Shown piece after piece: positions 1 through 64,000 of a stretch of DNA of 64,000 nucleotides. Each line of letters starts with the position of its first letter. Within the stretch, counting starts at the first letter, position 1. Location of the stretch: IMG/VR virus record IMGVR_UViG_3300029928_000002, positions 64,001 to 128,000 of that record; one strand, 5' to 3'. The DNA comes from a virus (taxonomy: Duplodnaviria > Caudoviricetes). The position numbers and the translations under genes are program-made. The notes below the pieces were generated by a model that did no database searches, had not been told where the DNA came from, and was given only the letters and a program-made list of their open reading frames with translations.

Positions 1-1
1 T

Positions 2-1240
2 CAATCTGGAGGAACTATTGACGAACCTTTCTTTATTCCAACAGATTGGGAACCTCAAGATACTTTATCTAAATTTTAGAAAGGTGGCTCTATAAATATT
101 ATACCTGAAGGTGCTCTCCATGCTAGATTACATCATATGGAAGATGCTAAAGATCTTACTAAAAAGGGAATCCCTGTAGTAGACAATAAAGGAGTTCAAC
201 AAGCTGAAATTGAACGTAACGAAATAATCTTTAGAAAGGAAGTTACTGATAAAATAGAGCAACTTGCCAAAGAAGGTACTGATGATGCTGCTATAGAATG
301 TGGTAAATTACTAGCTAAAGAGATTGTAGAGAATACAGACGATAAAACTGGATTAGTTCCTACATTATTTGAGAAGAAGTAGGATGGAGGAATAGTAAAC
401 CCTTCCAATACTCAGAACTTCTTAAATTAGCTTAACACTGCATGGAGCTAGCAGTTGGGCAATGTAAATACTAATTTACCCTCGCAGAAAGATTTACAAG
501 GTCTGTAGAATACTTTAGATATATAGGCTTAGAAACAAGCAGAAAAAAATCTTAGAACTAAATCTATGGTAGGTACAGCTGTTTAGGGAGTTATAAATGC
601 TATAGGTGAAGGAGAACAACAAAAAGCCTTAAATGAAGCTGCAGAATAGTAGCAAAAAGATGCAGCTATTCAAGGTACTGGAGATATGAATGGTAATGAG
701 AAAATGTATCAGCAACTATAGCAAAATACTCTTCCTAAAGTTCCTACTGCAGAAAAGGGAATTAAAGTTCCCTACGAAGAATGGGTTAAAGATGTAAATC
801 CTAAATTTCTAAGTCCTCTATATGATTTAAAATCGGCTTATGAATATAATCCAGAATTGGTGAATAAATGGAAACAAGCTGTTAATTCAGATAATCCTGA
901 TAAATATTTAAATCTTGTAGAGAAAAACGCTGATGGAGAAGAAATTTATCCTTATCATTTACCTTCTGTAATGCAATTACCTGATGGTGATTACATATTC
1001 TTAAAATTAGGTAAAGAAGATTAGAATAAAGAATTGTAGGGAGAATTAGATTTTTATAATGCCAATAAAGATTTCAAGAAGCTCTATCAGTTAGAGTTTG
1101 ATAAAGACGCTAACAGGTATTTCTATAGAAAGAGATAGAAGTCTTCTAAAAATAAAATCGGAGGTATTTTAAAAGTAATTAGTGATTATGACGATTCTAA
1201 ATTAGATAAGTTAGAATCAATATTAAAAGTAATAGACTAA
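2..1240 (+). CDS. 5'-truncated virion/cargo-type protein (TAG=Gln), >412 aa
   Basis: Frame 2 has no TAA/TGA from the window start to TAA 1238-1240, only TAGs. The stop overlaps the next ATG (TAATG). It carries several KxQxGG-type motifs. The virion role is inferred from context. Confidence 0.8.
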
Positions 1241-1809
1241 TGGAAGAAATAAATATTAAACTTGGAGATAAAGAATTTAAGGTTAAAAAAGCAGAAACAG
1301 AAGAAGAAAAAAGGAAAGGTTTAATGAATGTTGAATCTTTACCTGAAGATAGTGGAATGCTATTCTGCTGGGACAAGCCTCAAAAAGTAAGTATGTGGAT
1401 GCACAATACTAAAATTCCATTGGATATTATTTTTATAAATGAGGATTAGGAAGTTTCTGCTGTAAAACAAGGTAAGCCAGATGATGATACTCTACTTAGT
1501 TAGGATGATACATTATATGTTGTAGAACTTAATAAAGATAGTGGAGTTAAGGTTGGAGATACTTTAGATTTAGAAGATGAAGATGGCCCTGTAATGAAAG
1601 TCTTAGCTCCTGATGGATCTACTTAGATGGAATTGTGGGGAGGAGAAAGAATTGTCTCTAGAAGAGAAACTAAGATTTTAATAAAGAAAGCTATTAAAGC
1701 ATATCAGTCTTAGAGTGATAATGATTATAGAACTTTAGGAAAGTATATGTTTAAAGTATTGAATAAACAAGATAATAGAAAACCAGAATATGTAACGAAA
1801 AAAGACTAA
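1240..1809 (+). CDS. DUF192/UPF0127-like protein with C-terminal extension, 189 aa (TAG=Gln)
   Basis: Motifs KGLM..SLPEDSGMLF, MWMHNTKIPLDIIFI and, after TAG readthrough, YVVELN..GVKVGD complete the DUF192 pattern. Ends TAA 1807-1809. Confidence 0.8.
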
Positions 1810-1865
1810 ATTTAATATCCCATTTTTTTAAATAATTTATTTATATCGTCAATAACTATGAAAAG

Positions 1866-1879
1866 GTATATTGGATTTA
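1866..1879 (+). promoter_or_regulatory. Candidate phage promoter element (G)TATATTGGATTTA
   Basis: Lies in the 1810-1921 intergenic gap. The same 13-mer occurs on the - strand at 62896-62908 upstream of another gene. Resembles the Bacteroidota -7 element TAnnTTTG with one change. Confidence 0.35.
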
Positions 1880-1921
1880 GTTGTAAATTTAATATTAAAT
1901 TTTTAAAAAACGTAATTAATT

Positions 1922-2224
1922 ATGAATTTGTAGTTTAGAAAATTTCAAGATGGCGGTCAAGTAACTCCAGATTAGAGTGCTGACCAGTCTCAACAAGAAC
2001 AAGCCGCTCCCCAAGAAGGAGGTCAGCAAGATCCTATGGCACAATTGATTCAAGCTGCTGCTCAGGCAGTTTAGAGTCAAGATTGTCAAACAGCTATGCA
2101 AGTTTGTCAAGTACTTGTTCAGATGGCTCAACAAGGTAGTGAAGCTCCTCAAGAAGGTACTGCTGATTAGGGAGAGCCTGTGTACAGAGCAGGTGGTAAA
2201 CTTCTTAGACGTATTACTTTGTAA
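1922..2224 (+). CDS. Small Gln-rich protein, 100 aa (TAG=Gln)
   Basis: MNLQFRKFQDGGQV...VYRAGGKLLRRITL*. Open frame with 4 TAGs, ends TAA, followed by a terminator hairpin. Absent from the ORF track. Confidence 0.8.
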
Positions 2225-2239
2225 TATATTTAAATGTAC

Positions 2240-2273
2240 AGGGAGCATATCTATTTTGATATACTCCCTTTTA
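2240..2273 (+). terminator. Rho-independent terminator
   Basis: GGGAGcATATC-tattt(t)-GATATaCTCCC stem followed by TTTTATT. Confidence 0.65.
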
Positions 2274-2283
2274 TTGTTTATAT

Positions 2284-5200
2284 ATGATGGAAAATAATAA
2301 CACTACATAGACTACATCTACTCAAACTGCTTAGAAGCCTTCTGTTCCAGAAGTATCTAAGACTATAGATGTTAATGGAATAAGTCTTGATAGAAGTGCG
2401 GTACTAGACCAACTTAACGGACAGTACAATAGCTTCTTCAATACTTATAAGAATATGTGGAGTAAAAAGCAATAGAAGCAAATATTAGCTCAAAGAGATG
2501 CTTTATTCTCCAATATACAAAATGGAAATATAAATAAAATAGGTAATAATACTGTAGATGTAACCAATATGGAAAATTCCGGCATTGATCCCACAATGAA
2601 CGGTGCTGGACAGATTAATGTTGGATATATATCTAAAGTAGGTAATTGGATGGCTAATAAATATAAGCAAGAACATCCTGAAAAGAAATTTGATGCTACT
2701 ACTTTAGATACTCTGTATAAGAACTACTTTTATGGAGGTTCTGATGATGGTGATACTCAAGCATGGTTAGATTTAGACCCTGCTGATGCTAAAGGAAAAA
2801 GAGGTACTTCCGGTAGAATTGCTGCTTTAAATGGTTGGCTGAATAGTCTCAATTTAGATGATTACTCTTCGGCAGATTCTGCTTTAGGAAGTATGGATTC
2901 TGTAAAATCCAGACTTACTAGACTTAGAACTGCTTTATCAGATGGAGTGCTTAATAACGAAGATTACATGGCAGCTAATTCTTTAGGTTTTAATCTTAGA
3001 AAATATCTGACTGATGAATCTTCTGATGATTTAGCTGCAAAATTAGCTGCACAAGCAGCCGGCAAGGCTGGTACAACAGGTGGAGCAGCCGGCAATGCAG
3101 CAGGTTCTACAGCAGGCGATACAACAGGTGGTACAACTGAAGGTTCGGAAACTCCAAAAAGATCCGCTGCAGAAGAAGCAGTATTTGGAACTACTAAAGA
3201 TGAAGATAAACAAGTAGCTTTAAATCTAGCTGATAGATACCTTAATATATTTAAATAGAATAAAGGTAGGTATGGACAAGGATTTGCAGCTTCACCATTA
3301 GGAGAAGTTCGTATAAAGACTAATGGAGTTTATGATCCTAATAGATCTTTAGGAGTGACTCTAGCTATGTTAAAGAGCTATGGATTTAATAATATAAATA
3401 GCTATCTTAACTATGTAGGTAGAAATGTATTTAGAAGAGGTTTTGGAGAATATCTTTCTAATTATAGAAATAAGAGAGTAGATTTAAATAGATATTTTAA
3501 GTCTACTGGTAGAAAACTTGTTGGAAATGCTCCTACTTATGGACAGCTTTATTCAACAGCTATGGCTAGTTATGTTAGACAGCTTAAAGCTGCTGCAGCT
3601 GCAGGTAAGTCTACAGAACCAATTTATAATTATAAAGGTAATTAGGTTATTGTAGTACCAGAAAGTTTAAATGAACAGACTGGTAATTTAGTATTATACG
3701 ATATAGATAAAGGACTGTTCTATAATGAGAATCTTGGTAATACTAATATCAAAACATCTAATGGAGGATCTTTGATGATGACTTATATGATGACAAAGTA
3801 TCCTTCAATATATAATTAGGACCAACCTTAGACTACTACGGCTCCAGACGTACAGGGCGAAGGAGAATAGACTACTACTACCAACACTGATTCTGCAGAA
3901 GATCGAGATACTGATTCTGACGACAATACAGTATCTTCTGAAAAACAAGGTGGTATTCTTAAAGCATATTTCGGCACTGCAATAGATTATGGTGGTGAAT
4001 CTGCTGATCCAATACAGCCAACATTACCCGTGCCTCCTTCTAAGACATAGATTGCAGCTAAAAGAGCATCGAATGCTGAAAAATTAAAAGCATTAAAACT
4101 ACAATAGGCTAGGAACAAAACAACTATTTCTAAAAATGGCGATTTGAATCTAAGTGCTTCAGACAAATTGAGGGCAGCCGCACTGGCTCAAGATATTATA
4201 AGTGCAGGAGCTGCTTATGGTGTGGGTCCCTACGGTACAACCGTTTCAGCAATTACAGGTTTAACTGGAGCAGCTACTGATGCAGCTGCAGATTGGATGG
4301 ATGATTCTATGACTACTGGAGAAAGACTCGCAAATTTAGGAGTAAACTTGGGTCTTACAGCTGTAGGATTAATTCCTGGAGTTAAAACAGTTACTACTGC
4401 GGGAAAACTTGGGAAATTTGCTATTAAATCTATACCAATACTGCTAGCTGTAAAAGCTGCTCCAGAAATGATTACGTCTTTCAAAAAAGCTGCAGACGGT
4501 AAAGATCTTACAGAAACTGATTATAAAAATATTGTATATGGCTTAAGAATGATTGCCGGCGGGTTTAAAGTTGGAGGACAAGCATATTCTAGTAGACGAT
4601 TTAAGGCAGAACGTAACGCCCAACCGACTACCCGTACCATGCAAGAAATATCTGTTAAAAATAATGGATAGGACGTAAAAGTAAGAGTTACTCCCCAACA
4701 GCTTAAGGATATTAACAAAGCTAAAATTCAGTCAGAAGCTAATGCTAGATTGCAACAAGCCTTAGCCGATAATGGGGTTAAAGAATCAGGAAACTATAAA
4801 GTAAATGATGGGTTATTCCCTGAAAACACTTCCTTAAATCCTTTTAAAAATAGTAAATCTAAGATTTAGGGTAAAGAAGTAACTGAATAGATAAATACAA
4901 ATGGGTTGGTAAGTGATGCTGCCATTGTAAATAGAGCAATGAATATAAAACATCCTTGGATGGCCAAACATCTTAGAACCAACTATGATGTTTACGTTAA
5001 CGGTAAATCTCCAATACGTTTATTCGATATGCCTTCAGTTAGACTATTCGCAGTCAAACAACCTACCTATAACAGAGCTACAGCTATGGAAGATGCTAGA
5101 AATGCAAGAAATGCTGATATTCAGACAGGTAATTCTTAGCCTTCTCCATAGCCTGCTCCACAACCTGCTCCATAGCCTTCTCCGGAACCTGCTCCATAGC

Positions 5201-7359
5201 CTTCTCCGGAACCTGCTCCAGTAGGAGGTAGTGGTACTTCAACAGGAAGTGGTACCTCTTCTGCAGGAAGTTAGCCCGCTCCACAGCCTTAGCCTACTCC
5301 ACAGCCTTCTCCAACAGGAGGTTCTTCAAGTACTGGAACATAGCCTTCCAGCGGAACTTTACTCAAAGATGTATAGAGTATATTCGATTTTAAAAATAAA
5401 GCTATACGCGGAGATAGGTTAGAATAGTTTGTAAGTAATAATAAGTAGGCTTTTGATAATCTTTCTAAAACAGATAAAAAAATCATAAGCGATATTATTA
5501 CTATGGAACAGGGTGCTTTTAAAGGTAGTTCTTATGACGAAGTTGTCAGAAAATAGTTATTGGATATAATAACTAAAATGACAGCTCCCGAAAATAATGC
5601 TCAAGCCTTAGCTGCTAATAAGAGTGTTCTAAGTTCTATTAGATACAGACACGGTGGTATTCTTAAAGCTCAAAATGGTGCGCAATTTACACCACAAGTA
5701 TTTGGTAAGGATAAAAATAGAACTTCTTATGGAGGTATAACTAATACTAATAATAATACTTCGTATTACTCTAATGTATTTACTCCTTATAGTAATTATC
5801 TTATTGATGAGTTAAAATAGTATGGCAAGGATGATACTTACGGTAACTGGCTTAATAATATGCAGGTTCAGCACCATGGTTTATATCAATCTGCTGGAGG
5901 TGCTGGAGGAAATTTCTTAAATACTGCTTATAATAATAATGCTGCTGCTACTAGACAGTATCAATCAGCTTACGATACAGATTCGTTATCTAAGAATCCT
6001 ACTGCTCATGGATTTAATACTAGAGGTATAGCTTTGGCTTCTTAGGCCGGTAGATATTCTAATGTAGGATATTCTAAACGTAATGGACAAGATTCTTTAA
6101 ATACTGCTTGGACACCTGATGGTTCGTATAGTGGACAGACTGATGATAGAAGAATCTTAGGAAGATTAGGCGACTTTACTGATCAACAACTTACTGATTG
6201 GAATAATAAATTAAAGACTGTTGGTTGGGAATAGTATTTAGACCCTACTACTAATTACTATATGTTAAGGAGATTAAACACTCCTACTGGTACTTAGGAA
6301 GACAAGTCTACTAAAGTCGATGGAGCAAATCCTGATGGAATGAAAAAATCTACTGTTCTATAGGATATTGTTGGAGTTATAGATAAATCTAAACCTGCAA
6401 TACTTGGAGCAATTAAAGCCGGATGGGATAATAGATTTAATACTAAGCAGATGAATGAAGCTCTTAGTCATATGAATCCAGTACTGTATAATACTTGGGA
6501 TTTTAATAGAAAAATCTATGGTGATTATGCTACTAGAAACGAATATGACAGAGCGGGAGCAAATGCATAGTTACAAGCTGACAGAGTTGCAGCCAATACG
6601 GCTGATAGTTATCTAGGAGCAGCTACTCAAATGCAAGGTGTTTCACAAGCCGATGATAATAGAATTAAAGGCAGACTTGCTGATAACGATATGATTAGAA
6701 AGACTTATGAAGCCGCTTTGTAGGAGAATAAAGCTAATATCGAAAGACATTCTCAGAATGCTAATTAGAATAGACTTAATCTTAATAATAATGAGCGTGA
6801 GAGACTGTAGACAGTACTTACTACTAATAAGATGAATCACGATAACTGGGCTAGGTGGTATGATAAGTATGTATCATATCCTGCGGAAGAAGATTAGGTT
6901 AACAAGAAAGCATTGCAATAGAAGATAGATATACAAGATCTTGTGCTAAATTCTAATGCAGGTTTGGCCAACACTTTAAAAAATATTAAGGCTAAATGGC
7001 AACCTAAGTATGATGCTGCTACAACAGATGCCTAGAGGTTGTAGATTCAAAACGATATGTAGAAAGAATTAGATGCAGCTACTCTTGATTCTCAGAAAAG
7101 ATAGCTCTGGAATCTAGCTCAACTTAGAGGTTTGCATTATGATTATACTCCTATATGGGAAGCAGGTGATTCTAACTACAATACAGCTACACCTACCTAT
7201 TATAAAGATGGGGGTGCTGCATTGACTATAGCCAGAATACGTGAAAAGAATAAAGATAAGGATAGGCTTGCAAAAAAATGGTAGAAGTCTATAGATAACT
7301 TTTGGAACCAATTTAGTAAATTAAAATAGGCAGATTATTCTAAAATTGTATTTAAATGA
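2284..7359 (+). CDS. Large virion cargo/ejection-type protein, ~1691 aa (TAG=Gln), with hydrophobic helices and low-complexity linkers
   Basis: Track fragments at 2569, 3355, 4144, 4906, 5560 and 5860 share one frame and each ends in TAG. Ends TGA 7357-7359, overlapping the next ATG (ATGA). Gly/Ala-rich hydrophobic segment at ~4180-4560. Confidence 0.8.
5137..5220 (+). repeat. 12-nt tandem repeat encoding (Q/E)P(S/A)P x7
   Basis: Units: TAG CCT TCT CCA / TAG CCT GCT CCA / CAA CCT GCT CCA / TAG CCT TCT CCG / GAA CCT GCT CCA / TAG CCT TCT CCG / GAA CCT GCT CCA. Confidence 0.9.
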
Positions 7360-9230
7360 ATATAAATTTTAAAAAGTTCTAGAATGGGGGTTCAATAGCC
7401 CCCTTTCTAGCCTCTTATACACCAGTACAAGTAAATACAACAGCAGCTGACCCTGCTTTATCTTTATTTGATAATACTGGCAATTCTACAGCAACTACTG
7501 CTAAAAGTTCTGATAGTATTGACATGAAAGATACTATGGAACTATTAAAAAGTATGAGAGGTTTAGATACTGATGTATCTTTAGTTAGCACTACCCTAGC
7601 TTAGTAGGCTAAAAGAGATGCATTGTTTGGTACAGGAGATCCTGTATTACAATATTATAAGAATATAGATTTAATAAATAAAGTTATTGAATCTAAAGAA
7701 GAATATAAAGATGCTTACGATCAGGCTAAAGCTCAAGGAGCTTTGTCTGAAGCTGCTATTTCATCTGACGGTAGGGTGGTAGTTAAAACTTAGAAAGGAT
7801 ATAATTTAGTTACTCCTAGACAAGCTTTAGCCTTATAGGCACAAGGGGTAGCTGCTATATAGAAGAACTCAGATTTACTTAAAGCTCGTAGACACGACCC
7901 TTCTTTAGCTTTATAGAATGAAGTGTTATCTATAGTTCAAAACAGTGTATCATTTACAACTGTTAAGAAGACTGTAGATTCTATTGTAAAATAGTTAGGT
8001 AAATCTACTGTTACACAAGAAGGCTATAGTGCTAGAGAAGGTAACTAGATTCAAGCAGGTATTGCAGCTATTAAAAATGCTGGAGTAGGCCCTATGGATG
8101 GAGTTTATAAGGTAACTTATAAAAATGAAACTCAAGAAAAATAGGCTCAAATGGCTTTGGATGCTGTATATAGAAATCTAAATGATACTTAGAAAGCCTA
8201 TCTATAGTTAAATTCTGGAGGTACTCCAGAAGGAGTTTATGGCCTGTTAAAAGAAATGATATTAAGCCAAACTTCTTCCTTGCAGGAAGTTAGGTCTAAA
8301 TATCTTAAGCCTACTAATACTTCAACTGGTAGTGGTTCTTCTAAAGGAAGTAGTGCTTAGAATTCTTTAGGAGATGTCAAGATGGATCCGGCTGTCCAAT
8401 TTGCTTTAGGATATGGTACTAAAGAAAAAGTACCTATTATGGGTAAGGGACAGATAGGTATAGATGTTACTGCTAATTCTATTGCTATGTAGGATGCTCA
8501 AGGCAATCCTCAAGATATGCTTACTTTAGGACAATTAGTTAGCGGTCGTCTTGGAGGTATGTTTGTAAAACGAGCTTCTATGGACGGTGCTATGTTATCT
8601 CCAGATTCTCTTAACAAAGTTGTAGTAGATGGAGGTAGAGTTTATTCTACAGAATTACCAGTAGATAGGTAGGCTTTAGCTAAAGGTGTTGTCAGACCAG
8701 ACTTTGGATTACTTAACAAAATAGAACAAGCTAATAGCTAGTTAGGTAATCTTGGCAGAATACCACAAGATCAATTAACTCCTGCTTAGAAGACTTAGAT
8801 TAATAAAGTATATCAACGTAATGGTATTGCAGCTAAATACGATGTAAATGGTAATCTTACTTCTGAGTATAGAAGATTTGCTGTAGTGAATGGTACTGCT
8901 ACAGAAAGAGCTTTCCAAGGAGGGTAGCCTAACTTTACAATAGAAGCAGCTGAAGCTGATGATCAAGCTAGAAGTAATTATGTAGATAATATCAAACAAC
9001 TTACTCAAAACAAAGACTTTAAGTTGGATAACGGTTGGTTCGGAACATTTGGTACTGAAAAAGTATATAAAGGTACTATCTTTATTCCTATGAGTAGTAA
9101 TTTTGTAGATTACTATACAGGTAGTGGTATAAAGATGTCTGCCAATCAGTTTGACTAGATATAGCAACTTCAAAATCATAAAGATTAGTTATTAAGTAGG
9201 TATAATAATCCTGGTAATTTATCACAATGA
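7356..9230 (+). CDS. Virion/cargo-type protein of unknown function, 624 aa (TAG=Gln)
   Basis: Starts MNINFKKFQNGG. ATGA overlaps at both ends. The frame showed only TAG interruptions where read. Completely missed by the standard-code track. Confidence 0.8.
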
Positions 9231-12200
9231 TTCAGTAGAAAGAAAATGATATGTTGCTCAATGTTCTTGAAAATCCGTCATTTAGTATTGCGGATTTTCA
9301 AGATATTGGGCTTGATGTAAATAATACTTCTTTACAATCTAAAGATGTATATAAGAACAGTCAACAGGTTACTAGCAATCCTGCTGTACAAGATAATAAC
9401 GGAAACTTAGATACTGCTAAATTAGATGCAATTTATAATACAGCTACTGCAGTTTACAATACTATGGCTCAACAGGGTTACGATAAAACTCAAGATGTAA
9501 AGACATAGTATAGTAAATATGATATATTTGCACCTGATGATTAGGTAGATTGGGCACCTCAGTTTAATATTAATACTCATGAAGTAAACCCTGATAGGAC
9601 TACTTATTCTACAGTAAGGTTTGGTGAGCAAGGTGAGAGAACTAAAACTCCACAAGAAATAGCTCAATCTCAAAAAGTATATAATCCGGCTACAGGAGAA
9701 TGGGAGGCATCTCCAGAAGAATCATTCTTTGGTAATTTTAAAGATGTAAGGGCCTTAGCTTAGTACGATGAAGATGTTGATATTAATGGTAAGACTAAAG
9801 GGCAGACAGGATTTGATGCTGATAATATAGCACATCATGCCGGAGAACTAAAGATAAATCCGGATACTGGTACATATTATTATGAAGACCTTAATGGTAG
9901 AAATATTAGTGGTAGATAGCTTTTACATATATCTGACGTTCTTACTAATGAAGACAGCCCAATAAATGCTATTGACTTCTTAGATAGCGATGATATTCAT
10001 AAATCTGCTGTAGGTTCTTTTGTAAAGAATGCTGCTTTAGTAGGTAGTATGTTTTTACCTTATGTAGGACCAGTAGTTACTGGTGCTACTATAGTACAAC
10101 AAGCTGCTTCTTTTGGAGCTACATTGGGTAAGATACTTACTTCTTCTGACAATGCTGCTATGAATTATTTATAGGGTATGTCAGAAGCTACCAATTTCTC
10201 TAGAACTAGATCTGAATATGCTTCATAGAATATGTGGTCTCTGGAGAATTTATTTGGAATGATTGGAGATACTGTAGCCCAACTTAAGCAGTAGAGAATG
10301 TTGTTTGAACAACTTCCTAAACTTGTGGGAATGGATGGTAGAGTTCTTTCTGCTAAAGGCTAGCAAGCTATGTAGGACGAACTTCTAGCTAAATACAATA
10401 AATCTGGAGTTTTGGATAAAGCTATTCAAGACAAGTTTAAAATGCCTATGAATGAGCTTTATAAAACCAATCCTGCAGAGTTCATGAATGCTACTGAGTA
10501 GGTAAGATTAATTAATAATCTCAAAGCTGCATAGTCAATAGAGAATTATGTAAAGGATTATTATAATGTTGGTGGAGTTTTGTCTAAGGCTTATATGACA
10601 ATGCTTACTGTTAATGACACCTATCAAGAAGCTAAAAATGCCGGAGCATCCGATTCTTTAGCTGCACTTACTACTATGGGATATGCTGCTGCTGAGTATG
10701 CTTTATTAAGTACAGGATTAGGTGAATGGATTTTGCCAGAACTTAGAGCTTCTAGAATGTAGAACAAAGCTATTGTAAAAGCTCTAACTAAAGATACTGT
10801 ATAGGCTTTCGAATAGGCTAATGCTAAAGCTATAACTCCAGAACTCAAACGTAGTTTATGGGCCAAGACAATTAACTTTGGTAAAAAGCTATTTAATGCT
10901 GATTATGCAGTAGGTAGATAGGGAACTTTGGGTAAAACTATTGCTTCTACTGCAGCTTCTGCCTTAGGTGAAGGTACTGAAGAAGTAAGTGAAGATGTAC
11001 TTCAAGACTTTGTAAAGAGAACGTACAATTTCTATAATGAAATTAATGGCTCCTCTTCAAGAATGCATACCGAAAATTGGAAAGACCAATACTTAATGGA
11101 TTTCTTGGGAGGTGCTTTAGGTGGTGGTATAGCTAATGTATCTATTAATTTTAAAACTAATAGAGAAGCTAGTAATATGACTACCGAAAAAGCTGCTCAA
11201 CAACTTGTGTATATGAGTAGAAATAAAGAGCAGCTTAATGATTTCTATAAGGTATTGGATAAAACAGATATTGGCAATAAATATCTGTCTGCCACCAAAA
11301 CTGTAACTGATTCTAATGGAAATGTTATAGGTTATGAACAAGGTACTAAAGACGATAATCAGGATAAAGCTATTAAAGATTTAGTACGTCAGAATTTGGA
11401 TTTAATACAAACTACTTTAAGTGTTGATGGGGCAGATTTAGATGATAAATCTTTATTTGATGCTAATACTTTAAAAGATTTACGTTGGCAGTATTTATAT
11501 AACAGTACTTCTACCGCAAATCTTATACAATCATTTAATACTTTGGCTACTAGAGCTTTAAGAATTCATTCTGATATTGCAACTTTGAATCAGAAATTAC
11601 CAGACCAAGAATATAAAAAGGATGACCCACAATATCAAGATATACAAAAAGCTATACAATCTAAACAGCAAGAACTTACAGATGTTTAGAATCAAATTAA
11701 AGATTTAAGAGAAGGTAAAAAGTCTGCCTTGTTTATGGCACAGGCTATACTTGAAACTACTCCTTATGTATTACAAGGATTTGATAAAGCTGCTACATTC
11801 CAAGGATTTGCTGAAACTAATAGTGGAAAGAAATATGAAGATATTTCAGACGATGAATTAAATAGTTTAAAAACTAAATATCAAGATTATATTAATGGGC
11901 CTAAAAAAGAATATGTAGCACAAGCTACTAATCAGTATTTATATGCTACAAGACTATTTAGTAATAAGTTACAAGAAGTTTCGGATACTTACACACGGTT
12001 AGTTGATGAAGGGTAGAAAGAGTTAACACAACTATCTGATACAGTTAACGCTCTAACCGAATTATAGAATTTATCATAGGAAGATCCCGATAAGTTTTTG
12101 GAAGTATCTTAGAAAGTCTAGGATCGTATTAAAAACTCTGTTGCTTTATCTAAAGAAGACTTAGATAGGTTAGATGCTTTAGCAAAAGCTAATGATAATT

Positions 12201-15200
12201 ATAATGCTGAAGAGACTCCATCTAATCCAAGCGAACAGGCTTTAAATCTTGGGGAAGAACCTTTATTTGGGGAAGAACAACCTTCAACATCTCCCGATAC
12301 TTCTAAAACAGCTACTATAAGTGATGTTGATTCAGCCCTAACTAGCAAAATAACAGATACGGATACTATAGATAGTTCTACTTATGCAGAAGCTGTTTAG
12401 CGCATTCTCAGCGATGCTTATAGTAGGAATTTAGAGGAAACTGTTAACAGATTAACTTCTATAGGTTCTATACCGGCGGATTTAAAATAGAATTTAGTTA
12501 AGGTTATATCTAAAACTAAAGATTTTATTTTCGGAAGACTCGGTAATCTTAGTTAGGATATGATTCAGATTGGTAATTGGAATCTCATCAATGAAGTTAA
12601 TAGTAAAAATAAAGAGTTTGTAGACAACTTGGATAAGTTGTAGAAAATTGTAGACAACTTATCCTATACTCCAGTAATGGATATTTTAGACAGTTATAAC
12701 TCTGCTATAAATGGAAGTCCTATTAAAATATCAGAAGTATTTGAAAAATTAAAAGCTCTTGAGAGTTAGAGTAGTTCTGATGTATCCCAATTCTTATTAG
12801 ATGATGATTTATCTAAACAGCTGAATCAGGCATCTGTTATACTGGATTAGGTACAATCGATAGTTAGTGGTGCTAGAACTGATGATGCTGCTTTAACTAT
12901 GGTTGATGAGAATACCCTATAGCCTAAAGATAATATTTGGGGTATTAATAAGACCTTAAATGATATAGCTAAAGCTAGTAAAGATGATTCTTGGAAAGAT
13001 CTACCTGCTATTAGTGGATCTGTGGCTGATGCTATATATACTGATATACATTCCATTAAGGTAAGATTGGATTATTATAAAACCCTTTACGGAATAAATA
13101 GAGGATAGAAATTAAATTCTTAGAGTAGAATATCTGTTAATTCATCATATTTAAATTATAAGAGAGTTAAACAACTTTCTGATATAGTTCCAGACGATTG
13201 GGATAAGTCTGATTTAGACACCATATTGCCAACATTAGTTACATTAGAAGCTAATTATAATTCTGGTAATTTAAATCTTGATAAAGATACATAGATTAAA
13301 TTAAAGAAAGAATCCATATAGTTAGAAGATGCTATTTATGAATTTTTCTAGAAGAATAAAGATAAAGATTTCTCAGAACTGTTTAATGAGAAGTCTTATA
13401 AACTTCTTACTGAAAAGTACACCTTGTTAAATGAATCTACTACAGATATTGATAGTAATTCATTTATGGGATGGTTGGCAGCAAAAGCTTCTATTAAAAC
13501 TTCATCCTTCTTAAAAGGATTGTATGGAATTAATGATACTAAAATAGTTCCTCTAGATCCATAGATTTAGGCTATATAGTTAAGTGTAGCAAATATTATT
13601 AATGGAAATACTATAAGTAAGTTTGTTCAGGCTGCTAAAGATGCAACAAGGAAATATATAGATAATTTATCCGTTTCTGAGAGATATGAGTATTTTAAAT
13701 AGTTATATCCTAATAATACTACTGTAGCGGCAATATTATCTACTGAGAGAGGTAAACAATTATTCTATACATTCTCTTCTTTTGCTCCACAGTATTCTAA
13801 TATAACTTTAGTAGAAGGACAGGCAGGAGCAGGAAAATCCTCAGCAGTACTTAAACTTACTTCAGAATTTATATAGAAATATTATCCAGATGCTCTAAAG
13901 AATGCCTGGACAGCAAATACAAGTGAAGATACTGCTACTAAACTTAGAGATAACCTAGGAATTAAGGATGGTAAAGTGTTTAGTAGAGAATCTTTACTAA
14001 AAACCGTATTAACGGATTATACTACTCCAGATATTAATGCTGATGGTACTATAAATACTTCTAAAGATACCAAACCTAGGATAATTTTTGATGATAGTGG
14101 ATTACATCATAATTATACTCTAAATGATAATACTACGGAAGTTCCTAAAGTTATATTTATAGACGAAATAGGTAGATATACTTGGGATGAGGTAGATGCT
14201 TTAAATGATTGGGCTGCTAAAAATAATGTATCTATTATAACTGCAGGAGACTTGCATCAGTCTCAGACTGTTTATGACATAGCTTTAAAAAATATAAATG
14301 GATGGTCTAATTATAAAAATGATATTTAGAATGAAATAGCTAGCAATAATTTAATACATCCTAAATCCAAAACTTTGGTAGATAGTATTAAAACTGATAC
14401 TTCAGCTATTTTGTCTATACAAAGCAATGCTTTCCTACATACTCCAAAATTAGGATCTTCTCTCAGAACTGCAAACAGTCAGCAAGATGCAAATCAACAA
14501 GTTGTTGACAGTGTTCTTGATAACATAGATTCTTATAACAAAGAATTAACTTTACATTATTGGGAATCTGATACAGAACTTCGAGGAACCAAAGTAGTTA
14601 TTGATGATGTCAAGAGTGTTGAGGAATCCTTAATTAAGATGATTGCTAAATTAGGTAAAGATGAAAAGATTGGCTATGTATATAATGATACTAAATCAAA
14701 ATTATACCAATTAATTAATTCCACACCTAAATACAAGGATCATATTGAATTTTATAAAGGTAATTCAGCACAAGGATCTGAAGGAAGATATTGGATAATA
14801 GAACCTAATACCAAAGCATCTGAGTATCCTCTAATGTAGGACATATACACCAGTATTACTAGAGCTTAGGAAGGAAGTGTATTAGTATTTGCACATACTT
14901 ATGGAGGTCCTAATGTAAAACTTATATAGAGTGTACAAGATAAAGAATCACAAGTACTATCGTTCAGTGATTCTGATAAAGCTAGGTACACTAGACGTTA
15001 CTTAGACATAAGTAATGCTGCTTTACAATCTTTCACAGATACTGCTTTACCTAAATATCAAGAAAGAACGAATAATTCTTCAACTAATACTAAATCAACT
15101 TCAACTAAAGCTGGTGGAGTTGGTAATGGTAATGGTACTGGAACAAGTGGTCAAGGAACAACTGGTAATGGTGGAACACAAGGTGGAACACAAGATGGAA

Positions 15201-18200
15201 CACAAGGTGGAAGTACTTCTTCTCAAAACCCTGCTCCTGCCCCTACACCAAAACCAAGTAATCCTAAAGAATATGTTACTTCTATGGCTAATTATAAGGA
15301 TAAATATGGAGTAGATTGGAAAGTTCTTTTAGATGGATTGGCCGAATATACAGCTGAAAAAGCAGCAAATGGGCATATCATTATTTCTTTCCCTAGTCCG
15401 ATGTAGGTTTAGTGGGGAGTTATGATTGGTTCTTTAAATGGATTAGACATAGATCCCGTATCTAAAGAAACAACTGCTATAGGATTACAGCATCCTAAAG
15501 ATGGTAAACCTTATATTCCTTAGGATTCTAATTTTGATGCATTTTTAGCTCAATAGGTATAGAATTTAGGTATTCAACCTACTACTTAGCCAACTCCAGA
15601 ACCAACTCCAGAACCAACTCCAGAACCAGAACCATAGTCACAGCCGTAGCCCGCACCGCAACCTTCTTCTAAACCAAAAAAGAAACGGCCTGTAACTTCT
15701 AAAGTAGAATGGAGTGAATTAGACCCAAATGCTTATACTGTAGATACATCTTCAGAAGATACTAAAATTACATTTAACAATAGTGTAAAAATTTCTAAAG
15801 CATGGTCAAACTAGTATATTAATGGAGGCAATTATTCAAAATTGTATAGTATTTCTATAACTCCAAGTAACTTAGTTAAAGCGACCTTTACAAAAGGCTC
15901 CAAATATACTACTAAATATACAGATGCTACTCTTGGCGATATTTCTAGTTTGGAACCTGAATTACAATCTTTTATAAATAATATATTAAATTCTAAACAA
16001 TATCCTGCAGAATAGGGACTATCTGATGATGATGCTCAAAAGCAGGAATTGCATAAAGCTGATTCTGAAGACAATAATATCTAGGAAATAATTGATTAGG
16101 CAGAAAATTAGTCAGTATCCGGAAATAACAGTGCTGTTCGAGATTTCTTCTTCATGGATTCTAGTAAAACTTTTGAAGTTGGTTGGGTTAAAGATAATTC
16201 TGGAATTTATAAACCATCTTCTTCAAATGAGAAGACATATAATAGAATTGATGGATTCAATGGATTATTTAATGCTAATGGTACTTGGAAGAGTGTATAT
16301 AAATTTAATGATAAAGGAAATGATACTCTACAAAAGAGACAAGAAAAGGCTATTAAATTAATAGGACAGCTACGCCAATTCGCCTTTAATATCAATAATA
16401 AGTAGCAGTTAGTTGAGGTAATAGCTAAAGCTCTTAAATTAGAAAAGAGTAATCCTTATGTTACATTTGCTATAAAATCTGGAGATGTGGTTTCTGTCAA
16501 TGGAGATAGTAATGGACATCATATAGCTTAGAAAAGCAACTTTAACAAATTCGATAAGGATTCTGAGGAAAAAACTCTATACAGCAATAATTCCGAAAAA
16601 GTATATAATCGTAACTTAGTTATGATTATAGGTAATGGTGGATAGGATGTATTAGAAATTCCATTACTTAAATTAAATTCTCCCCAAACTAAAATACAGA
16701 GTTTGGGCGATAATTTTAAGGAATTGTATATCAATACTTTAAACGCCTGTAATGGAGATGAGCGACAGGCTTTAATCAAAATAGCAGCAAATCCTCTTAT
16801 AAGAGACCATTAGGATATAGTAGACTGGATTAAGATATATACTAATACCAACAATGTTAGGACTATATATTATTAGAATGATCCTGACTGGACATTAGGA
16901 AAATTCTCCAATCTTGGGCCTCAGTATAATGCTGACAGAGGACTAGGTTTTTATGATGCTAACTAGAGTTTACAACAAACTAGAGATTTAACACCTTTAG
17001 AATCTATACAACGCCCTGATATAATAGTATCTGACGTACTTTCTTATATTAGTAATAGAGGTAAAACAGATGATGGTGTAACTTTAGTATCAAATCCTGG
17101 ACACTTATTTGTATTATATTCTTCAAATCCTAGCTACAATACTACAGAAAAACTTGTAAATAGGTATGTACAATGGAAAACTTAGAAAGCAAAAGGTGAA
17201 CCTTATATTCCAGATGTTCATATTAAATATATATCTACTCCTAAAGTATCTATCGACAACTATTTGGACAGCATTGTTAATATTACTATTAAAGGGTAGA
17301 AAGGAGTACCTATTTTAGGTAATGACAAAACTTCTTACCTAGTATTGAAGAGTATTTTCTTAGACAAAGGAGGTAATCCAATAAATGATGCTGGAATTAA
17401 AAATTTAATTGAAAAAGGTTGGGGAACTAAGGCTGCAGATAGTGTATATAATTTCCTTCTTACTAAAATATAGGAACTAAACACACTTCCCCTACCGCAG
17501 TTAATGAAGCGACTAAATTAGGTTGAAGACTGGAGTAAACCGAACCTAAATTAGGTTGAAGACTAGAGTAAACCGAACGGACTTCCCGGAGGATTTGGTT
17601 ATTCTGGAAAGAGTTTATCAACTTAGTTTATGTCAGTAATAAGACAGTTAATTGCTCCAGTAACAATAAAGGAAGATAGCTAGGGTAATTTCACAACAAA
17701 ACCTGAAGTCAACACTGATTGTAGAGAATTATTTGTTAACTTATTTAATAAATCAAAGCAACAGCTTTACTTCCAATCTAGACTTTAGAATTCACAAACT
17801 GCCAATGTAGGAAATACCTTATTTAAGAGAGTACAAACTGATCCTAATAATAGGTTTAGAATTAAATATGATGGAGGTATATAGAATTTAAAAACATAGT
17901 TTAATATATATGGGGATTTAGGTTCTAATGCATTTATTACAGACGATTCTTTTGGGGACTGGTTACATACTATTGCTGGTAGAATCGAACGGAGTAAGAA
18001 GGGAATAGAAAGTGATTTTGGAATATATATGGACGGACATTCTAATATTGCAAATTCCAAAAATACTGCTACACCTTCTTGGAATAGTTATTCTTAGAGT
18101 ATATTGAATGTCTTAGACAGCAGCTTTAAAAAAGGAATTGTTCCAGATTCACCTAATAGTTCTCTCACTGATGCTTAGATTTGGTCTATTAAAGAGGAGT

Positions 18201-18934
18201 TACGTAAAGGTAATAAAGATCTACTAATATTTACAAGTGGTAATAAAGCTACTCCTATAGTATTTGATACTGGAGGTCTTAATTTGTAGTTTATTTAGAA
18301 CGGAGAACCTACTTATAGACTACCTATAACTAGTAATGATTCAAACTTCGATGCTATAGATGGTATTACTAAAAAACACTATACAGTATATTTTAATTCA
18401 AGTACTGGTGAAATACGTATAGTAGATCCTTCAAGCATTCAGAAAAACCCTGCTCCACAAACTACTCAGTAGAAACCTTCTTAGAAGAAATCTACTAAAG
18501 AATAGAAGCCATAGCAGCAACCTACTCAAGAATTCAACAAAGAATTTTTATTAAACGATAATACTTTATCGGCATATAAATTATTATTAGAAAATGTATT
18601 AGGTAATGTCGGAGGAAAAGTCAGAAGTTTTAAAGAATTTGTTAGTTCAGCTTCAAATAAGAGTGATATATCTGAATGGAATACTTGGTTATAGGACAAA
18701 GGAGGTATAAGAGCACTTTAGAGGTTTATTATAAATACTTTAACAGTTGCTAAAACCACTAATCCTGGATTAATTACTGAAGAAGATAAAACTACTAAAT
18801 ATAACTTGGATAATGTGTCTCTTGAAGGCGACTACAAGGAAAAAGATAAATCTTTAGCTAAACAAATTCTTTCAAGTATATTGGAATATGAGAACAAAAA
18901 TATATCTTGTTCAATCGGAACTGTTAAACATTAA
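9227..18934 (+). CDS. Giant ejection/RNAP-associated protein, ~3235 aa (TAG=Gln), with hydrophobic N-terminal region and SF1 helicase domain
   Basis: All plausible + fragments from 9251 to 16405 are in one frame and end in TAG. Helicase motifs at ~13810-14870: EGQAGAGKS, IFIDE, AGDLHQ, SAQGSE, YTSITRA. ALGEGTEE..GGALGGG at ~10960-11130. Ends TAA 18932-18934. Confidence 0.85.
15588..15665 (+). repeat. Pro-rich linker repeat (QPTPEPTPEPTPEPEPQSQPQPAPQP)
   Basis: CCAACTCCAGAA x3 plus degenerate copies, in frame within the 9227 gene. Confidence 0.8.
17513..17578 (+). repeat. In-frame 33-nt tandem duplication
   Basis: CTAAATTAGGTTGAAGACT(G/A)GAGTAAACCGAAC x2 with one mismatch (TGG vs TAG). Confidence 0.95.
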
Positions 18935-18939
18935 GTAAT

Positions 18940-21900
18940 ATGAATATATGTAAATATTCACGTGATTCATTCCAAGAGGATTTCGAGAATAATCTCGAAC
19001 CTCTTTGGAGTGATTCTCTTGTAATTAAAGATGCTGCCGGCAATGAGGTAGCCATAACAGATAATATAAGAAGAAATTATATAAATAGATTGATAGATTA
19101 TTTAGGAGGTTCTTACAATATTAAAGGTAATTTTTCAGATGCAGTAGAAGCTATACAAGAATCTATGGAGAATTACCTCGATGAACCTCTCCAACTGCCT
19201 GAAGAAGATATAGAAGCAGCTTTAAATCGTCACAGCATTACTTCAAGAGACTAGTTAAATGAAGATAGTTCTTCAACTAAATTGGAAAAAGATGATGAAA
19301 GAACTGCTTATAAAAATTCATTCAAGAATATTTATCTAACTAAATATTTTGGAAAATGTATTCCTGCATAGAATTACTGTACAAAACAGGCAATTAAAGC
19401 TATTGTAGACAGTTGTATTATTTCTCCAGAATATGATGATTCTGGAAATATTATAGCCAGACATATAGTAGTCGATGACAAATAGTTAAATAGAAATATC
19501 AGAAATATTTAGGAACAGTTATATCAAAACATACTTAAATATTTAAGAACTAGATTTTCTAAGAATATTGAAAAGGTAAACAGTTTACCTCAATCCTTAT
19601 ATTCTCAAGATTAGTCTGTATATACTGGAGGATTTGAGAGATTGAATGAAGAATTTGGAGATGTACTAAATCCAGATTCTTTTAACAGTTCTTATTTGGA
19701 CAATTTGTTTGTAACCTATAGTACAGCAGTTGGCCTTAGTAAATAGATTACTAAAACTGAAATAGATGGATATACCTCATGGGTAATGTTAACTAATTTT
19801 GATTCAGTACTTAGAGGAAATTTGGGAAGTTCTATATTTATAAATAGTACATTACCTGCTTTTAACCCAGAATCTGCTACAGGAAATCTTGATAGAGTTA
19901 AATATTCTCTCACCAAGGCTAAAGCTTCAAACATGAATAAATCATGGAGAACTTCTGAGGATATAGATGTTTCTGACGAGATTAGTAATGTAGTACAAGT
20001 ATTGATAAATAATATTCCATTTAAAGGAAGTGATAGAAATATTAGGTTTAATGAATTTGGATATATTATAGGAAAATTAAAAGACTTATCTTATCATATA
20101 AATCCCACTGCTAATTAGGTAGAATTTAATGATGATTTATATGTGAAAGATATATTAAATGGTGAATATATTAAAATATCTGACAGAACTAGGAATCTAG
20201 TTGAAGGTGACACTTTCTTTAAAATATTAAATAGTATATAGACTTCTGCACAAGAGTATATTCCAGCAATATTTGAAATATTAAGCAATGACGACTTACG
20301 AGGAAAATTAAAAGAATTGATTCAGGCAGATTACCAACTGTCAGACTTTGATGTAAATCTAATTAAGTCACTTTATGATGGATTGTTTAATCCTGATAGT
20401 AAAACCTCATTACTATATGCTAATGATGTAAGTGGTTACGATGCATAGAATTATATGGGTTATATTACTCAGGCTTGTGATGGAATTTCAAATGCTAGAT
20501 ATATTCAATATTTTAGAGACAGTGATGGAAATATTTATGCCCGAAATTTATATGACCAAACATTGGACGGTATCCAATCAGATATTGAAAATAATATATT
20601 AATATCTAATTCTAGGGATATTAAGCCTTTTGATTTTGAACATTTCCACGAATTTTCGGTTGAAACTAAAAAAGATGAAGATGGCAATGAATCGATAGTT
20701 TCTATAAGATTTAGAATTAATGATAATAAAGAGTATATAGTATATCCTAATAATAATAATGAAATAGTTACTAATGATGGAGTACGAACCTCTTTAGACA
20801 AAGCTGACTTTGATGATGTAAAGAATATCGTACAGGAAGTATTACATTAGAATTTTGACACTAATGATGAATATTATAAATCATTATTAATAGCATATAA
20901 TTAGCAGGAAGGAACAGCTTTATAGGACTTGCTTACTCTTTCCGGAAATGCTGTATTAAATCTTTATATATCAAATAAACTATTAATAGATTCTGATAAG
21001 AATCCAATTTATAATACTAGAGAGATACATGATGTTTTAAAGAATATATATGGAGAAATATCTAGAGGTAAACTTACCTCAAAAGCACCTAAGTATAATA
21101 AAAGTTTAGGTTAGATATATCTAACTTCTCAATATGACTATCCAATACTAAGTAAGTTAGCTTTAGCTAAAGCATTATATACTGGTAGAATAACCTCTTC
21201 ACAAGTACGAGATGGTAGTGGTAACGCACTTCCAAGCACTTCACTATCCCGTCTTTTAGGAAATATTCTACAACAATATTATACTAAAGGACTTACTGTG
21301 GATTCTGTTGTGAATAATGTAGCTCTATTCAAACCGGGAGTTTTACAAGGAGTATTTTAGGCTAAAGAGTTTAATAATAAATAGTAGAATACTTCTACAG
21401 CTCATACAGAATTTAATGCTGCTGAAATAGAATAGTCATAGTTATTTTATGATTTCTTACTAGGATTGCAACCCAAAATAAATAGTAGAACTCCTATAGG
21501 TGATGGTAAAATAGGTATATTACCTTCAGTCAATTCGGATAAATCTAATATAGGGAGAATTATTGTAGATTTAAATAGAATACTTATAAATGGTTAGTCC
21601 CTATATAAATGTTTGGTAGACACCTTTGGTAATGTACGTGAAAATGCTGAGGAAGTATTAGATTAGTTTATCTATGATGAACTGGGAAACAATAATGGTG
21701 TATATACAAAAATTATTGCAAATATCAATGCAAAATGGGATAAAACCTAGTAGGCTATAAATGAATATCTTACTCAATTTAATAGTCCTTATAGTAATAT
21801 TGCTGGAGAACGTACAGGCAGTATTATGGATAAATTGAATTAGGTTTATATTAAAAGTGACCGTACTATACAGAAACCCGCTGCTTTTCTTAATGATGTT

Positions 21901-24900
21901 ACTCGTTGGTGGAATAATAAACATCCTAATGATATTATAGAATTGACCGAACATTCTACTTATGAGGTAGATAAATCTTCTGGAATATTATTACAAAATA
22001 TTCTGTTAAATACTATGAAAAGCAGATTGAGCAGCACTACTTCAATACATTCCTTCTTTAACCGGCAGAATGGAAAACTTTTAAGAGATTTATTAAAAGA
22101 TAACTTTGATGGCGGTGGGAAAATATATATAGGACTTGTCGATTTATCAAGTGGTAACAAAATAGTGGTACATAATATAAATGATTTATATTTAAATCTC
22201 AATAAAATTAATACTGCTTTTAAGTCTACTCTAACTACATCTTCATCTTTAGATGACATATTGAATACTTTAGGAGGCAATATTACATTAAATCCTCTTA
22301 TAAGTATATATAATAAATTGAATTATATATTCTCTTAGGAATGGATGATTTCTAATGTAGGTGGGCATTTCAACCACCCTGCTAAAGCTTCTATAGATAC
22401 AACTTTATTTAGAACTGTTCCTCTTTCTGCATCAGAGTTGTCGGAGTTGGACAATCTTACGAAGGTTAATAAATAGAATAATATTCGACTGGCATAGTTA
22501 TATAGACAGTATGGATATGATGATAATGCTTTTAAAGAAGCGGTTATAGATAAAGTACGTAAAGTAAATTCTAAATTTGGAAATACTAGAAAAGCCTTTG
22601 GAGAAGATGCTGTTAATAAATTCTTATAGAAAAGGCATGATGCAGAAATTTTGGATGAAGCTGGTAGATTTAATTCTCAGACAAAACGTAATGTATCATA
22701 CACTGCTGCTATGCATCCTTATCAACTTAAAAGTTTACAAGGAACACCAGATGTTGCTAATGTTGTAGTTATGAAACAACCCTCCACAAAAGTATATACA
22801 GTAAATGGTGACTATACCGATGCGTGTATATCGGATGGTGGTACGTTCATAAATCCTTGGATGGCTTATTGGGAAAATGGTGCACTAGGTTCTGAAAAAG
22901 TGGGTATAAATAAGAAATAGTATATACATTTCTACAAACAGGATACTGGTACTGGTGGTATGGTAAAAACCGCCGGATATGCTATGACTAATGAGCTTAT
23001 GAGGCTGTCTCCATGGTAGCGAAGAATGACTAGAATGATGGCAGATAGAGCTTGGAGAGATGAACAGGGTAATACAATATTTTTAGATGTAACTAAAGAT
23101 TATAATAATAATAAAATTCTGTTACAAAATAATAATGATATTCAAGGTTCTTTCTTTATTAAAGTTGGAGATGATTATTACAAATTCTTACAATTAAACT
23201 ATAAAGGGAAGGGACGTTATACTAGAACTCTTTAGAAAATAGATCTAGAAACTCTAACTGGTAAAGAAACTAAAGAATATGATTTAGAAGGCAAGGTAGT
23301 TACTGACACAAATGCCGGAACAGTAATTGATTCTAATTACAAGTTATGGCAAATGCTTGGAGGATATGAATGTTACGAGCAGAAATCTGGAATGAATAGA
23401 CTAACTCATTCTGAATATAGTATTAAAGCAGTTGCTGATATTGCTAATAGAGTTGGTATAAAAAAAGTTCCTGAGGGAACTACTGTACGCACACAATCTG
23501 ATTTATATCAGGTTATGAAACATTCGGATTTTCATTACGTCTGTGACGAAGGTAGTGTAAAACATGGAGAGGCAGGAGTTGAAGACCTTACACCATATCT
23601 AAACGGAAGTAAGCCTATAGAAGACTTCAAGCCTAACTTTATGCATGTTCCTATGGAACAATCTGGTATTCAGTTGGATAAGGAGCATAATGCAGACTAG
23701 GAATCTTTATCTATATTTACTTAGGTTATTAGTGCTTGTGCGGCTAGAGGATATACAGCAGATAAAGCTCAGAACTTATATAAATCTTTAGCAGCTTTAG
23801 CTTATAATGCTACAAAAGAATATCAAGAAGTTTTTGATTAGTTCTTGGAAAATCCCAATGTGTATAGAGATAGCTTTTAGGAAACTATTGCAAATCTATG
23901 TGCTAAAGCCTTAATGAATGAAAAGAATACTTCTGATGTATTGAATTATGTTGTAAGCAATCTTATTAATTTAGCTAAACAAGGAGAAAGATTTAAATTT
24001 AAGGACAATATTCCATTCAGCGATAATTCTATATATAATAAATTAATATCTACTATAGGCTCTACACTCACTAAATCAGCTATTAAAGTTAAATTGCCTG
24101 GACTGTTAGCAGTGTTGTGTCCAAGTAGTGGAATTGTTAAACTTTATGGAGATAGGTTGCTTAGTTCTTATAAGCCTGGAGAATTAGAAGCTCTACAAGT
24201 AGAAAAGAATAATAACCCTAATTGGACTATTACTGATGGGACGATTACTCCTACACAGTTATCTAGAACATATACTCTTACTGTAAATCCCGGACATGAA
24301 GAAAGCATAAGTAATGTTTTAGGTATTACTCCTAATTCTAATACTATAGACTTTACTTTATATACTCCAGTTGAAAGAGAAAAACTGAAATAGTTAATTG
24401 CTCAAGGAGATATAACTAGTATTGTAGAAAATGTAATGGTGGGTAGAGATTTATCTGCTTATGATGTTTTCTTTAAAGGTACAGATGCTGATGGAAATAC
24501 TTAGCAATATTCTTTATACGATTGTGATGTAATTAAATAGAGATTTGCAGATAAAGAATCTGTAAGTGATGAAAATTTGCAATATTTATTAAATGTGTTA
24601 TCTCCTTCATCCTAGGCATACGATGTTGGAGATAATGCTGTTACAATAAATGGGCATGATATTACAATAGATAGAAGTTCCATACAAGTTAAACCTTATG
24701 AATTAGTAATACCTAAAGTATTTGCTACCAACTTTGGATTAGATTTTGATACTGATTTACACGCAATATTGCAAGATCCACAATACTTTACTAAAAGATT
24801 AGCATCTAAGATAGCGGATACTATTGATGATTCTTATTATAGTGTAGCATTTACAAGTCTTGGAGGAGATCCTGTATATGTATTAGATAGAAATAAAGCC

Positions 24901-27900
24901 AAATCCTCTGATAATTTTAAAAGAATAGATGTAAACACTGCAGTAGATAAGGACGGTAATGTAGACATACTAGATGACAACTTTAATAAAGTATTAACAC
25001 TATCTAAAAATTAGAACGATATTGAATAGGATCCAGATTTACATTAGGATGAAGTATGGCAATACGTTGATGGCTAGGGCCTTACACATAATGTAATAGT
25101 TACTGATGATTTAGCTTATTATGCTAATAATACTAAATGTAATGGAATTAAAGTTGGAGAAAAGAATTATGATGATTCTACTGAAGATTTATTAAAGAAT
25201 TCCAAAAATAAAACTGTATAGAATTGGTATTGGACTATTGCTAAGAGTGGAAGTATTACAGCAAAGAGTACATTTAAAGACAGTGTACGTGCTTTTAATG
25301 CCTTGCTTCGTAATGTTACAAAAGAAGGATATACCAGTAATAACTTACGTAATAGTTCTATAATAAGCAATCTTGCAGATTAGGGAACAGAAATCTGGGA
25401 ATCTTTCAAGAAATCATTAGATGTTGTTGCTGCTCGTATTCCTGCTCAATCACTACAGTCAGTAATGGCAATGAAAGTAGCAGGATTTATTGATAGTGAC
25501 GTTAATACAGCATATGTAAGTACCTTGCAGACTTTTTTATAGGGTTCCGACTATAAATAAATATTGTAGTCTTTAAATTTCGTGAACTGCGGGAAATTCC
25601 TTAGAGCTTATTTATACTAAAATATATTAGAAATAATTATATTGGTCATAATTAACTGTTATGAGTATAGTAAAAAGTAAATAAGATTGGACAATCCGCA
25701 ACTAAGTACCTTAATTTAAATTGAATTTATTAATGTGCTAATGCTATTTAAAATATAAATTTAATTATAAAAAAGGTAAAAGCTCATCGACTATCCCTTT
25801 ATGGGAGTAGCTGGAAGCATTTTACTTTAAAAAATAAATAATAGTAACAAATAAATTATAAAGTAAAATGGTTGTCCAGCGAAGTGCGAAACATTCTAAC
25901 AAGAATGATGATATAGTCAGTTTTGTATTGAAAGATACAATGTAAACGGATATTGACGCTGTATCATTAGCTATGTATGCTTTCGATAAACAAGGAAAGT
26001 TTGTATAGTGGTCTCCTTACTTTAATCTAAGTAGTGCAGATACTTTACAAGCTTCTTTGCAATTACCTTTCCCTACGGGAAAGATTTTAACTTCTACAGA
26101 TGTAAGATTTGATTAGAGAAATCCAAATAATATTATGTACTATATTAGTACCTCTAATAATCCAGATGATTCTAAACCTTTTGTATTATATAGAGGATAG
26201 GATGGAAGTCCTAAAATAAAATATAATTTAGATAATCCTACTAATATATTAACATTGGCCGGATTCCTAGATTATATAAATAACTATGGATTTGTCTTTA
26301 ATAGTGGGGGCTTGTCAGAAAAAACATATGGACAAGTTGCGGATTTATTGCTTCCTATAATTAATAACCATAATAATTATATAAATACAGTTAGAGATAG
26401 CCGTACTAAAGAAGATATGATAAAAAATAGTATATAGTAGGCGATCTTTGATATTGTATTGGATCCTAAAAACTAGCGTGAAGCACAAACCTCTGTAGAT
26501 ACTGCTACTAAATTAGCCAAAAGTGTTGCTAATGGTAAGACAGAAATAGCATCTCCAGAAAATGAGGAAGCCATAAGAAATACTCCAGGAGCATTCACTA
26601 CTAATATTTATGGATTTACTTCAAATCAAGTAGGTAAAAAAGCAATTGGTATTGCTGCAGCTACTGGATTAAAAGCCTATTTTACATTAACACAATACTG
26701 TAATAATCTTCTTAAACAGGGGAATGAGAATGCTTTAAAAAGACTTAGATTTGATGTAGAAATTGGAGGTGAGGAATATCATACACTCTCTAACATATAT
26801 ACAGATAAACCAAATTCTTTTGCAGAAGAATTAATAAATCTTGCTAAAAATGACTAGGATTTTGCTCTACAAATATCTGTAATGGAATCTCTTTCTACCG
26901 ATAATGCTAAAGAGCTTTGTCTGTCTAAGTTAAATTGTACTACAGATACTATGGGATTGTGGCTATATGGATTAGCTATAGGTATGGATTTTAAAGATAT
27001 TGCTAAAATTATGATGTCTCCAACAGCCTTCTCATTAGCTAATACTATGAGAGGTAATGTATTTAATGGAGATACTGCTGTATCTATTAATAGGTTAGGT
27101 AGCTATGTTAATGACGGCCCATAGAGTTCTACAGCCCAGAAAATTATTAAGAAAATTATTGGCGTAAAATACGATTTTTCAAAACCTTTGTACGAAAATT
27201 TTAAAAATCATCTTGGTACTCAAGAGGACAGTGAAGATACTGATACTGAAATACTAAATCTACTTCAAGCTGATTTAAATAGTGTATCTGCTTCAGATGG
27301 TAAGGGAATTACTCATTAGGAATATTTGGATTATGCAAAAGGTGTAGATGAAATAGTGTAGTGGTTGCGGTTGTATAGAGAAGTAAATAACAATCATAGG
27401 GTATATGAAGATTTTATGCAGTTAGCTAAAGGAGCTTCTGAAATGTTACAATTAAGTCAAATATTACATCTAAATCAGGGACTATTTAATTCTGATACAG
27501 ATATTTTAGCTTTTATAGATAAATTCTCAAACCTCATAAATGATAGAAGGTATCAAAATAATCCCAAAGAGATTATTCCTAAAGAATCCAAAGTTACAAT
27601 AGATTTACATCAATTTGTAACTAATCCTAAATATAGAAATGATATTATTAACGCCTATGAAGATGTAAAAGTTTCTTTCAATATATTAGATGTATTGGCT
27701 AATATGCCTACATATTTCCAATATTTAAAGACATTGGATTTGCAGCACGCTATGAACTATAATATTTCTAGTAAATATAGAGCAATGACCGATATTGGCA
27801 AGAGAGCTGTGAATTATGTAGGAGCACATAGTGCTAAAGATGTTCAAAAGGTATATAAAAGAGTATCTAACTATATAGATATTTACACTGCTGCTAAATG

Positions 27901-29155
27901 GATGCTTGAATCTGATTATAATCCTGCCTAGTATGGTGATCATGGTATTAATATATACTTACCTATAGGAGCATATTATTATATTCAAGATGTATCGAAT
28001 AATAATATTATTACAAAGCGTAGAGTGACAAAAGGAGAACGTGAAGATATTTTTGGAGAGAAACATATAGTTAACTCTTTGCACGGTATGCCAGTAAATT
28101 TAGGTACTGCTAATGGTAGAGCTTCTTTTAAACATTGGATGGAATCTACTGTAATACCTAATTTACAAAAAGGTAGAAATGGTAAAAGAGGAGCTAATAA
28201 TAAATATATTACAAACCCCAATTCTCCATTAAGATCTAATCTATTTATATAGAGATTAGGAGTAAATCAATTCACTAAAACTCCTATGGGAAATCCTATA
28301 TTAGGATATGCTTTGGATATTAATATGTCTCCAAGAACTGACCATGAAATTGAACTTTTATATCTATATAAACAACAATTTAATAAGTTAAAAACTTATG
28401 GAGAATATAGTAAATATTATACAGGTACACATAGTTACGATTTAACAGAATTATTCTTCCTATATAATTTATGTACTTATCAAAATAAACTTGGTGAAAA
28501 TACTCTGACAACGATATTTTAGGATAGTAGGGATTGGGGAATTATAGGAGACTATTATAAATATATCAATACAATGGATCGTTCTAGAGACGTTATAGCT
28601 CCAGAAATTTCTGACATTGTTCAATATATAGCTCCTATAGCCAATAAATACAGTACTAAATTAAAAAACTTCCTAAGTGTTGATTCTATAACAGGAGATG
28701 TTGTTGTGATGACTAGAAAAACCAAGGCGGATATTGAAGTAGAGTAGGAATATACTGATCCAAATGCTAAAATAGATCCATTTAGGGCAACACCTTTAAC
28801 TAGAGATGTAAATTATCCTACTTTGGAATCCTTGAATAAAGTAATAAATATTCCAATACTTGATAAATCCGAAGACTCCGATGTTAAACTTAAGAATATT
28901 CCTAAGAGTAATTAGTCGTATGAGGATGAATCGGGTAACGTGATTGATATACGTAATATAAAGATAGAACATACTAACGGAAGTATTCTTAAGATTTTTG
29001 TTAATGATAAATAGATAAAAATACCAAATGAATATTTGAAGTATTTTACCCATATCCCAACAAAGCTATAGTATTTTGGAAAATTACCAAAAGCAGTAAA
29101 TGATTATGGAACATTAGTCGATGATATAGTAACATTAATATCAAGAGTATGTTAA
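18940..29155 (+). CDS. Virion two-barrel RNA polymerase catalytic subunit (crAss-like), join(18940..25554,25949..29155), ~3273 aa (TAG=Gln)
   Basis: Motifs ISDGGTFI, GIQLDKEH and ARIPAQS, and after intron removal FLQGSDYDIDAV (DxDxD-type catalytic loop of crAss-like vRNAPs). Fragments before 25554 share one frame and those after 25949 share the next, as a 394-nt insertion requires. Confidence 0.9.
25555..25948 (+). mobile_element. Group I self-splicing intron (IA2-like), 394 nt, no homing endonuclease ORF
   Basis: P1: exon GACTAT pairs with GTAGTC (25566-71) with a U.G at the splice site. P10: AATATT pairs with 3' exon GATATT. P AACTGCGGGAAA 25585; Q AATCCGCAACTAAG 25693; P3 TTTCGT/GCGAAA; P7 GACTA 25789/TAGTC 25914. 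P7.1 and P7.2 stems, P9 with GAAA loop, terminal G 25948. Confidence 0.95.
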
Positions 29156-30243
29156 ATTGTATTAACCCTGAGTTAAATCAGAAAGTTCATGACTTACAAA
29201 AAAAGTCTGGACTTTCTGATTTTCCATTACGCAGTTAGATAAGACATTATCTTACAAATCATAATGGTAGATTACCTGAATTAGATGAATTAAAAGGAGC
29301 TAATTCTGAGCCTTACTTATACAAGGATTTAAATCTGCCTAAAGGAGGAAGTGCTGATATAAAAACTTTGCTTGAAAAAACAGGTGCTCAAACTTTCTCA
29401 GATGCTATTATTAGTCTAAATAATACTTATAGAGATTTAGAAATTGAAGGTCATGAGTTAAATAATGACACATATTACCTAAAAGTTAGACATAGGCCAA
29501 CAGTAGATAGTAGTATGTTAGGAGTATTTGATGATGCTCAAGTATCTCCAAATGTGAATGTTGTAGATGACCATACATTAATTGTACAAACTGTAAATAA
29601 ATTGGCAAGTTTATATGGAATAACTATACATAGAGTAAAAGAGGATAAATTACCGCAAGGTTCTAAGAAAGGAACTGTTAGAGGATATATTTAGAATGGG
29701 GAAGTATATATTGTAGAAGGTAATAATGGAGTAGATACCAAATTACATGAAATGATGCACTTAATATTGGGCAGTGTAAAATTTCAGAACCCATCTTTAT
29801 ATTATAATTTAGTTGCTATGGCTCCTCAATTTTCTGGTTTTAAAGAATGGGCCAGAAACTACGTAAGTACATATGGAAAAGATACCTTAAATGATTTATC
29901 TGAAGAATTTATGGTAAGCAAAATTGCCAACTATTTAAGCGGTTAGAGTAACGATACTCAATTAGCCTCTATGATTAATAATAATCCAGAAATGTGGTAT
30001 TAGACTATGTACCATATGAATAGATTACTAGATTCAGTGTTTATGGGAGGGGCTTCTGTTAAAGCAATTCCTGCCAGTAATCTATATAACTATACGTTTA
30101 GGCAAGTGGCTAATATGGTTAATTCTGCAGTAATGTAGAATAAATATTATGGCAGTCTAGATGATGCTTAGACACACCGTATAGAAATGAATCTTAAAAA
30201 GCACTATATGCAAAATGATAGATTGCTAATGAAATGTGAATAA
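29149..30243 (+). CDS. Zincin-like (HExxH) metallopeptidase-domain protein, 364 aa (TAG=Gln)
   Basis: VRGYIQNGEVYI...TKLHEMMHLILG...LSEEFMV. The start overlaps the RNAP stop. Ends TAA 30241-30243. Confidence 0.8.
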
Positions 30244-30254
30244 ATATTTTAAAT

Positions 30255-33200
30255 ATGTTAACTTGTAAATATACTTTATTAGATAAAGACAAATAGTCTA
30301 TAATTGGAGAATTTGACACAGAGGCACAATTAGACGACTTTTTAATAAAATAGGATGAATGTAATAATAATCAGAATATATCAGATATAGTATTTTCTAG
30401 AAGTGCTCCAAATTTGAAAGCTCAACAAATTCTTGAAGAATAGGCAGTTATCTCTAAAGAACTTGAAGAGAAAAGATTGTTATGGAGTAAAGCTATAAAA
30501 AATGCTGTAGATGATGATTCTGAAATTATCCTTATGGCAGATCCTCCATATATTGGTGTTACTAAATTCTTAGATGGTAGAAGAAATAATGAGGGAGATC
30601 TACTTACTCCTGAATTTATTAGTGAGAATTATTGGGGGAATAGAAAATCCCATTGGACATCATAGATTCCTGCAGGTTAGAGTATCAAAGATATGTTTAA
30701 TGCTCAAGAAATTAAACTTCTAGCCGACGGAAATACTGACGAAGAGAGATATTAGAATTTCTTACAGAGTAGAACGTCTAATGGAACATATCAACCCCTA
30801 ACTCAGCAGGAAGCAGATAATTTTTAGAAGACTATTTTAAAGAAATGGGCATTTATAAATACAAGAGGTACTGCTATACACTTTGTAATGTAGCAATATT
30901 TCAGTCCGTTAATAGGTGCTGACGGTAAACCACTTACTAAAAATGGTAGAGTTTTTAGAGTGTTTGACTTGACAAATTCTCCACAAACTTTAAGTGGCGT
31001 CAATTTTCCATCTATTACTGATTATATAAATCGGAAAATTAGTACTGATTTGAAATCTTAGATGGGCAGAAAATTTAGTCCGGATCTAATTACTCCAGAA
31101 TTACTTTAGAATGCTCTAAATTTTGCAGAACAGTTCCACGAGCATATTAAAAAAGTGTTAGGACAAACTGAAGATTTGGATTTTTTCCCTGAGTTCAAAA
31201 TAACTGGAGATTTACATACTACTCAAGGCCCTCCAAAATTGATGGGTATTATCGACTTATTGGTATTGGATAATAAAGGAGTAGCTCATATTTTCGACTA
31301 TAAATGTTCTGATAAGAAATACTCCGATTTTAGTGAGGCGAAGAAAAGAGGATTCTATTATCAGCAGGCTATATATAACAGACTGTTAAATCAACATGGC
31401 CTAAATACCTATAACAACAATATTAGAATTGTGCCTATTGCTTTAGATAATTTTAGAGGTGAGAATATAGAATATACTTTATCGGATCCAGATAAAGTTG
31501 ACTTTACTTTTGACAATAAGCTCTATTATCCACCTCAGATGTCTGTAAATATCAGACCTGATATTACTTCTGTAAACTCTAAAGGTGAATCTAGAATACT
31601 TGATAATATAGATGAGTTTTTACCAGAATCTACTGTTACTAATATAGCCTCCGATAAAGCTGTAGAATTTGTAACCACCATGATGGGTAGATTCTTTCCC
31701 GACTATTCTGGAGGTAAAGAGATAAATGAAGATCTTATTGAGCAGGAAATAAAAGATGCTGGAGGTTTTGAAAGAGATTCTGAAGGTAAATATTCTTTTG
31801 AAGTATCTGCATATAAGAAATTATCTTTTGACGATCCTAAGAAACTGTTAGATGCGGTTATAAAAGAGAGAAAGTATCAATAGTTACGTAAATCTCAGTT
31901 AGCTTCAACTACAATATCTGCTTTAGAGTATGCCCAAAAGAATAACACCAAAGATATACAAGATATTATTAAAAATATTGATACTAGATTCATTTAGGAT
32001 AAGAATGCTTATCAGGGATGGTTTAGAAATTATCTGTAGAAATATTGTAATTCTGATTGGCAAATACTGTCTAGTGAGAGTGCCAGATTCTTTGGATTAA
32101 TATTACTTAGAAATACTGTTAATAATTAGATAGATGTTATTAAATTGTCTGCATCTAGCCTTAAACGTATTAGAAATATAGATAAAAGTAATAAGAATGT
32201 AAATATCGACAGAGCTTTTGAAGACGATATTACTGAAAATCAGAATACTAATTCTAGAATATTACAAGATGCTGAAGGTAATAGAGAATTAATTGAAACT
32301 ATGTTATTCTTAAATACCGTACCGGCATTATTTAGTGGTACTTATAATAATGGAGTGGTTGGTAATATAGAAGTAATAAATCCATTTAGAGGTGAAGGTA
32401 TAGCTGCTTCTAATGAAGAGCTACTTTATTCTTTAAATAAACTATCTCAACACGCTGAGTGGACTGAAGCTAATAATATTGCTAATGGTAATATAAAGTT
32501 TGGAAGTAAGTGGTAGCTATTTAGAAACGAACTTCAAACCGCTTTAAATAATAGTATTGGATTTTAGCTTTCTAACACTGAATATTTCCAACAGGCTTAG
32601 AATGATATACAGACTACTGTTACTGGAGATAACAATAAAGATGCGAAAATTAATATATTGCTTAGAGTAATTAAAGGTCTCGAAGATGCTTATAATATTA
32701 ATCAGCTTTCAGCCAACTAGTTGAACAGTGAAACTAATTTATCTCCAGCATATAGACTGTATTATGATTCTCTAATTACTTTGGGAGAATTGAGAGGTCT
32801 TAATTTCAGACAGCAATTAAAAGAATCTGCTAAATGGATTGAGAATGGATTAAGTAACATATTAGCTAATGGTATTGGTGGTATTTATGTTGATAACCCT
32901 GGTAACTTAATTTCTGAAACTCTTAACAGTATTACAAAACTACATACTCAAGCTCTTCAAAATAATAGATAGGATATGGTTGGCCCTACAGCTAAAATCA
33001 GGGATCTAACTGAAAGACTTAAAAAAGAGAAGAACTTTGGATATATTACATCATTAGTATAGAATGATATTGATTTATATAAAAATATGTATGAGACTAC
33101 AGCTAATGGTGATCTAAGATTTGTAAATGTAAATAAGTTATCAGGAGTTGAAAAAGAATATTTGCAATATGCTTTACGATTGATAAACAGAGATAGGTAT

Positions 33201-35345
33201 CCTAATTATACAGAAGCATCTTTAGATTCTATGGAACAGAATGATGATATTGATTATTATAGAGTTCCATTATGTAGAGCAGAATCTAGAGCTAATTAGA
33301 GAGATGCTGGATTGAAAGAAAAACGTAACCCTGATACTGGTGAAATGGAATCTTATTCCAGTAGTTTATGGCAATCTTTTGTAGATACTTTAAAAGCATT
33401 TTCCTTTAAGAATGCCTTTAAGGAAATGTAGGAGAAGATTAATGGAATATTTACAGAAGACGATACTGCTTACAATAATGCTGCCAAGCTGTTCGATTTA
33501 ACTACATCGTTTGATAGAAATGAGCCAAATGCTTCTGGAAACTTATAGGATAGATTGGATAATATAGCTACTAAAGGTACAGGATATTTTGAATAGAATC
33601 TTGAAACTCTTACATTAAAACACGTATTTGCCTATTCCACTAAGAAGAGAATTAATGAAATTATGCCTACAGTAAAAGCCGGTATGGCATTTCTTATTAA
33701 TATGGGAAATACTCAGAACACTAATTTTACTAATGACTTGGAATATTATGAAAACTATATTAGAAATAAGATAAAAGGCCAGCCTTTGGAAAATGATCCT
33801 ATATTAGGTAACTCTAAAGGAGCGTAGGGGGTTAAAGCTACCGCTGCTAAAATAAGAAGTGCAGCAAGTTTCTTAGCTTTAGGTCTGAATCCAATTCAGT
33901 GGTTTTATCAGAGATTGTAGGGTATATGGACTGATATAGCTTTAATTATCCGTAAACCTGATGGAAATCCTGCATTTACTTTTAAAAACATGGTAGATGC
34001 ATATAAGACTGTAAACAAAGATCTATTCCACTATTCCGATAAACCTACTAAATGTCAACTTATTAATGAATTGTATGGAATAAATGATATGGATATGAAT
34101 CAGTATGCGGATAAATTACGTACTGATAAACATGGATTATTCCATATAAATGAACTTGCTTTTAAATTCACTTCTAGGCCTGACTTCTATAACAGAATGA
34201 CTATTATATTAGCGTAGATGAAAGAGTAGGGAGTATGGGATGCTTTAGAGGTAAAGGATAATAAGCTAGTATATAATTGGAGGAAAGATAAAAGATTTAG
34301 TGCTTATGCTAATAATGAAACTTCTAATCCAGACTATATTAAATAGAAGAGTTTATATTTAGCAATAGCTTAGCAATTTGTAGCTGAAGGTGTGTAGAAC
34401 CCTGATGGGTCTTTATTTGAAATAGGACAACCTCTACCATACGCCTACACCAATAGAGAAATGGAATCTATGAAATCTTTATGTGATACAATCTATGGAT
34501 ATTATTCACATGAAAAGAAATCTATGATACATTCTACTTTCTTGGGAAGTTTGTTTATGCAAATGAGAACCTATTGGTCAGGTAAGAAAAATCAGTACAT
34601 GTTAAAAGGCGGTGTAAGATTAAGAGGCCATTGGGAACAATTAAAAGATTCTGATGGAAATCTATTATATTATCAGACTGATGCCGATGGTAATTTAGAT
34701 AGAGATGTTCCTCCAGTACCTAAAGAACAAGTTAAAAACTAGTAGATGTTAATACCATTTACTTAGTGGAAAGGTCAGTGGGAAGAAGGAATTGTGCAAA
34801 CTTTTGCAAATACTTTAAGAGCTTTACATAGAGATGATGCCGTAGATTGGTATAATCCTTATACTTGGGTATACGGATATAATAAATATCTAGATACTCT
34901 AGATCCTTCTATGAGAGCTACTTACAGACAAAATTTAAGATAGCTATGGGTAGATTTAATAGGAACTCTGTTATTAGGCTCTCTTATAGGAGGTATTTTA
35001 TCAGAAAAAGATAAAGATCTTATTAAAGAAGCTAAAGATAGTGGAGACCTTACAGATGCCATGCTTGCTTCTATATCACATATAGGTGTACGGTCTTGGG
35101 TAAATTCTGCAGCTGATTTTAATGCTTTAAATAATGTAATTAGCCCAGCTTTGGATTGGAAACCTTATTGTTTCCAATCTATAGGTAACTTAGCCCAAAG
35201 AGCTTTTAATACTTTTACAGGTGATTAGTCTGCTTATAACAACATTATAAATTCATTCTCAGCAACTAAAGCCATTCAACCAGTATTTACTTATATTGCT
35301 CCAGATGGTGGGTATATATTCCCACAAGACGAAGATCAACAATAA
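30255..35345 (+). CDS. Large RNAP-locus protein with PD-(D/E)xK nuclease domain, ~1696 aa (TAG=Gln)
   Basis: RGTAIH...PEFKI..GIIDLLV..HIFDYKCS..YQQAIY (~30860-31380). All + fragments from 30477 to 34742 are in one frame. C-terminal hydrophobic helix LWVDLIGTLLLGSLIGGIL. Ends TAA 35343-35345. Confidence 0.85.
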
Positions 35346-35395
35346 AAAAAATAGCCCACAGTAGTCATTAAGATTACTGTGGGCTTTATTTTTAT
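35346..35395. terminator. Bidirectional terminator at block convergence
   Basis: AGCCCACAGTAGTC-attaa-GATTACTGTGGGCT flanked by an A-run and a T-run. Confidence 0.85.
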
Positions 35396-35441
35396 AAAAA
35401 AAAATAGGGGAAGAAAACCTGATTTCTCAGATTCTCTCCCC
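35396..35441 (-). terminator. Second terminator hairpin for the - strand block
   Basis: Imperfect GGGGAAGAA..CTGA/TCAG..TTCTCTCCCC stem with an A9 run on its left (U-tract on the - strand). Confidence 0.55.
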
Positions 35442-35455
35442 AATAGTTTAACAAT

Positions 35456-36154
35456 TTAAATATCCATTACTAATGGACTATATTTATAGTCATATTTATT
35501 ATCTAAAATACTTACACATGCTGTATTTATTCCATCATAATTGACTATATTATGATCACAGCTATGCAGATGCCCAAAGAAATGATATTTAGGTGCAATA
35601 CCTTCTACTCTCCTTTTATCTAATATTTCTTTTAATTCTCGATTTCCCAAATGTTCTTGGTCCTCCAATAATACATCACTTTCTCTATAAGCAGCATCGT
35701 GAGTAAGTAATATGTCACAATTCTTAGGCATCTTATTAAAATTTCCTAACTCTTTTTTAGGACTATACATAAATGCCCAATTTCCAAATGCCCAATTTCC
35801 AAATATCTGACAGTCTGGAGAACCAAATATTACATATGTTTTACCTTCTGAATTTGTATATTCAGCAGATTCATTACATAAATATGTAATATTAGTACCA
35901 CTAAATATATTCTTTAATTTTTCAGTATTATTTTCAAAATATATGTCATGATTTCCTCCTACAAGATATATATTCTTTACATCAATATCTTTACACCAAG
36001 GTATAAAATATTCTCTTATCCAATTAAATACTTTTTCATAATTAAATTGTATTTCTAGTGGAGTTATATCCCCACATATAAATAAGCAATCTAAATTTGT
36101 ATATTCTATAGGAATCAAATTTCCATGTAAATCACTTAATGCACATATCTTCAT
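35456..36154 (-). CDS. Calcineurin-like metallophosphoesterase
   Basis: SDLHG, CGD, GNHD, LLTH, FGHLH motifs. Confidence 0.9.
   Translation of the reverse strand: MKICALSDLHGNLIPIEYTNLDCLFICGDITPLEIQFNYEKVFNWIREYFIPWCKDIDVKNIYLVGGNHDIYFENNTEKLKNIFSGTNITYLCNESAEYTNSEGKTYVIFGSPDCQIFGNWAFGNWAFMYSPKKELGNFNKMPKNCDILLTHDAAYRESDVLLEDQEHLGNRELKEILDKRRVEGIAPKYHFFGHLHSCDHNIVNYDGINTACVSILDNKYDYKYSPLVMDI
35771..35804 (-). repeat. In-frame 15-nt tandem duplication (FGNWAFGNWAF)
   Basis: AAATGCCCAATTTCC x2 + AAAT on the + strand. Confidence 0.9.
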
Positions 36155-36450
36155 ATACTATATATTACATAGTTTTTATCAGTATCAACAAAGAGAGCTG
36201 AATCTTTTAATCTTTCAACAGCTTCTTCTCTAGATTCACCCTTATGTACGTAGTTATCCAAATCTCCATAATCCCCATTAATCGCTATATTATCTACTAC
36301 AAAAGAGGGAGCTGTTTCTGTAGGGAATATTCCATCTCTAAGACATTGTATAAAGTAATCCCACACAATATCTGGAATACTCCAATTTATTTCCTCTCTT
36401 CTTAAATTTAAGAGTTTAATATAATCTTCTACATCAATTGTTATCGTCAT
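36151..36450 (-). CDS. Hypothetical protein
   Basis: 99-aa ORF overlapping neighbours in a tightly packed operon. Confidence 0.7.
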   Translation of the reverse strand: MTITIDVEDYIKLLNLRREEINWSIPDIVWDYFIQCLRDGIFPTETAPSFVVDNIAINGDYGDLDNYVHKGESREEAVERLKDSALFVDTDKNYVIYSI

Positions 36451-36655
36451 TTGACTTATATTCTAAATATTTAGTTAAGAAATTAATAGCATCTAGCTCA
36501 CCTCTAGTTAAAGAAATAACTCTTTCGCCAATTGTAATATCCCAACCCTCTCCATTAGTCCATTCAGTAACTTCGATAATTTTATCTTCATCATTACAAA
36601 GGTAGTCATAAATCTTTAAATTATCGTAAACAGATTTTCTATTCTTTATTTCCAT
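36434..36655 (-). CDS. Hypothetical protein
   Basis: 73-aa ORF, operon packing; IEVTEWTNGEGWDI segment. Confidence 0.7.
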   Translation of the reverse strand: MEIKNRKSVYDNLKIYDYLCNDEDKIIEVTEWTNGEGWDITIGERVISLTRGELDAINFLTKYLEYKSNDDNN

Positions 36656-36660
36656 AATTT

Positions 36661-37740
36661 TTAAAATCCTAATTTAGAAGATTTTTTTGCAGAGAAGTCA
36701 TTGTCTTCAGTATTATAAATTTCAGCTAATGTCATAGGCTTATTAAATTCTGGACGAAGTTTGTGTACCTTATCTGCAGTGAGTTTATTAAATATATACT
36801 TTAATTTTAATCTACCTTTACGAAGCAATGCTTTATCAATATTAGATTCATCTGTATTATAAGTACATATAAATTTGAGATTTAAAGCATCTCCTAAAAT
36901 ACCATCACTCAGATTAAGTAATGCAGATATAGCTGAGTTACCCCCTAAATCTCTACTCTTAAGAAGAGTATCACAGTCTTCCAATACTAATACTGAATTA
37001 GCTCCTTTCTTTATTAAGAATGTCATAAATGCCGTAGAATCTATATTCATTAAAGTATCAGCCGTAAGTAATATAAATTGCTGTTTACAATCATGGATGA
37101 GCTTCTTGATTATAGTCGTCTTACCGGTTCCGCATGGGCCACTAAACAACATTAGTCCAGAAGATTCACTATCACAAAACTCTACCATCTTATCATAAGG
37201 TAGATCGTCATTATAATTATCGAGAGATATATTTAGATTATGTTTTACAGTTAATACCGTACTGTCAAACAATCCTTTAGTATTCTGAGTAATATAAGTA
37301 AATTCAGCATCTTTATTATTACTATCCTCAATAGGCTTTATAAAAGATTCTAGAATAGTGGGCTTGGTAGCAGAATATACAATTAACTCTTTAGAGTATT
37401 CACTAATGTAATATACTAATACAAGGACTTCTTTATAAATATAAAGAATTGCATCACTACCATTAGCACTTATAAAAGTCCTACTAAATTCTGCATTCTT
37501 GTTCAATTCTTTAATAAAGAAATTTAAATCGATAAACTTATAATCAGTTAGAGATTTAATAAATAATCTCTCTACGAAAGAATCTATTTCTATTTTACCG
37601 TCTTTATCTATAAACAAACTCCATACTTGATATGGCTTTCCGAACATTAATTGATAAAGATAATCATATTTATCGTCTAAGCACCAATCTTTCAAAATGG
37701 AGGTTATAGCCCCTTCGTATTTAGTTATATTACTTTCCAT
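36661..37740 (-). CDS. AAA+ ATPase
   Basis: Walker A GPCGTGKT, Walker B LVLED, second region of homology IDKALLRKGRL. Confidence 0.9.
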   Translation of the reverse strand: MESNITKYEGAITSILKDWCLDDKYDYLYQLMFGKPYQVWSLFIDKDGKIEIDSFVERLFIKSLTDYKFIDLNFFIKELNKNAEFSRTFISANGSDAILYIYKEVLVLVYYISEYSKELIVYSATKPTILESFIKPIEDSNNKDAEFTYITQNTKGLFDSTVLTVKHNLNISLDNYNDDLPYDKMVEFCDSESSGLMLFSGPCGTGKTTIIKKLIHDCKQQFILLTADTLMNIDSTAFMTFLIKKGANSVLVLEDCDTLLKSRDLGGNSAISALLNLSDGILGDALNLKFICTYNTDESNIDKALLRKGRLKLKYIFNKLTADKVHKLRPEFNKPMTLAEIYNTEDNDFSAKKSSKLGF

Positions 37741-37972
37741 TAGTCAATTCAATTTCTTTATTTAAATACCATGCAGCTTTCTTCAAATCTTCTGTACCAT
37801 TTTTATAATGACTTCTCCATAAATATTTAAAAGCATTTAGGTGACAGAATGTTTTAACATTATCATCTCCGAAAGCTGCTTTCATAGCATCTATACATTC
37901 TATCCCACCCTGATTGTAATGAGTAGGATGGTTCACATTGTCAGTTGTTTTTTCAGTTGCTTTTGCTACCAT
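37730..37972 (-). CDS. DUF3310-like protein (T7 gp1.7-like nucleotide kinase family)
   Basis: DNVNHPTHY..GGIECID..NAFKYLWR..KNG.EDLKKA.WYL. Confidence 0.85.
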   Translation of the reverse strand: MVAKATEKTTDNVNHPTHYNQGGIECIDAMKAAFGDDNVKTFCHLNAFKYLWRSHYKNGTEDLKKAAWYLNKEIELTNGK

Positions 37973-38235
37973 ATATTACCACCTTTTATATAAATTCTAT
38001 CTTTAGAGTAATACTCATATTTCTCGTTAGTAATAGTATCTACTACTGTTAATACATATCCATTAGGCACTCTTGAGATATAAGATTTAAATGAATTGGT
38101 TGGATTATGAAATACCATTTCATTCTTCTCACCATAAGTTTCATATATTAAATTATATCTATTTAAGTGCCTATAAGGATGTGTATTAGTACAGTTAATA
38201 CATACTAAAGATAGCAGTATTATTATATATTTCAA
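37966..38235 (-). CDS. Hypothetical protein with signal/lipoprotein-like N-terminus
   Basis: MKYIIILLSLVCINC; first in-frame stop is TAG. Confidence 0.65.
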   Translation of the reverse strand: MKYIIILLSLVCINCTNTHPYRHLNRYNLIYETYGEKNEMVFHNPTNSFKSYISRVPNGYVLTVVDTITNEKYEYYSKDRIYIKGGNIW

Positions 38236-38247
38236 TCTTAAAATATA

Positions 38248-38640
38248 TTAATCTATAAAACAATATACTCCTTTTATATCAGAATATTCTGCATTATTAT
38301 GAATATTGTATAGAAATTTGATGTAATCTCTTACAGCTTCTAAGTCTTCAAGATATTCCTTCTTATCAACTATATCCTGAACATCTGGAGATTTAACTTC
38401 TTTTGCAGTGTTAATATATAATTGAGCATTGTTTATCTGCCCTTGCAAATCGTTTAGTATGGAATTAAAAGTATATTCAGTAATTTCTTTCTTTTCCCCT
38501 TCAGAAGAATAAAAGTTACCTGCTTCATATACTGTTTGATATATATCAGAATTTCTAGATATACTATCAAATAGAATAAAGATAGGTTCTTTCATATCCC
38601 TCTTCTTTACCTTAAAATATATATTTAAATAGCTACTCAT
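38248..38640 (-). CDS. Hypothetical protein
   Basis: 130-aa ORF, operon packing. Confidence 0.7.
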   Translation of the reverse strand: MSSYLNIYFKVKKRDMKEPIFILFDSISRNSDIYQTVYEAGNFYSSEGEKKEITEYTFNSILNDLQGQINNAQLYINTAKEVKSPDVQDIVDKKEYLEDLEAVRDYIKFLYNIHNNAEYSDIKGVYCFID

Positions 38641-38643
38641 AAT

Positions 38644-39507
38644 TTATACAAAATATTCTTTAGGACAACCATGTTCTTCAAGGAACTTATTTATCTGTTC
38701 CTTTACCATTCTCATTACTATCTTGCAATTAGGATGTGCCACACCATACTTATCATACAGCCTAAGGTCAAGAATATCTTTCCATTCCTTTATAGTATAG
38801 GTATATACAACCCTAGTGGCTGTATCCAATGGTAGAACACCTCTTGCATTCTCAGGCTTAAAGCCGTTTTCAAGCATACCTTTATAAGAAGCATAAGCAC
38901 TCTCCATATACTTTAAGTAATCATTTCTTTTCTCTTCATCAGCATCACTCCACCACCATGGCTTACATATATCCAAACCGTCCTTTGATGAACAGTATCT
39001 TGTAGACCTCTCAGCAATGTTGTTAGGAGACTTACGATTCAATTCCCTTGAAGTGGCTATCTGAGTGGTAATGCAGAAGGTCATGCGAAGACTCTTGAAG
39101 TACTCAGGATTCTTTTCACACTGCTTTAAGAACTCAGGAGCATCCATAGTGACCACAGAACCCTCTTGTAAATCATCTATGGCGTCTCCTACATTCCCAA
39201 ACATATACTCTTGCATATTACAAGAGACACAACCCCAATCCTGGAACACATTGGAGGATATTGTGGAAGTTATGGACTCCCGTTCTATCTTGGACAACCT
39301 TGATAAGTCCAAATATACAGAACCATGCCTAAGCATACTAAGATGGCCTTTATTTATAAGACCTTGCACAAGTTTATTATCTTGCTCTAGAGTATGGGGT
39401 TTATCCTCCCCATCATAACATACCCTCGCACACCTTGCTATATGTTGATTAGAGGTTACTTTACTTTCATCAAAAAATTCAACTTTCGGTTCTATTAATT
39501 TTAGCAT
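38644..39507 (-). CDS. thyX: Flavin-dependent thymidylate synthase
   Basis: ARVCY, GHLS, SRELNR...ERSTRY, ENARGVLP, LRL...AHP. The RHR signature is divergent (NRK). Confidence 0.85.
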   Translation of the reverse strand: MLKLIEPKVEFFDESKVTSNQHIARCARVCYDGEDKPHTLEQDNKLVQGLINKGHLSMLRHGSVYLDLSRLSKIERESITSTISSNVFQDWGCVSCNMQEYMFGNVGDAIDDLQEGSVVTMDAPEFLKQCEKNPEYFKSLRMTFCITTQIATSRELNRKSPNNIAERSTRYCSSKDGLDICKPWWWSDADEEKRNDYLKYMESAYASYKGMLENGFKPENARGVLPLDTATRVVYTYTIKEWKDILDLRLYDKYGVAHPNCKIVMRMVKEQINKFLEEHGCPKEYFV

Positions 39508-39706
39508 TTTCTAATAATTTTTTACCTTTTTCAGTTAATCTAAATGTTGTATTGGAATTTGTAATACTATCTATATCATTTAGTATATCCATGATGGCAT
39601 TACCATCTCCTATTGGTATAAACTTTCCTATATCAAGGTCTCCGCATTCTACATATATTCCATTATCAAAGAAATGAAATACGGCTGTTGTGTTTTCTCC
39701 TGTCAT
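39479..39706 (-). CDS. Hypothetical protein
   Basis: 75-aa ORF overlapping both neighbours. Confidence 0.6.
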   Translation of the reverse strand: MTGENTTAVFHFFDNGIYVECGDLDIGKFIPIGDGNAIMDILNDIDSITNSNTTFRLTEKGKKLLENAKINRTES

Positions 39707-40773
39707 TCTTTTTCTAGTATTACTTCTGTAAACATTTGATTCTTAAGTTTGTACCAAGTATTTGCCTTAATACGTTCACCATCAACATACTCTGTTTTCA
39801 CATACTTGGGAACTCTTTGTTTCATCATGTCGTCCCATGCCCATTCTGTAAGTGTAATCCAAGAACCAACTTCTGCTTTTACAACGGATTTGTCTCCTGC
39901 ACACATGATTATAGAATCTTTACCAGTGCTGGCAATCTTAGTAGAGTCACCACTCGAATTGATTATAGCACGGTTACCACTCGAACAAACCCGAGCACAG
40001 TAACCTGTGGAACTAATCTGGGCGAAATAACCACTTGAACCAATTTGAACATAGTAGTCACTCGAACTAATTTGAGCGTAGTCACCTTCGGAAAGAATTT
40101 TAGCAAAATCACCGCTAGAACTGACCTGAGCAAAATTTCCACTAGAACCAATATTGGCAGAATTACCACTAGAACTAATTTTGGCATAGTCTCTGTCTGA
40201 ACTAATCCAGGCATGGTCATCACTCGAACTAATCCTAACATAGAAACTACTATTATCGTTTGGGCCAGTTGTTTTTTCCGTCTTAGATTGTGAAGTAATA
40301 TTCTTTAGCCATTTAATACATATTTTGATAATGTCAGAAAGTTTTAGCTCAATCTTAATTTTAATACGAGAAGAACAAACTTTTGTTGAGTTATCTCCTC
40401 TATCAATTTTACCAGATTGCTCAACCTCGGCAAAGCGGGAGTTGACTATATCATAATAGTTAAAAACTTCCCAAGGTGATCCACACGCGTGAAAACCCCG
40501 GCTGCAACATTTAATATCACCATCCACCTCGTATTCTTTACCAACTTCGTACTGAAAGCCCCGACACTGCATATTTTTATCGAAGCCTTTGTAGGACTTT
40601 ATTACTCTATCTTCTTTCATATTCCCAATATTTAACCTAAAAATAAAATTATCACATTCATTTACATCATCCGGCATTGCTATCTCATCCCGACACCTAC
40701 CTTTGTCTTGGTAAATGCAAGATCTGCTACAATGTTCCCTTATATCTATATTCTTTTCGTCAACCATAATCAA
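39703..40773 (-). CDS. Phage protein with YKGFD/GFHAC domain and 9-residue SSGxxAxI repeats
   Basis: SYKGFD..CRGFQYEVG, GFHAC, about 11 nonapeptide repeats, C-terminal VDGERIKANTWY. Confidence 0.8.
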   Translation of the reverse strand: MIMVDEKNIDIREHCSRSCIYQDKGRCRDEIAMPDDVNECDNFIFRLNIGNMKEDRVIKSYKGFDKNMQCRGFQYEVGKEYEVDGDIKCCSRGFHACGSPWEVFNYYDIVNSRFAEVEQSGKIDRGDNSTKVCSSRIKIKIELKLSDIIKICIKWLKNITSQSKTEKTTGPNDNSSFYVRISSSDDHAWISSDRDYAKISSSGNSANIGSSGNFAQVSSSGDFAKILSEGDYAQISSSDYYVQIGSSGYFAQISSTGYCARVCSSGNRAIINSSGDSTKIASTGKDSIIMCAGDKSVVKAEVGSWITLTEWAWDDMMKQRVPKYVKTEYVDGERIKANTWYKLKNQMFTEVILEKE

Positions 40774-41456
40774 TCTTCCTTATAGTCATTAAAAGTGCCT
40801 ATGAGTTTGGCGGTATCTTTGTTGTAGGGAAGTATCTCGCTATACCATCCACCAATACAGTAGTAAGATTTACCATCAGCATAGCCGAATATTTCAGGAC
40901 GCCAAGCACCCCTATTATATCTTGCTACCACCTTTTCATAAGGCTCAAACTTAGGCTCAGTAGGCTTGTTAGGAACTATCTCTAAGGTCTCCATGTTGAA
41001 CTTGCCATTAAAAGCTTCCTCAACTTCCTTGATATATTCCCCTGCCTCTTCCGGACTGGCTTTTTCGTACCAGTCTTCTACACTTTCTTTAGTAACTTCT
41101 GGGGCAATAAATACTCCATCTGCTCTATTGTATCGCATATATTTTGCTTCAAAACAAGTGTAGGAATCATCTGAGAACTTATCAAAGAAACAAAACATGT
41201 TTCCATCACTTTTGAGTACATCACCTCTTTTCCAAGAGAACTTTGACCAGTCGCACATTTCCTTGGAGGGGAATAACATGAGGTCTCCACCCCTGCTGTA
41301 TCTACCATCTTCGTAAAAGTTACGCTTTTCCTCTGCATTAATTTTCACAAAAATGATTCCATCATTATCTATATGGTCAAAGGTGACATATCCCCAAATA
41401 GGAGTATAGAGCTTGGTGCCTTGTGACTTGTTTTTAAGAATTTCTGCTATGTTCAT
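40770..41456 (-). CDS. Hypothetical phage protein
   Basis: 228-aa ORF; MNIAEILK..GTKLY, LFPSKEM.DW, FEPYEKVV, ILPYN..T..LIGT segments. Confidence 0.75.
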   Translation of the reverse strand: MNIAEILKNKSQGTKLYTPIWGYVTFDHIDNDGIIFVKINAEEKRNFYEDGRYSRGGDLMLFPSKEMCDWSKFSWKRGDVLKSDGNMFCFFDKFSDDSYTCFEAKYMRYNRADGVFIAPEVTKESVEDWYEKASPEEAGEYIKEVEEAFNGKFNMETLEIVPNKPTEPKFEPYEKVVARYNRGAWRPEIFGYADGKSYYCIGGWYSEILPYNKDTAKLIGTFNDYKED

Positions 41457-41477
41457 AATTTTAACGTTATTGAAAGT

Positions 41478-41720
41478 TTATACATTTAAAGTATATTTAG
41501 TAATCCAGTCACCACACTGTTCACATGTACCCAAATCCTCATAATTTCCTTGAGATTCTATCAAGTTTATTAGAGTTTGTTGTAAAGTACCTATATCAGA
41601 TATTTTATCAACAGCTTTTTTAATAGCTGCTTTTATATCTTCTATAGGTAATTCAACAGATTCTTTACCATCTATAGTTAAAGAATCACATATACATCCT
41701 GAAATACTTACTAATTTCAT
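41478..41720 (-). CDS. Hypothetical protein with C-terminal CxxC
   Basis: Start moved to MKLVS (ATGA overlap with the upstream gene); CEQCGD. Confidence 0.65.
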   Translation of the reverse strand: MKLVSISGCICDSLTIDGKESVELPIEDIKAAIKKAVDKISDIGTLQQTLINLIESQGNYEDLGTCEQCGDWITKYTLNV

Positions 41721-42019
41721 ATTTGATCTGATAACCATCCTTCACTGTCCTTACACGTATGAAATTCACAATAAGGGCATCCCCATTCTACTGATAAACA
41801 ACACATATCAATATCTTTTTTATTAGGCAATCCATCAAATAATTTATTCATTTCTTCTTCTGGAAATACCCATTTAGAGTTAAAATATATGTCTAAATTC
41901 TCAGAATCCATTATCTGAACATCTCCATCTAAAACATTATTAAAGAACTCTTTTATATATTCTAGATTCTTAGGATCTGTTGAATATACCCTGAGTGTAT
42001 TCTCGCAAATGTTAGCCAT
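41717..42019 (-). CDS. Hypothetical protein, possibly DUF1281/YubB ferredoxin-like fold
   Basis: MANICENTL..F.SKW..P..VEWG pattern; alternative start at 42028. Confidence 0.55.
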   Translation of the reverse strand: MANICENTLRVYSTDPKNLEYIKEFFNNVLDGDVQIMDSENLDIYFNSKWVFPEEEMNKLFDGLPNKKDIDMCCLSVEWGCPYCEFHTCKDSEGWLSDQI

Positions 42020-42620
42020 TATTTTCAATTTTAGAATTTATAATATCTAATATCTGATTCCAAGATATTGGATAATAATTATTATTATCTACTCCTACAT
42101 CATATTGATAAGGAAATGTCATATCTAGTCTAGATGTATCCTTATTTTCATTATTTTGATTACTATGGACATGCCCATACAGTTGTATTACAGCATGATT
42201 GGGTTCTCTGTACGTTCCCCCATAGCACAAGAATGGATAGTGATTTAAATATACATATCTTCCGTCGATATTAAGGAGTAATTGAGAAGCTACTCCTTCA
42301 AATAAATCAAATGTCTGGTGCCCTGGATACCGTAGATCGTCATGGTTACCTACAATCAAATAGATATGCCCATTTAGACTATTAATTATTTCTTTCCATC
42401 TACCATTAGTAGCAAATGCAAAATCCCCCAAATGGAATACTATATCTTCAGGTTTTACTACTTTATTCCAATTTTCTATCAGAGCATTATCCATTTCTTC
42501 TACAGTATTCCACGGACGATTACAGAATTTAATTATATTTCTATGACCAAAATGGGTATCAGAGGTAAACCAAATATTTACCTCTGAAGTGCTTAATTTT
42601 AAAGGTTTAATATATTCCAT
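42012..42620 (-). CDS. Calcineurin-like metallophosphoesterase
   Basis: FTSDTHFGH, LGDF, GNHD, NHYP, YGHVH, DVGVD. Start at a TAATG overlap. Confidence 0.9.
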   Translation of the reverse strand: MEYIKPLKLSTSEVNIWFTSDTHFGHRNIIKFCNRPWNTVEEMDNALIENWNKVVKPEDIVFHLGDFAFATNGRWKEIINSLNGHIYLIVGNHDDLRYPGHQTFDLFEGVASQLLLNIDGRYVYLNHYPFLCYGGTYREPNHAVIQLYGHVHSNQNNENKDTSRLDMTFPYQYDVGVDNNNYYPISWNQILDIINSKIENNG

Positions 42621-42979
42621 TACAATAGATATTTTATCCAAGCATAATGCTTTCTGTGATTTATATAATCGGAGTTTTCTTCATTAGTATATGCTTCTTG
42701 TTCTAATGACAAACTTCTATAAACTCTTTTAAAGTAACTCCTACCGGGTTTAGAAAAATTCTTAGTCAATGAAGGTATAAAGAATTTTATAATAAATTCT
42801 AACCCATAAATTAAGAAGAAACCGATTATAAGAGTTTCTTTATACTGCTCCCAATGAATAGCTTCATGATTAATATCTTCTCCACTAAGAGTAGAATCTT
42901 TTTTAATGAAGATAAATGGGCCAATTGTTAAAGCCTTAAAACCAGATGGTGGTAGAATTTTATTTACAATGATTTTCAT
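42620..42979 (-). CDS. HExxH zincin-like membrane-associated protein
   Basis: NHEAIHWEQ, hydrophobic helix, LEQEAY. Confidence 0.65.
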   Translation of the reverse strand: MKIIVNKILPPSGFKALTIGPFIFIKKDSTLSGEDINHEAIHWEQYKETLIIGFFLIYGLEFIIKFFIPSLTKNFSKPGRSYFKRVYRSLSLEQEAYTNEENSDYINHRKHYAWIKYLL

Positions 42980-42995
42980 ATATATAAAATTTAAG

Positions 42996-43271
42996 TTAAT
43001 CTTCTATTACGTCTAAGTTATCTTCTGTCCAATTAGAGCATTCTTTTATAAGATATTCAGAATATTCCTTATTCGGTAAAACCTTTCTTTGTAGATAACT
43101 CTTAAATTCACTTATTAATTCTATTGGTGTTAGATGAGAATATATATATCCTTCTTTTAGATTTACATATTCTTCATCTAATTTATCATAATCTGTTAAT
43201 ACATTATCAACAGATTTACTTAAAGTTTGTGAACATAGAACACAAACTGGCTTTCTTATAATATTATTCAT
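42996..43271 (-). CDS. Hypothetical protein
   Basis: Start moved to MNNII, which overlaps the upstream stop. Confidence 0.6.
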   Translation of the reverse strand: MNNIIRKPVCVLCSQTLSKSVDNVLTDYDKLDEEYVNLKEGYIYSHLTPIELISEFKSYLQRKVLPNKEYSEYLIKECSNWTEDNLDVIED

Positions 43272-43770
43272 TGTAAGCAAGTATTCTATAATCTTGATAA
43301 TTAGGAGCAATTTTCAAAAGTGCTTTACAATAAGTTCTTATCTTATACACTAATTGATCGTAACTTCCCATTTCGTAAACTTTTGGATTAAATTTGCAGT
43401 AATATTCTTTATTTGTTGCCAATTCCATATAAGAATCTAGTACTGAATTTATATAATAAGGAAATGATATATTTAACAGATCTTCTGGATGCCATAATAT
43501 ATCATATAGAGTATTGGGTTCGACTATTAAAGCTGAAGTTCTATCTTTACAATGCTTGGCCATTTTAATTAGAGTATCTTCAATTCTCGTATGAAACCAA
43601 ACTTTATATCTATAAGACTTTTCACCTATTGTGGCACTATCAATATCTGGAAAATATTTAGATACTTCTTTTTTAGTACCAAACTCCATAAGTTCTCCAC
43701 CTTCGCTAAGACACACTCCAGTAGTCTCAAATACTCTAGGATTTTTATCTATTATATATAAATGTAACAT
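43264..43770 (-). CDS. Hypothetical protein
   Basis: 168-aa ORF, operon packing. Confidence 0.7.
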   Translation of the reverse strand: MLHLYIIDKNPRVFETTGVCLSEGGELMEFGTKKEVSKYFPDIDSATIGEKSYRYKVWFHTRIEDTLIKMAKHCKDRTSALIVEPNTLYDILWHPEDLLNISFPYYINSVLDSYMELATNKEYYCKFNPKVYEMGSYDQLVYKIRTYCKALLKIAPNYQDYRILAYNE

Positions 43771-43774
43771 AATT

Positions 43775-44797
43775 TTATTTATTTATAGCTAAATATGAAT
43801 TATTACTTATATCAATAATTTTAGAATTTTCGTAAAATTCTTCCAAATTTTTGGCATTACAGTAACTCATTGCAGATTGTAGATAATCTTTCATATTATC
43901 AGTCCACTGCTTTAAAGTATACTTTATTGGAAGATATTTAGCAATTCCTTCTGCAGTATGTTTCTTTTCACCAAAGAGGTCAATCTGACCCTGCTTCGAA
44001 GCCATACCATAGAATTTATGATAAATATCCCCATCTAGACATCTAGTATGTTTATATTTACCATCAGAAGTTTTATAATATATTTCATCTTTATTAGATT
44101 CATAGCATTGAGAAAACAGACTTCCTATCATTACATAATTTGCCCCTAAAGCCAGTGCTTTAATTACATCGGAGTAGTTTCTAATTCCTCCATCAGCAAT
44201 TATTTTAATTTTATTTTTATTCTCTTTGGCATTCCAATTATATCTATAAAGAGTAGCATTATGAATTAGAGATGCCATAGGACAATGTATACCTGTGTTA
44301 GAAGAAGTAATGCATCCACTTCCACCGCCTATTCCAAGTCTTATATAATCTACAGATCCCCATTTTACAATAGTATCAAGTAGATTTGGATTGGCAATAT
44401 TTCCTGTCATTATAACAAGTTTTGGATATTTCTCCTTTTTAGCATTAATGCAGTCATATAGATACATCATATGACCATTAGCTACATCTACACAAACTTT
44501 ACTAATTTTTGGAAATTCTGTTTCATTAAACTCTTCCAAAGACATTGCTACCCAATACCCTTTATTCATATACTTTATACGTACATCGTAAGGTATATTT
44601 CTTGGAAGGATAGGTGTAATATTGTTATTTATATAATCATTAAGATTTTCTTCCAATACTATACAACTCATAGGAGCTGTAAATATAGGTAAAGATTTAA
44701 TATTAAAATCAGTTAAATAAGGGTAACATTCTTCTCTATGATGAATATTAGAAAAATTTCTTGGAATTATTGAAACGTCATTATAACTTAAATACAT
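43775..44797 (-). CDS. guaC: GMP reductase (IMPDH/GMPR family)
   Basis: TAPM, DVANGH, GIGGGSGCIT, IIADGG, VMIGS, FYGMAS..AEG. No CBS domains and no RY flap dyad, which favours GMPR over IMPDH. Confidence 0.75.
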   Translation of the reverse strand: MYLSYNDVSIIPRNFSNIHHREECYPYLTDFNIKSLPIFTAPMSCIVLEENLNDYINNNITPILPRNIPYDVRIKYMNKGYWVAMSLEEFNETEFPKISKVCVDVANGHMMYLYDCINAKKEKYPKLVIMTGNIANPNLLDTIVKWGSVDYIRLGIGGGSGCITSSNTGIHCPMASLIHNATLYRYNWNAKENKNKIKIIADGGIRNYSDVIKALALGANYVMIGSLFSQCYESNKDEIYYKTSDGKYKHTRCLDGDIYHKFYGMASKQGQIDLFGEKKHTAEGIAKYLPIKYTLKQWTDNMKDYLQSAMSYCNAKNLEEFYENSKIIDISNNSYLAINK

Positions 44798-44816
44798 AAT
44801 TATTGATGGATAAAAA

Positions 44817-44910
44817 ATTGATTTTAAGATACTTATTAATAAAAATTCAAGATTTAAATTTGATTATTGATAAAATACTTGTAATTAAAAATAAATATCT
44901 TAAAATCAAT
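44817..44910 (-). repeat. 21-bp inverted repeat with 52-nt spacer upstream of guaC
   Basis: ATTGATTTTAAGATACTTATT (44817-37) / AATAAATATCTTAAAATCAAT (44890-910). The single mismatch is a U.G pair on the - strand. Confidence 0.85.
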
Positions 44911-44922
44911 CCTATAAATTAT

Positions 44923-45501
44923 TTAATTATATTCTATAAAATCAATTAATAACACTTTGTTATTAGAAGATAAATCATCTATATGAGATTGTAAAAACTT
45001 ACGATTATAATGTTTAGCATAAAACTTAGTACCTAATAAATAAAGATACCAAGGAGCCGAAACACTTGCATGATGTTCTATAACTTCTGTTATGGTATTA
45101 GAATATTTTTTTATATCCCAATCCCAATAACATATAGCACAATCTATATTTAGATGATTCTCATCTTTTAATTTTGTTATAAAATCTGTAAATTTCTTAG
45201 TATACTCTTTCGTATTATCTACTTTATACCTCTCATCAAATATAAATCTATAATAAACATCTTTTTTCTTAAAGAGTTTAAACAGATCCGTACAGTCATA
45301 GAGATACCCATAATCTATTCTATTATGACATAAATGCCATTGATTATCTATTAATCTTAGTCTTATATCAAAATATCTAACTCCCAAAGAATATTGTTCT
45401 AATAAAGTTAGTTTTTGACAATCTGACCAGATTTTAGTATACTTACGCAATCCTTTATTTTTAATTGGTAAGTAACTTATACTATTATGACTTCCTAACA
45501 T
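44923..45501 (-). CDS. PI-specific phospholipase C X-domain-like phosphodiesterase
   Basis: LGSHNS, CQ..TL.EQY..GVRYFDIRL, LCH: both catalytic His positions of the PI-PLC X-box pattern are present. Confidence 0.75.
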   Translation of the reverse strand: MLGSHNSISYLPIKNKGLRKYTKIWSDCQKLTLLEQYSLGVRYFDIRLRLIDNQWHLCHNRIDYGYLYDCTDLFKLFKKKDVYYRFIFDERYKVDNTKEYTKKFTDFITKLKDENHLNIDCAICYWDWDIKKYSNTITEVIEHHASVSAPWYLYLLGTKFYAKHYNRKFLQSHIDDLSSNNKVLLIDFIEYN

Positions 45502-45503
45502 AA

Positions 45504-47753
45504 TTAATGAATCCAATATGTCGGTAAATTCCCTTCTTTATCCAGAGACAAATCTCCAGGAAGAGGTAATTTATCACAAAAAGGTTTAGCACCCTCTTTC
45601 ATACATTTTAATAATACCTTGGCGACTTTATCTGCTATATTATTAGGAGCTTCTATGTTCCATTCGTCATGAGCAGGTATGCAGAACTTTACTTTATGTA
45701 GCAAATCGTTCTTAACTACCCAGTTAAATAGGAACAAGGAAGCTAATTTAAAGCAACAGGCACCTCTATTTTGTATTCTATAATTTATAGACTGCTTTTC
45801 TAGAGTCTTTTTTCGCTTTTTATAATATTTAAAATCATCCATTAATACAGGATCTTCTCTAAACATTTTCCAGAAGTTATGGTCTTGCATTTCTTTCTGA
45901 ATTTTGGATAATCTATCCCAATCATAAGCAAATGCTTTAGCTCCAGTAATATTATTCATTTGAATATAGCCTCTTTCCATAACATCCTTTTTACAGTACC
46001 TCTGATATGTTTCCATACCAGGAAAACCTTTCATATAATTATCATATACCTTCTTGGCTTCTTCCAAAGGGATTCCTTTGTTATTAGCTATGGTGTTTTC
46101 ATCACCACCGTAGTTGATAGCAAACTCTACTCCCTTAGCATCTTGTCTGAGGTCATGATATTTCTTCTTGATCTCTTCAATCTTAGTATCTCTAGGTATT
46201 AAATGTGGATATGACATATATGCTACTAGAGAATGTATGTCTTTGCATCCCTCAGTGAATATTTTTATCATAGCATCATCGCCTGTTACAGACGCAATAA
46301 TACGTGATTCTTGACCCTCATAGTCCACCGAGAGCCACTTATTACCTTCTTCACTAATAAAGCATGCTCTAGTCTCTGCATCCTTCGGTAATTGCTGTAG
46401 ATTCACTCCTCCTTTAGTTCCACCACAGGACATTCTGAATGTATCGGCCCCTATAGGATTAAAGTCAGCATGAATCCTACCATCTTCCTTAGTTACATTA
46501 CTAATAAAGTTTTGCCCGAATGCTTCACATACTTTAGCTGCTTCTTTATAATTCACATATAATTCTGCAATAGAAGATATATTCTTTTGAGCTTCTATAA
46601 TCTTTTTATCTGCAGATTTCTTGTGCATCTTAGTCTTCTTATCAATAGTATCAAGATTAAATCCCAATAATTCAAATAAAGGAATTACTTGACTACTACT
46701 AGACCAGTTGATAACACATTTATCTCCAAATTCTAAAGCTACTGGATTGAATAAATCTTGTTGTATTGTATTTATATGTTGTACATAAGGATTGAATTTA
46801 TCTCTTAAGGTATATCCAAATGGAATTTTATAAACTCCATATGTCTTAAATCCATATTTATCATCAGGGACTTGTTCAATTTCTCCATCTTCGTATTTAA
46901 CCCCAAAGAGTCTTTCAACATCTACAAATTTTAAATCAGATGGAATATTTTGATCGTCTCTATGGATAAATTGTGTGTCAAGGAGGGCTTTATATTCTAT
47001 TTTTCCCCTACTTCCATTATGCTCTTTATAATATTTTACTATCCAGTCATTTAGTGCTTTTAACCATTTATCTCTTCTGGCATTATCTTTAATCATTTTC
47101 TTTTTCCATCTATCAACATCTAGTTTTACACCATCCAGTTTTATTTTACCTACTACAATTGTAAACTTAGATTCAAAGTCAGCAGCTTTCTTAACATGAT
47201 ATTTAATTAATTCTTTCTGCTGAGCTTTATAAATCGGAATGGAATATTTAACATCTGTTGCTGAATAAACTATAGTTCTTTCAGTTAAACCTTTAGTAAT
47301 GATTTCACCTCTAGCTGTTTTATCCATATCATAGTCACAATATTTCTTTGCACATGTTTTCAATGATACAGAATACATATCTCTAGGTTTACCATTATTA
47401 AGGACTCTTTCACCTATCAAAGTATCAAAATAGTTCTTCTGCACAATTCCTACTTGTAGTAGCCATTGACTATCAAAGCAATAATTATGCCACACATATA
47501 GTATATTAGGATTCTCTAACAGCTCCTTCAACATTATTAGAGGATAGCTTAGACAATCCCATACTATTTGATCTTGTTCATCTCCAAGCTGAATAGATAA
47601 TATTTTCTTAGTAACAGGATTCAATCCTTGAGTTTCAGTATCTGCTCCTAATATTGTTTTCTTAGATAGTAAAGCTATAGCTTCTTCTGGAGGTATTACT
47701 GTATACTTATCAGATTTAAATAAAGTTTGCTCCCTACTTACTAAATAAATCAT
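45504..47753 (-). CDS. polA: Family A DNA polymerase with 3'-5' exonuclease
   Basis: Exo motifs DTET, HN..FD, YSATD; polymerase motif A DYEGQESR, motif B RQDAKGVEFAINYG, motif C AHDE. Confidence 0.95.
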   Translation of the reverse strand: MIYLVSREQTLFKSDKYTVIPPEEAIALLSKKTILGADTETQGLNPVTKKILSIQLGDEQDQIVWDCLSYPLIMLKELLENPNILYVWHNYCFDSQWLLQVGIVQKNYFDTLIGERVLNNGKPRDMYSVSLKTCAKKYCDYDMDKTARGEIITKGLTERTIVYSATDVKYSIPIYKAQQKELIKYHVKKAADFESKFTIVVGKIKLDGVKLDVDRWKKKMIKDNARRDKWLKALNDWIVKYYKEHNGSRGKIEYKALLDTQFIHRDDQNIPSDLKFVDVERLFGVKYEDGEIEQVPDDKYGFKTYGVYKIPFGYTLRDKFNPYVQHINTIQQDLFNPVALEFGDKCVINWSSSSQVIPLFELLGFNLDTIDKKTKMHKKSADKKIIEAQKNISSIAELYVNYKEAAKVCEAFGQNFISNVTKEDGRIHADFNPIGADTFRMSCGGTKGGVNLQQLPKDAETRACFISEEGNKWLSVDYEGQESRIIASVTGDDAMIKIFTEGCKDIHSLVAYMSYPHLIPRDTKIEEIKKKYHDLRQDAKGVEFAINYGGDENTIANNKGIPLEEAKKVYDNYMKGFPGMETYQRYCKKDVMERGYIQMNNITGAKAFAYDWDRLSKIQKEMQDHNFWKMFREDPVLMDDFKYYKKRKKTLEKQSINYRIQNRGACCFKLASLFLFNWVVKNDLLHKVKFCIPAHDEWNIEAPNNIADKVAKVLLKCMKEGAKPFCDKLPLPGDLSLDKEGNLPTYWIH

Positions 47754-48622
47754 AACAATTCTTTTAAAGTTTTTCTAAAATATTTCTTTAATTTTATAAT
47801 AGCTCTAAGTTTGGTCTGCCTAATACATTCTGTAGACTTGTGATACTTTTCACAGAGATTTTTAAGATACTTAGATTCGTTATTTGGATCAGAAAATCCA
47901 TAATAATCTAATACTATATCTCTTTCTATCTTTGTGAAATATTTACTATTTAATATATTCAAAATAACTTCTCTTTTATTTTTATGTTCTGCAGAAGTAT
48001 CTGTAGAATCTACATTATTATTTGGTATAGCTTCTATAATAAGAGGAGCATCCGAATCTGAAGAGGTTGAAGTATCTAAAGATGTATAATTAATATCAGA
48101 ATTTAAAGCATTTTCTAATTGAGGTAATGTACATCTACATAGTTTAGCAAGCTCTTCATCTGTTGGTGCTTCTCCATGTTTTTGAATATACTCTTGTCTA
48201 TATTTATTAATTCTATATTGTATTTCAACAGGGCCTTGTGCAATTCTAATAGTTCTAGATTTATTAGTAAGAGCTTTGGTAATACATTGACGCATCCACC
48301 ACAAAGCATATGTAATAAATCTATAACCTAGATCGACATTCCACCTTTCTGCTGCTCTACAAATTCCTGCATTTGCTTCAGCTATTAAATCTTCCAAAGG
48401 TAATCCTCTACCTTGATAATGTTTTGCAACAGTTACCGCAAATCTTAAATTGGAATTTATAAGTTTTCGTCGGGCTTTCATATTACCACGCTTACTTAAT
48501 TGTCCAATATATCTTTCTTCATCTTTCGTAAGTAATTTATATCTAGATATGTCATGTAAATAATCTTTCAAAGAACGAGAATATATATTAGTAATACTTG
48601 GTGCTGTGGTAATTTGTCTCAC
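47750..48622 (-). CDS. Sigma70-family (RpoD/SigA-like) sigma factor lacking region 1.1
   Basis: YLHDISRYKLLT, LINSNLRFAVTVAK.YQGRGL.LEDLI.E.N.G, GYRFITYALWWMRQ.I, RTIRI, C-terminal E.IRQ. GTG start. Confidence 0.9.
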   Translation of the reverse strand: MRQITTAPSITNIYSRSLKDYLHDISRYKLLTKDEERYIGQLSKRGNMKARRKLINSNLRFAVTVAKHYQGRGLPLEDLIAEANAGICRAAERWNVDLGYRFITYALWWMRQCITKALTNKSRTIRIAQGPVEIQYRINKYRQEYIQKHGEAPTDEELAKLCRCTLPQLENALNSDINYTSLDTSTSSDSDAPLIIEAIPNNNVDSTDTSAEHKNKREVILNILNSKYFTKIERDIVLDYYGFSDPNNESKYLKNLCEKYHKSTECIRQTKLRAIIKLKKYFRKTLKELL

Positions 48623-48981
48623 TATTTAGAACTGTTTAAAATGTTATTTATATAAGTAATCAACCATCTATCTCCTAGAAAGGAATTCCTTAACCATGTA
48701 TGGCCATAACTATCTGTGTAAGATGATATAATCTTATATTTAGACCAGAGACTCTTATATGCATCTAATATTTCTTTAGCAGTAAATTCTGGATGTTTAG
48801 CTATATTCTCAGCTAGATTTCTTAAATAAACCTTAGTAAGCTCTATTTTAGAAATATGCTTATTGCTGAATATAACTTTATCATCTAATTTTATCACTAC
48901 AGTAAAATATCCTGGCTGTTTAACAGTTTTACTTATAGCAGTAACGGCTTTCTCAGCCTTACTTATCCTACCTTTCCTCAT
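48622..48981 (-). CDS. Hypothetical basic protein
   Basis: 119-aa ORF ending TAG TGA. Confidence 0.7.
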   Translation of the reverse strand: MRKGRISKAEKAVTAISKTVKQPGYFTVVIKLDDKVIFSNKHISKIELTKVYLRNLAENIAKHPEFTAKEILDAYKSLWSKYKIISSYTDSYGHTWLRNSFLGDRWLITYINNILNSSK

Positions 48982-49276
48982 ACAATACTGTTTGAGAATA
49001 CTCCATCAATAAATTACCTACACTTTGTGCAAATGATTCATCAGATCCATTATTATAATAATAGTTTATAGCATGAGCTAATTCATGGAAATAAGTATTT
49101 AACATAGTTTGTTCAGATACTTCATCTCCATAAATAGTTCTAGCTATTTTAATTATGTTAGTATTAGAATCAAATTGCCCATAATCATAAGAATCATCTT
49201 CGTTGTGAATATCATCTACAATCTCAACTGTAAATGTTATACCAGCAAATTTAAACTGTTTAGGAATTTTAATCAT
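48968..49276 (-). CDS. Small HExxH zincin-like protein
   Basis: YGQF..IKI..TYFHELAHAI..DESF; ends TAG GAT AAG TAA. Confidence 0.7.
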   Translation of the reverse strand: MIKIPKQFKFAGITFTVEIVDDIHNEDDSYDYGQFDSNTNIIKIARTIYGDEVSEQTMLNTYFHELAHAINYYYNNGSDESFAQSVGNLLMEYSQTVLYEER

Positions 49277-50519
49277 GTAAATCAGCTTCTGTTAAATCAA
49301 ATCTAAATGCAATAAATGCAGGCTGTTCAGGAATACCATAAGGAGAAATATTAAAATATTTACAATCTCCTAATTTTCCTTTATAGAATTTGTCAAAGTT
49401 GTCAGTATATTCTACTTTTTGATTATGGTCTCCTAATGGTTTGGCTTTAAAAGTTTTACCTTCTCTAGTTTCCATTATAAATACCATATCATCATAAGGA
49501 CGTAAGCCTTGCTCAATACCAATACATTTAAAAGTATTCTCTTTATACTTCTTAATTTTAATCATATTGTTATTTCGCTTGCCTGGCCCATATTTAGCAG
49601 TATCCAATCTGACAACTAGTCCTTCCCAACCTTCTTCTACATATTGATTATGTAGTTTCATCATATTGTCCCATCCAGTTACTGCAACTTGTGGAACAAA
49701 TTGAATCTTTAACTCACCTTTTTTCCAGATTCTATAAGGATTAAAGTCTAGATTCAACAATCTTTTAATCCTATACATTTTCTTTAATCTATCATGAAAA
49801 GGTAAATCAATATCTACAATATCATACATATAGAACTCTAACTTACCTAAATCCTTGGCAGTAGAATTATTACGACATATTCCACTAATAGTAGATAGAG
49901 GTAAACCATGTTTATAAGCTTCTCCATCTAGTATTAAATCTGGATTTGCTTTAAACAACTTTTTCAACAATGGATGACTAATTATATGATAGAGAGGAAA
50001 ATCTAAAGATATAGCTGTTCTACTCTTAGCATGAATCTCTTTACCATCATAGTAGATTAATGTTCTAATTCCATCAATCTTCCTACTGGCCCAATAATGT
50101 AAATCAAATGTAGCTTTATTAGTTACATTCTTAGCCATTTTACATAACATTGGTTTTAGTAACCCATCACTGAAAGTCTTATAGAATCCGATAATTGCAT
50201 CTAATTCTTCTACAGTATAATCATCAGCAGATTTGTCTAATTTTTTATATCCTTTATCAATATATTCTTTACATAGAGATTTAACTCTTTGCTGAACTCT
50301 AATATGTGCATCTCTCTGGACTTTTCTATCATCTATATCTATTGAAGGCTGTTCTGTATGCTTACAATGATATTTATAAGAGAATCTTCTTATTTTGTAA
50401 TAATTAGGTTCAATCTTTTCATAATAAATATCAATACCTCGTATACCTCCAACACTATCTCTAATAGCAAAATAGAACTTAGTTATCTCTTGACTATCAA
50501 ATAATCCCGGTTGATCCAT
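49269..50519 (-). CDS. ATP-dependent DNA ligase
   Basis: KPML, KIDGIR (KxDG), LDGE, FYMYD, EGWEGLVVR, IKIK. Confidence 0.9.
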   Translation of the reverse strand: MDQPGLFDSQEITKFYFAIRDSVGGIRGIDIYYEKIEPNYYKIRRFSYKYHCKHTEQPSIDIDDRKVQRDAHIRVQQRVKSLCKEYIDKGYKKLDKSADDYTVEELDAIIGFYKTFSDGLLKPMLCKMAKNVTNKATFDLHYWASRKIDGIRTLIYYDGKEIHAKSRTAISLDFPLYHIISHPLLKKLFKANPDLILDGEAYKHGLPLSTISGICRNNSTAKDLGKLEFYMYDIVDIDLPFHDRLKKMYRIKRLLNLDFNPYRIWKKGELKIQFVPQVAVTGWDNMMKLHNQYVEEGWEGLVVRLDTAKYGPGKRNNNMIKIKKYKENTFKCIGIEQGLRPYDDMVFIMETREGKTFKAKPLGDHNQKVEYTDNFDKFYKGKLGDCKYFNISPYGIPEQPAFIAFRFDLTEADLHD

Positions 50520-50809
50520 TAAGCATTTGTATACACTAATTTACCTTTATTATCTGGAATCTCTAGAGTATATTCCCCATTATTATCTTTAGGTTCTAAT
50601 GGTTCTATATCATCAACATATTCTTCTGTACCTACTAATTTTATTGTATCAGAATCTGGTATAATATCTACATTATTTTCTTCGGTAGCGGCTATAAGTT
50701 TATTTACAGCCTCATCATAATTATCAGCTTCTACAGAATATGTTTCATTAACCCACATTCTACATAGAACATTTCTATCAATATAATACTTCATAATTAT
50801 ATTAGACAA
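50519..50809 (-). CDS. Hypothetical acidic protein
   Basis: 96-aa ORF, TAATG overlap with the ligase. Confidence 0.7.
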   Translation of the reverse strand: MSNIIMKYYIDRNVLCRMWVNETYSVEADNYDEAVNKLIAATEENNVDIIPDSDTIKLVGTEEYVDDIEPLEPKDNNGEYTLEIPDNKGKLVYTNA

Positions 50810-50847
50810 TAATAGCCTACATAGAAAATAATATCTATATAGGCTAT
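50808..50847 (-). terminator. Terminator-like hairpin
   Basis: On the - strand: ATAGCCTATATAGA-loop-TCTATGTAGGCTAT-TATT (U.G compatible). Confidence 0.55.
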
Positions 50848-50854
50848 CTTATTA

Positions 50855-51121
50855 TTAGAAATTAATGTTAGAAAGAGTATAATTCAATGTTTTAATAGTT
50901 TCATTTAATTTGTCAATTGTTTTTTGCAGCTCTTTAAGTTTGGCAACATCTGCTGAATCATCCTCATCAGATTTATCTGAATCTTCATCTGAATCTGCTA
51001 CGTAATGCAATGAAGAATACATATTATCATCTTCTAGAGCTTTTGCAAATGCTTTATAAAACTCATCTTCCGATTTAAATTTCTTACCATTAATCATTCC
51101 TTCAAATACTTCTTTTTTCAT
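50855..51121 (-). CDS. Hypothetical acidic/coiled-coil protein
   Basis: 88-aa ORF, FEGMINGKKF..E.EF, Asp-rich linker. Confidence 0.7.
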   Translation of the reverse strand: MKKEVFEGMINGKKFKSEDEFYKAFAKALEDDNMYSSLHYVADSDEDSDKSDEDDSADVAKLKELQKTIDKLNETIKTLNYTLSNINF

Positions 51122-51139
51122 TATTTTAAAAATTAAAAC

Positions 51140-51530
51140 TATTAGAGATACCCTCTTTATGCCGATGTTATAAAATTAATTCCTAGAGCCTGTGGAAGGC
51201 TTGGAAGTTGGGAATAACACCCAGTAAAACCACTTCGTGCTACTACACTACTATTTTCAAAATCATAGTATGGCTAACTATGAAATTTAAGTGGTCGGCT
51301 CATGTACAGCCACGGATTGCCATGTATCGAATCTAGCCTAACTTAAAAAAGTCATCGGCACCCGTTGTTAGAGGGTAGGACAGAGCGGGATTAAAGCTAT
51401 CTGTACACGAAACAGGAGATAAACTCCACTGTTTGAGGTTTTTATTATGTGGTCAAACGAAACTGCTAAACACCACTAAGATTTTTTTGATTCAAAACAA
51501 ACATATCGGCTACCTAAAATAGGTAACTGT
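51140..51530. ncRNA. Putative large structured non-coding RNA or cis-element, family not recognised
   Basis: ~420-nt gap with no ORF in the track, visibly GC-richer than other spacers. Long-range stems TACCCTCT/AGAGGGTA and TGCCGATG/CATCGGCA enclose several nested hairpins, followed by more hairpins. Confidence 0.6.
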
Positions 51531-51545
51531 TAATTATCTATAAAA

Positions 51546-51767
51546 TTAATTCTGCTTGCCTTTAAGAATTTCATCAATCTTACTTTCAATCTTCTTAACA
51601 GCGTCTGCAATAGAAGCAGAATCTTTATCCAGCTTACCGAAGACTTCTTCGAGCTTAGATTTCAAATCTACAAACTTATTACCATTCTTCTTGTAAATAA
51701 AGTAAAGAACAGCGAGTACAATAACAATAGTAATTAAATTACCGGCAATTACACTTAATACTACCAT
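51546..51767 (-). CDS. Small single-pass membrane protein with coiled-coil tail
   Basis: N-terminal hydrophobic helix, then YKK and a heptad-like tail. Confidence 0.7.
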   Translation of the reverse strand: MVVLSVIAGNLITIVIVLAVLYFIYKKNGNKFVDLKSKLEEVFGKLDKDSASIADAVKKIESKIDEILKGKQN

Positions 51768-51789
51768 AATTTTAAATTATTAAAAAGAA

Positions 51790-52080
51790 TTATTTTCTAT
51801 GATCTTTAACTACCTCCCATAAATCTTCTACAGAAGATATATCAATATCTTTATCATCTATTACTACATAATCAGCATCTTCATACATATAACTATATAT
51901 TATATCTCTACCAAAATCATCAAAAGTATAGTCAAGGAATGTATCAAATAGAATATTTGCATAATCTGCCCAATCACATTCCAGTAGGTCTGCTTTAAAA
52001 GCCTCTGATACTCTATCAATATCATCACTCCACTTTAGATGATTCGTAATTAGTTTAATAAATTGTTCTTTTGTAATCAT
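51790..52080 (-). CDS. Hypothetical protein
   Basis: 96-aa ORF, operon packing. Confidence 0.7.
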   Translation of the reverse strand: MITKEQFIKLITNHLKWSDDIDRVSEAFKADLLECDWADYANILFDTFLDYTFDDFGRDIIYSYMYEDADYVVIDDKDIDISSVEDLWEVVKDHRK

Positions 52081-52083
52081 AGT

Positions 52084-52446
52084 TCAATAACTTATTTCAA
52101 AACATAAAGATTCATCGTCATTTAATTTATCAAACTCTGGAAGTAATTCATCTTCCACATAACTTCTAACTCTCCTTATATCATCAAAATAATATTCGTC
52201 ATAAGCTGTACTTCCAAAGAAAAATCCATCCATTGTAGGTAGAAGTTCAGGAGCTTTAGAATGATCTTTTAAAACTTCATTACATCTAGACAGTAATTCT
52301 TCTACATCTTTTTTCTCAATTTCAAAAGGATTTGGATGTGTAATATCCATACCTTTATCATTAAAGAATCTTACTAGAAAATTTACTTTTCTAAAATATC
52401 CTATATCTTTAGTCCCTTTCTTTGTAAAATATATATCCAGTCCCAT
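52084..52446 (-). CDS. Conserved-looking phage hypothetical protein
   Basis: MGLDIY..YFRKVN..ELLPT.DGFFFGS..YDEYY pattern. Confidence 0.75.
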   Translation of the reverse strand: MGLDIYFTKKGTKDIGYFRKVNFLVRFFNDKGMDITHPNPFEIEKKDVEELLSRCNEVLKDHSKAPELLPTMDGFFFGSTAYDEYYFDDIRRVRSYVEDELLPEFDKLNDDESLCFEISY

Positions 52447-52448
52447 AA

Positions 52449-52976
52449 TTATTTAGATCCAGTTGAATTAAAACCTCCATTACCTCTATCAGTATTTCCT
52501 AAATCATCTTTAGAAAATACTTTAGACCATCTAAGACGATAGACAGGTTCGAGAATAGCTTGACATACTCGTTCCCCATCTTCAATATAAATATCTTGTA
52601 AACCAAGGTTGATAACAGGAATCATCCACTCTCCGCGATAATCACTATCAATAGTTGAAGGAGTGTTAGCTAGTTGCAAACCTTTCTTTATAGCCATACC
52701 TGAACGTGGTCTAAAAGATATTTGATAACCTTCAGGAATAGCAGTAAATATACCACTAGGGAGCAAAGCTCTACCCATAGGAGCTATACGTACCATTGGA
52801 ACAGAGTGTCCTTCACCAGACCATATCACTTCAGCATCTCCAAAAGCTTTAATTGTATTAGTAGGAGTTACTCTACTCAAATCAATTCTAATATCGAGAC
52901 CTGCCGATCCAGCAGTCTCGTATTTTGGAAGATCATTATTACTTACATTATACACTTTAACATTTACCTCGTTCAT
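52449..52976 (-). CDS. dut: Trimeric dUTPase
   Basis: AGLDI, RPRSG, TIDSDYRGE, GERVCQ, RGNGGFNSTG. Confidence 0.95.
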   Translation of the reverse strand: MNEVNVKVYNVSNNDLPKYETAGSAGLDIRIDLSRVTPTNTIKAFGDAEVIWSGEGHSVPMVRIAPMGRALLPSGIFTAIPEGYQISFRPRSGMAIKKGLQLANTPSTIDSDYRGEWMIPVINLGLQDIYIEDGERVCQAILEPVYRLRWSKVFSKDDLGNTDRGNGGFNSTGSK

Positions 52977-52985
52977 AATCGTAAA

Positions 52986-53180
52986 TTAATAATTACTTAT
53001 TATAGCATCTATAAATTCATATATATTATCTAGAGTTATATATTCAAATTGACATAGATTTTCAATCTCAATCTCAGAAATAGAATCTGTTTTATTTATC
53101 ACATATCCAAATTTTCCAATTCTAAAATTAATATAATCTATATTATCTAGAATTAACTTTATTTTTTGTTCTTTACCCAT
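52986..53180 (-). CDS. Hypothetical protein
   Basis: 64-aa ORF, operon packing. Confidence 0.55.
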   Translation of the reverse strand: MGKEQKIKLILDNIDYINFRIGKFGYVINKTDSISEIEIENLCQFEYITLDNIYEFIDAIISNY

Positions 53181-53848
53181 GATTGAAAGTCTATAAATTT
53201 GTTATTTTCTAATATATATGAGTGAGTATAATCTAAACAAGAAAATATTTCAGAGTTTTCGGTATCAGATTCTACAATATTTTCAGATATATTCCATTTA
53301 AATACTTGGTGATATGGACTAAATCTAGGATATTCTATAAACTTAATAGGATTACTATAAAGTGGACTAATATTACTAATATTCTTAGATACTTCTTGAA
53401 TCTTGATAAATCTATCTAAATTTAAAGAAGGTATTATAAGTCCGGGATATTGTAAATTACAGATATTTGAATTTATAGAGAACCATGTATAGTTTATTCC
53501 TCCGTAAGTAAATAGATAAGTTTCATCACCCTGAGTTAACCATGTATTTAAAACTAGTGGCAATGATTGCAATTTTTGTTTAGCAATAGTTAGGGAAGAA
53601 TTTCGACTATTTAAAATGTTAGTTTCCCAATTACCTAAGATAAGTTCAACTTTTCCAGAATCTTTATCTAATTCATCTGTAGTGAAAGATTTTAAAAGTA
53701 AACTTAATTTCTTTAATGATTTTTTAAAGTTACTTTTATCTACACTGATATAATCTCCCAATACTATTATATGGTCAAAGTTGTCTTTATATTTAACAGC
53801 TTCTTCCCAAGGTGACAGAAAACAACTAGGTATTACTAGAATCTTCAT
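53159..53848 (-). CDS. Degenerate (likely inactive) metallophosphoesterase-fold protein
   Basis: KILVIP, IIVLGDY, LILGNWE, YLFTYGG and HQVF fall in family order, but the metal-binding Asp/His residues are mostly replaced. Confidence 0.6.
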   Translation of the reverse strand: MKILVIPSCFLSPWEEAVKYKDNFDHIIVLGDYISVDKSNFKKSLKKLSLLLKSFTTDELDKDSGKVELILGNWETNILNSRNSSLTIAKQKLQSLPLVLNTWLTQGDETYLFTYGGINYTWFSINSNICNLQYPGLIIPSLNLDRFIKIQEVSKNISNISPLYSNPIKFIEYPRFSPYHQVFKWNISENIVESDTENSEIFSCLDYTHSYILENNKFIDFQSWVKNKK

Positions 53849-54113
53849 TTTGTAAATAATTAATTAATTGAACTATGGCATTATCCTCCCAATCATTCTC
53901 ACTATAAAATGCTTTCTTAGGAGTATCTCCATCAAATATTATACAGAATGGATCTACCTTAGCCCCCCAATACTCTTTCAGTTTCCAACCCTCCTTTTTA
54001 CCATGTCTAGTAGTTGTATCTATATATTCTACTAGAAAAGGCTGCTTAAAGATAGTGTTTTTAAACTCCAAAGCCTGTTGAGGATCATTATATACAATAT
54101 ATACGCTAATCAT
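53826..54113 (-). CDS. Hypothetical protein, possible thioredoxin/glutaredoxin fold without CxxC
   Basis: VYIVY-helix-VEYID-helix-GAKVDPFCIIFDG pattern; ends TAG. Confidence 0.45.
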   Translation of the reverse strand: MISVYIVYNDPQQALEFKNTIFKQPFLVEYIDTTTRHGKKEGWKLKEYWGAKVDPFCIIFDGDTPKKAFYSENDWEDNAIVQLINYLQNEDSSNT

Positions 54114-55462
54114 TTATTAAATATATTTACATCACTACGAGTTCTACTAAAAGCTACATATTCAAGCTGTCTGCGTACTGCAGATTCACAACATTTCTTA
54201 AGATTACTTAGATCTATATATACTTTATTATATGACGAACCTTGTGCTCTATGAATTGTACAACTATATCCTAAATCAAATGTCTTTTTAAAGACTACTC
54301 TATCCTCATATATTAAATTATCATAAGAACAGAAAGATTTAGTTAATGCCATATAAGATTGCCACTTATTAGTCTTCAAAGCTCTTAATCTAAGATCTTC
54401 TATTTTTTCAGGTAAGTCTGGATATTTACTTACATCTGTTAATAGAAATATTAGTCCATAAGATTTATTGTAATTATCGTACAATGTTAGCCAATATCCA
54501 TCAACATCACCATAACAAGGTAATCTCTTATATCCTGCACAGACATTGGTAATAAAATAATCCATTCCATTGTAATAGTCGAAATAACTTATAGTTTCTT
54601 CACCATTACTAGTTAATTGTACCCCACTTCTACCATTAGCATAAGCAGTTAATATATCACCTACATGGAATAAATCTTTATCTTTCCATATAAATCTCTG
54701 AATAGCCTTATTATAATTTCTTACAGCTTTATTAGTATAGACTAACATTTTAGTGTATAAAATATCTTTATTAGAAATAGCTTGCTTATAATCAGCTGCA
54801 CACTTTCTAACAAATTCTTTTATATCTGTATATACATTTAAATCTCCATCAGAAGAATGTAAAGGTTTAAAATTACGAATTTCTTCAGTTCGTAATTTAG
54901 TTAATATTGGTAATATACAATTCTCATCTGACTGCCTATATATTTTAGTCAGAGTATAAGTTTTATCACAATTAGTATATACTTTAGAGAATCTGACTGT
55001 ATCTACTGGAAATAATTGAGCTTTATCACTTACAAATATTATCTTACATTTATAATCTTTACACTTCTCTATTAGTAAATCAAATAAATCATCATTAATC
55101 ATAGAGGCTTCATCACATATTACTACTCCTTTATAAGGAATCTGAAGATTATCTTTAGTAGATAAAAACTTTAAATCTAATAGATTAAATTTCTCTATAT
55201 AAAGATTTGGAGTTAATGCTAATAAACTATGAATTGTAATAGCAGACCTACCACAATAATTCATCATTACTATAGAAGCCTTATGTGTAGGAGCACATAA
55301 TACTATAGACATATTTAACTCATCTATTTTAGGTAATAGTTGAGATATGGTATAACTTTTACCTGTTCCAGCAGCCCCTACTAAACTAAAACATACGTCT
55401 GAGGACTTTAGAAATTCTAGAATTAAATCTATTGCTTTCTGTTGATCAGTTCCTAACTGCAT
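54110..55462 (-). CDS. SF1B Dda/RecD-like DNA helicase
   Basis: GAAGTGKS, APTHKA, CDEASM, D.AQL, IYRQ, TIHRAQGSSY, YVAFSR. Confidence 0.9.
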   Translation of the reverse strand: MQLGTDQQKAIDLILEFLKSSDVCFSLVGAAGTGKSYTISQLLPKIDELNMSIVLCAPTHKASIVMMNYCGRSAITIHSLLALTPNLYIEKFNLLDLKFLSTKDNLQIPYKGVVICDEASMINDDLFDLLIEKCKDYKCKIIFVSDKAQLFPVDTVRFSKVYTNCDKTYTLTKIYRQSDENCILPILTKLRTEEIRNFKPLHSSDGDLNVYTDIKEFVRKCAADYKQAISNKDILYTKMLVYTNKAVRNYNKAIQRFIWKDKDLFHVGDILTAYANGRSGVQLTSNGEETISYFDYYNGMDYFITNVCAGYKRLPCYGDVDGYWLTLYDNYNKSYGLIFLLTDVSKYPDLPEKIEDLRLRALKTNKWQSYMALTKSFCSYDNLIYEDRVVFKKTFDLGYSCTIHRAQGSSYNKVYIDLSNLKKCCESAVRRQLEYVAFSRTRSDVNIFNK

Positions 55463-55465
55463 AAA

Positions 55466-56230
55466 TCATAATTCTTTGTTAAATCTGGCTTTTTCATTTC
55501 TTATTAACTTGTTATTGAATTTTTTATCTTTTAAATATTCCAACCATAAATCCTTAAATTTTTTATCTATAGAAACAAATTTAGATAAAAAATAAGATTC
55601 AATGTTCTCTCTATCTACAATTGTTAGTTTATCTAAATATTGACGTGTAATTTCATCATCATAGGAATTATCTTGGAAGATAATTTTATTTACTAAATAT
55701 GCTAAATATACTACTAATTCAAATCTAGGAAATTCCTTAGTAGATACTAATTTACCATTAATAGTAATATTATATCTGTATCTGTAAGGATAGATACATG
55801 TACGATAAATTCCTTTATATCCAAAAGAAGTAATAGGTATTCTTTTAAACTTCTTAAGTTTTACTATTAATAGATTATCTCTAGTATAATTAAAAAGGTC
55901 ATTATCTTTAAATGTTACTTTCTGAATATTGTCTGTTTTCATTAGTATATTTAAAAGATAATGACCTTCTGAATCAATTAGATAAGGTTTAGTATTTACA
56001 TATTTAATAAACCATTTGTGAGTTTGAATTGTATCTAAATCTTTAATATCGAAGATGAATATTTTATCATCAATATATAATTTATTATCAACAATTACGT
56101 TATCTGCCTTTAGATGTTTCCTACTTAGAGATTCATGGTGATATTTACACAAGTCCATATTATATTTAATACTATGGACTATTCTAGTTTCTTTTTCAGT
56201 TTTACCACAAATTCTACATACTCGAAACAT
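55466..56230 (-). CDS. Degenerate HNH-AP2-like protein with N-terminal Zn-finger
   Basis: CRICG..LCKYH; FIFD..D....HKW; VTFKDND..NYTRDNL (HNH-like, His absent); SFGYKGI..Y...ITINGK (AP2-like). Confidence 0.55.
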   Translation of the reverse strand: MFRVCRICGKTEKETRIVHSIKYNMDLCKYHHESLSRKHLKADNVIVDNKLYIDDKIFIFDIKDLDTIQTHKWFIKYVNTKPYLIDSEGHYLLNILMKTDNIQKVTFKDNDLFNYTRDNLLIVKLKKFKRIPITSFGYKGIYRTCIYPYRYRYNITINGKLVSTKEFPRFELVVYLAYLVNKIIFQDNSYDDEITRQYLDKLTIVDRENIESYFLSKFVSIDKKFKDLWLEYLKDKKFNNKLIRNEKARFNKEL

Positions 56231-56694
56231 TATTTATTTACATAGATTATATGCTGATTGGTTGAACCCTTAAATGGATTGTTAGAAGTAGTGTCTAATT
56301 TATCTATTTCAAATGGCCCATCTACTAATACATCTACATTATTATCTACAAATTCTTTTAATGGTTTTGGTAATTCTTTATAATAATATCCAGTATAGCA
56401 CCAGACATCTTTATTAAGATTATGTACTTCTTTACATAAGTCTGCTAATTCTTTAGTATTAGTAAATTGTAAAGGTTCCCCACCACTTAAAGTTAGTCCT
56501 TTTATGTAGGGTAATTTACAAATATCTAATACTTTCTTTTTAGTTTCAGAATTATAGATATGTCCAAAGTAATAATCCCAAGATTCAGGATTGTGGCATC
56601 CCTTACATTTGTGGGAACATCCACTTAACCATAGAGTAACTCTACATCCAATACCATTATTAAGATCTGGATAACTAATATTTATATAGTTCAT
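56230..56694 (-). CDS. nrdG: Anaerobic ribonucleotide reductase activase (radical SAM)
   Basis: NGIGCRVTLWLSGCSHKCKGCHN, LSGGEP, DVLVDGPF, GSTNQ; adjacent to nrdD. Confidence 0.95.
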   Translation of the reverse strand: MNYINISYPDLNNGIGCRVTLWLSGCSHKCKGCHNPESWDYYFGHIYNSETKKKVLDICKLPYIKGLTLSGGEPLQFTNTKELADLCKEVHNLNKDVWCYTGYYYKELPKPLKEFVDNNVDVLVDGPFEIDKLDTTSNNPFKGSTNQHIIYVNK

Positions 56695-59003
56695 TCTATT
56701 ATTTTTATATGTTTTACCCTATGCTCTACCTCATCTTGCTTGCCTTTATTGAAGGCTGTGGTATAGTTGCCAGTAAGATAGCCAGTTACCCTACGCAATC
56801 TATTGATATTAGTGCTTCCACAGTTAGGACACTTATCAGAAATCTCTCCCTGATACCCACAATCCTTACATCTATCGGCAGGAATATTAATTGCAAAATA
56901 AGGTATGTCTTTATCCATAGCATAATCAACTATAGTTTCCAATCCATCTATGTTATTGATTACACTACTATCAAGTTCTACATAAGTAATACATCCAGCA
57001 TTACTATATCCAGTCAATTGAGATTCAATATCTATCTTTTCAAAAGGAGTAATCTTCTTCCATACAGGTACATGCATACTGTTAGTAAAGAACTCTTTAT
57101 CACTTACATTAGGAATAACTCCATACTTCTTTCTGAACTTCTTTAAGGCTGTATATGATAAATTTTCTGCGGGAGTTAAATATACGCCGAAATTCAGCTT
57201 ATATTTCTCTTTAAATTCCTTACATCTTTGACTATAAAGAGATTCTATACGTTTAGCTAACTGCATTCCTTCATCAGTAGTTTGGTCTGTACCAATTAAA
57301 AGTTGTAAGCATTCAGCTAAACCTAGTTGTCCTACAGCTAGGGTATTATGCTTCATAGCACTAATAATACCTTCTTTAGGATTATAACCTTCCATTAATC
57401 CATTTTCCCACATGAATTTAGCAGAATCTGGAGATTGAGAACATATATAATTAAATCTCTCAATCAACATATCTTTAGCTTCATGTATCTTTTCATCAAG
57501 GAGCTTCATAAAAGACTCTACATCCCTATCAGCTTCCATTGCAATAGTTGGAAGTATTATAGTTACAGGACAGATATTACCTCTACCATCTTTAAGCTGC
57601 CCAAATCCATTAATATCGCAGCTAGTGGCCGTACGGCAACCCATTGTACTAAAATAAGTTCTAGGATCACTTATATCGTATCCAGCATTACCACTCCAAT
57701 CTACATTTGCATAATTAGGGTAAAGTCTTCTTGCTGTAGATTTTAGAGCAAGTCTGAATAAATCATAGTTAGGAGTTCCAGGCTTATCATTAACTCCTTT
57801 CATATATTGAAATATTCCACATGGAAATATAGGAGTGGCATATGTTCTACCAAATTCTTTGTCAGAATTAGGAGAGAGCTTATCTCCCACACCTTTGATA
57901 GAACCTAGCAAAAGAGCTTTGATTACCATACGTCCTTCCGGTAGAGTACAAGTACCGTAGTTGATTGAAGTGAATGGCAATTGATTTCCTGACCTACTTT
58001 GAAGTGTATTTAGATTATGGTAAAGACCTTCTACAGCCTGATTAAGTTCTTCCAAAGTCTCTAATCTAGCCTCCTTATACCATATTTTATTTATATCTTC
58101 AATTCTTTTGTCGTCAATATGGAATTTAACTACTTTTACTTTAAAACTTCCTAAGGTATAGTATTCATCTTCAATATGATATTTCTGTTTAAACTCTTTC
58201 TTTTTCTTGTCTTTATACTCTTTAAACTCTTTAGCAGTAAGTTTTTCTGCATCAATATTTTCCTCTTCTAGGCATTTAAATATATACTTAGTTATAAAAT
58301 GTTTAAAGAAAGATTTACGGACATATGGAACCATTGTCCAATCCAAATGATTAGCAGCAACTCCTCCAAATTGCTGCAAACTTTGTAGTTGAAATATTAC
58401 TGCCAACAATTGGAAGGCAGTATTTATACTACCGGCAGGTCTAATATCAGCTTGTCTTGTAGTAAATCCTTTAGCTAATAGTTTATCTATTGGAGCAGTT
58501 AGGCAGTTGTGCTGTCCTACAGCGTAAGAATCCAAATCATGAATATAAATTTCATTATTCTCATGATTCTTACGTGCCATTTTAGACATACAGTTATCTA
58601 GAGCAAATTGTTTAGCTACAAAAGATTCTGCTTCACCTTTTCTACCACCAAATGATTTCTCATCAACATTGGCATTCTGATTTACAACATTAGTTGCAAG
58701 GAGCTTCTCTTTAAGTTTATTATTATAATCTTGATTAGCTTTACGTACAGCTGCTCTTTCATTTCTATATGTAACATAGCTATCTGCTACATCATTATAA
58801 TTTAATAGACGTAAAGCATTAATAACATTATCTTGTATTTCTTCTACAGTAATACCATCTCTTAAAGGAACTTCATCTACAATATCATCTAATTCATCAT
58901 AGCTTAAAGGAACATTAACAGATTCAAAGGCTTTAGTAATTGCATTTTGAATCTTGTTAATGTTACATTCTTCCTTAACTCCGTTTCTTTTAATTATATA
59001 CAT
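56691..59003 (-). CDS. nrdD: Class III (anaerobic) ribonucleoside-triphosphate reductase
   Basis: ATP-cone IIKRNG, YIHDLD, HNC, MGCRT, TPAE, CxxC..CxxC, RRVTGYL glycyl-radical loop. Confidence 0.97.
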   Translation of the reverse strand: MYIIKRNGVKEECNINKIQNAITKAFESVNVPLSYDELDDIVDEVPLRDGITVEEIQDNVINALRLLNYNDVADSYVTYRNERAAVRKANQDYNNKLKEKLLATNVVNQNANVDEKSFGGRKGEAESFVAKQFALDNCMSKMARKNHENNEIYIHDLDSYAVGQHNCLTAPIDKLLAKGFTTRQADIRPAGSINTAFQLLAVIFQLQSLQQFGGVAANHLDWTMVPYVRKSFFKHFITKYIFKCLEEENIDAEKLTAKEFKEYKDKKKKEFKQKYHIEDEYYTLGSFKVKVVKFHIDDKRIEDINKIWYKEARLETLEELNQAVEGLYHNLNTLQSRSGNQLPFTSINYGTCTLPEGRMVIKALLLGSIKGVGDKLSPNSDKEFGRTYATPIFPCGIFQYMKGVNDKPGTPNYDLFRLALKSTARRLYPNYANVDWSGNAGYDISDPRTYFSTMGCRTATSCDINGFGQLKDGRGNICPVTIILPTIAMEADRDVESFMKLLDEKIHEAKDMLIERFNYICSQSPDSAKFMWENGLMEGYNPKEGIISAMKHNTLAVGQLGLAECLQLLIGTDQTTDEGMQLAKRIESLYSQRCKEFKEKYKLNFGVYLTPAENLSYTALKKFRKKYGVIPNVSDKEFFTNSMHVPVWKKITPFEKIDIESQLTGYSNAGCITYVELDSSVINNIDGLETIVDYAMDKDIPYFAINIPADRCKDCGYQGEISDKCPNCGSTNINRLRRVTGYLTGNYTTAFNKGKQDEVEHRVKHIKIIE

Positions 59004-59020
59004 ATAAATAACATTAAAAA

Positions 59021-59075
59021 ATTAACAGTATTATCTAATATACCAGAATTTAGTATACTAAACAATACTGTTAAT
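59021..59075. promoter_or_regulatory. 12-bp inverted repeat upstream of nrdD
   Basis: ATTAACAGTATT (59021-32) / AATACTGTTAAT (59064-75); overlaps a TAGATAAT motif on the - strand. Confidence 0.5.
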
Positions 59076-59096
59076 ATAGAAATATAATAAGATTTT

Positions 59097-59885
59097 TTAA
59101 TTTATTTCGAGTATATCTTTAAGAAGTAAACATTTATCTGCTTTATTCATAATATCTTTATCCTTATGAGTAAGAATATCAGTAAAAGCATTATAAATAT
59201 GAAACATATCAGTATTCAATCCAGAAGTAGTATCTATATAATATGAAGATTTCTTAGATTTAAACAGTAATTTATATGCAGATAATATAGTTGAAGCTGC
59301 AATACTTGCTTTGGAAAATCCATTATTAAAGCATTCTTCTATACTGTTATCAATCCACTTTCCTAAAGAACGTTGTATGTTCTCTTCACTACATTCAAAA
59401 GGAGTGTTATGTAAGTTGTCTAAGAATATTTTAATTTCAGAAGTAGTCTCTATAATATAATCTAGATTTCCAAAATTAATTGCTTTAGACGGCTCCAAAG
59501 GTTGTACACTCAAGCATTTAGGATCAAATACGCATAGATTTGTACAAGCTCTATTTTCTCCTCCCACATAGAATTTACAAATAGGAACTCTGGTATCAAT
59601 ACCATAAACCATTCCAATTACTTTGCTGTGATTATCAACAACATATTGATCCGGAAGTATAGCTTCAATCCATACTCTGTTATAAGTTATATCTTCAATG
59701 TTGTTTAAATCTTCTTTAGAAGTAATTGTAATCTGTTTTGGAAGTTCTGCATGACATTTAATAGTTGCATTGTACTTACTCATTCTTTCCAAGAAAGGTT
59801 CTACATAGGCTTCGGTTGGAAAGAATTTATCTTCCTTAATCTTAGTTGCTTTACCTTTAAGCAGCTGTTCTGTAGATATATCCAT
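59097..59885 (-). CDS. Conserved phage protein, possibly DUF932-like
   Basis: 262 aa; G..NRACTNL segment recalls DUF932-type proteins. The assignment is tentative. Confidence 0.55.
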   Translation of the reverse strand: MDISTEQLLKGKATKIKEDKFFPTEAYVEPFLERMSKYNATIKCHAELPKQITITSKEDLNNIEDITYNRVWIEAILPDQYVVDNHSKVIGMVYGIDTRVPICKFYVGGENRACTNLCVFDPKCLSVQPLEPSKAINFGNLDYIIETTSEIKIFLDNLHNTPFECSEENIQRSLGKWIDNSIEECFNNGFSKASIAASTILSAYKLLFKSKKSSYYIDTTSGLNTDMFHIYNAFTDILTHKDKDIMNKADKCLLLKDILEIN

Positions 59886-60481
59886 TATTTATCAATTTCC
59901 TCTTCAACATAATCATCTCCATAGTAAATTGATTCCACATCAATTTCTTTAATTGTAATATCTTTACCTTTAGATTTCCAATATTCTATAACAGCTTCTT
60001 TATTAGATGTTGGAGAACATCCCAAAGAAATATAAAAATCTGCAGTAGTTAAATCATGACTTCCCCAATTATAATAGAAATCTTTATAATCTTCGATAAC
60101 CTTTATAACTTTATCAGTAGGTTCTTCTCCGATTATTTTATATAGAGGATCTACTGGCCCATAATCTTTATGAGCAGGTTTTTCATCAGTAGCAGGAACA
60201 TATATATGTTTTATACCTCCATTCTTAAAACAGTCTAAAAGGAGATTTACAGATTCTTCCCAAAAATTAAATAATCCATAACACTGTAAATAATGATTCT
60301 TTATAAATTTGAAATTCTTTTCAGATAAATAATGCTGCATATAAAGAGGATTGTCTTTATCTTCCTTATATTTAGGATCTTTTAATACCTTTTTAAAATC
60401 CAAAGATGGTTGAGCATACTTATACATTTCAGTAAGACATCTTTCTACACATTCGGATAAAATATCTTTTCTAGTCAACAT
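59885..60481 (-). CDS. Hypothetical protein
   Basis: 198-aa ORF, TAATG overlap. Confidence 0.75.
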   Translation of the reverse strand: MLTRKDILSECVERCLTEMYKYAQPSLDFKKVLKDPKYKEDKDNPLYMQHYLSEKNFKFIKNHYLQCYGLFNFWEESVNLLLDCFKNGGIKHIYVPATDEKPAHKDYGPVDPLYKIIGEEPTDKVIKVIEDYKDFYYNWGSHDLTTADFYISLGCSPTSNKEAVIEYWKSKGKDITIKEIDVESIYYGDDYVEEEIDK

Positions 60482-60487
60482 AATATA

Positions 60488-61999
60488 TTAAAGTTTAAAT
60501 TCTCCATTTAAAATATTATCACCAGAGATTATACTATAACTACAACCTCTAGGATTAGAATTAAAGTTCATTTGACTATAATCACTATCACCAAACAAAC
60601 TCAAACAATTCCTATAATCAAATTTAAGATTGCTGTCATAAGCTGCACTATGCAAATCTCCCTTAAGAATATGGATATTACCGGGTGCATATTTAGCAGT
60701 AATCCCACTTCTATCCATATAATTATTTAGCCATACTATAGAATTGGGATTAAGATGTAAAGGAAGTGGTTTCTTCATAAATGTGCTGTCTTTGCCATGA
60801 CATAGGACAAAACAGTGACCATTTACATCAAACCAATCAATAAATTTATCAAATACAAACATCTGAACATTTGGAATATTGCTAACAGCATTCTGTAAAG
60901 CTACTACTGCATAATATTCTGGTGCTCCAGTATGATTTCCATTAGGAACAGAATGAATCTTCAACTCATTACATCTAGTACTAAGCTGATTTATAAACCA
61001 ACTCATCTGCCTAAAGAATACATCAAACTGAGCATAATTATCCATACATTGAGGCATAATATGATCTCTTCTAGCAGTCTGATTATCCATTCCATCTAAC
61101 ATATCTCCAAGCATATTCAAATAGATTTTATCTAAAGAAAAGTTAGATACTCTTTTAATAATTTCAGCTAGACGATTATGGATAGCTTCTTCTGTCCAAT
61201 CATTTTCATATAAAGAATGGCTCTCTACCTTAGCTCCAATATGAACATCTGAAAGATTTAAAATCATATCTATATCAGATTCTATAGGAGTATTAGGTAT
61301 ATCTTCCAGACCAGTAATATTGATATTTACTTTAGAAATATAATTAATAAAGTTTTCATACTTCTTATTCTCTTCTACTAAAAGAAGATTAATTTTCTGA
61401 GCATCTTTTAATTGATTCTTCTCTAAAGTACGAGTAAGATTATTTCTCTTACGTTCGATAGCTATATTATGTAGCTCTTCTTCACTATGCTCATCAATAT
61501 CATGTGGAGCAAATGGACAAGTATACTTATAAATTAAGAAAGCATTCTTAATTCTATTCAACTCATCCAAAGAATATTCTGGGAAATCTAAAGAAGTCTG
61601 AGCAGTAGTTAAATCAGCACCATATCTGGAATAAAGACTACACAGTCTATCCATCTGTTCTCTAGATAAAGTGCCGATAAGAGGACCACCTACTTTACGT
61701 TTAATATTGAATTTATATCCTATAATAAGGCCATTCTCATCTCTTACCCATTCAGTATCCTGTGCGACATCATCGAAATCTACATCTGTATCGGAATTTG
61801 TACTACCCTTTCTTTTCTTTACAGATTCATAAAGAACTCTAACTATATTATTGTCTTTAACAACTTTATTGATGGATTGACGCCAAGAGGCAATATCAAT
61901 ATCGTTTTCCTTACAATAATCTATAAGAGTAGGAGTATCAGAAGTTTTTACATCAGTCAAGAATTTAATTACCTTATTAATAGTTGCTTGTCTTACCAT
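60488..61999 (-). CDS. Metallophosphoesterase/nuclease-domain protein with long N-terminal region
   Basis: LSDVHIG, LGDMLDG, GNH, CHG, GDLH in the C-terminal half. Confidence 0.8.
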   Translation of the reverse strand: MVRQATINKVIKFLTDVKTSDTPTLIDYCKENDIDIASWRQSINKVVKDNNIVRVLYESVKKRKGSTNSDTDVDFDDVAQDTEWVRDENGLIIGYKFNIKRKVGGPLIGTLSREQMDRLCSLYSRYGADLTTAQTSLDFPEYSLDELNRIKNAFLIYKYTCPFAPHDIDEHSEEELHNIAIERKRNNLTRTLEKNQLKDAQKINLLLVEENKKYENFINYISKVNINITGLEDIPNTPIESDIDMILNLSDVHIGAKVESHSLYENDWTEEAIHNRLAEIIKRVSNFSLDKIYLNMLGDMLDGMDNQTARRDHIMPQCMDNYAQFDVFFRQMSWFINQLSTRCNELKIHSVPNGNHTGAPEYYAVVALQNAVSNIPNVQMFVFDKFIDWFDVNGHCFVLCHGKDSTFMKKPLPLHLNPNSIVWLNNYMDRSGITAKYAPGNIHILKGDLHSAAYDSNLKFDYRNCLSLFGDSDYSQMNFNSNPRGCSYSIISGDNILNGEFKL

Positions 62000-62100
62000 T
62001 TATTTATTGATTTTAATTTTTTATAGTGGTTATATCTATCTCTAGTTTTATTCCACATATTTTATATTATTACATGATCTATTTATTTTAAAATTATCTA

Positions 62101-62141
62101 AAATAAAAATAGGGCAAGTAGTCTTAACTACCTGCCCTATT
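62101..62141 (-). terminator. Rho-independent terminator
   Basis: On the - strand: AATAGGGCAGGTAGT-taag-ACTACTTGCCCTATT followed by TTTATTT. Confidence 0.85.
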
Positions 62142-62151
62142 CTGTTATTTA

Positions 62152-62805
62152 TTAAAGAGTTTCTGCATCTACTTGACCAAAGATAATATACTTACCTGTA
62201 GAAGCCTTCTTAGAAGGAGTATAAGTAAGCTCACCAAGAACTGGGTTAGTAATATAACCTGCAAGTCTCAATACAAGAGTATCCTTAACCTCGCCCTTAC
62301 TCAAAATCTCCTTACCACGCTTAATTGCTTCAGCCTTAGTAATATGAACATCACTGTGCCAGATAACCTCACCAGTCCTCTTGTTCACAATCTCTACAAC
62401 TGTAGTAGTCTTACGCTTACCTGCGTTCTTTACATTAACATACTCATAAGGACGCTTACGAGTAGACTCTACACCCGGATTAACAACAATCAGACAGCCA
62501 AGATTAGGAATATCCTTAGCCTTATCGTGAGCATAGGCCATCTGCCATTCCTGCAGCTCTGAAGGTGTTACCTGAGCTTCATCAATCAACATCTTCCTAT
62601 AATCAGAAGGAGTAGCCTTCTCAGCAGCATGCTGCTCCAACCATGCCTTACGATATTTTGTATCGAATCCCATCTTCTTCTCCAAGAACGTTGTATAAGC
62701 TGCTGTAGCATCAATAATCACACTATCAAATGGAGAATTCTTAATTGCCTCATCCTTAGAAGTACCAGAAACTACAACACTCTTAAAAATACTATTAGTA
62801 ACCAT
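62152..62805 (-). CDS. Hypothetical protein, probably highly expressed and monocistronic
   Basis: 217 aa; AAG/CAG/GAG-rich codon usage unlike neighbours; own upstream spacer and downstream terminator. Confidence 0.8.
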   Translation of the reverse strand: MVTNSIFKSVVVSGTSKDEAIKNSPFDSVIIDATAAYTTFLEKKMGFDTKYRKAWLEQHAAEKATPSDYRKMLIDEAQVTPSELQEWQMAYAHDKAKDIPNLGCLIVVNPGVESTRKRPYEYVNVKNAGKRKTTTVVEIVNKRTGEVIWHSDVHITKAEAIKRGKEILSKGEVKDTLVLRLAGYITNPVLGELTYTPSKKASTGKYIIFGQVDAETL

Positions 62806-62839
62806 AATTTTAAAACTTATTTACATTAAACATTAAAAT

Positions 62840-62938
62840 ATTATCTATCAAATCATAATAAATTATTATCTATTCACTAATTGCGTTTGAATTAGTAAAT
62901 CCAATATATACGGAAATATTATCTATCCAACAAAAATA
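62840..62938 (-). promoter_or_regulatory. Candidate promoter region (3x TAGATAAT, TATATTGGATTTA, TATTTTTG)
   Basis: ATTATCTA on + at 62840, 62865 and 62918; TAAATCCAATATA at 62896-62908; CAAAAATA at 62931-38 (TAnnTTTG on -). Confidence 0.45.
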
Positions 62939-62958
62939 TTTGTTAAAATCTGTTAATT

Positions 62959-63309
62959 TTAAAAGGGAAGCATTTTATGTATAATTTCCCTAATTTTTGC
63001 CGGAACCTCTTTTATAGTTAACCCAAAGGTTACAAAATCATCACATCCATAAGCAAAGTCTTCAGCTACAATAGCTATACTTTTAATCTCTTTGTCTGAC
63101 AGTCCTTTACTTTGGGCTAACTTATATACAACCTGATAATAAGTTACATCAGGTTTCTTTTTACGTAAAGTTGTTACCAACCAACCTATTAAATCTATTA
63201 AGGCTAATTTATCTTGCATACTAGATAAATAACCAGTAGAAAACCAGTCTTTATAAGTACTGGCCATTTGTTCATAGGTAGGTTCAGAAGCTCTCTCGAA
63301 ATCCCTCAT
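62959..63309 (-). CDS. Hypothetical protein
   Basis: 116-aa ORF overlapping the upstream gene. Confidence 0.7.
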   Translation of the reverse strand: MRDFERASEPTYEQMASTYKDWFSTGYLSSMQDKLALIDLIGWLVTTLRKKKPDVTYYQVVYKLAQSKGLSDKEIKSIAIVAEDFAYGCDDFVTFGLTIKEVPAKIREIIHKMLPF

Positions 63310-64000
63310 ATTCTGGCAATGTTGAATAAAATGCTGCTAATCTTAGTAAGTGGTTAAATTCATTAAAACCAGTTCTAAACAGAGTTGAAGTCATTGGATA
63401 AACCTTAGTATTAAAATCTCCAAATGTCTCCACTACCAAGAAATTACTTTTAATAGCAGGTTTCTTTAACCCATAAAACTTCTCAGCACATAGACTTAAT
63501 AGCCATGTATACATAGCCATTTCCCTATTATAGCTGAAATTAGATATAGCAGATTTAAAGAGATTTACATATTTACCTGTAGTTTTAATATCATTTACAG
63601 TAATCTCGTTAGCTAACTTGTCTATATTATAGTTATCTAATTTACTCTTTAATCTAAATCTAAATGGATCAAATCCGGGGCAAGTAACTTTTAAATCAAG
63701 TAATATAGCTTGCTCATTACCTACCATCTCTTTATCTATATCTTTAGGTCTGAGAAGTTCTTGTATTTTTGTATTACTGTTTAATGCATCTATACAAGAA
63801 TGTACTACTTCTCTAGATTTAGCATCTAGATAAATTGGAGTTCTAACAAGATCTCTTTTATTACTATGTTCAAAGATAGCCCTCTTTCTCCAATATTCAG
63901 AACACTGAGACCTTAATTTATCGGCCTTCTTACTATTAAAGCTATTAGCATAATATCCTATCTTACCAGAAGCCTTCAAGATTTCATCATAGCTAGGCAT
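63284..64000 (-). CDS. PD-(D/E)xK exonuclease, RecE/DUF3799-like (probably 5'-truncated by the window edge)
   Basis: EQAI..KSKLDNY..VNDIKTT..YNREMAMY..FLVVET; runs to the window end. Confidence 0.75.
   Translation of the reverse strand: MPSYDEILKASGKIGYYANSFNSKKADKLRSQCSEYWRKRAIFEHSNKRDLVRTPIYLDAKSREVVHSCIDALNSNTKIQELLRPKDIDKEMVGNEQAILLDLKVTCPGFDPFRFRLKSKLDNYNIDKLANEITVNDIKTTGKYVNLFKSAISNFSYNREMAMYTWLLSLCAEKFYGLKKPAIKSNFLVVETFGDFNTKVYPMTSTLFRTGFNEFNHLLRLAAFYSTLPEYEGFRESF

Follow-up and report, generated by a model that had tools for sequence, protein, structure and literature searches.

The 64-kb stretch of viral DNA analysed here (the window) carries, on its plus strand, a block of four consecutive genes, which probably encodes the RNA-polymerase cargo of a crAss-like phage that is likely to belong to the Zeta group. 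In gene order, the products are a helicase-domain protein (9227..18934; 3235 aa), an RNA polymerase (RNAP), a zincin-like protein (29149..30243; 364 aa, with exactly two Cys) and a PD-(D/E)XK-domain protein (30255..35345; 1696 aa), which are numbered below as chain members 1 to 4. The RNAP gene is made up of exon 1 (18940..25554; 2205 aa), whose final GSDY supplies the opening half of the catalytic DxDxD motif; a probable 394-nt group I intron without an ORF (25555..25948), which cuts inside the DYDID motif; and exon 2 (25949..29155; 1068 aa), giving a spliced protein of 3273 aa. In-frame TAG codons, numbering 83, 62, 6 and 36 in chain order, are read as Gln: the ORFs of the block exist only with TAG as a residue, and under table 11 the block breaks up.

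The four proteins and their six terminal cysteines

An initial annotation of this DNA had labelled the four products helicase, RNAP, zincin and nuclease, and these labels hold at the level of motifs or Pfam profiles, although the RNAP is not a single ORF, being split by the intron. Member 1 is a candidate P-loop helicase-type ATPase by a marginal family profile match (Pfam AAA_30, PF13604, residues 1524-1682; 27.1 bits, cut-off 27, E 4e-6), and both PF13604 and PF13245 are found on many of its homologues. The catalytic DxDxD (DFDID) motif of gp66-type virion RNAPs is present in the spliced RNAP, which reads LQGSDY/DIDAV across the exon border (slash), compared with QGSD[FY]DIDK in relatives and TGSDFDIDK at residue 1361 of phi14:2 gp66; G346, S347, D348, D350 and D352 are invariant across 21 relatives. 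A profile of this RNAP family aligns with gp66 over 63 columns around RIPxQ...GSD[FY]DID (E 6.3e-5, probability 64%), and BLASTP against gp66 and phmmer against the PDB gave no match. Rfam model RF00028 gives the intron 28.5 bits (E 3e-5), short of its gathering score of 50. With the borders placed by aligning the exons to the uninterrupted RNAP of a relative (L004), the 5' exon closes on U and the intron on G, and the conserved motif becomes whole again once the exons are joined; in relatives, a LAGLIDADG ORF occupies this position.

The zincin-like protein has an HExxH motif, HEMMH, at residues 200-204 (29746-29760); in 24 homologues H200, E201 and H204 never vary, and in a set of 63 their conservation is 90% or more. 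In its AF2 model both termini are of low confidence, and residues 137-309 find zincins as their best matches (PprI, Z 5.3; lethal factor, Z 5.0-5.1; PPEP-2, Z 5.0), with Z scores of about 5 lying within the range of common arrangements. Foldseek gave no match in the PDB below E 0.1, and neither Pfam nor PHROG matched this protein; indeed, PHROGs matched none of the seven large proteins. Member 4 matches the PD-(D/E)XK profile PF12705 (22.8 bits, cut-off 22, E 1e-4), which is also precomputed on its relatives, and it has the D...(D/E)xK core of that family: an alignment of 41 sequences shows C4, D334 and K350 without exception, with D348 conserved to 90% or more.

At each of the three junctions between these proteins, a Cys lies 1-8 residues from the upstream C-terminus and another stands at residue 4 of the downstream protein. 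All six are encoded by TGT on the plus strand. In the helicase-domain protein, Cys3228 of 3235, eighth from the end (18908-18910), faces Cys4 of the RNAP (18949-18951); the last residue of the RNAP (29150-29152) faces Cys4 of the zincin-like protein (29158-29160); and Cys363 of the 364 residues of the latter (30235-30237) faces Cys4 of the PD-(D/E)XK protein (30264-30266). The outer ends of the block, MIQQKEND at the start of member 1 and PQDEDQQ* at the end of member 4, contain no Cys. In chain order the proteins have 3, 19, 2 and 8 Cys in all (0.09-0.63%), compared with 2.14% in a set of 37 opposite-strand ORFs, where Cys occurs at residues 2-6 in 3 and within the last 4 residues in 1, which is about the chance rate. 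Thus the junction positions, the Cys-free outer ends and the general scarcity of Cys, all of which had been described in the initial annotation, were found exactly as claimed.

The annotation had also allowed that the true starts might lie downstream of the N-terminal Cys, and they lie upstream of them: in each gene the ATG, 3-8 codons past an in-frame stop, is the earliest start available, any alternative lies 51 or more codons further downstream, and the N-termini align with those of homologues from residue 1. The genes are separated by TAA stops and have their own starts, and the single continuous frame of a polyprotein is thus lacking; the RNAP stop codon overlaps the ATG of the zincin-like gene. 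By a rough estimate based on the Cys frequency of the block (0.37%), the six placements would arise by chance with a probability of about 3e-11, a matter made irrelevant by the conservation of the terminal Cys in relatives.

Conservation and pairing of the junction cysteines

The zincin family comprises 279 cluster representatives. Among the 131 that are full-length, which reach down to about 25% identity and have a mean of only 2.9 Cys each, a Cys is present at residues 2-5 in 125 and in the last 3 residues in all 131, and neither C4 nor C363 varies among 24 homologues with identities as low as 34%. Homologues of the helicase-domain protein have no N-terminal Cys (0/120) and carry a Cys in the last 14 residues in 116 of 120 cases, mostly at -8 to -10; in some of them this is the sole Cys in about 3000 residues. 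The Cys of the first junction is followed by a conserved alternating-hydrophobic tail. In the RNAPs of relatives a Cys always lies within the last 1-4 residues, whatever the intergenic gap or overlap, while the PD-(D/E)XK protein has no Cys in its last 9 residues in 45 of 49 unique relatives. One group of relatives (L042) has a nuclease protein with a Cys at -9 and no downstream partner gene. Terminal Cys are conserved far above background; like the other sequence-level tests that the initial annotation had named, this one favours its idea.

Junctions also have their own conserved motif pairs, NPC* with MxxCINKNS and LKExCx* with MxCxYxYK. Gene spacing at the junctions ranges from -11 to +29 nt, and TGT and TGC are both used. 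Because the Cys is kept despite this variable spacing and with either codon, selection appears to act on the protein rather than on an overlap signal.

Facing Cys co-occur, in agreement with the co-variation that had been suggested. Among 110 unique junctions from 88 loci, both Cys are present in 93, neither in 13, and one of the two in 4. The 13 junctions with neither are those outside the chain, intron borders and one frameshift. Two of the 4 mixed junctions result from the ATG-only start rule, which chose an upstream ATG although the MAVC start of the sister loci is present; one lies between intron-borne ORFs, and the fourth is in L068. Several seeming exceptions to the Cys rule were ruled out, namely L010 (a frameshift), L042 (a GTG start) and L015 and L017 (too early an ATG called). 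The lengths of the facing stubs show rank correlations of -0.14 (RNAP-zincin) and +0.48 (zincin-nuclease), which were given no weight since the sequences are not independent.

Changes in gene architecture shift the cysteines. Fusions of crassvirus RNAP-block proteins were noted by Drobysheva et al., and the fused forms found here are zincin+nuclease (L089, L090), RNAP+zincin (L091) and crAss002 gp33 (4245 aa). In the in-frame zincin+nuclease fusions both Cys of the joint are gone and the N-terminal Cys facing the RNAP is kept, whereas an RNAP+zincin fusion recovered from two independent samples (P0101) keeps one of the two; the expectation that fusion removes the Cys thus holds fully for the former joint and in part for the latter. 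Where an extra 333-aa protein is inserted between RNAP and zincin (L071, L078-L080), it has Cys at both ends, and so does a 1352-aa protein that replaces the zincin (L081-L086). Neither the 333-aa protein nor the zincin variants of 549 aa and 1352 aa had a Pfam match. Gene splits made by introns, that is, at the RNA level, have no Cys at their borders. Apart from the RNAP+zincin fusion, this is what a link between facing termini would predict. No longer fused forms with an RNAP N-terminus were found in the range of 3862-5000 aa, and one locus (L003) has a 5964-aa gene call upstream of the zincin, possibly a fusion of helicase protein and RNAP.

The terminal-Cys rule extends to cultured crassviruses. 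In phi14:2, the last residue of g067 (1797 aa) is its sole Cys, the RNAP g066 (2180 aa; gp66, PDB 6VR4) has Cys only at 3 and 2179, and g065 (1421 aa) has its sole Cys at 3; the record of this phage annotates g065-g067 from MS/MS proteomics, with g067 as a virion structural protein. In crAss001, gp47 has its sole Cys at -3, gp50 has C5 and C-9, and gp49 has its sole Cys at C5. Here gp47 is encoded on the other strand, yet the pattern is kept, and in DAC15 the partner genes likewise lie on opposite strands; DAC15, crAss002 and Rudgehvirus jaberico obey the rule as well. In the two-protein form of the block seen in Intestiviridae, no protein has Cys at both ends and, homodimers aside, the sole heterotypic pair possible is that of the C-terminus of one with the N-terminus of the other. 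We found no mention of terminal cysteines in the published accounts consulted on the RNAP-block proteins of phi14:2 and crAss001.

A possible tail-to-head tether and its rivals

We lean slightly towards the view that these cysteines form a thiol tether from tail to head, probably a disulfide, which would make one linear thread of the four proteins for ordered packaging and ejection. We found no published description of such an end-to-end Cys tether in cargo proteins of this kind. The thiol near each C-terminus would join that at residues 3-5 of the protein that follows, and the product would be a single thread of about 8570 residues running from the helicase-domain protein through the RNAP and the zincin to the nuclease-domain protein, where the chain would end since the PD-(D/E)XK protein has no C-terminal Cys. 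As the links would lie a few residues from the ends, the thread would run N-to-C throughout, with nothing but tiny stubs at its sides, and could therefore traverse the narrow channel of portal and tail like a single polypeptide. It would set both stoichiometry and order, the scarcity of other Cys would avert wrong cross-links, and the enzymes would be freed when the reducing cytoplasm opens the links or the zincin cuts them. Phages with fused genes would reach the same outcome through a peptide bond.

The evidence for this tether is entirely comparative: from the observed pairing we infer a bond and its chemistry, together with the packaging of these particular proteins, their order of ejection and their release. 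That the four proteins are packed in the capsid and ejected is suggested by weak homology, at the level of motif and profile for the RNAP, by gene order and by analogy with phi14:2 and crAss001. Phage virions assemble in the reducing cytoplasm, and most crAss-like phages live in the anaerobic gut, so that spontaneous formation of disulfides is uncertain. Nor did the 155-kb record of this phage (86% complete) show a gene for a thioredoxin or glutaredoxin, whereas a search for Erv1/ALR carries no weight, as its controls matched nowhere. Between helicase-domain protein and RNAP, where a conserved tail follows a Cys set back by 8-10 residues, the arrangement resembles a docking strand more closely than a bare tether.

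The same chain logic and the same pairing evidence would apply to a metal clasp, in which two terminal thiolates, perhaps with the nearby free amino and carboxyl groups, hold one metal ion such as Zn or Fe and join tail to head non-covalently. Its chemistry suits an anaerobic habitat, no disulfide-forming enzyme turned up in the searches just described, and with Cys at residues 2-5 or among the last 1-3, the terminal amine and carboxylate are close enough that they could act as further ligands. However, each side offers one Cys with no conserved His, Asp or second Cys adjoining, and the variable position of the Cys (2-6; -1 to -14) is easier to reconcile with a flexible tether than with a fixed coordination site, and we consider the clasp unlikely. 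It is quite unlikely that the Cys have an end-specific role without pairing, be it as a signal for packaging or ejection, as an attachment to portal, capsid or DNA, or as a modified end. Such a role would account for the loss of both Cys in fusions, which is expected once a free end vanishes, and for the single Cys kept in the RNAP+zincin fusion, according to which the two are not strictly co-dependent; yet it leaves unexplained why the first protein lacks an N-terminal Cys throughout and the last one so often lacks a C-terminal Cys, why the Cys at facing ends are matched, and why an inserted protein has both.

The Cys counts also allow other pairings, for example self-closure of the RNAP together with a link between the outer proteins, and both termini of the zincin model are flexible. 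If RNAP and zincin closed on themselves or identical ends formed homodimers, leftover ends alone would link different proteins. We give little credence to this arrangement: the two-protein Intestiviridae form leaves room for the heterotypic pair or homodimers only, homodimers do not predict co-occurrence at facing ends, the motif pairs are particular to each junction, and circular or branched proteins would presumably thread a narrow channel less easily. The coexistence of fused and separate forms in relatives, and the location of Cys exactly at the ends, might instead call to mind an enzymatic, thiol-based ligation that joins consecutive proteins by peptide bonds into a true polyprotein. This seems highly improbable, because 0-8 residues after the C-terminal Cys and 1-4 ahead of the N-terminal one leave no room for the halves of a split intein (Hint fold), and the Cys is not the first residue; Met before a Leu at position 2 is not expected to be cleaved by methionine aminopeptidase. 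We know of no candidate ligase for such joining. Finally, the last codon of the RNAP, TGT, does overlap the ATG-TTA of the zincin-like gene at 29147-29155, and the Cys might be regarded as chance or as a by-product of overlapping start and stop signals. The likelihood of this is negligible, and on comparative grounds it can be taken as already refuted: the remaining five Cys lie outside overlaps, Cys is retained over the whole range of spacings, with both codons and to about 25% identity, and the partner genes of crAss001 and DAC15 are on opposite strands.

Returning to the thiol tether, its broader form would be that crassviruses build, post-translationally and with one terminal Cys pair per junction, a single-file "protein train" of about 1 MDa, in which the Cys pair takes the place of a peptide bond, determines the order and stoichiometry with which the proteins are ejected and opens in the host cytoplasm; we regard the chances of this as evenly balanced. 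Crass-like phages, the most abundant viruses of the human gut, have to pack and deliver enzymes of about 1 MDa through a narrow tail. A conserved tail-to-head tether, if true, would offer them a concrete way to package these in order, fix their stoichiometry and eject them in sequence, and would account for the existence of the block in two forms, polyprotein and separate genes. The idea is directly testable in cultured phi14:2, crAss001, DAC15 and Rudgehvirus. In addition, the terminal-Cys rule is an aid to annotation, having flagged a probably mis-called start in crAss002 gp33 and several in metagenomic relatives.

Comparison with known systems

The present block resembles g067-g066-g065 of phi14:2 and gp47-gp50-gp49 of crAss001, whose proteins are also giant and almost free of Cys and follow the same terminal-Cys rule, with one protein bearing the GSDFDID catalytic motif and another a zincin domain. 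There are also differences. This phage has four chain members rather than three, with a helicase-domain protein and separate zincin and PD-(D/E)XK proteins; it reads TAG as Gln, it has a probable group I intron in its RNAP, and its likeness to gp66 is confined to the catalytic loop. The zincin family profile aligned with phi14:2 g065 and crAss001 gp49 at the HExxH stretch alone or not at all, and BLASTP gave no match between the PD-(D/E)XK protein and g065; it is therefore unsupported to equate zincin plus nuclease protein with a split g065.

In crAss001 virions, gp47, gp49 and gp50 were detected by mass spectrometry, and inter-subunit disulfides were found in tail and portal-vertex proteins (PMC10172136). 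The cryo-EM study of crAss001 did not resolve these cargo proteins. The disulfides sit on outer parts of aerobically purified particles. The tail hub, the ring and gp57 have inter-chain disulfides in the mature particle, but none of them links the tail of one cargo protein to the head of a different one.

In adenovirus, the protease forms a disulfide with the pVIc peptide through a Cys that is the penultimate residue of this C-terminal peptide. Unlike the link proposed here, the adenovirus and crAss001 disulfides stabilise assemblies or activate an enzyme.

The ejectosome proteins of T7 (gp14, gp15, gp16) and P22 (gp7, gp16, gp20) leave via the tail before or with the DNA and at least partly unfolded (PMC10172136), and we found no covalent or end-to-end link between them in the literature. 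Phage N4 (Schitoviridae) is similar to the present phage in that a giant capsid-packed RNAP (vRNAP) is ejected with helpers (gp51 and gp52) and Cys is avoided. Its three ejected proteins have zero Cys in 4294 residues; therefore, Cys avoidance is the background, and terminal Cys are the exception. In contrast to the present block, the N4 proteins have no terminal Cys pairs, and the polymerase fold is unrelated (PMC13434306).

In the fused crassvirus blocks, the same domains follow in the same order in one chain, linked by a peptide bond, with the Cys of the joint absent or one left. The phage described here keeps separate genes instead, each with its own stop and start.

Chain genes of the recoded late block

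The four chain proteins are encoded consecutively on the + strand: a helicase-domain protein of 3235 aa (9227-18934), with a marginal Pfam AAA_30 match; an RNA polymerase (RNAP) of 3273 aa after splicing (18940-29155), which has a catalytic motif in common with gp66 of the cultured phage phi14:2; a zincin-like protein of 364 aa (29149-30243), with a HEMMH motif; and a PD-(D/E)XK protein of 1696 aa (30255-35345), with a Pfam match and a core in which D334 and K350 are invariant and D348 nearly so. The zincin label is based on the HExxH motif and weak fold matches to zincins. Translation with table 11 gives short, fragmented ORFs in this region, and reading TAG as Gln turns the + strand block (1-35345) into a few giant genes; with TGA as Trp, the block fails to close into giant genes. 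In-frame TAG codons, assumed to encode Gln, number 6 to 83 per gene in this late block, whereas standard translation leaves the - strand genes (35456-64000) open. No tRNA gene, suppressor included, was found in the window. Recoding of the block is needed in 88 of 88 related loci (TAG=Gln in 79, TGA=Trp in 9).

Directly upstream of the chain, two large + strand proteins of 1691 and 624 aa (2284-7359 and 7356-9230) contain no Cys at all and gave no match in Pfam and PHROG searches; their position is such that they could be counterparts of gp45 and gp46, the channel-forming cargo proteins of crAss001. Also encoded in the late block is a 189-aa protein (1240-1809) that matches DUF192 strongly (87.6 bits). 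The 155-kb genome record fits the Zeta group of Yutin et al. (PMC7886860) in size, recoding, introns and transcription block.

The RNAP gene is interrupted by a probable group I intron (25555-25948, + strand; Rfam 28.5 bits against a gathering score of 50, E 3e-5). Its exon borders, set by alignment to the uninterrupted RNAP of the related locus L004, lie after GSDY and before DIDAV, and the intron is therefore inside the catalytic DxDxD motif. This motif with its flanks, GSD[FY]DIDK, is common to the RNAP and gp66, and a profile of 21 RNAP relatives aligns to gp66 around it (E 6.3e-5); pairwise searches of the window RNAP for gp66 similarity gave no match. The intron in this DYDID motif contains no ORF. 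At the same site, the insert of L008, a relative with 98% identity, is longer and includes a 228-aa ORF, and LAGLIDADG ORFs occur in four other relatives (L005, L016, L047 and L089); the window intron is therefore a form without an endonuclease gene.

Terminal cysteines in the window and its relatives

The six junction Cys codons reported in the initial annotation are all present where it placed them, and its view of the chain proteins as Cys-poor holds: the first protein has three Cys in 3235 aa, including one 8 residues from the C-terminus, and the zincin-like protein has exactly two in 364 aa, at residues 4 and 363, compared with 2.14% in 37 opposite-strand ORFs, where terminal Cys occur only at about the chance rate. 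The starts upstream of the N-terminal Cys are likewise sound: in each case an in-frame stop lies shortly before, and the ATG is the first to follow it; the next candidate start is at least 51 codons further downstream.

The terminal Cys are conserved in homologues of the chain proteins. Among 120 homologues of the first protein, 116 have a Cys in the last 14 residues and none in residues 2-8; in most of them, this C-terminal Cys lies 8-10 residues before the end. An alternating hydrophobic tail comes after it, and in several homologues it is the sole Cys in about 3000 residues. Both C4 and C363 are kept in 24 of 24 homologues of the zincin-like protein (34-100% identity). An exhaustive search gave 279 cluster representatives, 131 of full-length size; with a mean of only 2.9 Cys each, all 131 have one among the last three residues and 125 have one at residues 2-5. 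The two terminal Cys are more conserved than the HExxH motif.

The two sides of a junction also go together. The related loci comprised 80 IMG/VR loci and 11 metagenome contigs, every one of which uses TAG=Gln or TGA=Trp in the chain block. Where one large + strand ORF follows another, 110 unique junctions were counted; Cys is present on both sides in 93, on neither in 13 and on one in 4. The 13 are accounted for by intron borders, a single frameshift and the junction that follows the last chain member. In two of the mixed cases (L020 and L067), the ATG-only start rule chose an upstream ATG, and sister loci start MAVC; a third (L085) lies between intron-borne ORFs, and the fourth is L068. Further apparent exceptions proved to be artefacts of a GTG start (L042), an ATG too far upstream (L015, L017) or a frameshift (L010). 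Because the Cys are kept at gene spacings of -11 to +29 nt and both TGT and TGC are in use, they are no side effect of overlapping signals. Every junction has its own motif pair. In one clade (L042, L044, L047, L048, L050), a Cys occurs at -9 of the last chain member (CINQSLQED; about 15770-15798 in L042), and no partner gene lies downstream on the + strand.

Fused and inserted chain members, and proposed pairing

Loss of the Cys upon fusion held in one type of fusion and only partly in another. In two diverged contigs with an in-frame fusion of zincin and nuclease, both joint Cys are absent, and the N-terminal Cys facing RNAP and the RNAP C-terminal Cys are retained; an RNAP+zincin fusion, present in each of two independent samples, still has a single Cys where the two proteins join. 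In one clade, where the zincin is a 549-aa variant, a further 333-aa protein lies between it and RNAP and has Cys at both ends, as does a 1352-aa protein that replaces the zincin in another. Splits made by introns have no Cys. The 333-aa protein belongs to no known family and occurs in a TGA=Trp clade (L071, L078-L080; about 8199-9200 in L071). In L003 (1-10007), the gene caller gives a 5964-aa product upstream of the zincin, running off the locus; it may represent the helicase-domain protein fused to RNAP.

The sequence patterns argue for pairing between different chain proteins, because N- and C-terminal Cys are equal in number and always at facing, never at outer ends, and because fusion removes both and an inserted protein has both. 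In the two-protein form of Intestiviridae, a C-terminus-to-N-terminus pair is the sole heterotypic pairing possible. Chemically, a disulfide is the simplest link to make from one Cys on each side at a variable position, and a link near the chain ends would leave the product thread-like. Against this reading, the cytoplasm and gut are reducing, no thioredoxin or glutaredoxin gene was found in the 155-kb phage record, one Cys survives in the RNAP+zincin fusion, and the tail of the first junction resembles a docking strand more than a bare tether. A metal clasp, unpaired, end-specific roles for the terminal Cys and other pairings are possible alternatives.

Cultured phages and known ejection systems

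The same pattern is found in cultured phages. In phi14:2, g067, g066 and g065 add up to 5398 residues with four Cys: g067 has one as its last residue, g066 has two, at 3 and 2179, and g065 has one at residue 3. All three carry annotations based on MS/MS proteomics (for g067, virion structural protein), and PDB 6VR4 is the g066 protein. The phi14:2 RNAP preprint describes the g065-g067 proteins as virion components that are fused in some phages and places a zincin domain in gp65; it makes no mention of cysteine. The pattern recurs in crAss001 (gp47, gp50, gp49) and DAC15 (gp61, gp63, gp62), unaffected by the first gene being on the opposite strand. In Rudgehvirus jaberico, the zincin-bearing protein has its only Cys at -2; the following protein begins MAC. 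In crAss002 (MN917146), gp32 ends in VCS, and an internal start of gp33, MSC, lies 32 codons into the annotated ORF (region 5270-5368). MSC fits the rule of all relatives, and the annotated start is probably too early by these 32 codons. Between gp32 and that annotated start is a 170-nt spacer rich in hairpins.

Virions of crAss001 contain gp45, gp46, gp47, gp49 and gp50, which are proposed to be kept in a cargo zone of the capsid and to have to unfold partially before they can exit, and inter-subunit disulfides have been shown in its tail and portal-vertex proteins (PMC10172136); cargo Cys are nowhere mentioned in that atlas. No statement on terminal Cys of cargo appears in the N4, Yutin 2021 and Zeta-group papers, nor did full-text literature searches find one. 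Unlike the crassvirus chain proteins, the ejected proteins of phage N4 (EF056009, 14523-27523) have no Cys at all (vRNAP, 3500 aa; gp51, 644 aa; gp52, 150 aa), and gp53, which adjoins their genes, has four. Avoidance of Cys may be a general trait of ejected proteins.

Follow-up and report, generated by a model that had tools for sequence, protein, structure and literature searches.

A candidate structured RNA family outside Rfam 15 in the replication region of crAss-like phages

The crAss-like phages rank with the most abundant viruses in the animal and human gut and are known to carry group I introns, and their non-coding RNAs are, to our knowledge, almost unexplored, the only experimental hint being a pair of early RNAs of phage phi14:2. 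In this crAss-like phage, abundant and persistent non-coding RNAs are made from gaps of the early region and were reported to be of unknown function, and the g005–g006 gap was described as the source of an abundant long non-coding RNA of unknown function (bioRxiv 10.1101/2020.03.07.982082). Here we observe that the g005–g006 gap (NC_021806, L062:4031-4502, plus strand) is a tmRNA gene: it matches RF00023 at 46 bits (gathering score 47; E 2.6e-16), and at 4031-4500 ARAGORN predicts a tmRNA whose tag is GSSVQKLAMVA*, such that tmRNA genes do occur in crAss-like phages. The element described below differs from the RNA of that gap in not being a tmRNA. It shares with the phi14:2 RNAs a position in a long gap of the early or replication part of the genome, as well as the direction of the genes around it, but it is known from its sequence alone and has neither sequence nor model similarity to them, as R1, the covariance model built from the element, finds nothing in bases 1-9000 of phi14:2.

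Several other described RNAs resemble the element in part. ROOL (RF03087) and GOLLD (RF01998) are large ornate RNAs of phages and prophages that were found in metagenomes, ROOL in rumen samples; like them, the element is a large, intricately folded and phage-borne RNA, but it is ~335 nt long where they measure roughly 580-800 nt, it matches neither of their Rfam models at E up to 10, and it does not lie beside tRNA genes. With the double-pseudoknot core of group I introns (P3/P7) it shares long-range helices that interlock two domains compactly, and with ribozyme cores it shares unpaired junction bases that are kept more tightly than the helices, but its strand order is different, it has no exons to join and Rfam does not match it. 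It is similar to tmRNA in size, in having several pseudoknots and a terminal helix that joins the ends, and in a GAUUCGA stretch as in the 5′ part, but it lacks a T arm abutting the 3′ strand of a 7-9-bp helix and has no conserved tag frame. Lastly, processive antiterminator RNAs (HK022 put, EAR) are ~70-120 nt long and are not known to have long-range pseudoknots; the element is likewise a structured RNA in a long co-directional operon, just behind a terminator-like hairpin, but it shows no homology to these RNAs and, at ~335 nt, contains long-range pseudoknots.

The window, by which we mean the whole stretch of DNA analysed (64,000 nucleotides), comprises bases 64001-128000 of a 155-kb IMG/VR virus record, the source of which is a crAss-like phage that reads TAG as sense in its late genes and carries a CUA suppressor tRNA. 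The element lies in an ORF-free gap of 424 nt (51122-51545; no ORF of at least 60 aa, table 11) bounded by minus-strand ORFs at 51546-51767 (73 aa) and 50855-51121 (88 aa). It had been singled out in an initial annotation as the largest intergenic gap in the window, which is true if TAG counts as a sense codon in the recoded late block; the runner-up under that reading (25561-25972) measures 412 nt and has a GC of 0.26. Within the element's gap GC is 0.40-0.43, as against ~0.28 in the flanks. The surrounding genes, all on the minus strand, form a replication and nucleotide-metabolism block that includes a Dda-like helicase, a dUTPase, an ATP-dependent ligase, a sigma-like factor and polA. The element occurs once in its own genome, and none of the tRNA genes of this genome (at ~7.5 kb and 147-149 kb) adjoins it.

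A diverged homologue, L036, was found in IMG/VR contig 3300013936_000015 (136.5 kb) by means of an exact 19-mer from a shared unitig, and a third sequence, L002, is a near-identical copy from the window's own lineage that differs by two SNPs. The conserved core of the RNA gene (51150-51482, minus strand, ~333 nt) begins at its 5′ end with AUCUUAGUGG, finishes with the outer-helix 3′ strand and aligns with L036:10132-10447 and with L002; our alignment, A3, consists of window 51146-51486 (minus strand), L002 and L036. R1 scores 388 bits in the window and 312 bits in G006, the genome of L036, where the element is again single-copy. Whole-genome blastn aligns only 47 kb of the two phage genomes, with a mean identity of 69%, and among aligned segments of at least 150 bases the element has the top identity (81.9%); across the same two phages, polA is 74% identical (protein) and the suppressor tRNA 79%. 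The RNA is thus more conserved than polymerase, ligase and suppressor tRNA across two phages that share little other DNA, and RNAs under such constraint are usually in contact with conserved machinery.

This conservation is unevenly distributed. The 5′ block (51426-51482, minus strand), made up of hairpin B and an A-rich linker (AUAAUAAAAACCUC), is unchanged between the window and L036 over ~55 nt while the remainder differs by ~20%, and a 57-nt unitig covering 51426-51482 is common to both strains, also unchanged, in runs X1 and X3. Four DNA sequencing runs, all of one study, contain the region; their contigs show two SNPs as well as a second, diverged contig over 51278-51455. Within the core, unpaired positions are 87% identical and paired positions 79%, and the variable arms, with their long indels, are ~50% identical. 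As the 5′ block is unchanged and the unpaired bases are tightly kept, sequence matters as well as shape: judged by these comparisons, selection is on the fold and on the exact sequence of the 5′ block, and constraint at the level of sequence points to contacts with a conserved partner.

The setting of the element differs between the two phages. In L036 it sits in a 386-nt gap (10082-10467) between ORFs of 72 and 99 aa, and the 99-aa ORF is followed by a strong terminator (L036:10781-10813) and then polA, all on the element's strand, such that polA begins ~440 nt downstream of the element with one small ORF and the terminator between them. The flanks of the element show no alignment between the window and L036. 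The downstream 99-aa ORF of L036 is related to a 96-aa ORF that in the window lies two genes upstream of the RNA, aligning from residue 1 (Met) with the whole of that gene, and it is unrelated to the ORF that follows the RNA in the window, which encodes an 88-aa acidic protein. Because the flanking genes differ, the RNA is a module of its own with changed neighbours, one that in each phage is nonetheless followed, 20-28 nt on, by a small ORF.

Signals for transcription are few. A terminator-like hairpin (51509-51527, minus strand) stands after the 73-aa ORF and upstream of the RNA; it corresponds to the helix TACCT/AGGTA of the initial annotation, which is present in the window but only there, as it lies outside the conserved part of the RNA and has no counterpart in L036. 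The 88-aa ORF (50855-51121, minus strand) starts 28 nt after the RNA, probably shares a transcript with it, and is followed by a long hairpin at ~50810-50850. No terminator directly follows the RNA, the next one in both phages coming only behind the small downstream ORF, and the RNA may be only the 5′ leader of that ORF. We found no convincing dedicated promoter: a sigma-70-type scan gave nothing useful, the TATGTTTG box at 51498-51505 is missing from L036, and neither genome is enriched in the TAnnTTTG motif. Outside the window, repeated ACAAAATTTTGCGG-type words occur in non-coding DNA at the left end of the genome record (G000:C1:120-300), where they may be promoters or terminal repeats.

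A first model of the fold, built from the helices of the initial annotation, had 55 pairs (99.4% paired), of which 10 were compensatory. When helices shared by both lineages were searched for systematically, the pseudoknot grew to 11 bp and a second long-range helix came to light. The final model, with 67 pairs in 10 helices, is 100% paired in all three sequences. Thirteen pairs are changed on both sides, each such change being a single event as there are two independent lineages only. The model is reached by 0 of 500 shuffles, and sliding the partners by 1-3 columns leaves 0-1 compensatory pairs.

Read from its 5′ end on the minus strand, the RNA begins with hairpin B (stem 51472-51476 with 51449-51453), which has an 18-nt loop, is invariant and has no compensatory pairs. 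Hairpin C (51410-51434) has a lower stem ACA/UGU and an upper stem GGAG/CUCC that becomes GGGA/UCCC in L036, with two compensatory pairs. Two long-range helices follow. PK1 pairs 51401-51411 (UUCGUGUACAG) with 51299-51309 (CUGUACAUGAG) over 11 bp, with three compensatory pairs and one change on one side only; the three sequences share a G.U inside it, and the minimum-energy fold of L036 predicts it unaided. PK2 pairs 51394-51399 (UAGCUU) with 51334-51339 (AGGCUA), and three of its 6 bp are compensatory (UAGCUU/AGGCUA to UGGUGU/ACACCA). The outer helix pairs 51370-51376 (ACCCUCU) with 51150-51156 and has two compensatory pairs (ACCCUCU/AGAGGGU to ACCGCCU/AGGCGGU); just inside it, P2 pairs 51353-51361 (GUGCCGAUG) with 51159-51167 over 9 bp that are invariant in the three sequences, and the 3′ strands of both helices (51150-51167) close the 3′ domain. 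Two small hairpins come next, P3h (51341-51352, ACUU/AAGU), with one compensatory pair (C-G to G-C), and P4h (51315-51333, GAUU/AAUC), which has an invariant 11-nt loop (CGAUACAUGGC) and no compensatory pair, as it falls in an invariant 21-nt block and its stem does not vary. Hairpin B, P2 and P4h, all invariant, are predicted helices with no compensatory pairs. The P5 arm (51228-51296, GACCACUU/AAGUGGUU) has one compensatory pair in P5 itself and carries a conserved purine-rich stretch with repeated UAG; it holds P6 (51263-51283; one compensatory pair, with G.U in L002 and U.G in L036) and a tentative P5a (51237-51248; one compensatory pair), picked post hoc. In all, four short helices beyond the ten of the model, with one compensatory pair each, were picked post hoc and are tentative. 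The remaining hairpins, X1 (51208-51224) and X2 (51180-51206), are variable, the sequence at 51180-51224 being different in L036, which has CCGAU/AUCGG and UUCUU/AAGAA hairpins at the same site. All of these features are on the minus strand.

Much of this architecture had been anticipated. The outer helix (TACCCTCT/AGAGGGTA), P2 (TGCCGATG/CATCGGCA), P5 (ACCACTT/AAGTGGT), P6 (CATAGT/ACTATG), hairpin C (AAACAG/CTGTTT with GGAG/CTCC) and hairpin B (GTGGT/ACCAC) were all proposed in the initial annotation and are kept in L036, and the pseudoknot that it guessed from TGTACAG/CTGTACA is real, forming part of the 11-bp PK1. The helices GAGCC/GGCTT and TTGGG/CCCAG are present in the window but are replaced by the two different hairpins of L036 and so belong to the variable arms; L036 lacks ACAGA/TCTGT and GGCT/AGCC, whose bases instead take part in PK1 and PK2; and of the three partners suggested for GCCGAT, only the P2 pairing is conserved.

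The strands follow in the order PK1, PK2, outer helix, P2, hairpin, PK2′, hairpin, PK1′, three arms, P2′ and outer helix′. The 5′ strands of the outer helix and P2 thus lie inside the PK2 loop, and the junction closed by P2 encloses the PK2 and PK1 3′ strands, a topology that amounts to a double pseudoknot. The minimum-energy fold contains P2 and the outer helix in the window as against PK1 and PK2 in L036, and these two sets might represent alternative folds. The sets have no bases in common, however, and compensatory changes preserve each of them, in line with one pseudoknotted fold; such a single knotted fold is the simplest reading of both helix sets in our model.

That the RNA is read from the minus strand follows from the internal G.U pairs, from the folding z-scores and from the orientation of the genes. 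Wobbles that fit the minus sense are the G.U of PK1 in all three sequences, a U.G in PK2 and the G.U of P6 in L002, such that the earlier suggestion that G.U pairs favour the plus strand was wrong; one A.C pair would favour the opposite sense. Folding z-scores for the minus strand are -2.83 in the window and -2.20 in L036, compared with -0.98 and -1.08 for the antisense, and the neighbouring genes are all in the sense orientation in both phages. The sense strand therefore folds better than shuffles in both homologues, but folding energy alone is modest, and it is the covariation that carries the evidence beyond chance.

Known RNA classes do not account for the element. In Rfam 15 (4227 families) the whole window has no match at the gathering score, and the gap and L036, searched at E up to 10, give only stray snoRNA and sRNA matches (E 0.25-8) that are inconsistent between the homologues. 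Together with the covariation and the folding energies, this bears out the initial view of a multi-domain structured RNA and candidate novel ncRNA. That view had also noted an absence of tRNA, tmRNA and group I hallmarks, and none of the refuting outcomes that it named has arisen. ARAGORN, with introns allowed, calls no tRNA or tmRNA at the element, nor any tmRNA in the window, in its genome G000 or in G006. The tmRNA models RF00023, RF01849 and RF04321 match neither homologue at E up to 10, although the same search finds the phi14:2 tmRNA at 46 bits, and no short ORF or tag frame is common to the window and L036. A separate gap of 334 nt outside the window (G000:C1:5195-5528; L079:311-458, minus strand; GC 0.38) has a sub-threshold match to RF01849, the two-piece tmRNA (23.9 bits, E 1.4e-4), and no ARAGORN call; it may be a divergent tmRNA-like gene.

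We also considered and rejected resemblances to tRNA. By eye, the 3′ strand of P2 is preceded by 7-12 unpaired bases and a hairpin that is not a T-loop, and is followed by AUAA or AUAG, with no CCA and no G3.U70. In place of a conserved cloverleaf loop, a loop-like CUCUAAC stretch becomes CUCUGAC in L002 and GCCUGAC in L036, and the acceptor stem of the suppressor tRNA, encoded elsewhere in the genome, shows no co-variation with the outer helix. The idea that the RNA displays UAG was dropped, the repeated-UAG stretch being partly inside the tentative P5a. Nor did we find a match to the covariance models of ROOL, GOLLD or other catalogued large RNAs in Rfam 15, and we know of no conserved sequence element of the large ribozymes that is evident by eye in the element. 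A reverse-transcriptase-linked ncRNA (retron msr/msd, DRT2, UG27 arrays) was rejected since no RT gene lies beside the element, and RVT_1 has no match in G000 (86% of the genome recovered). An RVT_1 gene does occur in G006 (G006:C1:88925-89440, L080; 74.9 bits, one in-frame TAG), ~61 kb from the RNA. Guide RNAs of IscB, IsrB or TnpB and IS110 bridge RNAs were set aside for want of a fitting adjacent gene and of a HEARO (RF02033) match, and no complement of the invariant block that would suggest an antisense target is common to both genomes beyond A+T-rich words. Neither a partner protein nor a target was identified. We found no description of the element in the literature searched, and no RNA sequencing run containing it, the four runs that do being of DNA. 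A catalogue of structured-RNA candidates from IMG/VR lists, in the part accessible, motifs of 29-151 nt only (PMC10690425).

Taken together, the element is very probably a real, selected, minus-strand structured RNA of a family outside Rfam 15. As to what it does, the reading that we favour, with moderate confidence, is a gene for a stable, trans-acting non-coding RNA of ~335 nt, encoded on the minus strand in the direction of the replication genes; the changed neighbours, the constraint at the level of sequence and the precedent of phi14:2 argue for it. Its synthesis would accompany that of the early or middle replication genes, after which it would be either set free or retained at the 5′ end of a short transcript that stops behind the next small ORF. 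The RNA has two interlocked domains: its 5′ part presents hairpins B and C followed by the PK1 and PK2 strands, and in its 3′ part several helices meet in a junction that P2 and the outer helix close. The whole might act in trans as a protein-binding scaffold or catalyst whose partner would be a conserved component of host or phage. Whichever role applies, the fold rivals those of ribozymes and large riboswitches in intricacy, and it offers a defined target of ~335 nt in a phage group with culture systems.

Beyond this, we can only speculate that the element is the founding member of a new class of large double-pseudoknotted RNA, either a ribozyme or the RNA core of a ribonucleoprotein, that would act on a conserved host machine. 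It is a tentative part of the same suggestion that the target might be, for example, the ribosome, RNA polymerase or tRNA metabolism. One might also imagine, with as much caution, the 55-nt block as a recognition module and the knotted 3′ domain as the structural or catalytic body, and no other locus of these TAG-recoding crAss-like phages might then be under constraint as tight as the element's. Were it indeed catalytic or RNP-forming, it would represent a new class of large functional RNA.

The main rival to a trans-acting RNA is a cis-acting leader, whether a large riboswitch, a processive antiterminator or an element of translation control, in which the two helix sets (PK1/PK2 and P2/outer helix) alternate and so set how strongly the genes behind are expressed. 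We regard this as unlikely. In its favour, the RNA precedes a small ORF by 20-28 nt in both phages, within a long co-directional block; a terminator-like hairpin stands before it and the next terminator comes only after the downstream ORF; the minimum-energy folds of the window and L036 choose different helix sets; and the X1 hairpin of L036, with its U-run, resembles an internal terminator. That last hairpin is not conserved in the window, however, and the downstream ORF differs between the phages, which makes a gene-specific regulator unlikely. Helix sets that have no common bases and are both kept by compensation fit one pseudoknotted fold, and 335 nt with an invariant 55-nt block far exceeds known antiterminator RNAs. 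If it is a leader nevertheless, it is an unusually large and knotted one.

A replication element, that is, a structured pre-primer or origin transcript for PolA-based replication, for which ColE1 RNA II and the origin R-loops of T4 are the models, seems improbable to us. Its appeal lies in position, as the RNA is in the replication module of both phages, among ligase, helicase, dUTPase and polA in the window and ~440 nt upstream of polA in L036, and in the A+T-rich stretch behind the outer helix in the window. This A+T-rich tail is not conserved in L036, though, the cumulative GC skew does not turn at the element, there are no iterons or repeats, the element is single-copy, and distant relatives with the same replication genes do without the RNA.

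Still less probable, in our view, is a free-standing or decayed self-splicing intron or other mobile ribozyme, whose recent transfer would account for high identity amid changed neighbours. In its favour are the double pseudoknot, the ribozyme-like size and the different flanks in the two phages, and the blank Rfam search is of little weight against a group I intron, because Rfam misses a candidate intron of this genome as well: L078 (G000:C1:135400-136700), a candidate ORF-less group I intron in a helicase gene outside the window, has no Intron_gpI match at E up to 1 and only a weak match to RAGATH-22. What tells against RF00028 is rather that both flanking ORFs are complete, unrelated and small, each with its own start and stop, leaving no exons to join, and that the observed strand order departs from the group I order P3-P4-P5-P4′-P6-P7-P3′-P8-P7′ with its G-binding P7, or, in shorter form, P3-P4-P5-P6-P7-P3′-P8-P7′. 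Against a mobile ribozyme of any kind, the element is single-copy per genome, with no homing endonuclease gene inside it or adjacent. A plus-strand protein gene that reads TAG as sense, as in the late genes of the phage, can be dismissed almost entirely: read in this way, an open stretch of 137 codons in plus-strand frame 2 crosses the gap in the window, but indels of 1, 2 and 2 nt between the window and L036 break all frames, those of 1 and 2 nt splitting this one into two overlapping frames in L036, mismatches fall 20/13/20 by codon position with no third-position excess, coding does not explain 13 compensatory pairs, and the orientation is against every neighbouring gene.

The family looks narrow, being limited to three IMG/VR contigs in two lineages and four runs of one study. 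Exact scans of 185,579 prokaryote genomes did not find the element; a 20-mer scan of IMG/VR returned already known contigs only, and a 21-mer with one N plus a gapped pattern gave 11 further loci, none of which R1 confirmed. Closer relatives of the phage do exist in Logan and ENA assemblies (ligases ~60-84% identical). Phages whose ligase is 39-49% identical show neither a comparable gap nor any match by BLAST or covariance model, metagenome contigs searched by ligase alignment yielded relatives only 34-47% identical and without a syntenic gap, GenBank phages (nearest ligase 42% identical) show no DNA match, and R1 finds no copy in 12 more distant relatives (G001-G005, G007-G012 and bases 1-9000 of phi14:2).

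Two look-alikes deserve mention. First, a distant relative, G001, has its own GC-richer gap of ~400 nt followed by a strong terminator (G001:C1 ~132130-132530; L011:1400-1800, minus strand), in which a 35-nt stretch resembles the linker and hairpin C (BLAST 89% over 27 nt; R1 8.9 bits). We rejected this 8.9-bit match as a homologue, as it is weak and partial, covering the linker and hairpin C only; the gap may hold an unrelated small RNA or a very distant relative. Second, the 19-mer scan that found L036 also turned up an exact match of 19 nt to the hairpin B loop in reverse complement, at L034:8506-8524 and L037:8287-8305 (IMG/VR 3300042881_001505 and 3300042350_001553), with a further 11 nt nearby. 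This match lies in the sense strand of a gene for a 1377-aa tail fibre of an unrelated phage and falls on a conserved YYKPNETAKQ motif in the C-terminal chaperone domain; it may be due to chance or reflect an antisense relation.
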